This document shows, in pieces, positions 1-64,000 of a DNA stretch of 64,000 nucleotides; positions within the stretch are counted from its first letter, which is position 1; every line of letters begins with the position of its first letter. Origin of the DNA: Pseudomonadales bacterium. GTDB lineage: Bacteria > Pseudomonadota > Gammaproteobacteria > Pseudomonadales > DC-out160. Below the pieces are notes generated by a model. It was given only the letters and a program-made list of their open reading frames with translations, was not told where the DNA came from and did not search any database. The DNA lies in assembly GCA_019090455.1 (NCBI GenBank), contig JAHRWA010000058.1:1989-65988 (forward strand), written 5' to 3'. The position numbers and the translations under genes were made by a program.

Positions 1-526
<526 letters not shown>

Positions 527-658
527 CTAAATTAAACGTATTTAAATTCAATGACTTCATTAATAATTGTTCTTCTATAACACTCTATTTCATACCGTTC
601 GGCTAAATAGCATTGCTATACCTAACAACCTGCATGGACCACAAAAGCATTCACAGCC

Positions 659-1150
659 CTATAGCCCTAGCACTTTTTCTCCTCGAGCTATTCCTGAAAC
701 ACCACTACGCACGACCTCAAGAATACCGCCTTCATCAAGAGCCTCAATGAAAGCATCGAGCTTACCGCTAGTCCCAGTCAGCTGAACCGTATACACCGCT
801 CCGCCCACATCCACTATCTGCCCTCTAAAAATATCAACAGTTCGCTTAATTTCAGAGCGCTGCGCGCCAACGGCCTTAATCTTTATCAGCATAAGCTCAC
901 GTTCGATGTGCGCCCCTTCTGTTAAATCGACTAACTTAACCACCTCAATCAGTTTATTAAGCTGCTTAGTTATCTGCTCAATTTTTGTATCGGGCCCCGT
1001 CGTAGTCAAAGTCAAACGCGACAAAGTTTCATCATCTGTGGGCGCTACGGTCAAGCTCTCAATATTATAATTTCGCTGCGAAAATAGCCCTACCACCCGA
1101 GACAATGCGCCCGCTTCGTTTTCCATCAAAATCGATATAATTCTTCTCAT
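659..1150 (-). CDS. ilvH: Acetolactate synthase small (regulatory) subunit
   Basis: MRRIISILMENEAGALSRVVGLFSQRNYNIESLTVAPT ACT-domain signature; follows the large subunit. Confidence 0.97.
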   Translation of the reverse strand: MRRIISILMENEAGALSRVVGLFSQRNYNIESLTVAPTDDETLSRLTLTTTGPDTKIEQITKQLNKLIEVVKLVDLTEGAHIERELMLIKIKAVGAQRSEIKRTVDIFRGQIVDVGGAVYTVQLTGTSGKLDAFIEALDEGGILEVVRSGVSGIARGEKVLGL

Positions 1151-1152
1151 CG

Positions 1153-2889
1153 CTATGTTCGCTCCGTTTTACTCAACCACATGTCTCGCATAGCGCCATC
1201 CTTGATCATCATGGGGTAAACATGCTCTTCTTTGTCTACATGAATATCCATAAAGACCAACCGGTCCTTCATGTTAAAACACTCTGTCATTGCCGACTTT
1301 AGATCAGACAACTTATCAACCCTCATACCCACATGACCGTATGCTTCGGCCAGTTTAACAAAATCAGGCAGAGAATCTTCATAGGTAGAGGAAGCATGAC
1401 GACCATCGTAATTCATATCTTGCCACTGCTTAACCATCCCTAAATAGCCATTATTAAGATTAATAATTTTTACTGGAAGACCGTACTGCAAGCACGTTGA
1501 AAGCTCCTGAATATTCATTTGAATACTGCCCTCACCCGTCACACACGCCACGGTAGCACCGGGATGCGCAACCAACACCCCCATTGCTGCGGGCAATCCA
1601 AACCCCATCGTGCCAAGACCACCAGAATTTATCCAACGACGCGGCTTATCGAACGGGTAATATAATGCAGCAAACATTTGATGCTGCCCTACATCTGACG
1701 AGACAAACGCGTCGCCTTTTGTCACTTCATGAAGTGTTTGAATGGCTTTTTGCGGCTTGATCACCTCAGTATCTGATTCATCATAATTCAAACAATTGCG
1801 TGCGCGCCAACCTTCAATCTGTTGCCACCAGGCCTCAAGGTTTCCAGCATTCGGCGTGTCAGTTTGCTCAGCCAACGACTGATTAAACAGCGTTATCATG
1901 TCTTGAAGAACTTGATCAACAGGACCTACTATGGGAATCGCCGCTTGAATGGTTTTCGATATCGAAGCCGGATCCACATCTATGTGAATAATGGTGGCAT
2001 TGGGGCAAAACTGAGTCACGTTATTCGTCACTCGATCATCGAAGCGAGCACCCACAGCCAAAATTGCATCACTATTATGCATAGCCATATTGGCCTCATA
2101 CGTACCATGCATTCCAAGCATTCCAACAAACTGTTTATCGCTAGCGGGAAACCCACCAAGCCCCATCAGAGTGTTGGTGACAGGGTATCCTGTTTGGCGC
2201 GCAAATTTAGTTAACAGATCCGAACCATCCCCGGTAACAACACCACCACCGGCATAAATAATTGGACGCTTGGCATTGAGTAACACATTAATCGCTTTCT
2301 TTATCTGCCCAGAATGGCCTCTGACAACAGGGCTATAAGAGCGCATTTTCACTTTCTTAGGGTATGAGTATTCAAACTTATCCAAGGGATTCGTCATATC
2401 CTTTGGGATATCAACGACAACAGGACCCGGCCGACCAGTAGAGGCTATATAGAAGGCCTTTTTAATCACCGTGGGAATATCTCGAGGATCTTTAATTAAG
2501 AAGCTGTGCTTTACCACTGGCCGTGATACCCCGACCATGTCAGTTTCTTGGAAAGCATCTTCACCAATCAGCGCGCTAGGAACATTCCCAGTAATAATTA
2601 CCATGGGAATAGAATCCATATACGCCGTGGCAATTCCGGTAATGGTATTCGTCGCCCCAGGACCAGAAGTCGCAAAGACAACCCCTGGTTTTCCCGTAGC
2701 ACGCGCGTAACCATCCGCCATATGTGCAGCCGCCTGCTCATGTCTCACTAGAATATGTCGTACTTTGTCTTGTCTAAATAATGCATCGTAGGTGTGCAGC
2801 ACTGCGCCACCAGGATAACCAAATACGGTATCAACCCCCTGATCTTCTAGGGAACGAATAACCATCTCCGCACCAGATAATAATTCCAC
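1153..2889 (-). CDS. ilvI: Acetolactate synthase III large subunit
   Basis: [46 protein letters not shown] and TPP motif [12 protein letters not shown]...NN. Confidence 0.97.
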
Positions 2890-3281
2890 TTTTTTAACCT
2901 CTACTTAATTCCAAAAAGCCCTGACTTAAATATTTTGCTTTTTGTCACTTACCCTCATTTCCAGCTTTCAGCTTGCCTATCTAGCATTAATTGCACTTAA
3001 AACAAGCATAAAACCAACCAAACTCTCCCCGTACTCACCCATCTCCACCTTAAAGTTCGAGGCAGTCGATCACGTGATTGTTAGGAGTATCTATAAACGT
3101 CGTGAACTTTATGAACAGCAAGGCTTAACTAAACTGCATCATGGAATCAATGTTATTCGAGACAATCACAACAACCGTGTACCGATATCAGCTATACCAA
3201 TCGCTTTCGCAATCGTTATATTCGACTGTGTTACCTATCTCTGAATCGTTACTGATCCACAATTCGCATGCAAACCTGCTT

Positions 3282-3469
3282 GTTTGATGAGGGAAACGCT
3301 TTTTACGCTTGGCTCTTTCCTATGTACGCTTTGGGTGCGCTGTAGAGGAATTCAAACTCAGCTGAGTGAATAGCAGGATTACTGCTTAAAGGCTATGACC
3401 ACTCTATGAGTAACCTAGTGTTTCAGTGGTTCACTCAATCATAAGCAATAGTTGGAGTCACTTTATTGC
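3282..3469 (-). ncRNA. Candidate structured cis-regulatory RNA in the long ilvI leader
   Basis: Several nested complementary segments: GTTTGA/TCAAAC, TTCCT/AGGAA, TGAGTGAA/TTCACTCA, CCACT/AGTGG, AGCAG/CTGCT, GCAATA/TATTGC. No covariation evidence available. Confidence 0.35.
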
Positions 3470-3676
3470 CTATACCACCGCATTAGCTGGCCGATTGTGT
3501 CATATATGCTGATATTGTCAACAGTATGAGCCACTACACACTTAAATTTGGTTCACTACCAGCCACGCTTAATCCTTTATTTTTCTTCTGTATCTAGCTG
3601 ATTTTGGGGAATCCACCTAAACTAAGACAATCTTACATTTGGACCATTATTTTTCGTCAAACTGAGGTCGACTACA

Positions 3677-4174
3677 ATGAGACGCCGCAAATACACACCA
3701 CAAAACCAATGCGCACTATACCTGAAATCGATATTGCTGCTGGTGGTGTTCACTTTAATGTCAAACCCTGCATCGGCAGGCAAAATTTATAAGTGGGTAG
3801 ATGCTGAAGGCGTCACTCATTACACCCAGCACCCACCGAAAGATCAATCGATTGAAAAAGAGCAAATCAAAATCAAAAACAAGAAACCTCACGGAGCAGA
3901 TGAGGCCGCAGAAAAACTAGAAAGCAACCGTAAAGCACTTTTAGAGTCTGCCGCAGATCGGAAAACTAGCAGCAAAACAGATCCGGAGGATGCAGAGAGG
4001 CAAGAGGCTATCGATAAGAATTGCCAAATAGCGCGGGATAATCTAAAACAACTGAAAGAACACGCTCGCGTCAGGGAAGCAGGCGAAGACGGAGAGCTCA
4101 GATATCTATCCGAAGAAGAGCACCAAAAACGTAAAGACGACAACGCGGCCTTTTTACAGGATAATTGCAGCTAA
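3677..4174 (+). CDS. DUF4124-domain secreted protein
   Basis: Signal peptide (ASA|G), then IYKWVDAEGVTHYTQHPP (DUF4124 motif), coiled coil and terminal Cys pair; divergent from ilvI. Confidence 0.85.
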   Translation: MRRRKYTPQNQCALYLKSILLLVVFTLMSNPASAGKIYKWVDAEGVTHYTQHPPKDQSIEKEQIKIKNKKPHGADEAAEKLESNRKALLESAADRKTSSKTDPEDAERQEAIDKNCQIARDNLKQLKEHARVREAGEDGELRYLSEEEHQKRKDDNAAFLQDNCS

Positions 4175-4211
4175 AATAGACCAGCGCCCGAGAACTTGAG
4201 CAACCTCAGAA

Positions 4212-6791
4212 TCAGCGGCTAATCGAAAAGGTAAGCTCCTGATCTCTCACCGCGACTTTGATCGTATTCCCAGCGGCAAAGTCACCTTTCAATAACCGTT
4301 GAGCCAAGGGATCTTCAATACTTCGTTGAATAGCACGCTTTAATGGCCTGGCCCCGTACACGGGATCAAACCCCACCTCAGACAACTGACGTATCGCCTC
4401 ATCGCTAATCTCCAGCTTCATCTCTTTTTCCTGTAGTCGAGCCTTCAGCATTTTAAGCTGTACCTTGGCGATGCCATGAATATGGGCAGCACCCAAGGCA
4501 TGAAACACCACCATCTCATCAATACGATTGATAAACTCAGGACGAAAGTACTGACCTACCACATCGATAACGGCATTCCGCATGTCTTCGTAGGGGTTGT
4601 CCGCTGGCAGGTTTTGAATAATATCGGAACCCAAGTTAGAGGTCATGACAATAACGGTGTTTCTGAAATCCACCGTGCGGCCATGGCCATCCGTTAAGCG
4701 GCCTTCATCTAATACTTGCAGCAGGATATTAAACACATCCAAATGGGCTTTTTCTAACTCATCCAACAAGATCACAGAATAAGGGCGCCGCCTCACCGCT
4801 TCCGTAAGATATCCTCCTTCTTCATATCCCACATAGCCCGGTGGCGCTCCTATCAGACGAGCAACCGAGTGAGCCTCCATAAACTCAGACATATCAATGC
4901 GAATAAGCGCGTCATCCGTATCAAACAGAAAATCAGCCAACGCTTTACACAATTCTGTCTTACCCACACCCGTCGGCCCCAAAAACAAGAAAGATCCATT
5001 CGGCCGGTTTGGATCAGACAATCCAGCTCGCGACCGTCGAATGGCATTCGATACCGAATCAACCGCATGCTTCTGGCCAATCACCCGCAGATGAAGATTT
5101 TCCTCCATCCGCAACAACCTTTCTTTATCCCCTTCCAACATTTTAGAAACTGGGATACCCGTCCATTTAGACACGACATCGGCAATTTCCTCTTCAGTCA
5201 CTCGATTTCGGAGTAAGCGCATATCCATCATTTCAACTTGAGCCGCCATATCCAATTGTTTTTCTAACTCTGGAATACGGCCATACTGAAGCTCCGACAT
5301 TTTCGTTAGATCCCCTGCCCGCCGTGCCGCGTCAAATTCCACACGCGCTTGCTCAAGCTCAGCCTTAATCTGTTGGCTGCCATGTAAAGCCGCTTTTTCA
5401 GCATTCCAAATTTCATTGAGATCGGAGAACTCTTGCTCCAAGTTTTGAATATCCTCTTCGATTTTCTGTAGCCGCTTTCTAGACGCGATATCGGATTCTT
5501 TTCGTAAGGCTTCCTTTTCCATTTTTAATTGAATTAATTTTCGTTCCAGTTTATCCATTTCTTCTGGCTTAGAATCCATTTCCATTCGAATCAGGCTAGC
5601 GGCCTCATCGATGAGATCAATGGCCTTATCCGGTAACTGACGATCGCTAATGTAACGGTGGGATAGTTTCGCCGCTTCGACAATGGCGGGGTCTGTAATT
5701 TCCACTCCGTGATGCACTTCATACTTTTCCTTCAGTCCCCGCAAGATCGCAACCGTATCGTCTAAAGACGGTTCTTGTACCAACACTTTCTGGAACCGTC
5801 GCTCTAGCGCCGCATCTTTTTCAATATTCTGTCGATACTCATCCAACGTGGTGGCACCCACACAATGCAGCTCACCTCGCGCCAAGGCCGGCTTCAACAT
5901 ATTGCCGGCATCGATAGCACCCTCTCCTTTCCCCGCGCCCACCATGGTATGTATCTCATCAATAAACAGGATGATATTACCCTCCTGCTTTGACAGCTCA
6001 TTCAATACCGCTTTCAAACGCTCTTCAAATTCACCCCGCAATTTAGCTCCCGCTAACAAGGAGCCCATATCCAAAGACAGTACTTTTTTATTTTTTAAAC
6101 CTTCGGGAACCTCAGCGTTAATAATTCGTTGCGCCAAACCTTCCACTATCGCCGTTTTCCCAACGCCGGGTTCACCAATGAGTACGGGGTTATTTTTGGT
6201 TCTACGTTGCAGCACTTGTATTGTTCGCCGAATTTCATCATCTCGACCGATGACCGGATCAAGCTTCCCCCTTTCTGCTCGCTCAGTGAGATCAATGGTG
6301 TAACGATCTAATGCTTGCCTAACATCTTCCGCATTCACATCCGTCACCTTCTCGCCCCCACGAACTTGATCCACTGCCTTTTCAATACACTCCGTGTTTA
6401 AACCTGCCTGTTTGAATATTCTCGCAATTTCCCCTTTATCATCGACTGCCGCTAACAGTATCGATTCGGTAGTAATAAACTGATCGCCACGCTTCTGTGA
6501 AAATTTATCTGCCATATTCAGCAGCCGCCCAAAATCATTGGACATTTGCACATCGCCATCATGGTTTTCAATCGTCGCAATTCGGACCAGATGCGCTCTT
6601 AACGCCTCATTCAAATTCGCTAAATTCGCTCCGGCTTTTTCAAAAATAGGCCTCGCACTGCTACCCTCCTGCTCAAGCAGTGCAATGATTAAATGCGTGG
6701 GTTCAATCAGGTTATGATCCAGGCCCACAGCAATAGATTGTGCATCGGAAATCGCGATTTGCAATTTACTGGTCAAGCGATCTATACGCAC
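4212..6791 (-). CDS. clpB: ATP-dependent chaperone ClpB
   Basis: Two AAA+ modules ([16 protein letters not shown]), M-domain coiled coil, [16 protein letters not shown]. Confidence 0.98.
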
Positions 6792-6919
6792 AGAAATTCC
6801 CTCAAGTTATGGCTATTCATATTAATAACGGTCCAGCGACCTATCTAAAAGAATAGTCCAGTGACACTTGATAACAAAAGAGATGAGGAATGGAGAGATG
6901 GGGATCGATTTCGAGGACT

Positions 6920-7744
6920 TTAATTCTTAAACCAAATCAAACTAGCGATGCGGCCGGTTTCACCATCTCGGCGATAGGAATAAAAGCGTTTGGCTTGCTC
7001 TTCATTCTGCGTAGTACTATCAGAATAGGTACAATAACCATCGCCATAGATTTCAGTCACACCTAGCGCTTGTAGTTGGATTTTAGCTAAGACATAAAGA
7101 TCAGCGTACCAATGCTCAGCTCGGGCAGCGGATTTAAATGCCATTTGATAAAGAGAGTTCTTGTTTTCAAATTGCGCCTTAACCTCTGCCCCCACCTCAA
7201 AATAAGGCTGGCTAATAGCCGGACCCAACCAAGCCATAATCTGTTGAGGGGATGCCTGGAAAGAGCTTATGGTCGCATCTACAATGCCATTGACCAACCC
7301 TCGCCACCCCGCATGGACAGCTGCAATTTGTTCTCCCGCCTTGTCACATAACAATATCGGCAGGCAATCTGCCGTCAGCACCACACAGATACTATTGTCA
7401 TTACGAGGACTGCCGCAATCACCCCTACGAGTGCCAATACTCGCATCCGCATATAGCGGCGCAGCACTCTCAAAAGTTTGATCCGTATGAACGACATTCA
7501 CACTGTGCGTTTGCTCTAACCAAGCAGGCTCACCGGGCAATCCCAATTGTTCCACCAAACTCAACCTATTCAATCTCACGCTAGCAGGATCATCCCCTAC
7601 ATGCGTCGCTAGATTAAAACTATCATACGGTGGCAGACTCACACCCCCAAATCGAGTGGTGACGGCTGAACCTATAGTGGGAGGTGTGGGCCAACGAGGA
7701 AGGATCAAATCATTTACGTTACCATTTATGCTTTCAGCACTCAT
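6920..7744 (-). CDS. pgeF: Peptidoglycan editing factor PgeF (YfiH family)
   Basis: FNLATHVGDD, LEQTHS, TADCLPILL, HAGWRGL, FYSYRRDG; between rluD and clpB. Confidence 0.93.
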   Translation of the reverse strand: MSAESINGNVNDLILPRWPTPPTIGSAVTTRFGGVSLPPYDSFNLATHVGDDPASVRLNRLSLVEQLGLPGEPAWLEQTHSVNVVHTDQTFESAAPLYADASIGTRRGDCGSPRNDNSICVVLTADCLPILLCDKAGEQIAAVHAGWRGLVNGIVDATISSFQASPQQIMAWLGPAISQPYFEVGAEVKAQFENKNSLYQMAFKSAARAEHWYADLYVLAKIQLQALGVTEIYGDGYCTYSDSTTQNEEQAKRFYSYRRDGETGRIASLIWFKN

Positions 7745-7817
7745 GCCTACTCCACCGGACCTTTGATATCCGTTCTGCCATTTCTAGCGGGATCGCCTCA
7801 TTTGGCAGAGTATGTTC

Positions 7818-8789
7818 TCAATCATAATTAGGGCCATTTTTTTTGAGATCATCGGAAAGCACGTCCAATAAATGCAACATATCTGCTGGTAGAGGCACCT
7901 CCCACTCACAGTATTCGTCAGTTCGAGGATGTTGCAGACCTAGCTTTTTCGCATGCAAGGCCTGACGACGAAAAGCTCGCAGTTCATCAATTAACTCTGG
8001 CGTTGCGCCTTTGGGTAACTTCAAGCGCCCGCCATAAACGGGATCGCCTAGTAACGGATGCTGCACATGAGTCATGTGTACTCTAATCTGATGAGTTCGC
8101 CCGGTTTCTAATCGAACGCTGAGACGGGTGTGGGAGCGATATCTTTCTATTATCCGATAATGAGTCACCGCAGGCTTACCACTGTGAACAACTGCCATCC
8201 TTGTTCTCTGCGTGGGGTGGCGAGCAATGGGTTGATCCACCATTCCGCCTCCTGTCATCTCTCCGATAACAATCGCCTCGTACTCCCTGTGCACTGACTT
8301 ATCTTGTAGCTGCCCAACTAATGAAGTGTGAGCCTCTAGATTTTTTGCCACCACCATTAATCCCGAGGTTTCTTTATCTAATCGATGCACAATCCCGGCG
8401 CGTGGTAATGTAGCCTGCGCATCCGACCGATAAACCAAGCCATTTAACACGGTTCCCTGTTGGTGTCCTGCACCAGGATGCACCACCATACCCGCCGGTT
8501 TATTTATCACCAGTAAGTCCTCATCCTCATAAACGATATCCAGTTCTATATCGTTGGGTTCCCAGGACTCCTCCACCTCCAACTCCGCTGAAATCGTTAG
8601 CAACTCCCCTCCGACTAGTTTTTCTTTGGGTTTTCTGACCTTACCGTCAACCAATAATTCACCTGACTGTATCCAGCCCTTCAGCCGAGACCGAGAAAAC
8701 TGAGAAAAGAGAGTCGCGGCAATTTGATCCAAACGCTTACCCGCTAACGAGTCTTCAACCTGCTGCTCTAAAGATATATTTTGCGACAT
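7818..8789 (-). CDS. rluD: 23S rRNA pseudouridine synthase RluD
   Basis: S4 domain, NKPAGMVVHPGAG, GIVHRLDKETSG, LETGRTHQIRVH. Confidence 0.97.
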   Translation of the reverse strand: MSQNISLEQQVEDSLAGKRLDQIAATLFSQFSRSRLKGWIQSGELLVDGKVRKPKEKLVGGELLTISAELEVEESWEPNDIELDIVYEDEDLLVINKPAGMVVHPGAGHQQGTVLNGLVYRSDAQATLPRAGIVHRLDKETSGLMVVAKNLEAHTSLVGQLQDKSVHREYEAIVIGEMTGGGMVDQPIARHPTQRTRMAVVHSGKPAVTHYRIIERYRSHTRLSVRLETGRTHQIRVHMTHVQHPLLGDPVYGGRLKLPKGATPELIDELRAFRRQALHAKKLGLQHPRTDEYCEWEVPLPADMLHLLDVLSDDLKKNGPNYD

Positions 8790-8925
8790 GGGAATTTGTG
8801 CTTTACTCCTAGGTCAAACTTGTTTCGTTTTGTGGTTAAATTTACAATCTAAGGTTAACATTAGCCTTGAATTAAAGATCCGACTTAACACACTCTTTCC
8901 TTTGGCTATTCCGGACACCCGCATA

Positions 8926-9762
8926 ATGGTTATTCTACGCACACTCCTTATTTTATCTCTGCCATTCTTACTCTTTGCCTGCTCCAGTGCCGACAAAAAG
9001 AAGCCAAGCCAACAACTCTCGGAACAGCAATATTACGAAGACGCCCAACAAGCCATTAATTCAAATAATTATATTGTAGCGGTTGAGCACCTGCAGGAGC
9101 TAGAATCAAGATTTCCCTTTGGTCGCTATGCAGAACAATCACAATTGGATTTAATCTACACCTATTACAAAAGTATCGATTACGGCGCTGCATTAGCGGC
9201 TTGCGCCCGATTTATTCGCTTGCATCCAGATCACCCTAATGTGGATTACGCATATTACATGAAGGGGTTATCCTCCTATAGTATTGATCGCGGCCTGTTA
9301 GCTCGATTTCTACCAACCGAACCCTCACAACGCGATATGCAACCCGCCAAAACTTCCTTTTCGCAATTTAACACTCTCGTCAATAAATTCCCCGAAAGTC
9401 GATACAGTCATGATGCTCGCCAGAGAATGATCTATCTACGCAGCCTATTAGCTGAAAATGAGCTTTATGTTGCCGAGTATTACATGAAACGGCGCGCATT
9501 TTTGGCCGCTGCGAACCGTGGCCGGTTCATCGTAGAAAACTACCAAAACACTCCGTCCGCCCCCAAAGGCCTCGCCATGATGATCAAAGCCTATCGCAAT
9601 CTAGACTTGAAGGACTTGGCGGATGATACTTTGCAAATATTGGCCTCGAATTACCCCGATTATGAAGAATTAAATAGTAGCGGCGAACTTATTTACGAAA
9701 CCAAAGTACGCAACGACGAACGCTCCTGGTTGAACATCCTCACTTTTGGGCTCATTGGTTAA
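8926..9762 (+). CDS. bamD: Outer membrane protein assembly lipoprotein BamD/ComL
   Basis: Start moved to ATG 8926 to give a signal peptide with lipobox LFAC; TPR motifs RFPFGRYAEQ and FIRLHPDHPNVDYAYY; divergent from rluD. Confidence 0.94.
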   Translation: MVILRTLLILSLPFLLFACSSADKKKPSQQLSEQQYYEDAQQAINSNNYIVAVEHLQELESRFPFGRYAEQSQLDLIYTYYKSIDYGAALAACARFIRLHPDHPNVDYAYYMKGLSSYSIDRGLLARFLPTEPSQRDMQPAKTSFSQFNTLVNKFPESRYSHDARQRMIYLRSLLAENELYVAEYYMKRRAFLAAANRGRFIVENYQNTPSAPKGLAMMIKAYRNLDLKDLADDTLQILASNYPDYEELNSSGELIYETKVRNDERSWLNILTFGLIG

Positions 9763-9782
9763 CAAACAAATGGGTTAACGAT

Positions 9783-11444
9783 TTATTCGCCAGCAGGCCA
9801 GCGGCAGGTGATCGGGTAACGACGATCTTTGCCGAAGCCTCTTGATGTTATCCGCACCCCAACAGGTGCTTGACGCCTTTTATACTCATTAAGATCAACC
9901 AGTCGAATAACTCGCTTCACCACCGCCTCATCGTAGCCTCGGCTAATAATGACATCGGCACTTAAATCTTGCTCTACGTACCATTCTAAGATTTGATCAA
10001 GTTCATCGTAGGGAGGAAGTGAATCACTGTCCTTTTGATCGGGAGCTAATTCGGCGGACGGTGGCCGATCAATAACACGCTGTGGAATGACCATCGCAGC
10101 ATTGCTTTGGTTGACGCCGACGTAATCCCGGTTTCGGTATTCGCACAACTGAAACACCATAGTCTTGGGCACATCCTTCAGCACATCATAGCCACCGGCC
10201 ATATCGCCATATAAAGTGGCATATCCCACAGCCATTTCACTTTTATTGCCTGTCGTTAACACGATTGAACCGTTTTTATTGGACATCGCCATTAACAAGA
10301 CTCCACGACACCGGGCCTGTAAATTCTCTTCAGTAGTATCGACTTCCATACCAACAAAATCTGACTCCAGGGAGGACATAAAGGCATTATAAATCGCTTC
10401 AATCGGTTTGATCTTGTATTCAACACCCAGAATATTCGCCTCTTTCGCCGCATCATCAAGACTCATTTGCGATGTGTATTTAAAGGGCATCATTATGGCT
10501 TGCACTCGATCCTTACCCAAAGCATCTACGGCAACGGCAAGCGTTAAGGCAGAATCAATCCCCCCAGACAAACCTAGAACAGCGCCTTTAAATCCGTTTT
10601 TATTGACATAATCTCTGACACCCAACACCAACGCTTCATACACACTGGCTAGCAACGTTCTTGATGTCGTCAGAGCAGGCAAATCAACGGCAGGTACTCC
10701 CTGATCTGTGACACTAAAATCCACATAATAGGTGTCTTCGACAAAAGTGGGAGCGGCAAAACTCAATCCCCCACAGTCGTCAACCACCATGGAGCCGCCA
10801 TCAAAAACCAATTCATCTTGCCCTCCCACCATATTGGCGTAGACAATGGGCATCTCCCCCTCAAGGGCACGGGTCTTTAACAAGGCAATGCGCTCTTGCT
10901 CTTTGTTGAGGTGGTAGGGAGAGGCATTAATATTCAACATGAGTTTCGCCCCTGCAACTTTAGCCTGTGACATAGGACCTTCATGCCAGATATCTTCACA
11001 AATAGTGAGAGCGGTAGGCACGCCATTTAGATCAAATACCGTGGCACAATCACCGGCTTCAAAATAACGTTTTTCATCGAACACCTGATAATTCGGTAAC
11101 ATTTGCTTTTCATACTCAGCAATCAACTTACCCTTATGAATCACACCAGCCACATTGAATAGGCTCTCTCCATCCCCTCTCGGATAACCCACTACCACAT
11201 AAAACTCTTGCACTTCGACCATTATTCTCTCAAGCGCATTTTGGACTCTCACTCGAATACTCGGTCTCAACAGTAGGTCTTCAGGTGGGTATCCTGTCAA
11301 AGCCAACTCTGGGAACACAATAATATCGGGGCTATTGGCTTTTCGAATTTGCTGAATCGTGGCAATAATCTTATCGGTATTGCCATTAATGTCGCCCACG
11401 ACGAAATTACTCTGGGCGATTGCTAATCTAATGTTGTTATTCAT
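9783..11444 (-). CDS. nadE: Glutamine-dependent NAD+ synthetase
   Basis: Nitrilase domain (VFPEL, YEKQMLPNY, ICEDIW) plus GLSGGIDS, ENLQAR, TTGNKSE, PPSAEL; start taken at ATG 11444 (MNNNIRL). Confidence 0.96.
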   Translation of the reverse strand: MNNNIRLAIAQSNFVVGDINGNTDKIIATIQQIRKANSPDIIVFPELALTGYPPEDLLLRPSIRVRVQNALERIMVEVQEFYVVVGYPRGDGESLFNVAGVIHKGKLIAEYEKQMLPNYQVFDEKRYFEAGDCATVFDLNGVPTALTICEDIWHEGPMSQAKVAGAKLMLNINASPYHLNKEQERIALLKTRALEGEMPIVYANMVGGQDELVFDGGSMVVDDCGGLSFAAPTFVEDTYYVDFSVTDQGVPAVDLPALTTSRTLLASVYEALVLGVRDYVNKNGFKGAVLGLSGGIDSALTLAVAVDALGKDRVQAIMMPFKYTSQMSLDDAAKEANILGVEYKIKPIEAIYNAFMSSLESDFVGMEVDTTEENLQARCRGVLLMAMSNKNGSIVLTTGNKSEMAVGYATLYGDMAGGYDVLKDVPKTMVFQLCEYRNRDYVGVNQSNAAMVIPQRVIDRPPSAELAPDQKDSDSLPPYDELDQILEWYVEQDLSADVIISRGYDEAVVKRVIRLVDLNEYKRRQAPVGVRITSRGFGKDRRYPITCRWPAGE

Positions 11445-11710
11445 GAATGGACCTTTAATAGCTGAGGCGCCTATTCTGGCCAAAACTGAGTAAATTGTGT
11501 AGCCCTAATCAAACGATTGTGTAGCCGTCGACAGACAACCTAGACTTAAACTATTAAAATGTAAGGCTTTCTCTATCACACTCACACTTACAATTTGTCA
11601 TCGAGCGACTCGAGCTCACTCCATGCCTCTCAATGCGGACACCGCCAGTAAGAGCTAATATTAGAGAGCCCGAATTGAATTAAGGTTTATTGATGAAAGT
11701 TCTAATAGGA

Positions 11711-11770
11711 CAGATTCCGTTACGACGTATTCCGTTACAACAAGCTCCATTAAAACAAGCTCCACCAAGA
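11711..11770 (+). repeat. Degenerate 4 x 15-nt tandem repeat immediately upstream of pilS
   Basis: CAGATTCCGTTACGA / CGTATTCCGTTACAA / CAAGCTCCATTAAAA / CAAGCTCCACCAAGA. Confidence 0.75.
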
Positions 11771-11772
11771 CA

Positions 11773-13398
11773 ATGAGTACGAACTTTTCCCAAGCGAAGA
11801 CGATAGAGAATATTATTACCCAGACCTGGCATCCCTTAAAGGTCTATGCCTGTTACCGTCTCGTATTAGCACTCATTTTATTGACTGCTTACTTTTTCCC
11901 ATACAGCGCCTCTCTTCTTGGGCGACATGATCACGCTCTGTATTTCGTCTCTAGCCTTTGCTATGCGATTATTACGATCGTCTCTCTTTATTTTATTAAT
12001 CGCGCCAGCAAAATCACCAGCATCACCACCTTCGCTGTGATTTTTATTGATATTGTTCTGATTACGGTAATGGCTCATGCCAGTGGTGGCGTGAATAGCA
12101 ATTTGGTGATTTTACTAGTCGTGGCAGTGGCGGCTGGCGGCATTCTCATTATCGGTCAAGTAGGCACCCTCATTGCTGCAATCGCCACTATTGCTGTTAT
12201 TTACGAGCAAATTTATTTTTCTTACTTTATTGAAACCATCCCCTCCACTCAATTCATTCAAGCAGGTCTACTGGGAATCACCTTTTTTGGCACTTCTCTG
12301 GTTTGTCAATTATTGTCTAAACGACTTCAGGCCAGTGAGTTATTGGCAACCCAACATGCCTCTGATCTACGCACCTTGGAAAAACTCAATCACCATATTA
12401 TTCAACGAATGCGAACCGGCATTATTGCTATTGATGATAAACATCAGATTAGAATGCTAAATGAATCGGCCTGGCATTTATTGAATATGCCACCACAAAC
12501 AACCAACCAAACACTCGAAAAAATATCACCTGAACTCAATGACGCTACGATTACCTGGCTTACCGATACCGAGCAACAAAACAGCAGTTTTCGTAGTTCG
12601 CCAACAGGCCCCGAAATATCAGCTAGTTTTACGGAGCTAGAAGAGGAATCGGGTACGGGAATCTTAATATTTTTAGATGATAATGCCCGCATGACTCAGC
12701 AAGCCCAACAACTCAAACTTGCCTCTTTAGGGAGACTGACTGCAGGAATAGCTCATGAAATTCGCAATCCTTTAGGCGCTATTAGCCATGCAGCACAACT
12801 CCTACAAGAATCAACGGCCATGGACTCTGCCGATCTACGCCTGACTCAAATCATTCAGAACCACTCTGTTCGAATGAATGACATCATCGAAAATGTGTTA
12901 CAACTCTCTCGTCAAAAACCCGCTCTACCCACGCTACTAAACATTGGAAAATGGCTGCCTAAATTCATGGACGATTTCCAAGTCAGCTTGCCAGAAAAAG
13001 CGGACATTCATTGTAAAATCGATCCGGAAGATTTACAGGTACGCATCGACCCGAGTCAACTCAGCCAGATCATCACTAATTTAAGTGAGAATGGATTACG
13101 CTATAGCAAACAGGCCACCAACAAGATGCAATTGGAATTAATCTGTGGCTGGACTGAAGACGGACAACATCCTTACGTCGATATCATCGACAAAGGACTC
13201 GGTGTGGATAAAGATCAAGTGGAGAATTTGTTTGAGCCCTTTTTCACATCAGAGACAACCGGAACGGGATTAGGCTTGTACATTGCAAAAGAACTTTGTG
13301 AATCCAATCAAGCCCGGCTCAATTACATCCCCGTACCCACTGGCGGCAGTTGTTTTCGGATTACCTTTGCTCACCCCGGACGCATCATAGCGATATAA
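11773..13398 (+). CDS. pilS: Two-component sensor histidine kinase PilS
   Basis: About 6 N-terminal TMs (YRLVL...SGGVNS), PAS-like region, H-box LASLGRLTAGIAHEIRNPL, HATPase FEPFFTS..GTGLGLYI. Confidence 0.92.
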   Translation: MSTNFSQAKTIENIITQTWHPLKVYACYRLVLALILLTAYFFPYSASLLGRHDHALYFVSSLCYAIITIVSLYFINRASKITSITTFAVIFIDIVLITVMAHASGGVNSNLVILLVVAVAAGGILIIGQVGTLIAAIATIAVIYEQIYFSYFIETIPSTQFIQAGLLGITFFGTSLVCQLLSKRLQASELLATQHASDLRTLEKLNHHIIQRMRTGIIAIDDKHQIRMLNESAWHLLNMPPQTTNQTLEKISPELNDATITWLTDTEQQNSSFRSSPTGPEISASFTELEEESGTGILIFLDDNARMTQQAQQLKLASLGRLTAGIAHEIRNPLGAISHAAQLLQESTAMDSADLRLTQIIQNHSVRMNDIIENVLQLSRQKPALPTLLNIGKWLPKFMDDFQVSLPEKADIHCKIDPEDLQVRIDPSQLSQIITNLSENGLRYSKQATNKMQLELICGWTEDGQHPYVDIIDKGLGVDKDQVENLFEPFFTSETTGTGLGLYIAKELCESNQARLNYIPVPTGGSCFRITFAHPGRIIAI

Positions 13399-13421
13399 AT
13401 TTCAAGGAATTGACTTTAAAA

Positions 13422-14837
13422 ATGAACTCGCAAGCACTCATAGTAGATGACGAACCCGATATTCGTGAGCTTTTGGAAATAACCTTAGGCCGAATGAAAA
13501 TTGATACTTTTACCGCAGCCAATGTGACGGCAGCAAAAAAGTTATTGAGTGAGAAAAAATTTGATCTATGCCTCACCGACATGCGCCTGCCAGATGGTAA
13601 TGGAATCGAACTGGTCCAATACATTCAAAAAATACAACCGGAACTACCAGTAGCGGTACTCACCGCCTTTGGCAATATGGACACAGCAGTCACTGCGCTG
13701 AAAGCTGGTGCTTTTGATTTCGTTTCAAAACCTGTGGATTTAGAACGTTTGAGAGGATTAATAGACAAAGCTCTAAAACTCACTAGCGGCCTATCAGAAA
13801 AGGAGGAGAGTAATTCCCCTTTTCAAATAATTGGTCAATCGCCTGCCATCAAAACACTACAACTGGAAATTCATAAGTTTGCTCGTAGCCAAGCCCCCGT
13901 CTACATCAGCGGGGAATCAGGCAGCGGCAAGGAGTTAGTGGCTAGGCTTATTCATCAAATGGGCCCCAGATCCGAGGCGCCGTTTATCCCGGTCAACTGC
14001 GGAGCTATCCCTAGCGAATTGATGGAAAGTGAATTCTTTGGACACAAGAAAGGCAGCTTTACCGGTGCAGTTGAAGACAAGATAGGTCTATTCCAAGCGG
14101 CACACGGCGGCACCTTATTTCTCGATGAGGTGGCCGATTTACCACTACATATGCAGGTTAAACTCCTTCGGGCAATCCAGGAGAAATCCATACGCCCCAT
14201 TGGTACACAAAAAGAAATCAGTGTTGATATTCGGATACTCAGCGCGACGCACAAAGACCTAGCCATTGAAGTCGAAGGTGGGCATTTCCGACAAGATCTC
14301 TTTTATCGTATTAACGTCATTCCATTATCCGTTCCACCGCTAAGAGATCGCAAGGAGGACATCCCTATTCTCTCTGAGCATTTCATTCAACGCCTATCAA
14401 AAGAATGGCAGCTAACAACACCCACACTGACCTCTGCGGCAAAAGGCGCCTTATTTGCCTACGCCTTTCCCGGCAATGTTCGCGAATTAGAAAACATTTT
14501 GGAACGTGCTCTCACACTTTGCGACACTAATGACATTACTGCGGAAAATTTACAACTCCCCGCTACGCAAGTGGCCGGTATAGATACGCATTCCTCGACC
14601 CATTCTACTAGCAGCACCAATACACGCGCCTCTAGCCCCCCCACCCCAAGCGCATCATTACCGGAGGGACAAACACTTGAGACTTATCTTACGGATATCG
14701 AAAAGAATATTATCCTTCATGCTCTAGACGAAACGCGCTGGAATCGGACAGCAGCTGCAAAAAACCTAGGCATGACCTTTCGCTCATTAAGGTACCGACT
14801 CAAAAAACTTGAGTTAGATGACGGCAAGGGGGAATAA
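13422..14837 (+). CDS. pilR: Sigma54-dependent response regulator PilR
   Basis: Receiver (VDDEPDIRELL, TDMRLPDG), AAA+ GESGSGKE, GSFTGA loop, Fis-type HTH WNRTAAAKNLGMTFRSLRYRL; start taken at ATG 13422. Confidence 0.94.
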   Translation: MNSQALIVDDEPDIRELLEITLGRMKIDTFTAANVTAAKKLLSEKKFDLCLTDMRLPDGNGIELVQYIQKIQPELPVAVLTAFGNMDTAVTALKAGAFDFVSKPVDLERLRGLIDKALKLTSGLSEKEESNSPFQIIGQSPAIKTLQLEIHKFARSQAPVYISGESGSGKELVARLIHQMGPRSEAPFIPVNCGAIPSELMESEFFGHKKGSFTGAVEDKIGLFQAAHGGTLFLDEVADLPLHMQVKLLRAIQEKSIRPIGTQKEISVDIRILSATHKDLAIEVEGGHFRQDLFYRINVIPLSVPPLRDRKEDIPILSEHFIQRLSKEWQLTTPTLTSAAKGALFAYAFPGNVRELENILERALTLCDTNDITAENLQLPATQVAGIDTHSSTHSTSSTNTRASSPPTPSASLPEGQTLETYLTDIEKNIILHALDETRWNRTAAAKNLGMTFRSLRYRLKKLELDDGKGE

Positions 14838-14976
14838 CGCAAAGCATATCTAACCCGTCAGTAGGCCCGAGGTCCCGACTCACGAATCTTCAGACATTTA
14901 AGTTTACTTTGTCTTCTTAGCTTTAATCGAAAAACACTTTTATTCCAAAAGTAATTTTCGATTACAGGAGGCAATT

Positions 14977-15561
14977 ATGTCTGATACACCTCGGATTCAT
15001 CAGCACCGACCACTATCAAAACTGAACACTACAGTTAAAGGGTTTTCATTCATTGAAGCCCTCTTCTCTATCGCAATTACTGCGCTGGTCGCGAGCTTCG
15101 CTATACCCTCCTTCGACAGGTTTACTGCAACCCTGCAAGTTCGAGACACCACCTTTCAAATCCGAAATTTTTTCACCGGCGCAAAAGTGTGGGCAGTCAA
15201 GAATCACTTGCCTGTTTTAATTTGTGCTTCTACCGACGGTACTCAGTGCAACAGGGACTGGTCAGGACAGCTAATGATGATAACGGACTCCAATCAAAAT
15301 AGAACATTTGATGTGGGTACAGACTTCGTTTTAAAGCAAGAGGCACTAGGGGCTAGACATCTGAATATCCGCGCAGGTAGAAATCTATTCTCTTACCCCA
15401 TTCGACGCAATGGTAGCCTGGGGATTTTAGGAGACAGCATTTTCATCTGTCATCCTAAATATGCAGATCTGGGGCTTAGGGTCGTATTGTGGCGAACAGG
15501 GAGTTACCGAATTACAGATAAAGACTCAGATGGAAATCCACTTTCCTGTCCGTCTAGCTAA
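14977..15561 (+). CDS. fimT: FimT/GspH-family minor (pseudo)pilin
   Basis: Prepilin motif KG|FSFIEALFSIAI, AIPSF, ICASTDGTQCNRDWSG; RBS AGGAGG. Confidence 0.75.
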   Translation: MSDTPRIHQHRPLSKLNTTVKGFSFIEALFSIAITALVASFAIPSFDRFTATLQVRDTTFQIRNFFTGAKVWAVKNHLPVLICASTDGTQCNRDWSGQLMMITDSNQNRTFDVGTDFVLKQEALGARHLNIRAGRNLFSYPIRRNGSLGILGDSIFICHPKYADLGLRVVLWRTGSYRITDKDSDGNPLSCPSS

Positions 15562-15579
15562 TGCCCGAATTACCGTCTA

Positions 15580-16131
15580 TTAAAAAGCATTATCCGTTGC
15601 GCAAGCCGTTGCCAAAGTGGTGGTGGAATCACTGCCCTCATACCAACACCCAAAAGATTTATCGCTCATAACCAGTGATCCATCCCCCTCCATATAATTG
15701 CCAGAAACAGGAATCGCAGTAATCAGGTACGTTGCTCCATTGGTCGCAACATCGACCCCTAAGGTATAGTAATCACTACTACTCGCATTCGTAATGGCAT
15801 CCGTCACGCCCCCATATACAGCAGTAGCACTGGTATCCACACTGTCGTAGTTTTGATTAATATTCTTCGCTTTAAACAATGAAATAGCAGCCGCTACTGT
15901 CATCAAATCTTTTTTTGCTTGCGCTCGATAACCACGTTTTACGTAAGAGTCATAGGTGGGTAAGGCGACAGCACTTAGAATACCGATAATAACAACAACA
16001 ATCAGTAATTCGATTAATGTAAAACCATAGCCCTTTACATTTAAGACTTTAAAATCCTCCGCCTTAGCATGTGAGGCCTTAACAGCTGAACCATTAAAAT
16101 TGGAATCTTCCGCACTAAAACTACAATTCAC
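15580..16131 (-). CDS. pilE: Type IV minor pilin PilE
   Basis: YG|FTLIELLIVVVIIGILSAVALPTYDSYV; last gene of the fimU operon; RBS AAGGAG before GTG. Confidence 0.88.
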   Translation of the reverse strand: MNCSFSAEDSNFNGSAVKASHAKAEDFKVLNVKGYGFTLIELLIVVVIIGILSAVALPTYDSYVKRGYRAQAKKDLMTVAAAISLFKAKNINQNYDSVDTSATAVYGGVTDAITNASSSDYYTLGVDVATNGATYLITAIPVSGNYMEGDGSLVMSDKSFGCWYEGSDSTTTLATACATDNAF

Positions 16132-16170
16132 TATCTTACTCCTTCCAACACATAGTTTATGAACTCAAAC

Positions 16171-19100
16171 TTACGGGGCAGCCAGAGATCTCCAACTGGT
16201 TTTCTTCATCATTTCTGTGGGCGGGTCAATCGCCTCTGAGCTTGGCAACAACGTAAATCGCGTATTGCCATTCGCATCCTGAGTCATCACAACAGCAGGC
16301 GTTGCTGCCGGCCCCTGCATCACTTCCTGATACGCTGTTAGCTGATTATTGTTATTGCTAAATAAATTGGTGCCGCTACCAATTGAAGAACAGGCAAGAC
16401 TGAGAGCATACAATCGAGACACCCCGGTATCCACTACACAGGCACCAGTAGCGGGTGCCGTTTCAGGAGGTATGTAGCTGGTAAAGTAAAGATTGGAATT
16501 AAAGACAAAAGGAGACCCATAGGAACGCTCCCGATCTGCGGTTAATTCCATTTTCCAACCAACATCGTGGTAAGCCACTGCACCGGAAGTGGTGCCATCC
16601 GCTGCTAACACGACCGTCTCCAGATCACCGACCACAATGTTCTGTGGGCTCAGGCCTAATGAGTCGTGAATAACGAATAGGTGCTCATCAGTCCCAGACG
16701 TAAACGGTCTAGGCCGATCCCCGGACACGATAGCTACATTCACTTTTCCACATGCGGAGAACGACACACTAGGTGGATCAAAAAAACGCCTGTTTCTATT
16801 ACTTGAAATCGTGCCCGTTCGACCCAGCTTCGCCATCACTGTCACTTCCCCAAATGAAGGGCTAGACGTCATAGTATCCAATTGCGGCTCTTCAGCGTTA
16901 TCCAAATCAATTCGGAAAATTTGACCGGCTAAATCTGCTACATATAAACGATCAGTTAATCCGTCACTATTCAAATCCAGGACTTTAACGTTAGAGGGTA
17001 TACTAAACTTCATATCCGCTTGGCGTCGATAACCCGTCGGATAAACTCCAGTATTCCAAGTGCTCGAGGATGTCCACCACAACAACTTTCCCGTCATAGC
17101 ATCAACGATGTAAACTGCGCTGCCTTTATCCACTACATTATTATCAACTTGGTCAGCATCATCGTATTTATCGTCATACCCCCCCGCAAAAATAATAACG
17201 GGTGTTCTAATACCACCTACGTTAATTTGCCCAAGCTCAGGTTGAGACCATGTCTGCCCCATATTCTCGTAGGGATAATTGGCGATGGGTGGATTCTGCG
17301 CCCCTCCTAAAATTGCAAATTGGAACTTTGGTTTAATATCGGCCGCATCCAATTGACCATTCACGGAACTCACATCCAACGAGTAATAGTTATTACCACC
17401 CCGTCTCATACCGCCATACGTAAAGACAAAATCAGAATTAGGGTAGCTTGGGTTGGGGTCCGCCGTAATCGTATCATCCTTGCAGAAGATTCCCGGGCTA
17501 CATTCTTTCCACGCGTCAAATCGAAATACTGTCCAGGTACTATCGAGGCCGTAAATAAGAGGCTCTCCGGTAGGAGCGGGATCATTGGAGGAAAACGATG
17601 CTAGGTTTTCTAACAACTCAAAGGGAATAAAGCGAAACAGTTCTCTTGCACCAGGAGCGGCCCGACTCACATCAAATCCGTGAAAGAAACCTCGATTGGT
17701 GCTGACAAATATCGAATTATATAACTCGTCCTGATCCACAATTCCAACATTATTCGTCCCATCATCCCAAGAATAGGTGACTAGTTGTCCTTGGGAATGA
17801 ATGGGCGAACCCATATTTTGGTTTAGTCGTGCCCATTCAATGATAATCTCTGCTCCATCTATCGGAACCCCAATCGGCAGAGGTATATTATTCACATTAG
17901 TGTTATCCAACGCATGCACAGAATCGCTCAACTCAGGCGATTGAATGGGGTAATTCACCCACCCAGGCTCAGCATCATATCCTCCAAATAAGCTATAAAC
18001 CCTATCTGTACCTGAAGGCGCCCCCAAACGGCCAGCAAGCCCACCAAGCTCCACATCCCCTCCATCTGGCGCGTCGAGCGTCGATGTCCACCAGCTAGTC
18101 GCATCAGGGTTGAATCGAGTCACCAATCGCGTAGTTGTAATGTTGTTTAGATCCACGGTCGCAACTCTTTCATTGATTATCGCCTTTTCACCATTTATAC
18201 CTACGGCTTCCCCAATGACGCTATCCAAATCAAATCGTTTTAAATTGCCCAACCAATCCGCTCGATCAGAAGGTCGATACATGGAGTAATAAAGCTGATT
18301 AAAATGCTGCAGTCCACTGACTTGATTCACTGCTATCGAAGGTATTGAAATTGTCGCAGCAGCCTGATCGATATTTCTTAATATATCCGCCAAACTTTCT
18401 ACCAAAGAAGTTCCATCATTTGCGCTGTAGTAGTCGCTCGTGCCTGATGCTAGATTCTCCAACTCTTGGATATCTGTTGCGCTATACCTATTATCAATAT
18501 CAAACCCAATTACATGAACTCTGACACTCTCATCTGTTCCCGTTGGTGCTTTTATCTCATCGGCTATTTTCTTTGTACAATCCCAAGTATCCAAAGTATC
18601 ACAACCCCCTACAGACGAGCTAAAACCATTATATAAAGCGCTTAAGTTTCTGCTCGCCCCTAGAGGAGAGATAAAGTTATTCGAATCAGGAAAACCATCA
18701 CCCACAAAGATTAAATGATTCTGGGTAGCACAATTGGTGTTAGTGGAGACTGCAGGAGCTCGGTAGGACAACGAGGAGGAAAACTCAGATTCATAAGGCA
18801 ACGTATCAAACCGACTCTGCACGCACGCTCTGGACCTCGTAGTGGTATACGCACAAGCTAAATCAGAAAGACTAGCAACACTGTCAAAACCATCGGAATG
18901 ACTCAATTGAGAAGTCTGCATATAGCCCAAACGAGGCCCATGAAACAAACCTAATTGCCCCAGTGGATCCCCATCATCACCAATCCCTGCACCATACTCC
19001 ACTGCCCCTCCTCTGAAATAATTACCGACTTCAAGCAGAGTCCCTGCAATGGCGGCTTTACCATTACTGGGTAACAACTCCACAAGCTCCAACAATTTAT

Positions 19101-20223
19101 TTCTAACACTGGTAACTGGCTCATTTGGAAAATTGAGATTAGGGTCTGCCGTGCAAGTATTTACACCGCTCACATTGCCCTTGGTATATTTAACGACTAA
19201 CCGTGGCGCCGCCGAAATAGCCAACTCATTTGTATGTATATGTCGACTACCTGTATTGCCTGCAACTCCAGAAACAAGAAACGTCATCGCTGATCCTGGA
19301 CACCATTCTGGCTCTGATGCTAATGGCGTGACTTTTTGCTGAACCAAACTAGTCACATCTATCGAATGAAAATCACCATATGAGAATTGGTCAAGTGATA
19401 CTGTGGGTAACTGATAGATATCCGAAGTCGCAGGTTGCAACAAGGCTTGCGAGGACCCCATAAAACGTGGCGTGGCATCTTTCAGCACGCTAATCGTAAC
19501 GGATGCGGCACCAACACTTGAATTATCAACATTATCGGAGGGCACGTCCGATTGCTTAGCACCATGAAAAACGAGATATGCCTCGGTAATACTAGCACCA
19601 CGCGGAATCCTAATTTTATCAATACGCAAACCTAAAATAACATCGGGATTGGCTATATCCACATAGGGCTCATCAGACCAGGCAATGACCGGGTCTTGCG
19701 CTCTACCGCTACCGTCTCTGGCAACCGACGCATCATCGAGAATAAACTCACTCCTAGGGATATGGAGCCAAGCATCGTCATGCGGATGAATAACAGGGTA
19801 CACAGAGGAATACTCAAAGCTGGCAGTACCGTCTCCAACATCTCGACTTAACATGCTGACAGGGTAAAGAATACTACCGCCAGGATGAGTGAATCGTGAC
19901 ATCCCTACGGAAAGACCGCCATTAAGCCCGGAAATAACATTGCGTAACGCGCTCTGCATTTGGGTTATTTTTTGTTTCCCATGGCCCGTATAAGCACAGG
20001 TATCTATCGGAATCACACCGCTGACAGGGGGTAAAGCCACTTCGCAGCTCATGCTATCAGAGGTGCCCAGCATCAACATGATATTTGGACTAATGCCAGA
20101 TCCACCTGACGTGCCATATATATCAACATCATCTGCAATACTGTTGTCAGCCACAACAAACAGGCAACAGAATAAAACCCCATTGAAAACCCGCCTTATA
20201 TTGATCCCCAATTCATATCTCAT
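16171..20223 (-). CDS. pilY1: Type IV pilus tip adhesin PilY1
   Basis: Signal peptide, vWA-like N-terminus, WLGNLKRF, YGLDSTW, GGMRRGG, MGQTWSQP, FAGGYD and Ca-loop DLNSDGLTDRLYVADLAGQIFRIDL. Confidence 0.92.
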   Translation of the reverse strand: MRYELGINIRRVFNGVLFCCLFVVADNSIADDVDIYGTSGGSGISPNIMLMLGTSDSMSCEVALPPVSGVIPIDTCAYTGHGKQKITQMQSALRNVISGLNGGLSVGMSRFTHPGGSILYPVSMLSRDVGDGTASFEYSSVYPVIHPHDDAWLHIPRSEFILDDASVARDGSGRAQDPVIAWSDEPYVDIANPDVILGLRIDKIRIPRGASITEAYLVFHGAKQSDVPSDNVDNSSVGAASVTISVLKDATPRFMGSSQALLQPATSDIYQLPTVSLDQFSYGDFHSIDVTSLVQQKVTPLASEPEWCPGSAMTFLVSGVAGNTGSRHIHTNELAISAAPRLVVKYTKGNVSGVNTCTADPNLNFPNEPVTSVRNKLLELVELLPSNGKAAIAGTLLEVGNYFRGGAVEYGAGIGDDGDPLGQLGLFHGPRLGYMQTSQLSHSDGFDSVASLSDLACAYTTTRSRACVQSRFDTLPYESEFSSSLSYRAPAVSTNTNCATQNHLIFVGDGFPDSNNFISPLGASRNLSALYNGFSSSVGGCDTLDTWDCTKKIADEIKAPTGTDESVRVHVIGFDIDNRYSATDIQELENLASGTSDYYSANDGTSLVESLADILRNIDQAAATISIPSIAVNQVSGLQHFNQLYYSMYRPSDRADWLGNLKRFDLDSVIGEAVGINGEKAIINERVATVDLNNITTTRLVTRFNPDATSWWTSTLDAPDGGDVELGGLAGRLGAPSGTDRVYSLFGGYDAEPGWVNYPIQSPELSDSVHALDNTNVNNIPLPIGVPIDGAEIIIEWARLNQNMGSPIHSQGQLVTYSWDDGTNNVGIVDQDELYNSIFVSTNRGFFHGFDVSRAAPGARELFRFIPFELLENLASFSSNDPAPTGEPLIYGLDSTWTVFRFDAWKECSPGIFCKDDTITADPNPSYPNSDFVFTYGGMRRGGNNYYSLDVSSVNGQLDAADIKPKFQFAILGGAQNPPIANYPYENMGQTWSQPELGQINVGGIRTPVIIFAGGYDDKYDDADQVDNNVVDKGSAVYIVDAMTGKLLWWTSSSTWNTGVYPTGYRRQADMKFSIPSNVKVLDLNSDGLTDRLYVADLAGQIFRIDLDNAEEPQLDTMTSSPSFGEVTVMAKLGRTGTISSNRNRRFFDPPSVSFSACGKVNVAIVSGDRPRPFTSGTDEHLFVIHDSLGLSPQNIVVGDLETVVLAADGTTSGAVAYHDVGWKMELTADRERSYGSPFVFNSNLYFTSYIPPETAPATGACVVDTGVSRLYALSLACSSIGSGTNLFSNNNNQLTAYQEVMQGPAATPAVVMTQDANGNTRFTLLPSSEAIDPPTEMMKKTSWRSLAAP

Positions 20224-20252
20224 CTACATCACAACCTTTATCAATATAACGG

Positions 20253-20954
20253 TTAAATACAATCTTTCTTCGCGGGCTGCATCTCATTCGAATCAACCCC
20301 CATATGTACCCAAAGCTGGACATTTTGAGTATCGGCATTGGTATTAGGCATTTGCGCTATACCCCGCGTTTCAAACTTTAGGTTCACAAAACTACCCATC
20401 TCAAATCCGGCCACACCCGCAACGGGACCACAAAACCGGGTATCCGTCATCGCCTCTATGCCGCGACCTGCCACATCAATCAATGCGTTTCCGATACAGG
20501 CGCTCGTCGTTTGACCTTGAATATCCAAACCAACACCGCCGGCTTGATCAATCAAGTTGGAAACACCGCCATTATTAGCTGCAGTGGTAGTCAAGCCACC
20601 GTCTTCGATTTCATCCGTTATTGCCTGCTTCATCATTTTGTTAAAACTAATGCAATCGTCTTCATTGATAACACTTTCGATCACTGTATCAATGGCAGTT
20701 TCGGCGGTCTGATCAACCAACTGAATGGCTCTGGAGTTATTGGCCATAGTCGCTTGGAAATTTCCGGTCTTGAGAGTGGATACACCCATTATGGTAATCA
20801 CTAACATCAAAACTAGAATAATGGGCAACGCAAGACCTTGATCCTGTCGGCTCTGTAAATCACCACTCGAATAATGACTCCCCCACCAACGACTATTTTG
20901 AGATGAGTCAACATTATTTTTTTCAATTATCATTCTTTTATACCTACATTTCAC
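20253..20954 (-). CDS. pilX: Type IV minor pilin PilX
   Basis: QG|LALPIILVLMLVITIMGVS (no Glu5, as expected for PilX), MANN..AETA; position in the operon. Start uncertain. Confidence 0.8.
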   Translation of the reverse strand: MKCRYKRMIIEKNNVDSSQNSRWWGSHYSSGDLQSRQDQGLALPIILVLMLVITIMGVSTLKTGNFQATMANNSRAIQLVDQTAETAIDTVIESVINEDDCISFNKMMKQAITDEIEDGGLTTTAANNGGVSNLIDQAGGVGLDIQGQTTSACIGNALIDVAGRGIEAMTDTRFCGPVAGVAGFEMGSFVNLKFETRGIAQMPNTNADTQNVQLWVHMGVDSNEMQPAKKDCI

Positions 20955-21818
20955 TTAGATACTTAGACGCCTAGGCATATTCCGTAGCTCTACCGTTGTC
21001 GTAAATTTCCGGCTAATCAAACTTGTCTCATCATTGACGGTGACGGTTTTATCCAACACATCGTAAGACTTACCTACACTCGGAATCACTGTCCCCGTCG
21101 ATACTACGCTGTCATACTCATCAGTAGTCAGCAATAAGCCTAGCTGGATCGCAACGACGCTAGAATCAGCCGGTAGATCATCAACAGTGGTATAAGTAGA
21201 AATATGATAATCGCTCGCACCACGAACACCATATAACACTTGGAAACTTTCAACACCGGTCACTAACTTGCCTACAGTGCTGGCGCCGCCAGTTCTATCA
21301 CGACAATACAAGTTTCTATCATTGACATAATACTCACTAATAATGAGAGTACTTTGATTGATGTTGAGGCTATCCCCTAGGCAACTTGTATCATCCTCAG
21401 TCACGGCACAACGATGCACAACCAAGACATCACTCTCGTTACCACTCCAGGAATCCACAACATCATTTTGTGAGACGACGGCAGGAGCGCTTCCAAGACG
21501 AATGGGCGACTGCTTGCCACCCGTATCAGTTACGAATTCAGACCAACCGCATTCACCACCGCCAGCTGCACCTCCCATACCATGCCCCGCTAAACGAATA
21601 TCTCGTATCATATATTCAATCGAAAAGCGGCCACCCTCTTGCACTTCAGACGTGCCATTTTGCAATCGATAGGTTTGAGAGCTGGTCAATAATAACTGAA
21701 TTCCTGCAGCGGCAATCAAACTACCCAATAGTAACGCCACCAACAATTCAACTAAGCTAAATCCTCGCAGATAATTGCCAGGTAAAGTAGGTGTCTTTCG
21801 AGATCCATTAAAAATCAT
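20955..21818 (-). CDS. pilW: Type IV minor pilin PilW
   Basis: RG|FSLVELLVALLLG, QEGGRF, DIRLAG, LVTGVESFQVLYG, TTTVELRN; start moved to ATG 21818, overlapping the end of pilV. Confidence 0.88.
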   Translation of the reverse strand: MIFNGSRKTPTLPGNYLRGFSLVELLVALLLGSLIAAAGIQLLLTSSQTYRLQNGTSEVQEGGRFSIEYMIRDIRLAGHGMGGAAGGGECGWSEFVTDTGGKQSPIRLGSAPAVVSQNDVVDSWSGNESDVLVVHRCAVTEDDTSCLGDSLNINQSTLIISEYYVNDRNLYCRDRTGGASTVGKLVTGVESFQVLYGVRGASDYHISTYTTVDDLPADSSVVAIQLGLLLTTDEYDSVVSTGTVIPSVGKSYDVLDKTVTVNDETSLISRKFTTTVELRNMPRRLSI

Positions 21819-22326
21819 AAACAACAACCTCAACGCAATTCGTCTGACTCTCAAAATTTGCGTGCCCATAAGCTGTGCTAGGGTCGCAACTGGCCGTAGT
21901 AGTAACTGCCCAGCTAACAATAATGCAATTTTCTGCGGCATTGGCAGTACCACAAGATCGCACCCCGACAGAGCCACCGGGAAGATAATCCGCTGCCAAC
22001 GTTATTAATTCGCTAACATCATGTACAGCGACTTCACTCGCTGTACATGCGACACCACTGCCATTGCAGGATGCAGCACCGGTGACCCAATTGGTGCCGT
22101 CTAAATAAAAATCCTTTTCCGCTCGATTCATTCTCATTCTTTCTTTTGCATCAACGGCTAAAGACGTGGCTCTTTCTCGCAAAAATGCTTCATTCGTCAT
22201 TTTTAGTCCAGTGACTTCTAACCCCGCGTAACCTAAAACAGCAACACCCAATATTAAGGTCCCCACTAACGCCTCAATTAACGATACGCCGCGTTGGCAC
22301 TGATCGTGTTCTCGATTAAAATTCAT
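21808..22326 (-). CDS. pilV: Type IV minor pilin PilV
   Basis: RG|VSLIEALVGTLILGVAVLG, ERMRMN, LPGG, IIVSW. Confidence 0.88.
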   Translation of the reverse strand: MNFNREHDQCQRGVSLIEALVGTLILGVAVLGYAGLEVTGLKMTNEAFLRERATSLAVDAKERMRMNRAEKDFYLDGTNWVTGAASCNGSGVACTASEVAVHDVSELITLAADYLPGGSVGVRSCGTANAAENCIIVSWAVTTTASCDPSTAYGHANFESQTNCVEVVVYDF

Positions 22327-22880
22327 TAATTACAAACCTCACTAGTACAATCACAAGTCTTAGTATTAATCCATCCCAATTGAGACACAAAAATTTGTTT
22401 ACCTGGCCTATCGTCTCCTTCACTGCACACATCGAAAACAACGCCTGCCAAAGGCGACACAACAGCAGCACTTTTTATTCTCAGAGCACCAAGCGCACTA
22501 AACTGAATTTCTTCCGGATTCAAAATGGGAATATTGGCCCAGCTCAATTCACCGTTCGCATCGACAGTGCCTCGATTCACAGCCACTTTAGTCCGGCTTG
22601 CTGGCTGGGAGCGGTAAACAATATTATTACCTTGGTCTTGCACTTCCCACTGGCCCCATCCATTAGTCGCATCGGGAATCAGTCGACCACCATCACCCAT
22701 CACGGCATTACTGCGTGCAAGCTTTAAGGAATCTCGTATGTGATCACTGGTCTCATCTATCCGACGATCTTTTATATAGCTACTAAAACTGGAGACAGCA
22801 AACGAAGCCGTTATCGCTAAGACAGACAGACTCACCAATAACTCGATAAAGGTTATGCCTTTATTTTTGGGAAAGTTCAT
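22326..22880 (-). CDS. fimU: Type IV minor pilin FimU/FimT
   Basis: KG|ITFIELLVSLSVLAI, LKLARSNAV; first gene of the minor pilin operon. Confidence 0.8.
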   Translation of the reverse strand: MNFPKNKGITFIELLVSLSVLAITASFAVSSFSSYIKDRRIDETSDHIRDSLKLARSNAVMGDGGRLIPDATNGWGQWEVQDQGNNIVYRSQPASRTKVAVNRGTVDANGELSWANIPILNPEEIQFSALGALRIKSAAVVSPLAGVVFDVCSEGDDRPGKQIFVSQLGWINTKTCDCTSEVCN

Positions 22881-22984
22881 TTAACAACCACTTTAGAATA
22901 AGGTCTTGAGAGGAATTAACCGATCTACAATCTAGGGCCGCTCGATTAAATCCGAGAGGCCGTATCCTGGGCAAGTTGAATGCG

Positions 22985-23015
22985 GATCAACGGTTAGTTA
23001 ACTAGTTCTAGCGGT
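22985..23015 (-). promoter_or_regulatory. Candidate AlgR/LytTR-type direct-repeat binding sites upstream of fimU
   Basis: Minus-strand ACCGCTAGAA and ACCGTTGATC with a 21-bp period; partial match to the AlgR box ACCGTTCGTC. Confidence 0.3.
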
Positions 23016-23098
23016 TATTTTCGAAGATATCAAAAAACGGGAGAGTAAACTCTTTGCCGCTAATCGCCATAATAAATAGATTAATCCTTATAAAGCGA

Positions 23099-24034
23099 TT
23101 AAATTCGAAGTTCTTTTGGCATAGAAAAAACAATATTTTCTGGTTTACCTTCCAACTCAGTGACGTCGATACCGCCTAACTCTTTCACTTTTTCGATCAC
23201 TTGTTGAACGAGTACTTCAGGTGCTGACGCGCCAGCAGTAAGACCTACGTGCTGAATATTTTCAAACCATTCCGCTTTGACTTCATCTGCAAAGTCCACC
23301 AAATAACTCTTAACTCCAGCCCGCTCTGCCAACTCTCTCAAGCGATTTGAATTAGAGCTATTGATAGATCCCACCACCAGCACGACTTCTGCCACGGTAG
23401 ACAACTGTTTTACTGCATCCTGTCTATTTTGGGTGGCATAACAGATATCGTCTTTCTTCGGGCCTTGAATCTTGGGAAAACGCGCCTTCATGGCATCGAT
23501 AATTGCCAATGTGTCATCAACAGAAAGTGTGGTTTGAGTGACGTAGGAGAGAAGAGAAGGGTTCGATACTGCCAAAGCCGCCACATCATCAACATTTTCA
23601 ACCAAATAAATATCACCACCAGCATTCTTATCAAACTGCCCCATAGTGCCTTCCACTTCGGGATGCCCTCGATGGCCTACCAATATACATTCACTACCCG
23701 CGCGGCTAATTCGCCACACTTCCATATGCACTTTAGTGACCAAAGGACAGGTAGCATCAAAAACCTTTAGCCCTCTATTCGCCGCCTCTTGCTGCACTTG
23801 CTTGGAAACACCGTGAGCGCTAAAAATAACCACTTTATCATCGGGAACCTCAGCCAACTCGTCCACAAAAAGCGCACCGCGCGATCGCAGGTCATCAACC
23901 ACAAAGCGGTTATGCACCACCTCGTGACGCACATAGATAGGCGGACCAAATACTTCTAGCGCGCGATTAACGATGGCGATAGCCCTATCAACACCAGCAC
24001 AAAATCCTCGAGGGTTAGCAAGCTCAATTTTCAC
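23099..24034 (-). CDS. ispH: 4-hydroxy-3-methylbut-2-enyl diphosphate reductase
   Basis: [42 protein letters not shown]. Confidence 0.98.
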
Positions 24035-24521
24035 GACTACTGCCTCCTTGCATTTGCACAGCCTGTACGGCGGGCTTTATCGCTATAATCTCAACTTCAA
24101 AAGTGAGATCGCGACCCGCTAGAGGGTGATTAAAATCCACTGTCACTATTTCGTTTTCTATCTTTTGCACAACACCTGGCAGCTCGCCTCCATCACCAGC
24201 ATTTGCAAAGGAGATCATCGTTCCCGGCTCCAACACCATCTCATCGGAAAATCGACTGCGCGATATTTCTTGCATATTTTTATCATTGCGTTCGCCAAAC
24301 CCATTTGCAGACTCGATCAAGATAGAACGCTTATCCCCTACCTTGAGGCCTAACAGGGCCTGTTCAAATCCGGGCAATAAGCTGCCGTCACCGTACTGAA
24401 AAGTCGCGGGTTCATTATCGCGAGTGGAATCAACAATACTGCCATCCATAAAAAGAACCGAAAAATGCAATGTTATTTGCTTGTCATCATCAATACGGAT
24501 TTGATCATTATTACAAGACAT
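24024..24521 (-). CDS. fkpB: FKBP-type peptidyl-prolyl isomerase (SlpA/FkpB)
   Basis: TLHFS...[31 protein letters not shown]; between lspA and ispH. Confidence 0.93.
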
Positions 24522-24580
24522 AAATTTTTAACTTTCTCACTTCAAAACAGACACGCTGGTTAACGCTGCACTTACAGTCA

Positions 24581-25111
24581 CTATTTATTGGGATTCCGAA
24601 ACACATCAATCCCCATCATTATTGCACCCACCGTAATGGCGGAATCCGCAACATTAAAAGCAGGAAAATGGGCTGACCCCCAGTAAACATCCAAAAAATC
24701 CACCACATAACCTAATAGAATTCGATCTGCCACGTTGCCGATCGCGCCCCCTAATATCAAGGCCAGGGAAATCGCAAGCCACTTATCGTTCTTTGGCAAT
24801 CGATACAACCACACAACGAGCACGATACTCACAACAACCGCAATCACGGCAAAAAACCAGCGTTGCCACCCATCCTCTCCCGCTAAAAAGCTAAAGGCAG
24901 CGCCCAAATTATGTGCCAAGGTAATATTAAAAAAAGGAATGACTTTGATGGATTCATAAAGCTCCAAATTAGCGGACGCCATATTTTTAGTCCACTGATC
25001 CAACACTATCACCAACCCGGTTATCCATAACCAATGCAACATACCCGTAGGTCCTGTCGACATCTTAGTTCCTGCCGAATTGTTGCTTGCTTCTTTCTTT
25101 ACATCATTCAT
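24581..25111 (-). CDS. lspA: Lipoprotein signal peptidase II
   Basis: LDQWTK, NLGAAFSFL, GAIGNVADR, VVDFL, FPAFNVADSAI. Confidence 0.97.
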   Translation of the reverse strand: MNDVKKEASNNSAGTKMSTGPTGMLHWLWITGLVIVLDQWTKNMASANLELYESIKVIPFFNITLAHNLGAAFSFLAGEDGWQRWFFAVIAVVVSIVLVVWLYRLPKNDKWLAISLALILGGAIGNVADRILLGYVVDFLDVYWGSAHFPAFNVADSAITVGAIMMGIDVFRNPNK

Positions 25112-25145
25112 TTAAACATCACTTTCATTGGGTGATTTCATTTGA

Positions 25146-27974
25146 TCAGACAAAGTGGCGTTTCTCGCCCTTGCCATCCACATTTTCGACACATCGACCG
25201 CATAGGCCAGGGAAACTCTGATTGCGATTAACGTCGGATGTATGGTGCCAGCATCGTTCACATTTACTGTGATTACTGCGAGAAATTTTGACACCAAAGC
25301 CATCGGCATCATCTGCGATGTTACCGTCGGTTCCAAGATGTCGAATCTTGACCTCAGAGCAGATGAGTGAAAAACGTAACTCAGGCCCCAACGTATCGAG
25401 TATTTGTTTCAGATCGGCAGAACACTGTATTTCTACTTCCGCTTCCAGGCTACCGCCAATGACGCCCTCTTTCCTTGCTTTCTCAAACTCTTTATTCACT
25501 GCATTTTTAATCGCAACAATCTGCCCCCAAAAATCACGATTAAATTCGCCCTTATCTTGGAGCGCACCTAAACCGTCATACCACGTTTCCAAAAACACGG
25601 ACTCTGATCGAGTACCTGGAATCGCTTTCCAAACCTCTTCGGCGGTAAAACTCAGTATGGGTGCGATCCAACGTACCAAAGCTTCCACAATATGATACAA
25701 AGCACTTTGCGCTGATCGCCTCGCTAAACTATTTTCCTGCGTGGTGTAAAGCCGATCTTTAATAATATCCAGATAAAAACCACCTAGATCTAGCGAGCAA
25801 AAATGATGGATTTTTTGGTATATTGGCAAAAACTCATAATCATCATAATGATCAATAATATCTTTTTGCAGATTCAGAGTTCGATCAACAGCCCAACGAT
25901 CTAGCGGCATCATGTCCTCATTCGCGACTAAATTTTCTGTCACATCAAAGCCATCTAAATTCGACAATAAAAACCGAATGGTATTTCTAATTCTTCGATA
26001 CGAGTCCGCAGTACGTTCAAAAATCTGATCCGTCACTGTCATTTCATTGGTGTAATCGGTCGCCGCAATCCACAAGCGCATTATATCTGCGCCGAGACTA
26101 TTCACCACTTTCTGGGGTGCCACACCGTTGCGAACGGATTTTGACATTTTCTTGCCGTCACCATCCACGGTAAAGCCATGGGTAATCACTGTTTTATAAG
26201 GTGCTTCGCCTCGTGTTGCAATGGCGGTTTTTAATGAAGATTGGAACCAACCTCGATGTTGATCCGAACCTTCAAGATACACATCAGCAGGAAATTGTAA
26301 TTCAGGCCGCTCTTCCATCACTGCTGCATGGGTCACTCCGGAATCGAACCAGACATCCAATGTATCCGTTACTTTTTGATATTGGTCAGCGTCCTTCCCC
26401 AACAAATCAGCAGGCTCCAAATCATCCCAAGCATCAATCCCTTTTTCCTCCACTAACAATGCCACCTCTTCCATCAACCGCTGGGTATCAGGGTGAATCT
26501 CTTCCGTTTCCTTATGAACAAACAATGTAATGGGAACACCCCAAGTGCGCTGCCGAGAGATGCACCAATCGGGGCTACCTTGCAACATAGACTCCATACG
26601 CCCTCGCGCTTTTTCCGGCACCCATTGCACCTCTTTTACCGCAGCAAAGGCTTTGTCCAACAAATGATTTTGTTTCATGCTGATAAACCACTGAGGTGTG
26701 GCGCGATAAATCAAAGGAGTCTTGGTACGCCAACAATGGGGAAAGCTATGCTGAAATGCTTTCTCCAGCACTAGCCTTCCACCGTCCTTCAGAACTTCAA
26801 TAACATGGGCATCAACCTTATACACATGCTCACCAGCAAACAATTCAACGGAGTCGCGAAACACGCCATTGTCATCAACATAGTTTAAGGTGCCTAAATC
26901 ATATCGACGCCCCACACTAAAATCGTCCACGCCATGATCCGGAGCCGTATGTACAGCCCCCGTTCCCGCATCCGTGGTAACGTGATCACCTAATAAAATC
27001 GTGACATTCTTATTATAGAAGGGGTGTTTGAGTTTCTGATTCTCAAGGACTGCCCCCTTACAAGTACCGCGCTCACTAAAACTATCAACCTCATAACGCT
27101 GCATCACATCCGCTACCATATCGGTCGCTATCATTATCAATTCTTGGCCGCCGCCCAGGTCAACCTCCACCAAGGAGTATTCCAAACCACCATTAATAGA
27201 AACAGCTTGATTCGACGGTAACGTCCAAGGGGTCGTCGTCCAAATAACAACGTTAACAGGAAGCGACCCATCTGCGGGCAAAGAACCTTTCTGCTCAAAA
27301 TTAGCCAGAAACTCCGCTTTATCCTCAGGCTCAAAACGAACATCCACTGCAGTGGAGGTTTTATCTTGATATTCCACTTCAGCTTCCGCTAACGCCGAGG
27401 CTCCTACTACACTCCAATAAACAGGTTTATAACCTTTATGAAGATGTCCATTTTCTATAATGCGACTTAATGCTCGAATGATATTAGCTTCGAAATTAAA
27501 GTTCATCGTCAGGTAAGGGTTATCCCAGTCGCCTAAAATTCCAAGCCTAACAAAATCTTTCTTCTGTCCTTCAATTTGGCGCTGAGCATATTCACGACAT
27601 TTTTTCCTAAAGGTTTTGACGTCTACCTTAACGCCCGCTTTGCCTACCTTTTTTTCTACCTGGTGCTCTATCGGTAGCCCATGACAATCCCACCCTGGGA
27701 TATAAGGTGCATCAAACCCACTCAGGGTTTTCGATTTAATAATAAAGTCTTTCAACACTTTATTGACGGCATGGCCAATGTGGATATCACCATTGGCATA
27801 CGGCGGCCCATCATGTAAAACAAACTTAGGGCGGCCATCACAAATCTCTCGAATTTTTTCGTAGAGTTTGTCTTGCTGCCATTTTTTTACGAACCCCGGC
27901 TCGCGTTGTGCCAAATTGGCTTTCATTGCAAAACTGGTCTTCGGTAAGTTCAGTGTGTTTTTATATTCACTCAT
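25146..27974 (-). CDS. ileS: Isoleucine--tRNA ligase (type 1)
   Basis: [48 protein letters not shown]-terminal Zn finger CERCW...CGRC. Confidence 0.98.
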
Positions 27975-28123
27975 GGATAGTCGCCGTTATATGCCTTATT
28001 AATCCGAATTTACTATTCGTTTTGGTGTGGGCCTGTTTTATATGAATCTGTTTTTATGCGAACCGCTTTTATATAGACCTACATTATGTAGATAGACCTA
28101 TGTTGATGCTTGACTGACGTCGT

Positions 28124-29053
28124 TCAAGAAAGATTAAAAATCTTCCTTCCTATAGCGATGTCATTTTGTATCGCTTGCTTAAGCGTTTCTAAGCCATCAA
28201 ACTTTTTTTCTTCTCTAATTTTTTTCACGAAGCTCACATCAATTTTTCGACCGTAAAGATCGCCTTTAAAATCCAGCAAATGCACCTCAAGCCTCTCATC
28301 CTTACCGCCCACAGTAGGTCGGTTGCCAATACTCGCCATCGCAGGTAGTGGTTTGTCTTCAATCCCAGACACTTCCACGGCGAAAACGCCTTTCAGTGGT
28401 GAGCGCTGCCTGCCCAACAATACATTTGCAGTGGGCACGCCAATGGTTCGACCAATTTTATCGCCATGCACCACGCGACCACCGATATAAAACCGGTGAC
28501 CCAGTAACTTGTCGACTAACTCAAAATTGCTATCGTGAAGTGCATTTCTAATACGCGTACTACTGACTCGTTCCGATAAGTACTTCGTGGTTTTCGTGTT
28601 AACCACCTCAAATCCATTAAGTTGACCCTCTCGCTCTAGAAACTCGAAATCACCTCGTCGGTCACTACCGAAATGAAAATCATCTCCCACGACTAGAAAG
28701 CGCACCCCCATGCCATTCACCAAAATGTCATCGACGAACTTTTTAGCACTTAACGAACGAAAACTTTCATTAAACCGAACACAGAGAACCCGGCCCACAC
28801 CGTACTCTGCCAGCCCCTCCAACTTGTCACGAAACCGCATTATACGAGCCGGCACTGATCCGCTAGCAAAATACTCACTGGGCTGGGGTTCAAATAATAG
28901 GACGGCAGAGGGCAACCTTAACTCTTTGGACTTTTCTGCCACTTGAGCAATGATGCTTTGATGGCCTCGATGAACACCATCATAATTGCCAATCGTAGCC
29001 ACACACCCACGATGGTGCGCTTTTAAATTGTGCAGCCCTCTAATTAACTCCAT
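28124..29053 (-). CDS. ribF: Bifunctional riboflavin kinase/FAD synthetase
   Basis: TIGNYDGVHRGHQ, VGDDFHFG, VSSTRIR, GRTIGVPTAN, GNRPTV, LEVHL. Confidence 0.97.
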   Translation of the reverse strand: MELIRGLHNLKAHHRGCVATIGNYDGVHRGHQSIIAQVAEKSKELRLPSAVLLFEPQPSEYFASGSVPARIMRFRDKLEGLAEYGVGRVLCVRFNESFRSLSAKKFVDDILVNGMGVRFLVVGDDFHFGSDRRGDFEFLEREGQLNGFEVVNTKTTKYLSERVSSTRIRNALHDSNFELVDKLLGHRFYIGGRVVHGDKIGRTIGVPTANVLLGRQRSPLKGVFAVEVSGIEDKPLPAMASIGNRPTVGGKDERLEVHLLDFKGDLYGRKIDVSFVKKIREEKKFDGLETLKQAIQNDIAIGRKIFNLS

Positions 29054-29210
29054 AACGCCTTTGTACTCGCAATCGCTTGAGGCTATTGAATGCCCTTATT
29101 AAGTAACGGACGGATTATATCGGAAGTTACCTCTTTGCTCATTAGCTTGTTTTCAGTTAGAGCACATTTTAAGCAGGACCCATCAATACACCGCACGCTC
29201 TCTTCGATCT

Positions 29211-30794
29211 CTAATGTTGCCTAAAATGCCGTAATCGAATACCCAAAATGACTAACACTACAAAATAGCTACCCGCCCCTGACACAACGAGAATAGCTAA
29301 ACCGGTGACCCTTTCCCATACTGTCATTTCAAACCAGTTATCTAGCTCGGGAAATTGCAGGATTAAAACAGTACTCATCACAAGCAATGCCGCACCCAAT
29401 TGGCAGCCATATCGCAGCCAACCACGACTTGCCGTGTATATACCACTTTTCTTCAAGCCCCAAAACAATAATCCCGCATTGAGCAATGCCGACAAGGATG
29501 TCGCCAATGCCAACCCCGCATGCGCTAGAGGCCATATTAATATCAGATTTAGCACCATATTAATGGCCATGGTTTTAATAGCTATTTTAACGGGCGTTTT
29601 CGTATCCTGGCGCGCGAAGTAACCGGGAGCCAAAACCTTAATCAACATAAAAGCCAATAACCCTCCCGAATAAGCTCGCAAACTCAATGCAGACATCGTC
29701 ACGTCTTGTTGGCTAAACTCACCATACTGAAACAATGTCGATAAAATGGGCTCTGCCAAAATAAACAAAGCAACCGCAGCAGGGAGCCCAACAATTAATA
29801 CGGTTCGAAATGCCCAATCTAAGGTAGAAGAATATTCCTCAGGGGCCAAATCCGCATACTTTCGGGACAAACTGGGCAGAATCACAGTACCGATGGCTAT
29901 CCCAAAAACTCCCAACGGTAATTCCATTAAGCGATCCGAAAAGTAAAGCCACGAAACACTACCTGTCGTTAAAAACGACGCTAATACGGTATCCAATAAT
30001 AAATTAATTTGGCTTACCGACACGCCAAACAGTGCGGGAATCATCAGCTGAATAATTTTCTGGACGCCTGGGTCATTCCAATCCCATTTCGGTTTCGGCA
30101 CCAAATCAATTCTGGCCAAAAAAGGTAATTGCCATAAAAATTGTAAGATTCCTGCCGCCAATACTGCCCAACCTAAGGCCATCACAGGCTCATCCAAACT
30201 CTGGGAAAATAATACGGTAGCGGAAATCAGACAAACATTGAGAATCACTGGCGCAAAGGCCGGAGGAGCAAAGGAGCCATAACTATTTAAGATGGACCCG
30301 CAAAATGCCACTAATGACACAAAAAACAAATAAGGGAAGGTTATCTGAAGCAAGTCAGCAGCAAGAGCCAGTTTTTCACCCCCTTCGTACCATCCCGGCG
30401 CAAAAAGAATGATTAACCACGGCGCCGTCAATACTGCCAGGCCGCTGATGATAAAAGTGATTAGACCTAAAACGCCCGACACTCTATCTACCAGCCTCTT
30501 GACCTCATTGAAGCTATGTTTCGACTGATACTCCGACAAGACAGGAACAAATGCCTGAGCAAAAGCTCCTTCACCAAACAGTCTACGTAGAAAATTAGGG
30601 ACTTTAGATGCGATAAAAAAAGCATCCGCACTGGAGCTGGCGCCAAAATAATTAGCAACCACCACATCCCGAATCAACCCCATAATGCGAGAGACCAGCG
30701 TCATGGCACTGACAACACCGGTAGACTTCAACAAACTAGCTTTCTTCGCAGGACCCTGCTCGGTAGCAAGTGTGGTCTGAGGTTTTGATTCCAT
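29211..30794 (-). CDS. murJ: Lipid II flippase MurJ
   Basis: SRIMGLIRD, PNFLRRLFGEGAF, DRLMELPLGVFG; multi-TM protein; ribF-murJ-rpsT synteny. Confidence 0.97.
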   Translation of the reverse strand: MESKPQTTLATEQGPAKKASLLKSTGVVSAMTLVSRIMGLIRDVVVANYFGASSSADAFFIASKVPNFLRRLFGEGAFAQAFVPVLSEYQSKHSFNEVKRLVDRVSGVLGLITFIISGLAVLTAPWLIILFAPGWYEGGEKLALAADLLQITFPYLFFVSLVAFCGSILNSYGSFAPPAFAPVILNVCLISATVLFSQSLDEPVMALGWAVLAAGILQFLWQLPFLARIDLVPKPKWDWNDPGVQKIIQLMIPALFGVSVSQINLLLDTVLASFLTTGSVSWLYFSDRLMELPLGVFGIAIGTVILPSLSRKYADLAPEEYSSTLDWAFRTVLIVGLPAAVALFILAEPILSTLFQYGEFSQQDVTMSALSLRAYSGGLLAFMLIKVLAPGYFARQDTKTPVKIAIKTMAINMVLNLILIWPLAHAGLALATSLSALLNAGLLFWGLKKSGIYTASRGWLRYGCQLGAALLVMSTVLILQFPELDNWFEMTVWERVTGLAILVVSGAGSYFVVLVILGIRLRHFRQH

Positions 30795-30950
30795 TAGAAA
30801 ATAGTAGATTAAACCGGTAATTTGAAAAGGATGGAGAAAGTCCGGCCGGAATGGTAGCGAAGCTATCGAGTATTAGCTAGCAGATAATCCGCTACAAGCC
30901 CGCTGTCAGCGTCTATACTGCTATTCACTGATGCAAAAGGGCAATTTAGG

Positions 30951-30985
30951 TTGACAAACCGCCTGTCAAACTGAATAATCGCGCC
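30951..30985 (+). promoter_or_regulatory. Sigma70 promoter of rpsT
   Basis: TTGACA-17 bp-AATAAT followed by a GC-rich discriminator CGCGCC. Confidence 0.65.
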
Positions 30986-31041
30986 TCTTTTGGTATTCAC
31001 CGAATAGACTATTAAAATCCCCATATCTAGGAGCATGAACA

Positions 31042-31305
31042 TTGGCTAATCTTAAGCAAGCAAAAAAGCGTGCGTCACAGGCAGAAGTGCGTCGCGTTCG
31101 CAATGCCAGCCAACGCTCCATGGTACGTACTTACATTAAGAAAGTAGTTGCGGCCATAGAGTCTGGCAATAAAGAAGCAGCTAACGCAGCCCTAAAAGAT
31201 GCTACATCTGTCATCGATCGCATGGCAGACAAAGGCGTCATGCACAAAAACAAAGCTGCTCGACATAAAAGTCGCTTGAATGCACAGATTAAAGCCTTAG
31301 CTTAA
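31042..31305 (+). CDS. rpsT: 30S ribosomal protein S20
   Basis: TTG start after AGGAG; [11 protein letters not shown]...[12 protein letters not shown]. Confidence 0.98.
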
Positions 31306-31318
31306 TCTGAAACATCTC

Positions 31319-31359
31319 AAGCATAAAAAAACCGGCTTTTAGCCGGTTTTTTTATGCTT
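31319..31359. terminator. Bidirectional rho-independent terminator (rpsT / proB)
   Basis: AAGCATAAAAAAACCGGCT-TTT-AGCCGGTTTTTTTATGCTT. Confidence 0.9.
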
Positions 31360-31422
31360 TCTCAAAATGACTTTTCATGATTAAGGGGCCGCAATCTCTT
31401 ATTTTCTCTAAAGAATCAAGCT

Positions 31423-32553
31423 CTAAAACACGACCAAATTATCTCTGTGAATCAACTCCTCTTGATCAATATAACCCAATATTGATTCAATTTTATCACT
31501 AACAAAACCCGCAATTTGTCGCGCCTCATCAGCGCTGTAGTTGACCATACCGCAAGCTACTTTACGGCCTGCAGAATCAACGCACTCCACCACTTCTCCT
31601 CGGCGAAACTCACCTTCCACCAACCTAATACCAACTGGCAGCAAACTGCGACCCTGATCTTGCAAAACTCTGACTGCACCATCATCCAATTCCAGCCGAC
31701 CCTTCATTTGCAAATGACCTGCCAACCATTGTTTGCGGGCTGCAATCGGCTCTTGATCCGGCACCATTAAAGTACCTACCGACTCACTAGCCCTAACGCG
31801 TAACAGTATATTGACCTCATCACCGCCTGCAATGACAGTAAAAGAGCCCGACCGAGCCGCCAAGATCGCAGAACGCACCTTCGTCGCCATTCCGCCGCAT
31901 CCCAGACCACCACCACCTACGGTTGCCATGGCAACCAGACTGGGATCATTGGCTCGCACTTCATCCAACAGTTGTGCGTCATTATGCTCACGAGGATCTT
32001 TATCAAACATCCCAGACTGATCCGTTAAAATCACCAGCACATCAGCCTCGATCAAATTTGCCACTAGAGCACCCAATGTATCGTTGTCGCCAAACCTCAC
32101 TTCATCCGTGACCACGGTATCGTTCTCATTCACTACAGGCACAACGCCCATATCCAACAAACTCAGCATGGTGCTACGAGCATTCAGGTAGCGCTTACGA
32201 TCCGACAAATCTTCATGGGTCAGCAATATCTGAGCGGTATGAACTTGGTGCCTCTGAAAGCAAGTCTCGTAAGCCTGCACCAACCCCATTTGGCCCACGG
32301 CCGCAGCGGCTTGCAGCTCATGAATCGAGCTAGGCCGACGCTCTAAGCCCAATCGACTCATCCCCTCAGCAACCGCTCCCGATGACACTAACACCACCTC
32401 GACACCTAAATTACGAAGTGTCGCAATCTGGTCTACCCAACCTGAAATCGCACGCTGATCCAAACCCTGACCACCTGCGGTTAGCAAAGAACTGCCAATT
32501 TTAACTACCCAGCGTTTACTACTAGCAAGCCGGTCTCGCTGCGTTATCTTCAT
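31423..32553 (-). CDS. proB: Glutamate 5-kinase
   Basis: [40 protein letters not shown]; C-terminal PUA domain. Confidence 0.97.
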
Positions 32554-32644
32554 ATCTGCCTAACTCTGAAAACTGATGACTACTCGGATTAAAAAGGTGG
32601 GTCACCGCATAAACGGGCGGAGGGATTAAATAACGGCAAACAGT

Positions 32645-33853
<1,209 letters not shown>

Positions 33854-33941
33854 CTAAAACTAGGACATACAGCAAAGAACGGACCTTACTTGTGTATTGT
33901 AAGGCATGAGTTTTTGGCATACATAATATAGCCCCAACAGC

Positions 33942-33972
33942 AAAAAGCCCTGCCTAAAATAGGCAGGGCTTT
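33942..33972 (-). terminator. Rho-independent terminator after rplU-rpmA
   Basis: Minus strand AAAGCCCTGCCT-loop-AGGCAGGGCTTTTT. Confidence 0.8.
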
Positions 33973-34058
33973 ATATGCTATCGAATCAACAACTTCAAAC
34001 TGCAACTACCATCGCAACTCAACAACTGTCAAAACCTGCACCACAGAGCAGAGTAAAT

Positions 34059-34310
34059 CTATACGACGCTTACGTAACGGCGGCTTTTCGGGCCCTTTAT
34101 ATCAAACTTCACTACGCCATCAGCTGTAGCAAAAAGCGTATGATCACGCCCTAAACCCACATTACCACCCGGATGAAACTGAGTGCCACGCTGACGAACA
34201 ATAATGTTGCCTGCTTTAATTACTTGGCCGCCATACATTTTCACACCTAAGCGTTTAGACTCAGAATCGCGACCATTACGGGTACTACCACCGGCTTTCT
34301 TATGAGCCAT
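34059..34310 (-). CDS. rpmA: 50S ribosomal protein L27
   Basis: [24 protein letters not shown]. Confidence 0.99.
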
Positions 34311-34342
34311 GAAATGTCTCCTTTAGAATTCGATTTATCAAC

Positions 34343-34654
34343 TTACGCGTTAATACTCGTAATTTTCACTTCGGTATACCACTGACGATGCCCCATCTGC
34401 TTACGATGATGCTTACGTCGGCGAAATTTAATAACTTTAATCTTATCATGTCGACCATGACCGACCACCTCAGCGGAAACCTTTCCGCCATCTACAAACG
34501 GTGCACCAATCTTGATATCTTCGCCATCGGCGACCATGAGTACTTTTTCGAAATCAACAGCGGCGCCCGGCTCCACTTCAAGCAATTCTAGCTTTAGGGA
34601 TTCACCTTCGATAACTCGGTGTTGTTTGCCACCACTTTCAAAAACGGCGTACAT
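34343..34654 (-). CDS. rplU: 50S ribosomal protein L21
   Basis: [14 protein letters not shown]...[16 protein letters not shown]. Confidence 0.99.
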
Positions 34655-34923
34655 AGCGTTCTACTCCGTTGAGTATAAAATCTTATGACAGTTAGCCTTA
34701 GCTTACAGAGCGATAATAAATCCACTCGACTTATTTATCGTTACAAAAACCAACAACTAAATTACGTGTGCCTTCTACTTGAAATTAATCCACTTCAACC
34801 CACAAAAAACACTTAATGAGTGCTTTCACATTCATAAGTAAGATGCGGATGTACATACCAAACTCTCGTCAATTCCAAGGTCTGCCATTATACTTTAGGA
34901 CATATTCGGTGGGAGGCCACACA

Positions 34924-34961
34924 GGGGGCGCAATTCTAAGTGATGCTCCCGTGTGGATCAA
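34924..34961 (-). promoter_or_regulatory. Sigma70 promoter of rplU-rpmA
   Basis: Minus strand TTGATC-17 bp-TAGAAT followed by a GC-rich discriminator GCGCCCCC. Confidence 0.6.
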
Positions 34962-35036
34962 GGGGTTTTTGCGGATATCAGTAAATCATACTCGCGACTG
35001 ACATTCACTCATCACACCCTATATTGACCGCCTATC

Positions 35037-35066
35037 TTGACACCAAGGCGCTTGGACGCCTAGCAT
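35037..35066 (+). promoter_or_regulatory. Possible sigma70 promoter of ispB
   Basis: TTGACA-18 bp-TAGCAT. Confidence 0.4.
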
Positions 35067-35166
35067 TCACCCTTTGACCGCACAAACTAAAAACTTGGCG
35101 ATGCGACTCGCAACTACCAGCAAATTAACGACGCAACCCCATCAACTCAGCGCCTTCTGGATTCCA

Positions 35167-36135
35167 ATGGACTTTAACACTATCTCATCGACAGTCGCAG
35201 CCGACTTTGAAGAAGTCAATAGACTGATTTTAAAGCAGTTACACTCTAAAGCACCTCTAGTCGGTGAAGTCGGCAAGCATATAATCAATAGTGGCGGTAA
35301 GCGCTTGAGGCCTCTCATATCTCTGCTTAGCGCCCGCGCTTGTGGCTACGAGGGTGATCAACACATACAAATTGCAGCAGTAGTTGAATTCCTTCACACC
35401 GCGACATTACTCCATGACGATGTAGTCGACGAATCCAGTCTTCGCCGAGGAAAAGCTACCGCTAACGCCCTATGGGGGAATGCACCCTCGGTATTGGTTG
35501 GCGATTTTTTAATTTCAAGATCTTTTCAAATGGTGGTGGCCATAAAAAATATCAGGATTATGGAAATTCTATCTGACGCGACCAACCTTATCGCCGAAGG
35601 GGAGGTTTTGCAGCTGGCCAATTGTAACAACCCAAAAACCACTGAAGCGGCCTATATGGAAGTCATTCATCATAAGACTGCCAAAATGTTTGAGGCCGCC
35701 GCGCAATCCGGCGCGGTTTTAGCTAATAGACCGAAAAACGAAGAGCTCGCCTTAGCGTCCTATGCAATACACCTTGGCTCCGCATTCCAGTTAATTGACG
35801 ATGTACTCGATTACACCGGTGACGCTAAAGAGATGGGTAAAAATGTAGGCGATGATCTGGCGGAAGGAAAGCCTACCTTACCTCTCATTTATGCGATCAA
35901 AAAAGGAAACAAAGAACAAGCCTCAATGATTGCCAACGCGATAAAAACGGGCGGACTCAATCAGCTACATGAGATCACCGCCGCAGTACATGAAACTGGC
36001 GCGATCGACTACACCATTGATAGAGCAAACACAGAAGCCAACACGGCTATTTCAGCAATAGAGTGTATCTCAAATTCTATTTACAAAGAGGCTCTAGTAA
36101 ACCTAGCGAAGTCCTGTATCAGCAGAAGAAATTAG
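35167..36135 (+). CDS. ispB: Octaprenyl (polyprenyl) diphosphate synthase
   Basis: GGKRLRP, LLHDDVVDES..RRG, FQLIDDVLD, GDDLAEGKPTLP; start taken at ATG 35167; divergent from rplU. Confidence 0.96.
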   Translation: MDFNTISSTVAADFEEVNRLILKQLHSKAPLVGEVGKHIINSGGKRLRPLISLLSARACGYEGDQHIQIAAVVEFLHTATLLHDDVVDESSLRRGKATANALWGNAPSVLVGDFLISRSFQMVVAIKNIRIMEILSDATNLIAEGEVLQLANCNNPKTTEAAYMEVIHHKTAKMFEAAAQSGAVLANRPKNEELALASYAIHLGSAFQLIDDVLDYTGDAKEMGKNVGDDLAEGKPTLPLIYAIKKGNKEQASMIANAIKTGGLNQLHEITAAVHETGAIDYTIDRANTEANTAISAIECISNSIYKEALVNLAKSCISRRN

Positions 36136-36215
36136 CATCAAGAAAGCGACTATCGCCCCTTCAAATTAAAATTAATTCCTCGCCGCATTTGATCCCATCG
36201 TTGTTATTAACTAGT

Positions 36216-36953
36216 TCATTCTAAAGATAAGTGTGCAACATCCGGTAACTTTACAATTACCTCTTCAATTGCATCCGTCAAATCACTACCCAACGGCGCA
36301 ACGCTGATACTACTCACATCGGGAGGTGCTGGCGCTTCACTTGGGGCAGTTAACAACAAGCTTTCTCCAGCGGCTGCAAGCGAAATCTGACTCACATCAG
36401 GCGCTGCCGGTGGCGGCGTATCGTCCTTATCCACCAATATCACTCCGGCTTCTGCCACGCTAATATGAGTGATGTCGGGCTGAGGTGGAGGCGGCTCCTT
36501 ACTCTCCACCCCAAGCGTCGCTCCCAAATCAGAGACACTAAGATGACTAACATCGGGGGCAGGCGGCGGCACATCTTTGCTCTTCGCAACCAGATCGGCA
36601 CCAACAGGCGCTAACTGGATAGCATTAGGCACCACATCCTTAGACGCCACAGGGGCAGCTCCATTGCTTGGAGCCATTGAGGCAGGCCTCTCTTCCTTAA
36701 CCGGGGCAGAGGGAGTCACATCCAACTTTTCCACCTGGCATTGTGCACCGGCTTTCTCTAGTGCCATTTGATATTTTTTTGCAGTCGTTTTATTAATTTT
36801 ATTTTTTATAACAACGCGCTTACCAGAAAAAAATAGTTTCATTTGCTTATCGGATGCATTGAATAATTTCGCCACTTTCCGCTTTACGTCCGGTAGCTCA
36901 GCACCCTCTAATATTTGCCCTGTAAACACGACCTGATAAAGCTCACCATTCAT
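36216..36953 (-). CDS. Hypothetical protein with N-terminal alpha/beta domain and 26-aa Pro-rich tandem repeats
   Basis: N-terminus YQVVFTG...VAKLF...FFSGKRVVIK...AKKYQMALEKAGA; repeats of the form PDVSHLSV...G.L. Confidence 0.8.
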   Translation of the reverse strand: MNGELYQVVFTGQILEGAELPDVKRKVAKLFNASDKQMKLFFSGKRVVIKNKINKTTAKKYQMALEKAGAQCQVEKLDVTPSAPVKEERPASMAPSNGAAPVASKDVVPNAIQLAPVGADLVAKSKDVPPPAPDVSHLSVSDLGATLGVESKEPPPPQPDITHISVAEAGVILVDKDDTPPPAAPDVSQISLAAAGESLLLTAPSEAPAPPDVSSISVAPLGSDLTDAIEEVIVKLPDVAHLSLE

Positions 36954-37104
36954 TTTTTTTCCTACGATTTACAATTCCTATTTAGCATATATGTAAGTAT
37001 ATAACTCAATTCGATACACACAACGTAGCAACCCGCTCACGACCCACTACGTTTCAGGATCACGTCTACAATAATAACTCTTCCTTTTCGTAACCGTAAC
37101 GATT

Positions 37105-37773
37105 ATGGCAATGCGCCTCCAACATAAATTAAGACCGAGTCCCGCTCATTCCAGCCTGCAAACCGGCCTCATCATTTTATCCCTGTTGTTTTCTACCGGC
37201 GCTGGTGCCTGCAAGAATGCCAGCACAATCTGCAGCGTTAACAACTTTAGTACTCACTACATGAGTGGAGGCACCACGACAGACTTAGCACTCTCTCCAC
37301 AGCCATCGTCCAAGAGAAGAGGAGAGAGCCCACGCAATGACAAGTCTTGGTATTCCATCGGCGCAGGAGCCACTACAGGCAAACACAGCGGCCTGTGGCT
37401 ACTATTCTCTAGCACAGCCATGACAGGGGCCAAAAGCTTAGGAACGACCCGATTCATTTGGTCCCAAGACCTTAGCAAAGCCTCCACATCAGGCGAAAGC
37501 TTCACTTACTTAGAGTTAGGTCAATTATTCGGAATGCGGCATAAGCTCCACGAGGACAACATTTTATGGGGTATAGGTCCGGCATTAGTATTTGGAAACG
37601 ACAAGGTCGATACAAACCTAGATTTCAGGACAATTGGCCTTGCCTGGGAAGTAGAAGCACATTTAAGTCATTTTTTAATATTAGGAGGTAGTGTAAAGCT
37701 CGCCGGCAACCTTAATCGCCCGCACTCACAGCTGGGAATATCCTTTCATTTGAATATAGGTAATTCACGATAA
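37105..37773 (+). CDS. Hypothetical protein, possibly exported/outer-membrane beta-strand protein
   Basis: 222-aa ORF with a hydrophobic signal-like segment and alternating aromatic/Gly strands (YLELGQLFG, LWGIGPALVFG, GLAWEVEAH, LGISFHL). Confidence 0.5.
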   Translation: MAMRLQHKLRPSPAHSSLQTGLIILSLLFSTGAGACKNASTICSVNNFSTHYMSGGTTTDLALSPQPSSKRRGESPRNDKSWYSIGAGATTGKHSGLWLLFSSTAMTGAKSLGTTRFIWSQDLSKASTSGESFTYLELGQLFGMRHKLHEDNILWGIGPALVFGNDKVDTNLDFRTIGLAWEVEAHLSHFLILGGSVKLAGNLNRPHSQLGISFHLNIGNSR

Positions 37774-37935
37774 ACCGGTTTCCATCTGAAACTTGTAGAA
37801 AGACAGCCACCCTAGTCATCTAGACCTCGACATGAAGTGAGTATTTTAACCTTTGACTCAGCACTCAAATTTCTGAATGAGAAACGCTAGGGCGATATTT
37901 TTTAGCACAAATATCGCAAATGTCCAGAAAATAAC

Positions 37936-38147
37936 TTCTCCACAATTTCTGTGGATAACTTTGTGGATTAACCATTAATACAGCCTAAATTAGGCACTAT
38001 AAAGGCCGTTTAGACAGATCGAGCACATCTCACACAAAGAACCACTACCACATTAAAAATCAATGGCTTACCTATTTTTCACAAAATCATTATATTTTTA
38101 ATTTAAATTTCCAAAATTCTATGGCAATTATTTTGCCATGTGTATAA
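37936..38147. promoter_or_regulatory. DARS-like DnaA-box cluster with IHF site
   Basis: TTCTCCACA-5 bp-TGTGGATAA-3 bp-TGTGGATTA (37936-37970); IHF consensus AATCAATGGCTTA (38058-38070); TTTTTCACA (38075-38083); TGTGTATAA (38139-38147). Confidence 0.7.
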
Positions 38148-38379
38148 GCCTGCTGATGAGTTTAAAAGAACCCATTTTCTATACAACTATTTTGGAATTA
38201 ACAGATTTATTTTTATAACATCATAAAACAAAGATCAGAAAGAAATATAAGCACTTTTTTTTAGAGCAATAAGATATAAACCTCAGTCAATGCTATATCT
38301 TCGAAACCCACCTTATAAATTCATCATTTTCACATTCAATTGCCTAATTTTATTCCTAGAACACAGCCCCCCCACTTCA

Positions 38380-38427
38380 AAACAGAAACAGAAACAGAAA
38401 CAGAAACAGAAACAGAAACAGAAACAG
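38380..38427 (+). repeat. Perfect hexanucleotide microsatellite (AAACAG)8
   Basis: Eight exact copies counted in intergenic DNA. Confidence 0.97.
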
Positions 38428-38625
38428 ACTTCCAGTTCTATCAATTGAGTTCACTTTCGGCAACCACTCACCTAGAACGAACAAATAACCCGATGTACCA
38501 TATTAAATATTCCTCGCTTTAGGCGTACAATGGTTCCCGTGCATAAAGCGTACATTTGACAACCATCTGAGACAAATGACTCAGACCCTCAGCATCACCT
38601 CTCTACCAATATCCAAACTGACAAT

Positions 38626-39912
38626 ATGAGCTTATTTACTAACAGCATAAAAGGCGCCCTGAGACTAGGGCAAACGTCCCGCACATTATCGACAACGGGA
38701 GCAAAATGGCTTTTAGGCGATAGACCTCCGCCCCCGAAACTACTACGCCAAACCTTTGAAAAACTAGGCACTACCTATATAAAATTAGGCCAGTTTATAG
38801 CCAGTTCACCTTCTCTATTTCCTGACGAATATGTTGAAGAATTCCAACATTGTTTGGATAACACGCCCCCCATTCCTTTTAGCACCATTAAGAAGCTCCT
38901 CATTAAAGAACTGGACAAACCACCGTACCAAATTTTTTCTGAGATAGATCCAACGCCTCTTGCAACGGCATCCATTGCACAGGTTCATGCAGCGAAATTA
39001 ATAACCGGTGAAGATGTTGTTATCAAGGTTCAGAAACCTGGCGTTAAGAATATTCTCTTAACAGACCTAAACTTTCTGTATGTATCTGCCAGACTATTGG
39101 AAACCATCGTCCCCAAACTATCCATGGCATCTCTCGCCGATATCGTTGATGAAATTCAAAAAGGCATGCTTGAAGAATGTGATTTTTTTAAAGAAGCCAA
39201 GAACATTGCAGATTTCAATCAGTTTCTGAAAGATACTGGCAACAACGATGTCGTCGCCCCAAAAGTGTACAAACAAGCGAGTTCATTGCGCGTCCTCACC
39301 ATGGAACGATTTCATGGTGTCCCCTTCACTGATCTGGACAGCATCAAAGATTATGTTGAAGACCCTCAGCAAGTTTTAATAACGGCCATGAACACCTGGT
39401 TTTCTAGTTTAATGCTAAGTCAGTCTTTTCACGCGGATGTCCATGCCGGCAATATGATGATATTAAAAGACGGCCGGATAGGGTTTATCGATTTTGGCAT
39501 CGTTGGCCGTATCAAACCTGAAACTTGGTCTTCGGTGACACTGTTCATTCAGTCTATTAGCGACGGCGATTACCACGGCATGGCTAAATCAATGCTAGGG
39601 ATAGGCATCACTAAAGAAAAAATCAATCTTGATGCATTAGCCAAAGATATAGAAAAACTGTATCAGTCAGTCAATACCGCTACTACCATGCCCGCACGCC
39701 AAGACACTATTGATGACAAAGATGTGAATAAGGCAATGATGGATCTACTCGGAATCGGCAAACGATATGGCATCCACTTCCCGCGAGAATTTGCGTTACT
39801 GTTGAAACAAATTCTTTACTTCGATAGATACGTACAGCTTATCTCACCGGACCAGAACATTTACTCGGACGATCGACTCGTTATGCTGGCCGATCCCACG
39901 CCAGACTATTAA
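38626..39912 (+). CDS. ABC1/UbiB (AarF) family atypical kinase
   Basis: LGTTYIKLGQF, PLATASIAQVH, VVIKVQKPG, LTMERF, FHADVHAGN, FIDFGIVG. Confidence 0.9.
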   Translation: MSLFTNSIKGALRLGQTSRTLSTTGAKWLLGDRPPPPKLLRQTFEKLGTTYIKLGQFIASSPSLFPDEYVEEFQHCLDNTPPIPFSTIKKLLIKELDKPPYQIFSEIDPTPLATASIAQVHAAKLITGEDVVIKVQKPGVKNILLTDLNFLYVSARLLETIVPKLSMASLADIVDEIQKGMLEECDFFKEAKNIADFNQFLKDTGNNDVVAPKVYKQASSLRVLTMERFHGVPFTDLDSIKDYVEDPQQVLITAMNTWFSSLMLSQSFHADVHAGNMMILKDGRIGFIDFGIVGRIKPETWSSVTLFIQSISDGDYHGMAKSMLGIGITKEKINLDALAKDIEKLYQSVNTATTMPARQDTIDDKDVNKAMMDLLGIGKRYGIHFPREFALLLKQILYFDRYVQLISPDQNIYSDDRLVMLADPTPDY

Positions 39913-39939
39913 CTGCGAATAAATCACCAATAAAAAAGC

Positions 39940-39968
39940 AAAAAAAGAGGCTTTAAAGCCTCTTTTTT
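39940..39968. terminator. Bidirectional rho-independent terminator
   Basis: AAAAAAAGAGGCTTTAAAGCCTCTTTTTT between convergent genes. Confidence 0.85.
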
Positions 39969-40002
39969 CTTGGTCGATCACTGGGTCCACAAAGCCAACT
40001 GG

Positions 40003-40305
40003 CTATGCAGCCCCCGCCTCAACTAGAATATCAACATATTCTGCAAACCGGATATTAGGAGTGATGGATTCAAGAAAAGAAACACCTCCCGAATCTTTCG
40101 CATTGATATCGTACCCTGCCTCTTTAAAAAAAACCAAAAACCGCTTGAATGCCGAGGATGTCATACCACGATAAGCTTTAACCAGAACTTGAAAACTCTT
40201 AGATTCTCCCTGAGGCGGCTCCCAAGCTAAATACGATAAAAGCATTTCATCAGTGAATACTTCATCAATCACCTTTTTCTTATCAGGTCTTGGTTTTGTT
40301 GCCAT
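40003..40305 (-). CDS. PA4642-family small conserved protein
   Basis: DKKKVIDE, LVKAYRGM...FKRFLVFFKEAGYDINAKD resemble the Pseudomonas PA4642 family (from recall). Confidence 0.75.
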   Translation of the reverse strand: MATKPRPDKKKVIDEVFTDEMLLSYLAWEPPQGESKSFQVLVKAYRGMTSSAFKRFLVFFKEAGYDINAKDSGGVSFLESITPNIRFAEYVDILVEAGAA

Positions 40306-40506
40306 GAATCTACCCTCGCATTAGATTTACCGAATGCGAAGACTAACATATATTAGGCTTAATTTTGACTAGCCAGCTCAAAAGGCAAAACTTACAACGC
40401 GCTGGAATTGGAATAACACGGTTCGCATCGGCCACATTCAAAGACTTACAAAAATTAAAGTCATTTTCGCAGCTGAATACCTAGTTCTAGATTGTGCAGC
40501 TCAAAT

Positions 40507-41070
40507 CTATGGCTCAATCTTATTGAGCACCAAGCCTTCTAGTGAATCTGAAGATGTAAACGCGACATTTAGCCCGCGATACCATGATAGAGGCGTTAAG
40601 GTAATGGATGCCTCTACATTGTCCATCTGATGCTCTGGGAGACTAATTTCAAAATTCGATTGGCCTTTGCCCTCCACTAAGTTCACCCAAGATATATTGC
40701 TAAGAGAGAGCTCTTCAGCTGCTTTGAAACTCACATCCACCTGTATTTGAACAAAGGCATGCTTGGACAATTGAGGATGGCTGGCTAACACCTGCACGTT
40801 ACCGGTGAGCACAGGATCAAACATCTGATCTTTGATATCATAATTCAACGCCTGAAACTCAATGTTCAACGGTTCATTCATAACACCCTGAGCCGCGTGA
40901 GCGGTCTGAATATTATTTTCCAATGATTTTAGTTTTACTTGGAGTAATTTGATTTTAGCCTGAGCATCCTCATCATTACATCCCAGAAACCAAGGAAGAG
41001 CACTTACCATTAATAAAACGCGTAACCCACCAAATCGTTTTTTATAATCTGCCACTTCGGAATAACTCAC
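40507..41070 (-). CDS. Hypothetical lipoprotein
   Basis: Hydrophobic stretch with lipobox FLGC, then a coiled coil and beta-rich domain; 6 bp downstream of the mltC-like gene. Confidence 0.65.
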   Translation of the reverse strand: MSYSEVADYKKRFGGLRVLLMVSALPWFLGCNDEDAQAKIKLLQVKLKSLENNIQTAHAAQGVMNEPLNIEFQALNYDIKDQMFDPVLTGNVQVLASHPQLSKHAFVQIQVDVSFKAAEELSLSNISWVNLVEGKGQSNFEISLPEHQMDNVEASITLTPLSWYRGLNVAFTSSDSLEGLVLNKIEP

Positions 41071-41076
41071 CCTTCG

Positions 41077-42426
41077 TTAGACGTTTTTATAGAGAGCCTT
41101 TCGAGACAACACTTTTCGCAAATATAATTGTGTTTCTCTCGCAGACAATCCTTCCAGCAAACGTTCCAAAACCTCATCATCACTCATCTTGTTAATATGA
41201 GGTATTGCCTTATTCATTTGCGGCCTTCGAATGAAGGCTTTAGCCACGTTTGCCGCACCGGTATTGTATGCCGCTATCGCACAATACATTCTACTTTTAG
41301 GTTTACTGATATCACCCAGATATCGGTAATACAACAAGTTCAGATAAGCCGCCCCCAATTCAATATTATTGGTTGGGTTGTAAAGGTAGGAGGCCGAGAA
41401 CCGCTTTGGCTTATCAAATAATGCTCGCGACGCATCTCGCCCTGCAGTAGCCGGCACTATCTGCATCAACCCATACGCAGGCGCAGACGATCTTGCTAAA
41501 GGGTTGAAATGACTTTCTGTGTGAATGATGGCAAATAACAGTTCAGACGGTACTTTTAACTGTCCTGCATACCGAGCGACTGTGGGCTTAAGCTCCTTCG
41601 CTTTTTTTCGAAGCCTATCTTTCGGTAGTGGTACCGTGTATGTCAGCTTTTTGTTAAGCGTTACCGGCACAGTCACACCCAGCGAAGAGTTCTTAGCCAA
41701 TACCTTTTCGCCCTTAGGCAAGTCAGTAGAATTGGAGTCAAGCGCAGCAAAATTCTGCTGATATGTGATTAGTGCAGACTGCATCATTCTTGTTGCCAAA
41801 CGCTGGGCGTCTCGGGTACTCGGCCTCTTAGCGGAAAACAATTCGCTGAGCACTACATCCGAGTTCAGCGATGCCAAATACTCTCGGTCCCCTTTAAACT
41901 CCCTTCGAACGGTGGCACTAACAGGGTCATCTTCATAAGCTCCGTCTAAGCCCGTCAATAACACCTTAATCAGTTGAGCCTTAACCTCTGCATTTGTTTT
42001 GACAAAATCGATTCGCCCATTTTTTTCTTCGCGCGGCAACGTTACCCTCACCTCATTTTCCTTAAAATCGACAACGCGCTTAATGGCCCAGTCCTCGCTA
42101 TAAACAACCCATGTCGTCGCATCCGACACCTCCGCTCGATCCCAATGCTTTTTGATACCTCTCACATACTGGCGCAAGGCGGAACGGTGTATCTTTTGAT
42201 CCATCAACCATTCAGAACCTGAGCCCTCCTCTACATCTTTAGTTGTTGGGATCAAATCGTCTTCTTTATCAATAACCCAGCTTGATGCCCCGGATGACAT
42301 TGCTGACAATACGAACATTATTACGCTGGCTTTTAACCATAATCGTTTTATCACCCTTGCCTCCTCACAATGCTCTCTTCCCGAAATGTCATTCAAACAT
42401 CTGTATGAATCAGATAGCGCTTGCAT
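41077..42426 (-). CDS. mltC: MltC-like lytic murein transglycosylase (DUF3393 + SLT)
   Basis: IIHTESHFNPLARS, AYGLMQIVPATAGRD, LYNPTNNIELGAAYL, AYNTG; N-terminal WVVYS..RVVDF. Start uncertain. Confidence 0.85.
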   Translation of the reverse strand: MQALSDSYRCLNDISGREHCEEARVIKRLWLKASVIMFVLSAMSSGASSWVIDKEDDLIPTTKDVEEGSGSEWLMDQKIHRSALRQYVRGIKKHWDRAEVSDATTWVVYSEDWAIKRVVDFKENEVRVTLPREEKNGRIDFVKTNAEVKAQLIKVLLTGLDGAYEDDPVSATVRREFKGDREYLASLNSDVVLSELFSAKRPSTRDAQRLATRMMQSALITYQQNFAALDSNSTDLPKGEKVLAKNSSLGVTVPVTLNKKLTYTVPLPKDRLRKKAKELKPTVARYAGQLKVPSELLFAIIHTESHFNPLARSSAPAYGLMQIVPATAGRDASRALFDKPKRFSASYLYNPTNNIELGAAYLNLLYYRYLGDISKPKSRMYCAIAAYNTGAANVAKAFIRRPQMNKAIPHINKMSDDEVLERLLEGLSARETQLYLRKVLSRKALYKNV

Positions 42427-42548
42427 TTCAATCTATCGGTTACTCTGAGTATCAGTATAGCTTTGGGTTAAAATTAACAGCGGCGAATTAAGTACTATTT
42501 TTTGATCAAATATCTCAATCGGCTAAATTGATCGAGCAAAAAAACGTG

Positions 42549-42561
42549 AATCAATCACTTA
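42549..42561 (+). promoter_or_regulatory. IHF consensus site in the divergent promoter region
   Basis: AATCAATCACTTA matches WATCAANNNNTTR. Confidence 0.4.
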
Positions 42562-42764
42562 GCGTTTTTCGTCGATCGCACCATTTTTTTAGAAACTTTT
42601 TCCATAAGCCTCCTCGTCAACAAAACCAAATTCACTCTAACCCCCACATCCGGTATGTTAGCTATTAAGAGATATACTCAGTTATTAGAAGTTTCGTGGT
42701 ACCTTTACAGGCAGATTTTGTGCTCTCTGATAAATCAAATTAAGTTGGGAAACTAGACGTCATT

Positions 42765-44042
42765 ATGCGGAAACATCAATACCCCTACAGCGCATTTGTC
42801 ACCGGCGTGCTTGATGCGGAAGGCTTTCACGCCGAGCTGTTAGCTTTACTACGCCGCGATCCCACTATGGCAGTCAATGCCATAGACGAATTAGCAGCAT
42901 TGCACCGACAACACAAACTTCCTGAAGATATTTATTCTGACCTTAGGCGTCACGTAGAAACCATCGCGGCTAAGCAGGTCTTTGATCATGTAAAGACAAT
43001 TGATCCTTCAGAAATACCAGATGAGCCCCCAACCGAACTAAGGAACGACCCCGCTGTAGCCACGATGTTACGCTCTGATCCCGAACCCGATGACGACGCC
43101 ACGCTCATTAAAACTACGACTACAAAAATCGAACAAACTGCTGTGAACAATAGAGCAGAACCTCTGCGTCAAAAAGCCACGAGTCACAACGAAGCAGATC
43201 AAGTGACAGAAATAAATACGACATTGGAGAATCGAACCCACATAGGCAGCCGCACTGATGTCCATAAAAAAACTCAAACAGAGAAAATAAATGAGCGGCA
43301 ATTCGATAACGATTCCCACGATCCAATTTCTAGGAATAAAGCACGCAATTACACCAGCAAGTCTGACAGCGTCGAACTGAATCTAAAGATACGAAAAGCG
43401 GTCAGCGTAATCGCTCTGGCTTCTGTTCTGTTGGTCATTTACATGGTAAGTCCCAGCGATGTGGAAACAGTCGGTGTTGCCGCTCCAATTCATTACAAGT
43501 CGCCACCAGAATCAAAGCCTGACGCCAAAGAAGTACTTCCTAGCACACAACAAATCGAAGAAAGAATAAATACTGCAAACAATATCACTGAAGAAACATT
43601 AGAAGAGCGCCTTTTAAAATTTTCAACTCGTACCAAGGAGTTCAACTCTACCGGCACCTGGAGCGAAAACGAAACAGCACCTCGCATAGGCATTATTCCA
43701 GACAAAGCAGAGGACATGAGCCTGAACAACACGACAGCCCCTCCAACAACTGCATTATTTCACCACTCTTTATCTATTACACAACTTCATCAGCGGGCAT
43801 TAGCTCGCGCCAATGCCCTTAGACTTGAACCTTCGTCGGATCCTGATAGCGCGACGGGCTACCTTAAACAAATGATAGAAAAAGATAAAAACAGCTCACT
43901 TATCCGAGAAACTCGAGCCGAAATTGCTAAAGGGTATCTGGCTTTAGCGAGACAGGCGAGGAAAGAGGGAAATTGGGACCGCGTCAATCAATTGTTAGAG
44001 AAGGCAATTGATATCAGACTGGAAAATAGTGTCATTTACTAG
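42765..44042 (+). CDS. Hypothetical bitopic membrane protein (helical N-domain, Thr-rich linker, TM, periplasmic TPR-like domain)
   Basis: TM AVSVIALASVLLVIYMV; C-terminal RLEP..DSATGYL...IAKGYLALARQA..EGNW resembles the C-terminus of the neighbouring kinase. Confidence 0.75.
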   Translation: MRKHQYPYSAFVTGVLDAEGFHAELLALLRRDPTMAVNAIDELAALHRQHKLPEDIYSDLRRHVETIAAKQVFDHVKTIDPSEIPDEPPTELRNDPAVATMLRSDPEPDDDATLIKTTTTKIEQTAVNNRAEPLRQKATSHNEADQVTEINTTLENRTHIGSRTDVHKKTQTEKINERQFDNDSHDPISRNKARNYTSKSDSVELNLKIRKAVSVIALASVLLVIYMVSPSDVETVGVAAPIHYKSPPESKPDAKEVLPSTQQIEERINTANNITEETLEERLLKFSTRTKEFNSTGTWSENETAPRIGIIPDKAEDMSLNNTTAPPTTALFHHSLSITQLHQRALARANALRLEPSSDPDSATGYLKQMIEKDKNSSLIRETRAEIAKGYLALARQARKEGNWDRVNQLLEKAIDIRLENSVIY

Positions 44043-44087
44043 AGTTAGATTGGCACGACAATAAAAGATAACTTCTCAATTTAGAAC

Positions 44088-45461
44088 TTATGGTGAGTCC
44101 AACGCCTTCAACTTCTTATCTAACTCTTGAAGCCCTTGATGAGCAGGAAACAGCTCTAAACCTGTATCGACAAAATAACGCGTCTCTCCCACTATCCCTT
44201 GACCATAAAGCGCTTCACACCGGTCATAGAACTGATTGGCGACATTATTTAAACCGTCAATTGCACTCCTATTATAGGGATCAATTTCCAACACCATTTG
44301 ATAAGCATCAAATGAATTGCCACCCGCAGGAGAAACCAACCGGCCAACTAACAAGTGAGCACGGGCTACCTTTAACAAACGAGTCACTTTGCTTGAGTCT
44401 TCAGCTCCCGGTTTACTTCTCTCTTCGTGATGGGAGGGCTGCACAACAATACCTTCACGCAATTCAGTAGAAGAATTTCCTTCTGCATTACTACCCTGCA
44501 ATACAATGGGTTCAGATGACAGCTTATCTAGGGGCGAATTCGCGAGCCAATAGCCCGCTCCAATCGCAGCCACAAACACGGAAATGGCGCCAGCCGCAAC
44601 AACAGTATTTTTAGTCTTTCTCCCACCAACTTCCTGACCGCGCAAACAGTTCTGTAATGCCAATTTAAATTCTTCTGCAGTCTGGAAGCGTTGGTCCTGT
44701 TTTTTTGCTAACGCTTTTCGCAGCACACTATCAAACGCTTTGGGAATATCTTCATTTAATTTACTGGGGTCAACGATCGCGGTATTCACCACATTGTGCA
44801 TTATGGTGTTAGACATATCTCCCTTGAAAGTCTTGCGCCCGGTCAACAGCTCGTACAACATCACAGCCGTTGAAAACAAATCAGATCGAGCGTCTACTGT
44901 TTCCCCCAAACACTGCTCTGGGGACATATAACTGGGGGTTCCCAATACACTACCCATTTGTGTAAGTTCTGAATTCTCCACGCGAGCAATACCAAAATCA
45001 GCAATTTTTATTCCGGCATCATCAAGGATAAAAATATTGGCCGGCTTAATATCTCGATGCACAATTCCAAAACCATGGGTATAGGCTAAGCCGTCTAAGA
45101 TCTGAGAAATCAGACTAACCACATCCTGTGTAGAAAATGGATGTTTGTCTTTCATCATTGAACTTAATTCTCGCCCATGAACCAACTCCATCACAAAATA
45201 GGGCATATTATTTTCAATATCGAAATCGTAAATCCCGACAATATTGGCATGAGTCAGCCGACCTACGGCTTTGGCTTCATTACTAAACCGTTGCATCATT
45301 TCCTGCCCCATTTCTGAGCCAAGTAAAGATTCATGTATTGTTTTAATGGCAACGAATCGATCAATATAAGGATCATATGCCTTATAAACGATTCCCATCG
45401 CACCTTTTCCCAAGACTTCATCAACACGATATTTGCCTATATGGCTCAAGTCACTCGTCAA
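44088..45461 (-). CDS. Transmembrane Hanks-type Ser/Thr protein kinase
   Basis: LGKGAMGIVY, VAIK, HRDIKPANI, DFG, GTPSYMSPEQ, DARSDLF; TM VVAAGAISVFVAAIGAGYWL; periplasmic helical domain. Confidence 0.95.
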   Translation of the reverse strand: MTSDLSHIGKYRVDEVLGKGAMGIVYKAYDPYIDRFVAIKTIHESLLGSEMGQEMMQRFSNEAKAVGRLTHANIVGIYDFDIENNMPYFVMELVHGRELSSMMKDKHPFSTQDVVSLISQILDGLAYTHGFGIVHRDIKPANIFILDDAGIKIADFGIARVENSELTQMGSVLGTPSYMSPEQCLGETVDARSDLFSTAVMLYELLTGRKTFKGDMSNTIMHNVVNTAIVDPSKLNEDIPKAFDSVLRKALAKKQDQRFQTAEEFKLALQNCLRGQEVGGRKTKNTVVAAGAISVFVAAIGAGYWLANSPLDKLSSEPIVLQGSNAEGNSSTELREGIVVQPSHHEERSKPGAEDSSKVTRLLKVARAHLLVGRLVSPAGGNSFDAYQMVLEIDPYNRSAIDGLNNVANQFYDRCEALYGQGIVGETRYFVDTGLELFPAHQGLQELDKKLKALDSP

Positions 45462-45567
45462 ACCCTTTCAACTCCTTATGTATTATTAGTGCAATCAACA
45501 TTGGCTTTATATGGCCTTGGGAAAACCGAATTTGGATTAATTTCAACGAAGGCTCCCTAGTTGATTC

Positions 45568-45610
45568 GAGTTAAAAAAAAGCACCGATAATCGGTGCTTT
45601 TTTTTAACTC
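45568..45610. terminator. Strong rho-independent terminator between the caspase and kinase genes
   Basis: GAGTTAAAAAAAAGCACCGA-TAA-TCGGTGCTTTTTTTTAACTC. Confidence 0.88.
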
Positions 45611-45625
45611 TCATATTGGTTCCCA

Positions 45626-47794
45626 TCAAATACTAACAGGTTGAAAAAAGAATTCCCCTGCTTCATGTCCAGCGTGTCTAATCGGAGAATACTCTGGTAT
45701 CTGTTCAAGCTCCAGCGATTGCGACCGTGAGCGGACTTGCGACAAAACACTTCGATAAAGCGTATGCCCTTCCATCACCCCTTCATTCGCTTCTAACGTA
45801 TCGATAAATGCCTTCGCAAAAACAGAATGATCGCCGCCGCCGCCATCCATGACAGGGGCTATCCCTCCGGAAGTCAGTACTGTTCTTGCGCGCGTTTCCG
45901 ACATAATTTGTATCCACTCTTCTTTCAATTCATTTGGCATGGAGACATCCGGCCTAGCCATAGAAGTACTAGAAAGAGTGCCGGCGTAGCACGAATCAGC
46001 AACTACCATAACGTGCTTAGCCGGCATTGCATTGAGAATATCCGTTATTGCAACATTTGAAATCCAGTTCGTTGTGTTGTCGACTTCCGCGTCCACTGGT
46101 AACCAATAACCGCGTGTGTTCTTCTGATCCAGCTCACCATGTCCCGCATAATAGACAAGCAGGTTATCTTTCTCTGACAATGTTTCTCGCAATTTATTGA
46201 GCGCAGACAAAATCGAGTAACGATCCGCATTCTCTAATAAAACAGTTTTATAACCGTACTTCCTATTCAACAGCTCTGCCGTTACCTTTGCATCATTCAC
46301 CGCCGTATCTAAACTGGGAAAATGCGTGTATTGGTTATTACCGATAACCAATGCATAATACCTTCCCAACGAAACTGACGTCTTTTGCTTGCGACTGACG
46401 GTGCTTGCTTCAGCTGAATTAAAGCCCACTAGACGCTCGGCCTCAAAAGAAAAATCCATTGCAACTCTTCGGCCTTCTTTGTCAATTGCCACCACTTGAA
46501 CAGGTGTGCTCGATCTTAGAATAGGCATATCAACCCAGAAGAGATTATGTTTATCCAAGTCATAAGCCGCATCGTTAATCTTGAGTGAATGCAGCCCGGC
46601 AGGTGCCAATACTTTACCAATTATTTCCCGTTGTTTAACTGCTGAACGCAACTTTACCGTGGCACGCCCTCGGGTCAAAATCATGGGAGGCTCTATTATT
46701 TCTATAATAGGTGCGTCAAAAACAGTCGTATCGACGACTGCTAACTGTTGAAGGTTATCGCTAAATCGATTACGGGAATTTTTCAGGGTCGTAATTTTTT
46801 GTTTTTGTTGCTCTACTTGCGTTCTATTTTGAAGAAGTTCTTCTTCTAGAGCGGCAATCACAAGCTCTCGCTGCTTTCCTAACGCGAGCGTCTCACTAGT
46901 AAAGGCAATCAACTCTTCATCATGCCTATCCCTCTCCAAATTTATTTTTTCTTGCAACTTGATCAACTCGGCCTGCTGGACCTCTTTAGAAACACTAGGG
47001 TCCAACAATAATTGTTTCGCCGCTTTTAATTTGGCAGTCGTATCATTTAAGGCACTCTGAGCACCGACCAAACTCGTTTCCCTAGCAATCAATGCTTTTT
47101 GAGAGGATCGTAATTGGCGCTCCAAATCTGCTTTCTCTTTTTCCTGCAATGCACTTTTGTCCTTTAGTGCTTGTAGCTCTGCTTGAGAAGCGTGCGCTGC
47201 CTGAACTGTAGAGGCATACTGGAGTTTATCGGTGTTGAGCCCAGAGGCTTTTCGATACCAGTTCAGTGCGATACTGGTATCCTTTTCTACACCTAGCCCT
47301 TTTTCATATAAATGCCCAAGATTAATCTGAGAACGGGACAGCTTCTGTTCAGCTGCTAATTTATACCAATGCGCCGCGGCCTCGTAATCCGGTAAAATAC
47401 CTAAGCCACGTTCGTAAATTTCACCAACATAGTTTTGTGCTTCTGCGGAACCCGCTTGCGCTTGCGGCAACCAAACCTTTAACGCAGTTGCGTAATCTGA
47501 CCGGTCAAAAGCAACGTACTCCCCTCCTCGAATTTCACAATCTGCGGCAGTTGATTTTACCGGTCTTCGCGCCGTTAGATAACTGGCCTGAGCGCCCAGT
47601 TTGCGAACCTGGCCAGGTAGAAGACAATCCACGATCATCAAATCATCTGCATTCCGAGATGCCTGCTCAAGAAGCTCTGTCGCTCCTTCCTGAGGGCTGT
47701 TAGCACAACTCGCGAGAAACATTGATAAAAGGGAGCTACAAAACCATGCCCGCTGTTTTTGCCCTTCAATTGAAATAAATTTTATTCGAGTCAT
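45626..47794 (-). CDS. Lipoprotein with Sel1-like repeats, coiled coil and C-terminal caspase (peptidase C14) domain
   Basis: Lipobox FLASC; Sel1 repeats AEAQNYVGEIYERGLG and SQINLGHLYEKGLG; caspase motifs YALVIGNNQY, AVNDA, YYAGHG (His), VADSCY (Cys), GDHSVFA. Confidence 0.92.
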   Translation of the reverse strand: MTRIKFISIEGQKQRAWFCSSLLSMFLASCANSPQEGATELLEQASRNADDLMIVDCLLPGQVRKLGAQASYLTARRPVKSTAADCEIRGGEYVAFDRSDYATALKVWLPQAQAGSAEAQNYVGEIYERGLGILPDYEAAAHWYKLAAEQKLSRSQINLGHLYEKGLGVEKDTSIALNWYRKASGLNTDKLQYASTVQAAHASQAELQALKDKSALQEKEKADLERQLRSSQKALIARETSLVGAQSALNDTTAKLKAAKQLLLDPSVSKEVQQAELIKLQEKINLERDRHDEELIAFTSETLALGKQRELVIAALEEELLQNRTQVEQQKQKITTLKNSRNRFSDNLQQLAVVDTTVFDAPIIEIIEPPMILTRGRATVKLRSAVKQREIIGKVLAPAGLHSLKINDAAYDLDKHNLFWVDMPILRSSTPVQVVAIDKEGRRVAMDFSFEAERLVGFNSAEASTVSRKQKTSVSLGRYYALVIGNNQYTHFPSLDTAVNDAKVTAELLNRKYGYKTVLLENADRYSILSALNKLRETLSEKDNLLVYYAGHGELDQKNTRGYWLPVDAEVDNTTNWISNVAITDILNAMPAKHVMVVADSCYAGTLSSTSMARPDVSMPNELKEEWIQIMSETRARTVLTSGGIAPVMDGGGGDHSVFAKAFIDTLEANEGVMEGHTLYRSVLSQVRSRSQSLELEQIPEYSPIRHAGHEAGEFFFQPVSI

Positions 47795-47894
47795 AGCAAC
47801 AAACCTCTCAGATCAACATATCTAACTTAACGTAATAATCATCTTGCAAACCAATAGGTACTTCCGACAGTCCTCTTTTTATTTCTGCCGGATT

Positions 47895-48233
47895 TCATCG
47901 ATATACGCTATAAATAGCGTATATGCTCACCACTAGCGCTAGCCCAATGATAATCAGCCCCCATCTTCTTTTTTTATTAGGGTAATCGCCTACAACATCT
48001 GCCGACGCCACTTTCGCTCTCATTGCCGTGGAATCGCCAACCATTCGTTCTATTACAGGTTTGTTTACACCATTGACTGGCGTGTCTTCTGCTTGAGGAA
48101 TTTCAACAATCAAGCCTTCACAATAATCCAGTATAGTATCCCGCTGCTCTCTATAACTTTCTTTATCTAGCTCACCAGTGGCATACAATTGAGCCAATTT
48201 TTTTAGCAGGGCACCCTCTTTCCTCTCATCCAT
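47895..48233 (-). CDS. Small C-terminally anchored membrane protein with SHOCT-like N-terminus
   Basis: LKKLAQLYATGELDKESYREQRDTIL; KKRR followed by TM WGLIIIGLALVVSIYAIYSVY. Confidence 0.7.
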   Translation of the reverse strand: MDERKEGALLKKLAQLYATGELDKESYREQRDTILDYCEGLIVEIPQAEDTPVNGVNKPVIERMVGDSTAMRAKVASADVVGDYPNKKRRWGLIIIGLALVVSIYAIYSVYR

Positions 48234-48286
48234 TTAAACTAACCCTAAAGAATACTGTTCTAACCCGAGTTACGGTAATACTTTGA

Positions 48287-49018
48287 CTACAATGCTTTGA
48301 CCACAATCACCGATACGTTATCTTTTGCTCCCCGCTTTAATGCCGCTTGGATGAGCTCTCCCGCAACTCTGTCCACCCTATCTCCACGTAAATAGGCATC
48401 AATTTCGGACATACCTAGCTCACCATAGAGTCCGTCACTGCAGAGTAAAAACGTGTCATCTTTCTTAATATCAAATACCGTTGCATCTAAATGTAGATCT
48501 GGCGCTGCACCAACCGCTCGAGTAATCACATTCGATGCTGGATGATTTTCCGCTTCCTGCTCCGAAATCAGCCCCCTTTCTATCATTTCATTCACTTGAC
48601 TATGATCTGTAGAGATAAGCTGTAGATGGCCACGACGCTTACGGTATAACCGAGAGTCTCCAGCCCATAAACAGACGCCAACACTTTCATGTACCAGTAA
48701 AGACACTACTGTACACCCCATAGTGCGCCCCCCGTATTCTGACTCTGACCGCCTTAATATATTATCGTGAACTTGATGAATAAGATCTTCAGCTTGATTC
48801 ACAAATTGACTTAATTTGACGTGCTGAGTTGTTTCACTCAAGGCTTTCACCAACATCTGACTCGCGACATCACCGGCTTCGTGCCCACCCATGCCGTCAG
48901 CGACCGTCCACAAACCAACCTCTGACCTATCTAACACGGAGTCTTCATTAATTTTTCTCACATAACCTGTATGAGTCTCCGCACACGAACGCCAAGTATA
49001 GTTTATACCCATGGGCAA
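48287..49018 (-). CDS. PP2C/PPM-family Ser/Thr phosphatase (PppA-like)
   Basis: THTGYVRKINED, VADGMGGH, WAGDSRLY, DHS, NVITRAVG, LLCSDGL, DNVSV. Confidence 0.95.
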   Translation of the reverse strand: MPMGINYTWRSCAETHTGYVRKINEDSVLDRSEVGLWTVADGMGGHEAGDVASQMLVKALSETTQHVKLSQFVNQAEDLIHQVHDNILRRSESEYGGRTMGCTVVSLLVHESVGVCLWAGDSRLYRKRRGHLQLISTDHSQVNEMIERGLISEQEAENHPASNVITRAVGAAPDLHLDATVFDIKKDDTFLLCSDGLYGELGMSEIDAYLRGDRVDRVAGELIQAALKRGAKDNVSVIVVKAL

Positions 49019-49072
49019 CCTTTTATTATAATCATGATTATTCCACCAAGATAATGAGTGGCGTTTCTGCTA

Positions 49073-50416
49073 TCAATTTACTATTAGCTGCTGAACAGCT
49101 TCTTCATAAGCTTCAGAAAAGTCATCCATAAATAAGCGTTGATAAGCATCTACATTGCCAGTCACCTGCTCAGCATACAGAGACACGAAGGCGTCCCAGT
49201 ACTTCGCTTTTTTGGAGGAATGCATAATACCTGCATTGTTTTTATCACACAGATCTTGGATAACAGTAGGGTCGAACTTTTCCATCAACTGGACGAAAGT
49301 GGTTTCCATTGCAATCGGCATTGCCTTTTGATGAACATCAATATCTTTGAAACCTTGGCGTATAGTTTCTGTCGGCGGCAAATACCCTCTGCCACGACGC
49401 ACCAGTATATTCTCTAATGCTTCTTCAGCAGAAACTGAGAGCTTTAAGGGGTTATTTTCACTAGCCTGAATACTCGTAGTCGAAGCACTAAATTGGTTCT
49501 TTATATTACTCCGAACTTGCAATGCGGTCATTTGACCTTGAATACTCTCTTTTAAAACAACGGTCATCAATTGAATAACAGCCTCTACTTTCTCTTCTCC
49601 GATCAACTCACTCGGAATACCTAATAAGCCTGCAATTTCTTGGGCTTGTTCTTTCAAATAAAGTTTGATATCCCCTGCATTCCCTCGATTTACTTGCTTT
49701 ATATTTTCTGCTTCGTTCTCAACAGCCCCTAGATTATCAGACCTCTTAACGCTCAACGATTCAATGACTTCCTGCACACTTTCCGATAAACCTGACTCAG
49801 CATCCTCCCTATTGACATCGAACCCCAATGAATCTCCCCTGCTGATATTATCTTGCTGCTCAATGAACGCGATCTCCGCCGCGAGTACGGCACTCTCTTG
49901 CGAAACCTTAGACTGCAATATTACCGGCCCAGGAGAATAGGTACTCCTCGATTCCATTTTTTCAACTTCGCCCGTTTCATCGATTTTACTGGCTTGCCCT
50001 GGCTCGTTATTTCCGTCAGAAAAAGAAATCCCCTCCCGTGCCAGTGCCTGCATCTCAGCTGTCATACCCGCAAATGGGCTATCGATATAACCAGGAATTC
50101 CCACGCAAACTCGTATCTCATAATCTCCAATTATCACAACATCTCCATGCTTAATTCGGGATTTATTACCCTCACCGATGGGCTCCTCCGAGTCATTGAT
50201 ATAGACACCGTTGGTACTGACATCGACTAGGAAATACGATTCATTATCGAACTCAATTTGGGCATGGTAGGACGACACAAACCGGTCCTCATCAGGTAAT
50301 TGCCAGGTATTACTGTCTCCCCGGCCAATTGTCCCGCCTTTATATCCAAAGGTCTTGCGAGGTTCTACGTCTGCTATTCCAGAAGGTTGGCGGATAATAA
50401 TTAACTCTAAAGACAT
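49073..50416 (-). CDS. tagH: FHA-domain protein, TagH/Fha-like
   Basis: FHA motifs TIGR, VSSYHAQI, DVSTNGVYIN; C-terminal ENNPLK..AEEAL..GYL..DIDVHQ.A..FDP..KAKYWDAF...F..AYE typical of T6SS-associated Fha. Symbol assigned by homology only. Confidence 0.82.
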   Translation of the reverse strand: MSLELIIIRQPSGIADVEPRKTFGYKGGTIGRGDSNTWQLPDEDRFVSSYHAQIEFDNESYFLVDVSTNGVYINDSEEPIGEGNKSRIKHGDVVIIGDYEIRVCVGIPGYIDSPFAGMTAEMQALAREGISFSDGNNEPGQASKIDETGEVEKMESRSTYSPGPVILQSKVSQESAVLAAEIAFIEQQDNISRGDSLGFDVNREDAESGLSESVQEVIESLSVKRSDNLGAVENEAENIKQVNRGNAGDIKLYLKEQAQEIAGLLGIPSELIGEEKVEAVIQLMTVVLKESIQGQMTALQVRSNIKNQFSASTTSIQASENNPLKLSVSAEEALENILVRRGRGYLPPTETIRQGFKDIDVHQKAMPIAMETTFVQLMEKFDPTVIQDLCDKNNAGIMHSSKKAKYWDAFVSLYAEQVTGNVDAYQRLFMDDFSEAYEEAVQQLIVN

Positions 50417-50784
50417 ATTAGTATCTATCTCGCTATTAAATTATCTTGGGTACGCCTAAATAACGCACTATGGCGAATACACTCCAAGTATAACTCATCA
50501 AGTTACGCCCAATTAATTTGATGATTAAGTGGTTATTTTACAAATCCCATCAATAATAATGCCAAATACAATACTAACGAAAAGACAATTCTGGCTCATC
50601 ACACCTTAGCGTATTTAACATTACTGGATACCAATAACGTAAAATGGGTTCGATAATGAAGACAAAAAAGAAAAGGCACAATAGACAGGCTGTCATTGTA
50701 TAGGCAGATACTGGGACTTTTAAATCGCCGAGACATAAACTCGACATAGGGGTTCAACCTACGGAACCCCCTTAGAGACACTCA

Positions 50785-52893
50785 TTATTTTTGTTTCTTT
50801 TTCTTCTCTTCTTTCGCCGCTTTTTTTGCCTGCTTCTTTGCCCGCTTCATTTCTTTTTTTGTTCTACGCGCTTCGTCACCAGACAAGCCCAGCTTGCCAT
50901 GATACAAACTCTCAATTTCTTTAGGAAGTTCCGGTTTTTCCTCTTTAAACAAGGATAATTTCCCTAACGCATCTACACCAATTTGGAGCTCACGAAGATG
51001 CTTGTATTTTCGTTCCGTTACGCTTTGTAGCGAATTTGCATCTCGAATAATAGTCGGTGTTAAGAACACTAGTAAATTCCGTTTAACTCGCTTTCGCTGA
51101 GTGCTCTTAAACAAACGTCCTATCAATGGAATATCACCCAACAACGGCACTTTGCTTTCTGAGTCAGTAAAGTCATCTTGAATCAGGCCACCGAGTACGA
51201 CTGTATTAGCATTGTCCACTAAGATAGTTGTCTTTATTGATCGCTTGCTAGTAATCAGGTCCGCTGATTGAACGCTCTCTGACGTAGGTACAACAGCTGA
51301 AACCTCTTGCTCAACCTGCAACCGAATAACATCTCCGTCATTTATTTGAGGGACTACTTTTAACGTCAGCCCTACATCTTCTCTGGAAATGGTTTGAAAC
51401 GGATTGTTAGTCGTACTTGAACCACTTGTAGATGTCCCTGTTATAAACGGAACGTTTTGCCCAACGACTATTTCAGCTTCTTCATTATCTAAGGTCATAA
51501 TACTTGGGGTTGAAAGCAGATTGGCATTTGAAGCATTGGCTAACGCCTGCACAAGCACGCCATAGCCCTTTGTTCCTGCACTATTTCTCTCGCCCCCAGC
51601 GATGGTTATACCATTTGCAAGCGCTGCGCCTGTCCCGGCACTAAGTGCGCCAAGCACATTATTTAGACTCCCGCTTCCTTCAAAATTCACTCCCACGAGA
51701 GGCTGACCAAGGTTTTTGTCGTGGACACCCCACTGTACTCCGAGCGCTTTTGATATATCGCCCGACACTTCCACGATCGCTGCCTCTATCAACACCTGCG
51801 CTCGACGCACATCTAACTGCCTAACCACGTCTTGAATTTCTTGTAAATCTGCGGGCTCGCCTCTTATCACTAACGCATTGAGTGTTTCATCCGCTTGGAT
51901 ATTGACTTCTTCCTGTACCGCTTCCTTTTTCCCCCCGCCCTTCCTTTTCTTCTTAGAGGAAGCCATCAAGCCTTTTAGCACTTCGGCTACTTTGACCGCA
52001 TCTCCATGCCGTAAATAGATTACCTTGGTAGTTCCGGTATGCTTAGAAGGTTGATCCAATTTCCTTACCAGCTCTCTTATTCTAGCTCTAGCCGATTTTT
52101 CACCTTTAACAATAAGTCGGTTCGTACGCTCTTCCGCCACAACCCTAACACGTGCCGCTTTATTCTTAGATTTGCCCTTTCCCGTCGCAACTGGAGTCAA
52201 GCGCTCCAACAAATCCACAACATCCCCGACCCACGCCTCTTTCAGTTGTATCACTTCGATTTCTTCACTTTCGGCTCCATCAAGCCTCTCTATAATTTGT
52301 ATTATCCGTTTTATATTTTCTGCATGATCACTAATAATTAACGCATTTGCAGAAGCTACCCCTGCAAGATGGCCATACTGGGGCACCATGGGGCGCAAAA
52401 TAGGCACCAATTCAACAGCAGGAGTATTCTTAACAGCGATTACTTGGGTAATCAGCTCCTCGCCTCGCGAATCCGAGTCCTTCGCAAAACGAATAGTGTC
52501 TTGCTTAGCACCCGTATTCGGCACCACTTTCAGAACACTTCCCGAGGGTACGGCAGCATAGCCATGCACATTCAGTACTGACTGAAATAGCTCAAACACC
52601 TCCTCTTCTGACAGGTTAGTCGTGGAGATGACCGTAACCTTTCCTTTAACCCTGGGATCGACCACAAAGCTACGCCCAGTAATGTCGGATATTTGAGTGA
52701 TAAAGGCGCGAATATCGGCATCTTTGAGGTTAACTTTCCATGTTTGATCTTCCGCCATACATATGCGGCTTAATGAAATCAAAATTAGAACAAAGAAAAT
52801 CAACCCACGGCTCACTTGGGTTGAGAATTGAAACTGACTTTTGGTTTTACTCGATAACATTGATGCCACTCTTTTAATCTTCAATATATACAA
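50785..52893 (-). CDS. gspD: Type II secretion secretin GspD
   Basis: VNLKDADIRAFI, VDPRVKGKVTV, LDVRRAQVLIEAAIVE, LSTPSIMTLDNEEA, KVPLLGDIPLIGRLF. Start uncertain. Confidence 0.96.
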   Translation of the reverse strand: MYILKIKRVASMLSSKTKSQFQFSTQVSRGLIFFVLILISLSRICMAEDQTWKVNLKDADIRAFITQISDITGRSFVVDPRVKGKVTVISTTNLSEEEVFELFQSVLNVHGYAAVPSGSVLKVVPNTGAKQDTIRFAKDSDSRGEELITQVIAVKNTPAVELVPILRPMVPQYGHLAGVASANALIISDHAENIKRIIQIIERLDGAESEEIEVIQLKEAWVGDVVDLLERLTPVATGKGKSKNKAARVRVVAEERTNRLIVKGEKSARARIRELVRKLDQPSKHTGTTKVIYLRHGDAVKVAEVLKGLMASSKKKRKGGGKKEAVQEEVNIQADETLNALVIRGEPADLQEIQDVVRQLDVRRAQVLIEAAIVEVSGDISKALGVQWGVHDKNLGQPLVGVNFEGSGSLNNVLGALSAGTGAALANGITIAGGERNSAGTKGYGVLVQALANASNANLLSTPSIMTLDNEEAEIVVGQNVPFITGTSTSGSSTTNNPFQTISREDVGLTLKVVPQINDGDVIRLQVEQEVSAVVPTSESVQSADLITSKRSIKTTILVDNANTVVLGGLIQDDFTDSESKVPLLGDIPLIGRLFKSTQRKRVKRNLLVFLTPTIIRDANSLQSVTERKYKHLRELQIGVDALGKLSLFKEEKPELPKEIESLYHGKLGLSGDEARRTKKEMKRAKKQAKKAAKEEKKKKQK

Positions 52894-52896
52894 TCA

Positions 52897-53874
52897 TTAC
52901 ATGCAAGGAACATTCACCGTAAAACGCCGAGGACCACGCTCTATTTCAACGCTCACATCACCTTCGCAATTCGTTGCCAATTCTTCAAACATATACCTGT
53001 CTCGCTCAATATCACCTAGCATTTCGCCATTAACAGAAAGCACTGTATCCGACGGTTTTAAACCCACAGTCTTTAGCATCTCCATTGGCGCTGTTGATCC
53101 CACTTTATACCCACCACCATCAGCCATGGGAATCACTTCTATGCCCAATTCCTTTAAGGCGGCCCCAGCATCGGTTTGAACATCGGCGTTAATACTGCTG
53201 ACTAACTCACTTGGGGAGGGCAGGTGACCTTGATTGACCAACTGTCCTAAACGAGATTTAGGATCCTTGATTATCTGTCGTTTTGAATTTTTATTCTTAT
53301 TTCGTCGTTTTTTTCTTAGTTTCTTTTTAAGTGCGCGTTTACCGCCAGTACTAGCCAAGCCTGTCTTAGCAATTTTAGGGAAATAAAGCGCCTCTAGCCG
53401 GCCAAGCTGATTGAGAATAATTTTATCGCCATATACCGTTTCAAGTACCGCATTGCCAGGCAGCTTATCGCCGACTTTATATACTTTTCCCGACTTTCCT
53501 TTTTCAGCAACAATAGCGGAAGAATCCACATCTACCCTAGCCATAAAAACACCTTTAAGGACTAGAGGTAGTCGAGTCACCGGCGCTTTGACTTCTTTAT
53601 TTGATTTCGCTACGACTTTTGAAGGTTTTTTACCAACCTCCCCAAACAGGTGCCAACGACGTATTCCTGCGAGACTGACACTTGATACCGCCCTAGTCCC
53701 ACCGGCAACCGTCATCGGCTCAATATTCTCTATTTGCGGATCAGCGGGACCGTCCAAAAAAAGCCATGTGATGTTGGCTACGGTATAGCTAATCAATAGC
53801 ACGAGCACTAAACAAACAAAACCAATTCCACGATCGAACCAAGCATCTGTTGTTATTTTCTGTTGCTGGCTCAC
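52897..53874 (-). CDS. gspC: Type II secretion protein GspC (HR + PDZ)
   Basis: N-terminal TM, HLFG, APVTRLPLVLKGV, YKVGDKLPG, GLKPSDTVLSVNG (PDZ); RBS AGGAG. Confidence 0.9.
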   Translation of the reverse strand: MSQQQKITTDAWFDRGIGFVCLVLVLLISYTVANITWLFLDGPADPQIENIEPMTVAGGTRAVSSVSLAGIRRWHLFGEVGKKPSKVVAKSNKEVKAPVTRLPLVLKGVFMARVDVDSSAIVAEKGKSGKVYKVGDKLPGNAVLETVYGDKIILNQLGRLEALYFPKIAKTGLASTGGKRALKKKLRKKRRNKNKNSKRQIIKDPKSRLGQLVNQGHLPSPSELVSSINADVQTDAGAALKELGIEVIPMADGGGYKVGSTAPMEMLKTVGLKPSDTVLSVNGEMLGDIERDRYMFEELATNCEGDVSVEIERGPRRFTVNVPCM

Positions 53875-54204
53875 CCAACTCTCCTGAGACCTAAATTATT
53901 CTTCATTACCTACCACCATCATGCACCTCATCATCAAACTACGCGTAAGCAGTGATCTCCGGACAAGAATAGGGTCGACATAGAAACCCAGGCGCCCCCC
54001 TTAAAACACTAGCTTACTTAACTCGACCTTAACAGAATCAAGCTTTATTATTCTTAAAAAAATCAACAACTAACATATGGCTTCTGTTCTACCATTTGCC
54101 TCTATTTTCAGTTTCAATATATGCTTGAGGCTTACCCATAAAAACACCCTGCTGCCAGCACCTACCCGCTCTACTCATTTTTTGACGCTGTTTGCTCTTC
54201 GGCC

Positions 54205-54963
54205 CTAAAATAGCTTTTGCTGTATCTCAATCAGTGACTTATCTTCATTTTTCCCCGGCCTCATCTGCCCTGCTAATGCTAGCACTCTTTTCATCACAGA
54301 CAGTTTTGCCCATCCTGTTGGCGCAATCTCTACCGTGCTCAGCACTTTGCCTTCACTTACATCTGTTATCACCAAACCAAGACTCCCTTCACTCTCAGAA
54401 AACAGCCCCTCAATTGCGGGAAATTGAATCACCAAAGGACGACGGCCTTTCGTATAATTCACTTCACCCCCCTTCCAGAACAGCCTACCTTCGGCTTTAT
54501 CTGCGCTCTTCTCAAGAAAATTGACGTCTAAATTCAAATTTTCTAATTCAAACCGCCCGCTGAGTTCCACGTTTTCCGATTTGGTGAACTCATTTATTAT
54601 CGCAGAGCTTATGTGACCTTTCGTATTCTCTACTGAAATAATTCTAGGCGAAACACTGATGCCACCCTCCAATCGAAAGCCCTGACCTCTAATCTGATAA
54701 TGAAATGGGGACTGAAAGAAAAGCAATTTCCATAACCGTAAATGCCAGATCACCCCGATAGTTGGCAAGTTGCCACCACTTTGTCTCGCAACTACACTAG
54801 CCACACCATTCCAAACGGTTCCGGATACCCCCTTCAAAATTATTGGCGAGCTTTCCACCAAATTAACAGTCTGCTTTGCCACCATACTCGCTGGAATGTT
54901 CGCAACAACAAAGGCTACATAGCCCAAGAAACCAATTAAGATGTACCACTTTAGCTTGAACAT
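54205..54963 (-). CDS. gspN: Type II secretion protein GspN
   Basis: N-terminal TM ending NIPA, GVSGTVWNG, IWHLRLWKLL, LFWKGG. Confidence 0.85.
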   Translation of the reverse strand: MFKLKWYILIGFLGYVAFVVANIPASMVAKQTVNLVESSPIILKGVSGTVWNGVASVVARQSGGNLPTIGVIWHLRLWKLLFFQSPFHYQIRGQGFRLEGGISVSPRIISVENTKGHISSAIINEFTKSENVELSGRFELENLNLDVNFLEKSADKAEGRLFWKGGEVNYTKGRRPLVIQFPAIEGLFSESEGSLGLVITDVSEGKVLSTVEIAPTGWAKLSVMKRVLALAGQMRPGKNEDKSLIEIQQKLF

Positions 54964-55240
54964 TCATTACTCTAACTTTTCACGAAGTTTTATAATTCAG
55001 CGATGAGCCTTTCTACGGCATCTTCGCGGGGCCTATGGTCTCTAACCATGCGTGACTTGTAAACTTTATTCGAGGGCAAATTGCCTTTTGATAACACATG
55101 GTAATCTCTAAATAATAGTCGACTTTGTGCACATTACTGTACACCACCTTGAGTCTCGTTATAATTCTGGCCCGACACGGCCGTCAATAAGCCGTATCCA
55201 ATCGCGAATTAAACCCCGATCAAAATTGAGACAACACAAT

Positions 55241-55987
55241 ATGCGTATTAGTTTTATCTTCTGGCTAATTAACTTAAGCCTATGCTCCTCCTGCTTTGCC
55301 ATAAACAATATTGAAAACGAAAGACTGTCCTTGATAGACGAAGGGCTTAGCGGCCAGATTCAAGCTAGCGTTGATGGTAAGAACGGTAATTCAGACAAAG
55401 AATCTTTTGAAGTTGGCGCAAAAGGCATATACAAAATTGATTCTCATATGGTGCTGCTATTAGGTAGCCGGGAGTACGGAAAGTCATTCGATCAAACAGA
55501 TACCGATAATCATTTCATGCATTTTCGCTACGTGAAACAACACCGCGCGTTTAATGCAACTGAGTTTTTTCTACAAAGTGAAAGCAATCCATTTAAGAGG
55601 CTGACGACGCGCTCTTTGGTAGGTGCAGGCACGCGGCTTACCCTGTACGATGAAAAAAAACTAAAACTCATATTGGGCAGTGGCGCTTTCTTTCTACGGG
55701 AAGAAATTGCCGATGAGAACACAGAGGAGTTTTGGCGAGCCAATTTTTACTTTATTTATAAGCACGCTATAAATGATCAAATGAATCTGTTAAATACATT
55801 TTACCTTCAGCCCGTAATCGATGACGTTAGTGATCTCGAAATATTCAACGATTTCTCACTCAACATCAAATTGACTCACTCAATTAAATTAACACTATCC
55901 TTCAAAACCACGCATGACAAAAGACCGCCGCAGGGGGTCGCTAGAACAGATTCAGCCTACAGCACTTCATTTTTATATGCCTTTTGA
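55241..55987 (+). CDS. DUF481-family outer membrane beta-barrel protein
   Basis: Signal peptide from ATG 55241 (CFA|INNIE), GKNGNSDK, HFRY, GAGTRL, HDKRPP, C-terminal YAF. Confidence 0.75.
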   Translation: MRISFIFWLINLSLCSSCFAINNIENERLSLIDEGLSGQIQASVDGKNGNSDKESFEVGAKGIYKIDSHMVLLLGSREYGKSFDQTDTDNHFMHFRYVKQHRAFNATEFFLQSESNPFKRLTTRSLVGAGTRLTLYDEKKLKLILGSGAFFLREEIADENTEEFWRANFYFIYKHAINDQMNLLNTFYLQPVIDDVSDLEIFNDFSLNIKLTHSIKLTLSFKTTHDKRPPQGVARTDSAYSTSFLYAF

Positions 55988-56135
55988 CCAAGAAGAGAGG
56001 CTCGCCCACTGAACTTTCAGGAACGAAAGAGTCCAAAAGAGATTCTCGCAATACTCAAATAGGGCTATGATAGCTTTGATAATTTATTAGACGATCATAA
56101 ACATAATCATTATTAAGAATCTAAGGATCAACAGA

Positions 56136-56690
56136 ATGCGCCGTGGCACCATTATTTCATTTATTTTATCTTTAACCACACTTCTTATCTGCAACAGTGC
56201 GCGGAGTGAAAGCCTCGACACCAGCCTGAGCAATGACTCACTCCGCTTACAATATACCTCTTCATTACAAAGCAATGATCTGAATATCAGCGCCGATTTT
56301 TTACATCATGAAGATGATGGCGACCTAGGAGGTATTGGTCTCTTTGTCAGCGGCAGTTCCAGCCTAAGAAAAAGCGGTGTCGGTGGCAAATTCATTTATT
56401 TTAACAGTGAAAGTATTGACGGTGCGGCCTTAGCTTTGGGTGGTTTTTTTCGCCATACACTGTCAGCTGCGAATTTAATTAGTATTAGAGGGGATTTATA
56501 TTACGCTCCGGGAGTAGTGGCGTTCAATGATGCCGACCGGTATTTCGAGATTAGCTTAAGAATTGAATACAAGCTCATGGATAGAGCAGATATCTTTGTC
56601 GGCGCGAGGAAAGTAGAAATTGGGTTGGATAAAGCGGGGGATGCGGATGTCGACAAGGGTGCTTATGCAGGCCTTATCATTCACTTTTAA
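56136..56690 (+). CDS. YfaZ-family outer membrane protein
   Basis: Signal peptide, LDTSLSNDS, GAALALGG, YYAPGVVAF, FVGARKVE, terminal aromatic HF. Confidence 0.8.
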   Translation: MRRGTIISFILSLTTLLICNSARSESLDTSLSNDSLRLQYTSSLQSNDLNISADFLHHEDDGDLGGIGLFVSGSSSLRKSGVGGKFIYFNSESIDGAALALGGFFRHTLSAANLISIRGDLYYAPGVVAFNDADRYFEISLRIEYKLMDRADIFVGARKVEIGLDKAGDADVDKGAYAGLIIHF

Positions 56691-56714
56691 TTCGTCCATT
56701 TCCGTTTTTTATCC

Positions 56715-56751
56715 AATTAAAAAAGGCTGGATTTACCAGCCTTTTTTAATT
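56715..56751. terminator. Bidirectional rho-independent terminator (YfaZ gene / ssb)
   Basis: AATTAAAAAAGGCTGG-ATTTA-CCAGCCTTTTTTAATT. Confidence 0.9.
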
Positions 56752-56780
56752 CTTTAGGACCGAAAATTTAATCTCAACCT

Positions 56781-57329
56781 CTAGAACGGAATATCATCAT
56801 CAAAATCATCAAAACCCTGACCTGCGTTAGCATTCCCCATCGTCTCAGGCTGCGAACCTCCTTGTGACGATTGTTGTTGTGGAGCCTTATTTTGTCCCGC
56901 AGGTGACTGCTGGTATCCTTGGTTTTGCTGCGCAGCATTTTGAGCGGATCCTTGCTGGAACTCGCCATATCCCTGTTGACCTCCTCCTGCACCTCGGCTA
57001 TCTAACATTTGCATTTCATTGGCCACAATCTCAGTGGTATACCGATCATTACCACTCTGATCTTGCCATTTATTAGTTTGCAAGCGGCCTTCTACATAAA
57101 TCTTGCTACCTTTTTTCAAATACTCTCCAGCGACCTCCGCCAATCGCCTGAAGAATACAATTCGATGCCACTCTGTTTTTTCCTGCATTTGACCAGACTG
57201 GTCTTTCCAAGTCTCGCTGGTCGCTAACGTCACGTTAGTTACCGCATTGCCATTAGGCATATACCGAGTTTCCGGATCCTTCCCTAAATTCCCTACCAAA
57301 ATAACTTTGTTGACGCCTCGACTGGCCAT
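56781..57329 (-). CDS. ssb: Single-stranded DNA-binding protein
   Basis: [24 protein letters not shown]-terminal DFDDDIPF. Confidence 0.99.
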
Positions 57330-57519
57330 ATCGTTTCCTCGTTTTTTGCAAAATTCTCGGTATGTTCTATCCTACCGCCTTTTAACATTAACCTCAGCAC
57401 TCTTTGATCAATCGTTTCTACCCAACAAGGCCACAAAGCGTAGCTCACTTGGATGCAGATCACCCAGCAACTCTGATTGCTTACATATAGCGGGCTGGCA
57501 TGGAACGCTGAGCCTTGTG

Positions 57520-58917
57520 CTAATCCAGTTTTGTCGTTAACTGCGTCATCGTCAATTTTTGCAGGGACAAATAATCTAAAGTTTGCTTGTCAACTTTTAG
57601 ATAAGCCGCATTTTCCTCGATAATGACGACAGCCTCCTCCACTCCCACAACTGCAAGCAACTTATTTAACAGTTGCTCCGTATTGACGAGCAAAGCGTTA
57701 TCTATTTTCAATAAATAAGATTGTAAAAATCGGGGCTGCTCCATAGATAACACAATTAGCAACCATATCACCATCAACCCAGAGCCAACCAAAAACACGG
57801 CACCGGGCCCCCAAATTCCGTACACGACTCCACCCATTGTACCGCCAGCAAAAGCACCGAAAAACTGAGCGCTAGAATACACTCCCATACACGTCCCTTT
57901 ACTACCTGCCGGCGCTATTTTACTAACTAGGGATGGCAACATTGCTTCCAACAAATTAAATGCCATAAAGTACACGAACAAGGCAAAACAAAAGAGCCAT
58001 AATCGATCATGCATTAAAAACATACCCAAGAGCCCCAACATCAACATAGTCACAGCGAGCACAAAGACTTCTCTAATTTTCTTTCGTTTTTCAGCTAATA
58101 TCATCAATGGAAGCATCGCGACGAAAGAGGCAATCAATACGGGCAAATACACCATCCAATGCCTCTCTAAATTCAACTGAAACTGATTAACCAAAACTAA
58201 GGGCAAAACAACAAAGCAAGCGGTCATAACCAGATGCAACAAAAAAATACCGACATCCAATCTCAACAATTCTCTATGGCCTAAAACCTTTTTAAATTCA
58301 CTCACTTCTGCTTTCGAGTCTCTATGCACGATTTTAATAGCAGGAGTTGGTACAACCCAGTAACAAATACCAATGCCCACCACCGCCATGCTAGACGTAA
58401 CCCAAAACAGCCCTGATAATCCCACATAGCTTGTGAGTATCGGACCAATAACCAATGCCAAAGAAAATGAGGCACCGATACTCATACCCACTATCGCCAT
58501 CGCTTTCGTTCTATTTTCTTCTCTTGTAACGTCCCCAAGCAAAGCCATAATTGCACTGGCAATAGCACCTGCCCCTTGAATTCCACGTCCCGCAATTACA
58601 CCGTAAATAGTTTCGGCCTGAGCTGCCACTCCTCCTCCTATCGCGAATAAAATAAGTCCGCCGAAGATAACCGGTTTGCGACCAATACGGTCAGACAATA
58701 ATCCAAATGGGATTTGGAAAATGGCTTGTGTTAATCCATAAACCCCAATAGCAAAGCCCACTAATCCGGGATCAGCCCCTTTGAGCCCACCACCGTAAAG
58801 AGAAAAAACAGGCAACACCATAAAGAGTCCGAGCATTCGCAGTGAAAATAGACTCGCCAAAGAGAGTGCAGCTACTTTTTCACCAGAAGTCATTACTACT
58901 GTGTCGGAGAGTTCCAT
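57520..58917 (-). CDS. MFS transporter, YajR-like
   Basis: LRMLGLFMVLPV, GLLSDRIGRKP, FNLLEAMLPSL, C-terminal YAM-like EEAVV...AYLKVD; ssb-MFS-uvrA synteny. Confidence 0.9.
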   Translation of the reverse strand: MELSDTVVMTSGEKVAALSLASLFSLRMLGLFMVLPVFSLYGGGLKGADPGLVGFAIGVYGLTQAIFQIPFGLLSDRIGRKPVIFGGLILFAIGGGVAAQAETIYGVIAGRGIQGAGAIASAIMALLGDVTREENRTKAMAIVGMSIGASFSLALVIGPILTSYVGLSGLFWVTSSMAVVGIGICYWVVPTPAIKIVHRDSKAEVSEFKKVLGHRELLRLDVGIFLLHLVMTACFVVLPLVLVNQFQLNLERHWMVYLPVLIASFVAMLPLMILAEKRKKIREVFVLAVTMLMLGLLGMFLMHDRLWLFCFALFVYFMAFNLLEAMLPSLVSKIAPAGSKGTCMGVYSSAQFFGAFAGGTMGGVVYGIWGPGAVFLVGSGLMVIWLLIVLSMEQPRFLQSYLLKIDNALLVNTEQLLNKLLAVVGVEEAVVIIEENAAYLKVDKQTLDYLSLQKLTMTQLTTKLD

Positions 58918-59342
58918 ATATTTAGGGCGTAGTTTCCAGAAAAATCGAGCGCGAATTTTAGCAATTATGGGCAGTACTAGATACTCCTAAAAACGCAACT
59001 TGCTATCTGAGAAAACAAACACACAATCGACCAGTCACTCTCTTAGAGGTAAATGCGCTTAATAAATAACTTGGAAAAATTACGAAGCCACACTACTGCA
59101 CTACTATCAACACACTAATAAAACCTTGAATTAATTATTGTTTTATAATTCTTTCCAAGAATAACCAACCATCCACATGTCGCTCAACTCGAGGAAAGAA
59201 AATGTGAAAAGCCCCCCAACAAATAACTCCTAATATTTGATGAATCCTAGTCCTTGCTCATCCACACATTTGCCTGCTAATACTGTATATTTGTATACTA
59301 CATTGCCACAAAAAATTGAGCCAAATCAGGACCTATACGTGA

Positions 59343-62174
59343 ATGGATAAAATTATTGTCCGTGGAGCCAGAACCCACAATCTAAAGAATATCGATATTG
59401 AAATACCAAGAAATAAACTTGTCGTTATTACCGGCCTATCTGGATCTGGAAAGTCATCTTTAGCTTTCGATACACTCTACGCCGAAGGGCAAAGACGCTA
59501 CGTAGAATCCTTATCTACTTACGCAAGACAGTTCTTGTCTTTGATGGAAAAGCCTGACGTTGACCACATTGAGGGCTTATCCCCTGCCATCGCAATTGAG
59601 CAAAAATCCACTTCACACAACCCGCGATCAACCGTGGGTACCGTCACCGAAATTTACGACTATCTACGACTGCTGTACTCAAGAGTGGGCCAACCTCACT
59701 GCCCGACACATGGCACGAAACTCGAAGCCCAATCAATTAGTCAGATGGTAGACCAAATACTTAACCTACCTGAAGGTTCTAAAATCATGCTATTGGCCCC
59801 CATAATCACAGATAAAAAAGGGGGACATCGAAGCACTTTAGAAGAACTTGCTGCCCAAGGATATATTCGAGCCAGGATCGACGGAACTATTACTGATCTA
59901 GATCAGTTGCCGAATTTGCGAAAGAGCCAAAAACACACAATCGAGGTTGTCATTGACCGCTTTAAAGTTCGACAGGACATTAAAACACGACTGGCCGATT
60001 CACTTGAAACAACGCTAAATTTAAGCGACGGGATCGCAATAGCAACAAGCCTAGATAAGAGCAGCAACATCGAGCACCTCTTTTCTACACGATATTCATG
60101 TACAAAGTGCGGACATAACCTTCCCGAACTTGAGCCAAGACTATTCTCATTTAACAACCCAAACGGAGCCTGCACCACATGTGACGGGTTAGGATCCCAT
60201 CGTATTTTCGATGCAAACCTGATTGTGGCTAATCAAGATATCAGCATCGCGGAAGGCGCGATTAGAGGGTGGGATAGACGAAATAGCTATTATTTTCAAA
60301 TGCTATCTTCGCTAGCAGCACACTATCAATTCGACATTGAACAGCCCTATAGGTTATTAAGCGTCGCAGCTCACCACGCAATACTTCACGGTAGCGACGG
60401 AATAGAAATTAGTTTTAATTATTTAAATGATAGGGGCGATACAATCGCAAGAAAACACCCATTTGAAGGTATTATCCCTATCATGGAGCGTAGATATAGA
60501 GAAACGGAATCTCAAGCTGTACGTGAAGATTTAGGAACGTATATTAGCCACACCACATGCGGAGAATGCAAAGGATCTCGTATCAACGAAAACGCTCGAC
60601 ACGTCCTAATAAACGGAAAGCCATTACCCGAAATAACCCAATACTCAATCAAGCAAACATTAGAATATTTCTGCGCGATCAGACTAGATGGAGCTCGCCG
60701 CAAAATTGGAGAACAAATCATTAAGGAAGTGATGAGCAGACTACGCTTCTTAGTGAATGTAGGGCTTGAATACCTCTCGTTGCACCGAAGTGCCGGGAGC
60801 CTTTCTGGTGGAGAAGCCCAACGAATCAGACTAGCGAGCCAGATCGGAGCTGGCCTTGTAGGCGTAATGTACATTTTGGATGAGCCATCTATCGGTCTCC
60901 ACCAGAGAGACAATGAACGACTGCTGGAGACGCTCATGCACCTAAGGGACATGGGAAATACGGTTATAGTTGTCGAACACGATGAGGAAACTATACGAGA
61001 GGCGGATTATATAATCGATATTGGTCCAGGAGCTGGAGTACACGGAGGTCAAATAATTTCCGAAGGCAACCTAAGAGACATCATAAAATGCCAGAAATCA
61101 ATCACTGGGCATTTTTTATCAGGAAAACGAAAAATATCACTCCCCTCTAAATTATATTCGTTTAACAACAAACGCGTCCTCAGCATTATTAGTGCTAGCG
61201 GAAATAATTTGAAGGAAGTTGACCTACATATTCCAATCGGTTTATTTACCTGCATTACGGGCGTATCAGGCTCTGGTAAATCCACACTAATAAATCAAAC
61301 TCTCCACCCTATTGTCACAAACAGCATCTACGGAAACAATCAAAAGACAGCGCCTTACAAAAGCTACTCAGGAACACAACATTTTGACAAAGTAGTTGAC
61401 ATAGATCAAAACCCAATAGGTCGCACACCAAGATCAAATCCAGCCACCTATACTGGGATGTTCACAGCAATTCGCGAGCTCTTTTCTGGCACCGCTGAAG
61501 CTCGATCCCGAGGGTATAAACCTGGTAGATTTAGCTTCAACATTAAAGGGGGGAGATGTGAAGCTTGCCAAGGCGGTGGATTAATCAAAGTTGAAATGCA
61601 CTTTCTTCCCGATATATATGTACCTTGTGACACTTGCAATGGTAAAAGATATAATCGAGAAACATTAGACATAAACTATAAAGGAAAAAATATAAATCAA
61701 GTATTAGAAATGACAGTGGAAAATGCTTATGAATTCTTTTCCGCAATACCAGTTATCACTAAAAAATTGTGCAGCTTAATAGATGTGGGGCTTTCATATA
61801 TTACGCTAGGCCAGCCTGCAACAACCCTTTCTGGCGGGGAAGCACAGAGAGTAAAAATCTCAAAAGAATTATCAAAACGAGATACTGGGAGAACCTTGTA
61901 CATCCTAGACGAACCTACAACAGGCCTACATTTCCATGACATTAATCAATTACTTGCGGTACTGTTTAGACTGAGGGACCAAGGAAATACTGTTATAGTA
62001 ATTGAGCATAACTTAGATGTAATTAAAACAGCTGACTGGGTGATAGATCTCGGCCCTGAAGGCGGATTGAATGGAGGCCAAATAGTAGCCCAAGATACAC
62101 CAACGAATATAGCCTCTATTATCGAGTCACATACTGGCAGGTACCTGGCACCACTCCTTAATCAAAAACCCTAA
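59343..62174 (+). CDS. uvrA: Excinuclease ABC subunit A
   Basis: [23 protein letters not shown], two LSGGEAQR motifs, Zn fingers, GVSGSGKS. Confidence 0.98.
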
Positions 62175-62252
62175 CACTAAGGAAAAACCTGTACTTCCTG
62201 AACATATGAATAAACCAAGATATCTCAGATTATTCATATATATCAGCATAAT

Positions 62253-62648
62253 TCACTCACTCTCGGAAGCAATATCCTTCTCTTCTAGCACAGGCCGATC
62301 AACTAACTCTACATATGCCATTGGTGCATTATCTCCGCTTCTGAATCCGCATTTTAATATCCTGATATACCCTCCAGGCCTTTCAATATATCGCGGACCC
62401 AATTCTACGAAAAGCTTTCCTACTGCATCTTTACTACGCGTCCGTGAAAATGCCAGCCTTCTATTTGCTACTGTATCACTCTTTGCCAGAGTGATGAGTG
62501 GCTCAGCAAAACGGCGAAGCTCCTTAGCCTTAGGTAGAGTAGTACGAATAACTTCATGCTCCACCAATGACACAGTCATATTTCGAAACATGGCTTTGCG
62601 GTGACTACTATTGCGATTTAACTGGCGACCGCTATTACGATGACGCAT
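62253..62648 (-). CDS. rplQ: 50S ribosomal protein L17
   Basis: [24 protein letters not shown]. Confidence 0.99.
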
Positions 62649-62717
62649 CGTTTTCTTTCCTTACAACTGTAGTCGTATTCCAAATAACTACTTAGAATAC
62701 GACGGGTTTATATCTTC

Positions 62718-63725
62718 TTATCTAAGCTTCAAATTAAGGCGTTCATCGTCCCTCAAACTGCCAGGAGGCCAGTTTTCTAGACGCATACCAAGAGACAATC
62801 CTTTGGAAGCCAAAACATCCTTGATTTCCGTCAACGACTTCTTACCCAGGTTTGGTGTTTTTAACAGCTCCACTTCCGTACGTTGGACAAGGTCGCCAAT
62901 ATAATAAATATTCTCAGCCTTAAGACAATTTGCTGATCGAACAGTAAGTTCAAGGTCATCGACAGGGCGCAACAGAATGGGATCAATTAACTCCCTTTCT
63001 TCTTCCTCGACGGGTTCTCTGTCCTGTTCAAAATCTACAAAAACAGAGAGCTGTTTTTGTAGAATAGTTGCAGCACGCCGAATCGCTTCTTCGGGATCTA
63101 TCGTTCCATTTGTTTCTAAGTCAATAACCAACTTATCCAAATTAGTCCGCTGCTCAACCCTAGCACTCTCGACGACGTACGCTACCTTATGCACAGGACT
63201 AAATGATGCGTCCAATGGCAACCGACCTATAGCGCCAGTCTCCTCTTCTGCGTCCCCCCGCGCATCAGCCGGTTGGTAGCCTCTGCCTTTAGTAACCTTA
63301 AGACGCATCCGAATCTCACCGTTATCGTTAAGATGCGCAATCACATGATCAGGATTGGCAATCTCAACATCGTGATCTAGCTGAATGTCGGCTCCAGTGA
63401 CAGGCCCTGGACCGGCTTTAACCAGTTCTAGAGTCGCCTCCTCCCTCTCATTCATGATCACACTCAACCCTTTGAGATTAAGAAGAATATCAATAACATC
63501 CTCCTGTATCCCCTCGAGAGTACTGTACTCGTGCAATACACCTTCAATTTCCGCTTCCACCACAGCAGCACCAGGCATACTCGACAGTAAAATACGACGT
63601 AATGCATTACCTAGCGTGTGACCAAAACCTCGTTCTAAAGGTTCTAGCGTGACTTTGGCCTTGCGATTTGTTATTTGCTGGACTCCGATCGTGCGAGGAG
63701 TCAAAAATTCGTTCACCCGCTGCAT
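62718..63725 (-). CDS. rpoA: RNA polymerase alpha subunit
   Basis: [45 protein letters not shown]. Confidence 0.99.
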
Positions 63726-63745
63726 AGGTGTTCCTCAAGCTGATC

Positions 63746-64000
63746 TTACTTCGAATAAAGCTCTACAATTAAGTTCTCGTTGATTTCAGAAGGCAGGTCC
63801 ATTCGTTCTGGTAGTGCACGAAATACACCCTCTTTCTTACTTTTATCAACATCGATCCATGGAGCAAAGCCTCTTTGCTCCGCTAAGTCTAGAGCCGCTT
63901 GTATGCGAAGCTGGTTTTTGGCTTTTTCCCTTACCGAGACCACATCGCCAGGTGACACTTGGTAAGATGCGACATTAACGGTCACACCATTTACTTGTAT
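63746..64000 (-). CDS. rpsD: 30S ribosomal protein S4 (5' part outside the window)
   Basis: [26 protein letters not shown]...[12 protein letters not shown]; upstream of rpoA. Confidence 0.97.

Follow-up and report, generated by a model that had tools for sequence, protein, structure and literature searches.

A lipid-anchored caspase and a membrane-spanning Hanks-type kinase are the core of a gene association that is conserved across genomes, and this core may be an undescribed envelope sensor. Our preferred explanation of the six-gene cluster in the window (the whole 64-kb stretch of DNA analyzed here), drawn from sequence comparison and favored only tentatively, is that it represents a local version of an envelope sensor, widespread and conserved, that combines a caspase lipoprotein with a kinase and has exchangeable FHA outputs; in this genus the sensor would be wired to a T6SS in trans. 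A literature search found no description of a caspase-lipoprotein/kinase arrangement, bearing out an earlier note on this DNA, which had known of no characterized system with this composition.

The earlier note had described six genes with seemingly intact kinase, phosphatase and caspase motifs. A simple ORF-calling script of our own recovered all six at the positions it gave, and gene content, domains and intact catalytic motifs are direct observations. Five ORFs lie on the minus strand: a TagH-like FHA reader (447 aa, 49073..50416; Pfam FHA and T6SS_FHA_C, TIGR03354), a PP2C Ser/Thr phosphatase resembling the eraser PppA (243 aa, 48287..49018; Pfam PP2C_2), a tail-anchored 112-aa protein (47895..48233), the lipoprotein caspase (722 aa, 45626..47794; Pfam Sel1 and Peptidase_C14, alignments, AF2 and Foldseek) and a bitopic Hanks kinase resembling the writer PpkA (457 aa, 44088..45461; Pfam Pkinase, AF2 of its STKc module). 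Convergent with these, on the plus strand, is a bitopic 425-aa protein (42765..44042). The predicted topology, with the caspase as a lipoprotein, a bitopic kinase whose TPR-like domain lies in the periplasm, and PP2C and FHA proteins in the cytoplasm, fits trans-envelope signaling.

The pairing of caspase with kinase was observed directly in 28 mapped loci, the one in the window and 27 others, which were drawn from 26 genomes belonging to about 23 GTDB families. Beyond the window, domains were labeled with ad hoc HMMs, with Pfam checks on representatives only. A Hanks kinase is encoded on the caspase's strand in 18 of the 28 loci, across about 15 families, and in 14 loci the two same-strand genes are no more than 1 kb apart, in either order. 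In four more published genomes outside the mapped set (G334, G393, G127 and G373), an STKc match adjoins the caspase by coordinates. Cross-tabulation found an STKc-type match in 29 of 32 caspase-bearing genomes versus 48 of 368 others. The chance that a random 6-kb span contains a kinase is about 1.4%, given the ~13 kinase loci in the 5.55 Mb of the window's own genome. The caspase is no accidental neighbor: it co-occurs with the kinase and, in line with the earlier note, sits at the center of a real, conserved gene association. The caspase-kinase core recurs in many marine bacteria.

The caspase protein begins with a predicted lipobox (Cys30), followed by a new N-terminal domain, CaspN (about aa 45–115, window 47450-47662), Sel1 repeats (aa 101–183, 47246-47494), a coiled coil (aa 191–350, 46745-47224), a beta-sandwich, Ig-like domain (aa 363–452, 46439-46708) and the caspase domain (aa 479–720, 45635-46360). 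This order is the architecture of the family, and CaspN defines ~1000 clusters at 50% identity (999 with E≤1e-3). An alignment of 37 sequences shows no variation at Cys30 or at the dyad residues H552 and C602, and in an alignment of 92 both dyad residues are nearly invariant (90% or more). The Peptidase_C14 score is above the Pfam cut-off, and the AF2 model (mean pLDDT 76.1) matches MALT1 and metacaspases in Foldseek (E 1e-11 to 1e-8). Retention of the dyad in both alignments, together with this fold, indicates that an active enzyme has been conserved. The Peptidase_C14 domain, the His-Cys dyad and the MALT1/metacaspase-like fold are those of bacterial caspase homologues (orthocaspases, metacaspases). 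In excerpts of a metacaspase survey, Sel1 ranks among the domains most often combined with bacterial metacaspases, and many of these proteins are predicted to be exported (PMC3501461). The excerpts do not mention CaspN, the lipoprotein/coiled-coil/Ig architecture, or linkage to a Hanks kinase, PP2C, FHA protein, autotransporter or lipoprotein hydrolase; “FHA” occurs 0 times in them.

Cell death and conflict systems are a frequent theme in work on bacterial caspase homologues (PMC3501461 and PMC7159879, each in excerpt), and this association favors a system for phage defense or programmed death, with kinase signaling unleashing a caspase-like executioner. The kinase domain scores 326 bits on the PADLOC PD-T4-6 kinase model, the caspase and PP2C give weak PADLOC matches, and the caspase matches the NCBIfam model “caspase, EACC1-associated type” at 72.5 bits, below its cut-off of 140. 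However, these PADLOC matches are to generic domains, and the library has no defense system of such composition. Export as a lipoprotein, as predicted for the caspase, would separate it from targets in the cytoplasm; the caspase family is single-copy in the own genome; and, judged by ORF maps, the gene context is one of envelope proteins, not mobile or defense islands. We therefore regard a role in defense as improbable.

The kinase consists of a kinase domain (aa 11–262, window 44676-45431; Pfam Pkinase, 183.4 bits), a TM segment (aa 286–304, 44550-44606) and a folded periplasmic fragment (aa 327–457, 44091-44483) that includes the TPR-like “STKc” helices (about aa 353–453). Across 12 sequences, K40, D137, N142 and the DFG motif do not vary. 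STKc has an AF2 model with a pLDDT of 87.7, and the module gave TPR matches. The best NCBIfam models for the kinase and PP2C are of the PknB/Stk1 and Stp1 types, at 313.7 and 215.9 bits, below the curated cut-offs of 450 and 230. The general design, in which a sensor domain beyond the cytoplasm is combined with a cognate PP2C, is common to the PknB/Stk1 and Stp1 pairs and the cluster. In contrast to PknB/Stk1, the window kinase has a TPR-like periplasmic module instead of PASTA repeats, a Gram-negative host and a caspase partner. The STKc module, by direct observation, is also carried by kinases inside or beside T6SS operons (G350, G345, G107 and G127). The window kinase is 37–52% identical to caspase-linked kinases versus about 29% to T6SS-embedded ones, and its nearest relative outside the genus is the caspase-cluster kinase of G356. 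A kinase-domain tree did not unite the caspase-linked kinases, and paralogues from the own genome that are not caspase-linked nested among them; this counts against our preferred reading.

The FHA protein is a TagH paralogue, a second copy beside the TagH of the T6SS operon. Its FHA domain (aa 29–97, window 50126-50332; Pfam 58.1 bits) and T6SS_FHA_C domain (aa 265–439, 49100-49624; 151.9 bits) make up the whole T6SS TagH architecture, it scores 264.6 bits on the TIGR03354 TagH model against a cut-off of 120.25, and it is closest to the own genome's T6SS TagH on contig C20 (40% identity in the C-terminal domain). Within a caspase cluster, its orthologue was found only in the same-genus genome G001. 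Among relatives, tssK adjoins seven of eight other TagH-like genes that have the C-terminal domain. The PP2C (Pfam PP2C_2, 59.2 bits), one of only two PP2C matches of an ad hoc HMM in the own genome, is 45% identical to the T6SS-embedded PP2C of G350, 42–44% to four caspase-linked PP2Cs and 26–36% to three others; phosphatases, like the kinase modules, are directly seen to be common to both settings. The TIGR03354 match, closeness to the own TagH, the tssK adjacency in relatives, the STKc module and PP2C identity are the grounds for the triad's kinship to T6SS.

The earlier note had proposed that the triad was repurposed in the absence of a T6SS. In the window this held: tblastn with 14 T6SS proteins of the own genome plus the Hcp and VgrG of G356 found no T6SS core gene, the only matches being the FHA gene and, at 4212-6791, a ClpB-like gene. 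It did not hold for the genome, where other contigs encode a complete T6SS that includes a TagH and a TagF. The T6SS loci of relatives usually continue past tagF with PP2C and kinase genes (9 of 11 readable loci), the PP2C coming after tagF or being fused to it; the exceptions are G356 and the own genome, whose operon ends at tagF, without the two genes. In G356, a caspase-kinase-PP2C cluster lies a few kb from an hcp-vgrG-tagH-tss cluster. TssK was found in 14 of 32 caspase-bearing genomes versus 61 of 367 others, which favors a link to T6SS. The remaining 18 of the 32 have no detected TssK, and five of these (G207, G332, G274, G194 and G232) have a caspase-adjacent STKc kinase, so the caspase-kinase pair needs no T6SS. 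Repurposing is in part supported by these genomes, while the incomplete tail of the own T6SS operon, the kinase module on T6SS-embedded kinases and the TagH-like FHA protein speak against a triad divorced from T6SS.

A T6SS lacking pppA and ppkA, alongside a triad of T6SS type, also invites the reading that a T6SS module for threonine phosphorylation (a copy of tagH plus pppA and ppkA) was displaced and landed beside an unrelated caspase gene. We find this highly unlikely, given the same-strand adjacency in both gene orders across about 15 families and the greater identity of the window kinase to caspase-linked kinases. The earlier note had named as a counter-case a T6SS elsewhere that lacks its own fha, pppA and ppkA and depends on these copies, the caspase being an unrelated neighbor. 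The missing pppA and ppkA come close to that case, but an fha gene is still present in the T6SS operon, and the caspase belongs to the association.

A self-contained, T6SS-free trans-envelope signaling system, the reading of the earlier note, is less probable than our preferred one but the strongest of its rivals. Here the caspase would sense or cut an envelope target and the FHA protein would drive the T2SS secretin, wall remodeling or a stress/death response. The TssK-less genomes are consistent with it, as are the FHA proteins at other loci, which have two FHA domains or vWA-TM-FHA or FHA-cyclase architectures; these count against T6SS output. On contig C106 of the own genome, another orphan TagH-like gene accompanies a kinase-FGE-sulfatase fusion, so the pairing of TagH-like proteins with kinases is not limited to T6SS loci in this genome. 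Peptidoglycan-related neighbors recur as well: OmpA-like proteins in three loci; a LysM protein adjoining the caspase in one, with ORFs alike in size and place only in two more; and an SLT-domain ORF within the fetched 20 kb in four of the 28 (window, L042, L051 and L059). Against it stand the TagH architecture above the curated cut-off and the own T6SS, which lacks the tagF-adjacent kinase and phosphatase of relatives.

The outputs proposed in the earlier note, the T2SS secretin and the MltC-like gene, found no comparative support, as both adjacencies were seen only in the window and the same-genus genome among the mapped loci. Treated here as context, the secretin belongs to a minus-strand gspN-gspC-gspD operon (gspN, 54205..54963, Pfam T2SSN; gspC, 52897..53874; gspD, 50785..52893) separated from the FHA gene by a 369-bp gap, and an SLT-domain lytic transglycosylase with an MltC-like C-terminus lies at 41077..42426 (minus strand), likewise as context. 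GspD scores 570.3 bits on its NCBIfam model (cut-off 351), whereas GspC, at 67.7 bits, falls short of its threshold of 101.6. The own genome has no second GspC and no close GspD. Its only GspL match is on contig C103, in an ORF run resembling gspE-M by size alone, and tblastn found no GspD-like match on that contig. From these comparisons the window gspNCD genes look like housekeeping copies, which argues against a T6SS-free output through them.

Of the 28 loci, 16 encode an autotransporter barrel and 13 a lipoprotein alpha/beta-hydrolase, both often within 2 kb of the caspase; a T6SS role leaves these unexplained. The passengers are variable, some with Ig-like repeats, and the own genome retains one close barrel copy with a 230-aa partner (C29) and one hydrolase copy (C35). 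These neighbors would suit envelope protein processing, in which the caspase matures, releases or degrades the passenger and/or acts with the hydrolase, and kinase, PP2C and FHA protein only tune expression or activity. However, the window cluster has neither barrel nor hydrolase, the barrel is missing from 12 of the 28 loci, a lipoprotein on the periplasmic face would miss a surface passenger unless itself surface-exposed, and the kinase, the tightest partner, goes unexplained. We consider processing doubtful, ranking it somewhat above a defense role.

Under the preferred reading of a sensor wired to T6SS, the core would comprise an outer-membrane-type lipoprotein (CaspN, Sel1 repeats, coiled coil, Ig-like domain and active caspase) and a PpkA-like bitopic Hanks kinase with a TPR-like helical module as its periplasmic part. 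PP2C and one of several kinds of FHA protein would be optional add-ons that set the output, the FHA add-on in this genus being a paralogue of the T6SS regulator TagH. An envelope event would shift the targets that the periplasmic caspase binds or cuts, a candidate being the TPR-like domain of the kinase or some protein attached to that domain. The kinase would then autophosphorylate, and its phosphothreonine would dock the TagH-like FHA protein and/or that protein would be phosphorylated. The TagH-like protein would promote assembly of the T6SS encoded elsewhere, and PP2C would reset the state. We infer the physical interactions, the proteolytic step and the T6SS output. T6SSs with TagH and no kinase work in V. 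cholerae and others, according to excerpts of PMC13584744, so the own T6SS may not need the window triad. G127, G118 and G404, all T6SS-positive, carry their own T6SS kinase or PP2C besides a caspase-linked kinase, which counts against T6SS output.

The writer, eraser and reader belong to the families of the T6SS threonine phosphorylation pathway (TagE/PpkA, TagG/PppA and TagH/Fha1) of the P. aeruginosa H1-T6SS, Serratia and Agrobacterium. As there, a bitopic kinase has its sensor part in the periplasm, and the FHA protein passes the TagH model; the TPR-like kinase module and PP2C also occur inside relatives' T6SS operons. Excerpts of PMC13713981 and PMC13584744 describe activation of PpkA by the lipoprotein TagQ with periplasmic TagR, and the order of outer-membrane lipoprotein, periplasmic partner, kinase and FHA protein in TagQ/TagR-PpkA-Fha1 matches that envisaged here. 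In contrast, the window cluster lies outside any T6SS locus, carries a second TagH copy, and has a caspase-kinase pair also found in TssK-less genomes. Apparent homologues of the TagQRST sensor genes were not recognized, and the cluster's predicted lipoprotein is instead a caspase with an intact dyad and Sel1 repeats. ExoR-ExoS(ChvG)/ChvI of Sinorhizobium and Agrobacterium offers a second parallel: in excerpts of PMC3460628, ExoR, a periplasmic protein with Sel1 repeats, binds a membrane sensor kinase on its periplasmic side and is in turn controlled by periplasmic proteolysis, and in Agrobacterium the ExoR-ChvG/ChvI pathway switches on T6SS. That kinase is a histidine kinase exerting transcriptional control, whereas the window kinase is Hanks-type, and ExoR has no protease domain, whereas the window protein is predicted to join Sel1 repeats and protease in one lipid-anchored polypeptide.

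The earlier note had counted two Thr-rich membrane proteins in the cluster; the description fits the 425-aa protein and not the 112-aa one, and both are lineage-specific. The 425-aa protein is 8.9% Thr, versus a mean of 5.4% over ORFs called in 34000-60000, with 17 Thr in aa 81–200 of its cytoplasmic linker. It has one TM segment by hydropathy (aa 212–230) and a helical periplasmic C-terminus (hhalign probability 14% against STKc), and matched no family in Pfam, NCBIfam or PADLOC. The 112-aa protein (3.6% Thr) has an N-terminal SHOCT-like Pfam match (E 8.5e-5; 22.6 bits, below the cut-off of 27) and a single C-terminal TM segment by hydropathy (aa 92–110); because it is tail-anchored, nearly all of it is cytoplasmic. 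In the 28 loci mapped, homologues of both occur only in the window and in G001 (L042), at 45% identity for the 425-aa protein. Both are genus-level additions, perhaps anchors or substrates.

All six open reading frames (ORFs) that an earlier, sequence-only note had placed at 42765–50416 were recovered, five of them on the minus strand. These five encode a TagH-like protein with an FHA and a T6SS_FHA_C domain (49073–50416), a PP2C phosphatase (48287–49018), a 112-aa protein (47895–48233) whose weak SHOCT-like match falls under Pfam's cut-off, a Sel1 and Peptidase_C14 (caspase) protein (45626–47794), and a protein kinase with a Pkinase domain (44088–45461). The sixth gene (42765–44042) is convergent on the plus strand and encodes a 425-aa protein with no family match in Pfam, NCBIfam or PADLOC. 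The FHA, PP2C and kinase genes lie on one strand and span at most 6.3 kb, and Pfam, alignment and hydropathy agree that a membrane Hanks kinase and a PP2C are encoded together with a TagH. The FHA protein is of the TagH type (PF20232, 151.9 bits; TIGR03354, 264.6 bits against a cut-off of 120.25). Catalytic motifs which had appeared intact proved to be so: K40, D137, N142 and DFG of the kinase are invariant in a 12-sequence alignment, and H552 and C602 of the caspase, likewise its lipobox Cys30, are invariant across 37 sequences.

Hydropathy predicted one transmembrane segment each in the kinase (aa 286–304), the 425-aa protein (aa 212–230) and the 112-aa protein (aa 92–110, at the extreme C-terminus). 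The last two had been described as threonine-rich; relative to the mean of 5.4% for ORFs called in 34000–60000, this is correct for the 425-aa protein (8.9%, with 17 threonines within aa 81–200), but not for the 112-aa protein (3.6%). An ad hoc HMM found two PP2Cs in the genome, that of the window and a PP2C-kinase fusion (contig C28, 96101–97921), and the window's phosphatase may have several kinases as clients. The genome holds about 13 Hanks-kinase loci and 11 FHA-domain ORFs.

An AF2 model of the caspase protein (mean pLDDT 76.1) displays an N-terminal signal/lipobox helix, a small beta-rich domain at aa 54–95 which we call CaspN, Sel1 helices (aa 101–183), two very long helices (aa 191–263 and 270–350), a beta-sandwich (aa 363–452) and the caspase domain (aa 479–720). 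The protein is thus a lipoprotein of CaspN-Sel1-coiled coil-Ig-caspase architecture. Its caspase domain resembles MALT1 and metacaspases in fold (Foldseek E 1e-11 to 1e-8), and the p20-type fold with its His-Cys dyad scored 88.1 bits against PF00656 (cut-off 21.4). CaspN is the best-conserved part of the family, with the motif VDCLLPGQ.RKLG...DCEIRGGEY and two invariant cysteines. Searched alone against 1.84 billion representatives, it returned 999 clusters at E≤1e-3 and 686 at E≤1e-10, and it lies near the N-terminus in all 150 of the matches listed; a protein atlas look-up of CaspN gave no usable match. Named members come from marine Gammaproteobacteria (for example Ketobacter, Marinobacterium, Thiodiazotropha and Pseudomonadales MAGs) and carry no annotation beyond 'caspase family protein' or 'hypothetical'.

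We aligned the window caspase with the 91 of the 150 listed CaspN matches that were at least 550 aa long, shorter ones being likely fragments. H552 and C602 are present in at least 90% of the 92 sequences. The dyad, invariant in the 37-sequence alignment, argues that proteolysis rather than mere scaffolding would be part of the mechanism. D600, two residues ahead of C602, is also kept in at least 90%. At this position meta- and paracaspases have Asp and caspases have Gln, which serves as a lead only; meta-, ortho- and paracaspases cleave after Arg or Lys, and caspases after Asp. Asp is absent from the +2 position of the lipobox in all 27 aligned sequences that include it. By the E. coli rule, in which the +2 residue governs lipoprotein sorting, we infer that the caspase is sorted to the outer membrane. 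A second Peptidase_C14 protein of this genome (563 aa; C73, 26410–28101, or 8411–10102 of the fetched locus L076) has neither CaspN nor Sel1.

The cluster had been expected to recur in other genomes if its genes act together. A single-caspase locus search yielded one true relative, on a contig of the same-genus genome G001, and four Sel1-only proteins. In an order sample of 60 relatives, ten places were fetched and seven mapped; L014 was dropped as a 2.4-kb contig holding the caspase alone, and L049 and L050 as relatives by caspase domain only, lacking CaspN. In a class sample of 400 genomes, the caspase half was found at E≤1e-87 in 32 genomes besides our own (33 places), and the N-terminal half was also listed for 30 of the 32. 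Twenty of the 33 places were fetched, leaving aside two unpublished genomes and short contigs. The mapped set comprises 28 loci, the window included, from about 23 GTDB families, with ORFs called by our own script and labels from ad hoc HMMs, Pfam-checked on representatives. Within the fetched stretches, a Hanks kinase accompanies the caspase in 18 of the 28 loci, an autotransporter beta-barrel in 16, a lipoprotein alpha/beta-hydrolase in 13, a PP2C in nine and an FHA protein in eight by HMM, with homologues of FHA proteins in three further loci by clustering; six loci have none of these five.

The expected recurrence was borne out by the caspase and the kinase. In all 18 loci with a kinase it is on the strand of the caspase, at 1 kb or less in 14, upstream or downstream depending on the locus; in the window the two are same-strand neighbors separated by 165 bp. 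Chance adjacency would be about 1.4%, since our genome has its roughly 13 kinase loci in 5.55 Mb, but the mapped loci are related rather than independent, and we attach no p-value. In four published genomes outside the mapped set (G334, G393, G127 and G373), coordinates also put STKc, the TPR-like periplasmic module of the kinase, beside the caspase. At least four kinds of FHA partner occur, namely proteins with two FHA domains, vWA-TM-FHA, FHA-cyclase and the TagH type; among the 28 loci the last of these is confined to the window and G001. G001 is also the only mapped genome to share with the window the 112-aa protein, the 425-aa protein, gspCD and the SLT gene. The window cluster has neither an autotransporter barrel nor a lipoprotein alpha/beta-hydrolase; single close homologues are found elsewhere in the genome, the autotransporter with a 230-aa partner on C29 and the hydrolase on C35. 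Small peptidoglycan-binding proteins recur beside the caspase in some lineages: OmpA-like proteins are directly upstream in L065, L068 and L069 (Pfam-checked in L069), and a LysM protein is directly downstream in L052 (Pfam-checked), with ORFs alike in size and place in L054 and L066.

STKc was modeled by AF2 as five helices (pLDDT 87.7). Its likeness to TPR arrays is weak (Foldseek E ~1e-2; Pfam TPR_19 in 5 of 12 members), and hhalign gave a probability of 14% for its relation to the C-terminus of the 425-aa protein. Searched alone, STKc was found in 77 of the 400 other class genomes; in cross-tabulation, it occurs in 29 of the 32 caspase-bearing genomes versus 48 of 368 others. It is also carried by kinases inside or beside the T6SS operons of G350, G345, G107 and G127; the order in G350 is tssJKLM-tagF-PP2C-kinase. 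The window kinase is about 29% identical to such T6SS-embedded kinases versus 37–52% to caspase-linked ones, and its nearest relative outside the genus, also by tree path, is the kinase of G356 (52% in the kinase domain). The kinase-domain tree failed to show co-inheritance with the caspase because its backbone is unresolved and paralogues from our own genome fall within the caspase-linked set; a 100/99 clade unites six caspase-linked kinases with two such paralogues (C101 and C106) that have no caspase linkage. The kinases of L065, L066, L068 and L069 do not have STKc; in L066 and L069 DUF4384 takes its place. Tandem STKc, in two to four copies, occurs in large proteins (500–1240-aa frames) of many caspase-free genomes (for example G071, contig C1, 1770369–1771673); STKc is a repeat family of wider use, for which Pfam has no dedicated model.

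The absence of T6SS genes, to which the earlier note gave weight, holds for the window but not for the genome. Tblastn with 14 T6SS proteins of our own genome plus Hcp and VgrG of G356 matched two genes there and no others, the FHA gene and one that is ClpB-like (4212–6791); the window therefore has no T6SS core gene, and its triad lies outside any T6SS gene cluster. The genome carries a full T6SS, with tagH-tssJ-tssK-tssL-tssM-tagF on C20 and tssA, tssB, two tssC, tssE, tssF, tssG and clpV, then hcp and vgrG, on C28. Neither locus encodes a kinase or PP2C, and tagF on C20 is followed by a 121-aa ORF and a convergent beta-propeller gene. The two TssC paralogues are adjacent in the sheath locus (C28, 209079–212197), and a third, divergent TssC-like gene is at 165864–166730 of C9 (171 bits).

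Among T6SS loci fetched from caspase-bearing genomes, 11, our own included, have a readable tagF end. A PP2C follows or is fused to tagF in nine (G350, G127, G404, G199, G202, G118, G107, G004 and G398) and is missing from that end in two, our genome and G356. In G356, a caspase-kinase-PP2C-autotransporter cluster is a few kb from the T6SS cluster (contig C6; L064, L077 and L093), which reads DUF6931-hcp-vgrG-sigma54 activator-tagH-tssJKLM-tssABC...clpV, with tssEFG included. This T6SS cluster lacks tagF and encodes neither a PP2C nor a kinase, and the caspase-linked kinase of G356 reads as two frames (338 and 244 aa). In G404, the caspase and T6SS clusters are about 8 kb apart. The window's TagH-like protein is closest to the TagH of its own T6SS (40% in the C-terminal domain, versus 26–34% for others), and seven of the eight other TagH-like genes of relatives with that C-terminal domain adjoin tssK. 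The window's 243-aa PP2C is about equally similar to the T6SS PP2C of G350 (45% identity) and to the closest caspase-linked PP2Cs (42–44%). TssK was found in 14 of the 32 caspase-bearing genomes versus 61 of 367 others.

Several observations speak against the cluster serving T6SS alone. TssK was not found in the other 18 of the 32 caspase-bearing genomes, and five of these (G207, G332, G274, G194 and G232; completeness 95–98%) have the caspase beside an STKc kinase. G127, G118 and G404 have a T6SS-linked kinase or PP2C in addition to a caspase-linked kinase, and the caspase-linked kinases do not group together in the kinase tree. On C106, our genome has a third TagH-like gene, whose partner is a kinase-FGE-sulfatase fusion; every T6SS gene found lies far from this pair. 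T6SSs with TagH but no kinase are known to work, according to the available part of PMC13584744. The C106 pair (51920–55861, or 5921–9862 of L073) consists of a 384-aa FHA and T6SS_FHA_C protein directly upstream of the 899-aa Hanks kinase/FGE-sulfatase fusion; because Pseudomonas TagR belongs to the FGE-sulfatase type, the fusion may be a TagR-PpkA-like sensor in one chain.

We favor a three-layer account as the most economical. The caspase lipoprotein and the PpkA-like kinase probably form a conserved functional pair. PP2C and FHA proteins would be pluggable parts that set the output of this pair; in this genus, the plugged-in reader would be a TagH paralogue, and the T6SS would have lost its own kinase and phosphatase. 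Such a combination would make the T6SS the prime candidate output here, for which we see the chances as about even. We rate the cluster as threonine-phosphorylation signaling with a new, conserved sensor partner. More tentatively, and with doubt that it is right as a whole, we speculate that PpkA-like kinases have exported CaspN-type caspases as their sensory front end: envelope damage or attack would be read by a periplasmic protease with a lipid anchor, cleavage of the TPR-like domain of the kinase, or of a protein bound to it, would lead to threonine phosphorylation in the cytoplasm, and FHA outputs would be interchangeable, with T6SS firing here and cyclic-nucleotide synthesis or others elsewhere. 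The periplasmic step would fit two precedents: the TagQ lipoprotein and TagR activate PpkA upon membrane damage (PMC13713981), and ExoR, a Sel1 protein that binds a sensor kinase, is cleared by proteolysis in the periplasm, an event that turns on the Agrobacterium T6SS (PMC3460628).

The Sel1 plus Peptidase_C14 architecture has been published (PMC3501461, in the part available), and the operon tables of that paper may list CaspN family members. In PADLOC-DB 2.0 the cluster corresponded to no described system, with generic kinase matches only (PD-T4-6 and mad6), weak matches for the caspase and PP2C, and none for three of the six proteins. A full-text literature search, supplementary files excluded, found no description of a caspase/Hanks-kinase/FHA/PP2C neighborhood, in keeping with the initial impression that no system of this composition has been characterized. 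Neither that search nor the available parts of PMC3501461, PMC7159879, PMC13584744, PMC3460628 and PMC13713981 mention CaspN or the lipoprotein architecture, linkage of the caspase to Hanks kinases, PP2C, FHA, autotransporters or the hydrolase, or a tie of an exported caspase to T6SS phosphorylation pathways.

It is mainly in Pseudomonas that the control of T6SS by threonine phosphorylation, a post-translational step, is understood. A conserved lipoprotein caspase genetically tied to PpkA-like kinases provides a concrete candidate for the sensor upstream, and one that can be tested. If the sensory front-end reading is true, it would define the first role for exported bacterial caspase homologues, give a function to a large family of them (about 1000 clusters at 50% identity) for which none is yet assigned, and provide the T6SS phosphorylation pathways outside Pseudomonas, in which TagQRST has not been studied, with the sensor they lack. 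The same sensor pair with differing FHA outputs would amount to a general proteolysis-coupled signaling route across the Gram-negative envelope.

Upstream of the cluster, gspN-gspC-gspD (50785–54963, minus strand; gspN at 54205–54963) ends 369 bp from the FHA gene; among the 28 mapped loci this adjacency is seen within the genus only. A 60-aa ORF in the gap was dropped as a part of the cluster, since it is not conserved in G001. The genome's sole GspL match is on C103, in an ORF run (21876–29991) that resembles gspE-M in sizes only, and tblastn detected nothing GspD-like on C103 and, in the genome as a whole, neither a second GspC nor a close GspD. The T2SS looks split, and its housekeeping outer half is probably the one in the window. 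Downstream of the cluster are an SLT-domain transglycosylase (41077–42426) and a 187-aa protein with no family. A promoter and terminator scan of 40000–56000 gave counts at shuffle level, and hence no operon boundaries. RNA contigs from three metatranscriptome runs of one marine-sediment study are 90–99% identical to parts of the FHA, PP2C, 112-aa, caspase and kinase genes, and some bridge FHA and PP2C, PP2C and the 112-aa gene, or the 112-aa gene and the caspase start; they place the cluster of a close relative in RNA libraries and do not define transcription units. Divergent from gspN, 55127–56690 encodes two small predicted outer-membrane proteins (DUF481 and YfaZ families). A UbiB/ABC1-type atypical kinase at 38626–39912 scores 275.8 bits, far under the UbiB equivalog cut-off of 487.55, and is therefore probably a UbiB paralogue and not UbiB itself.
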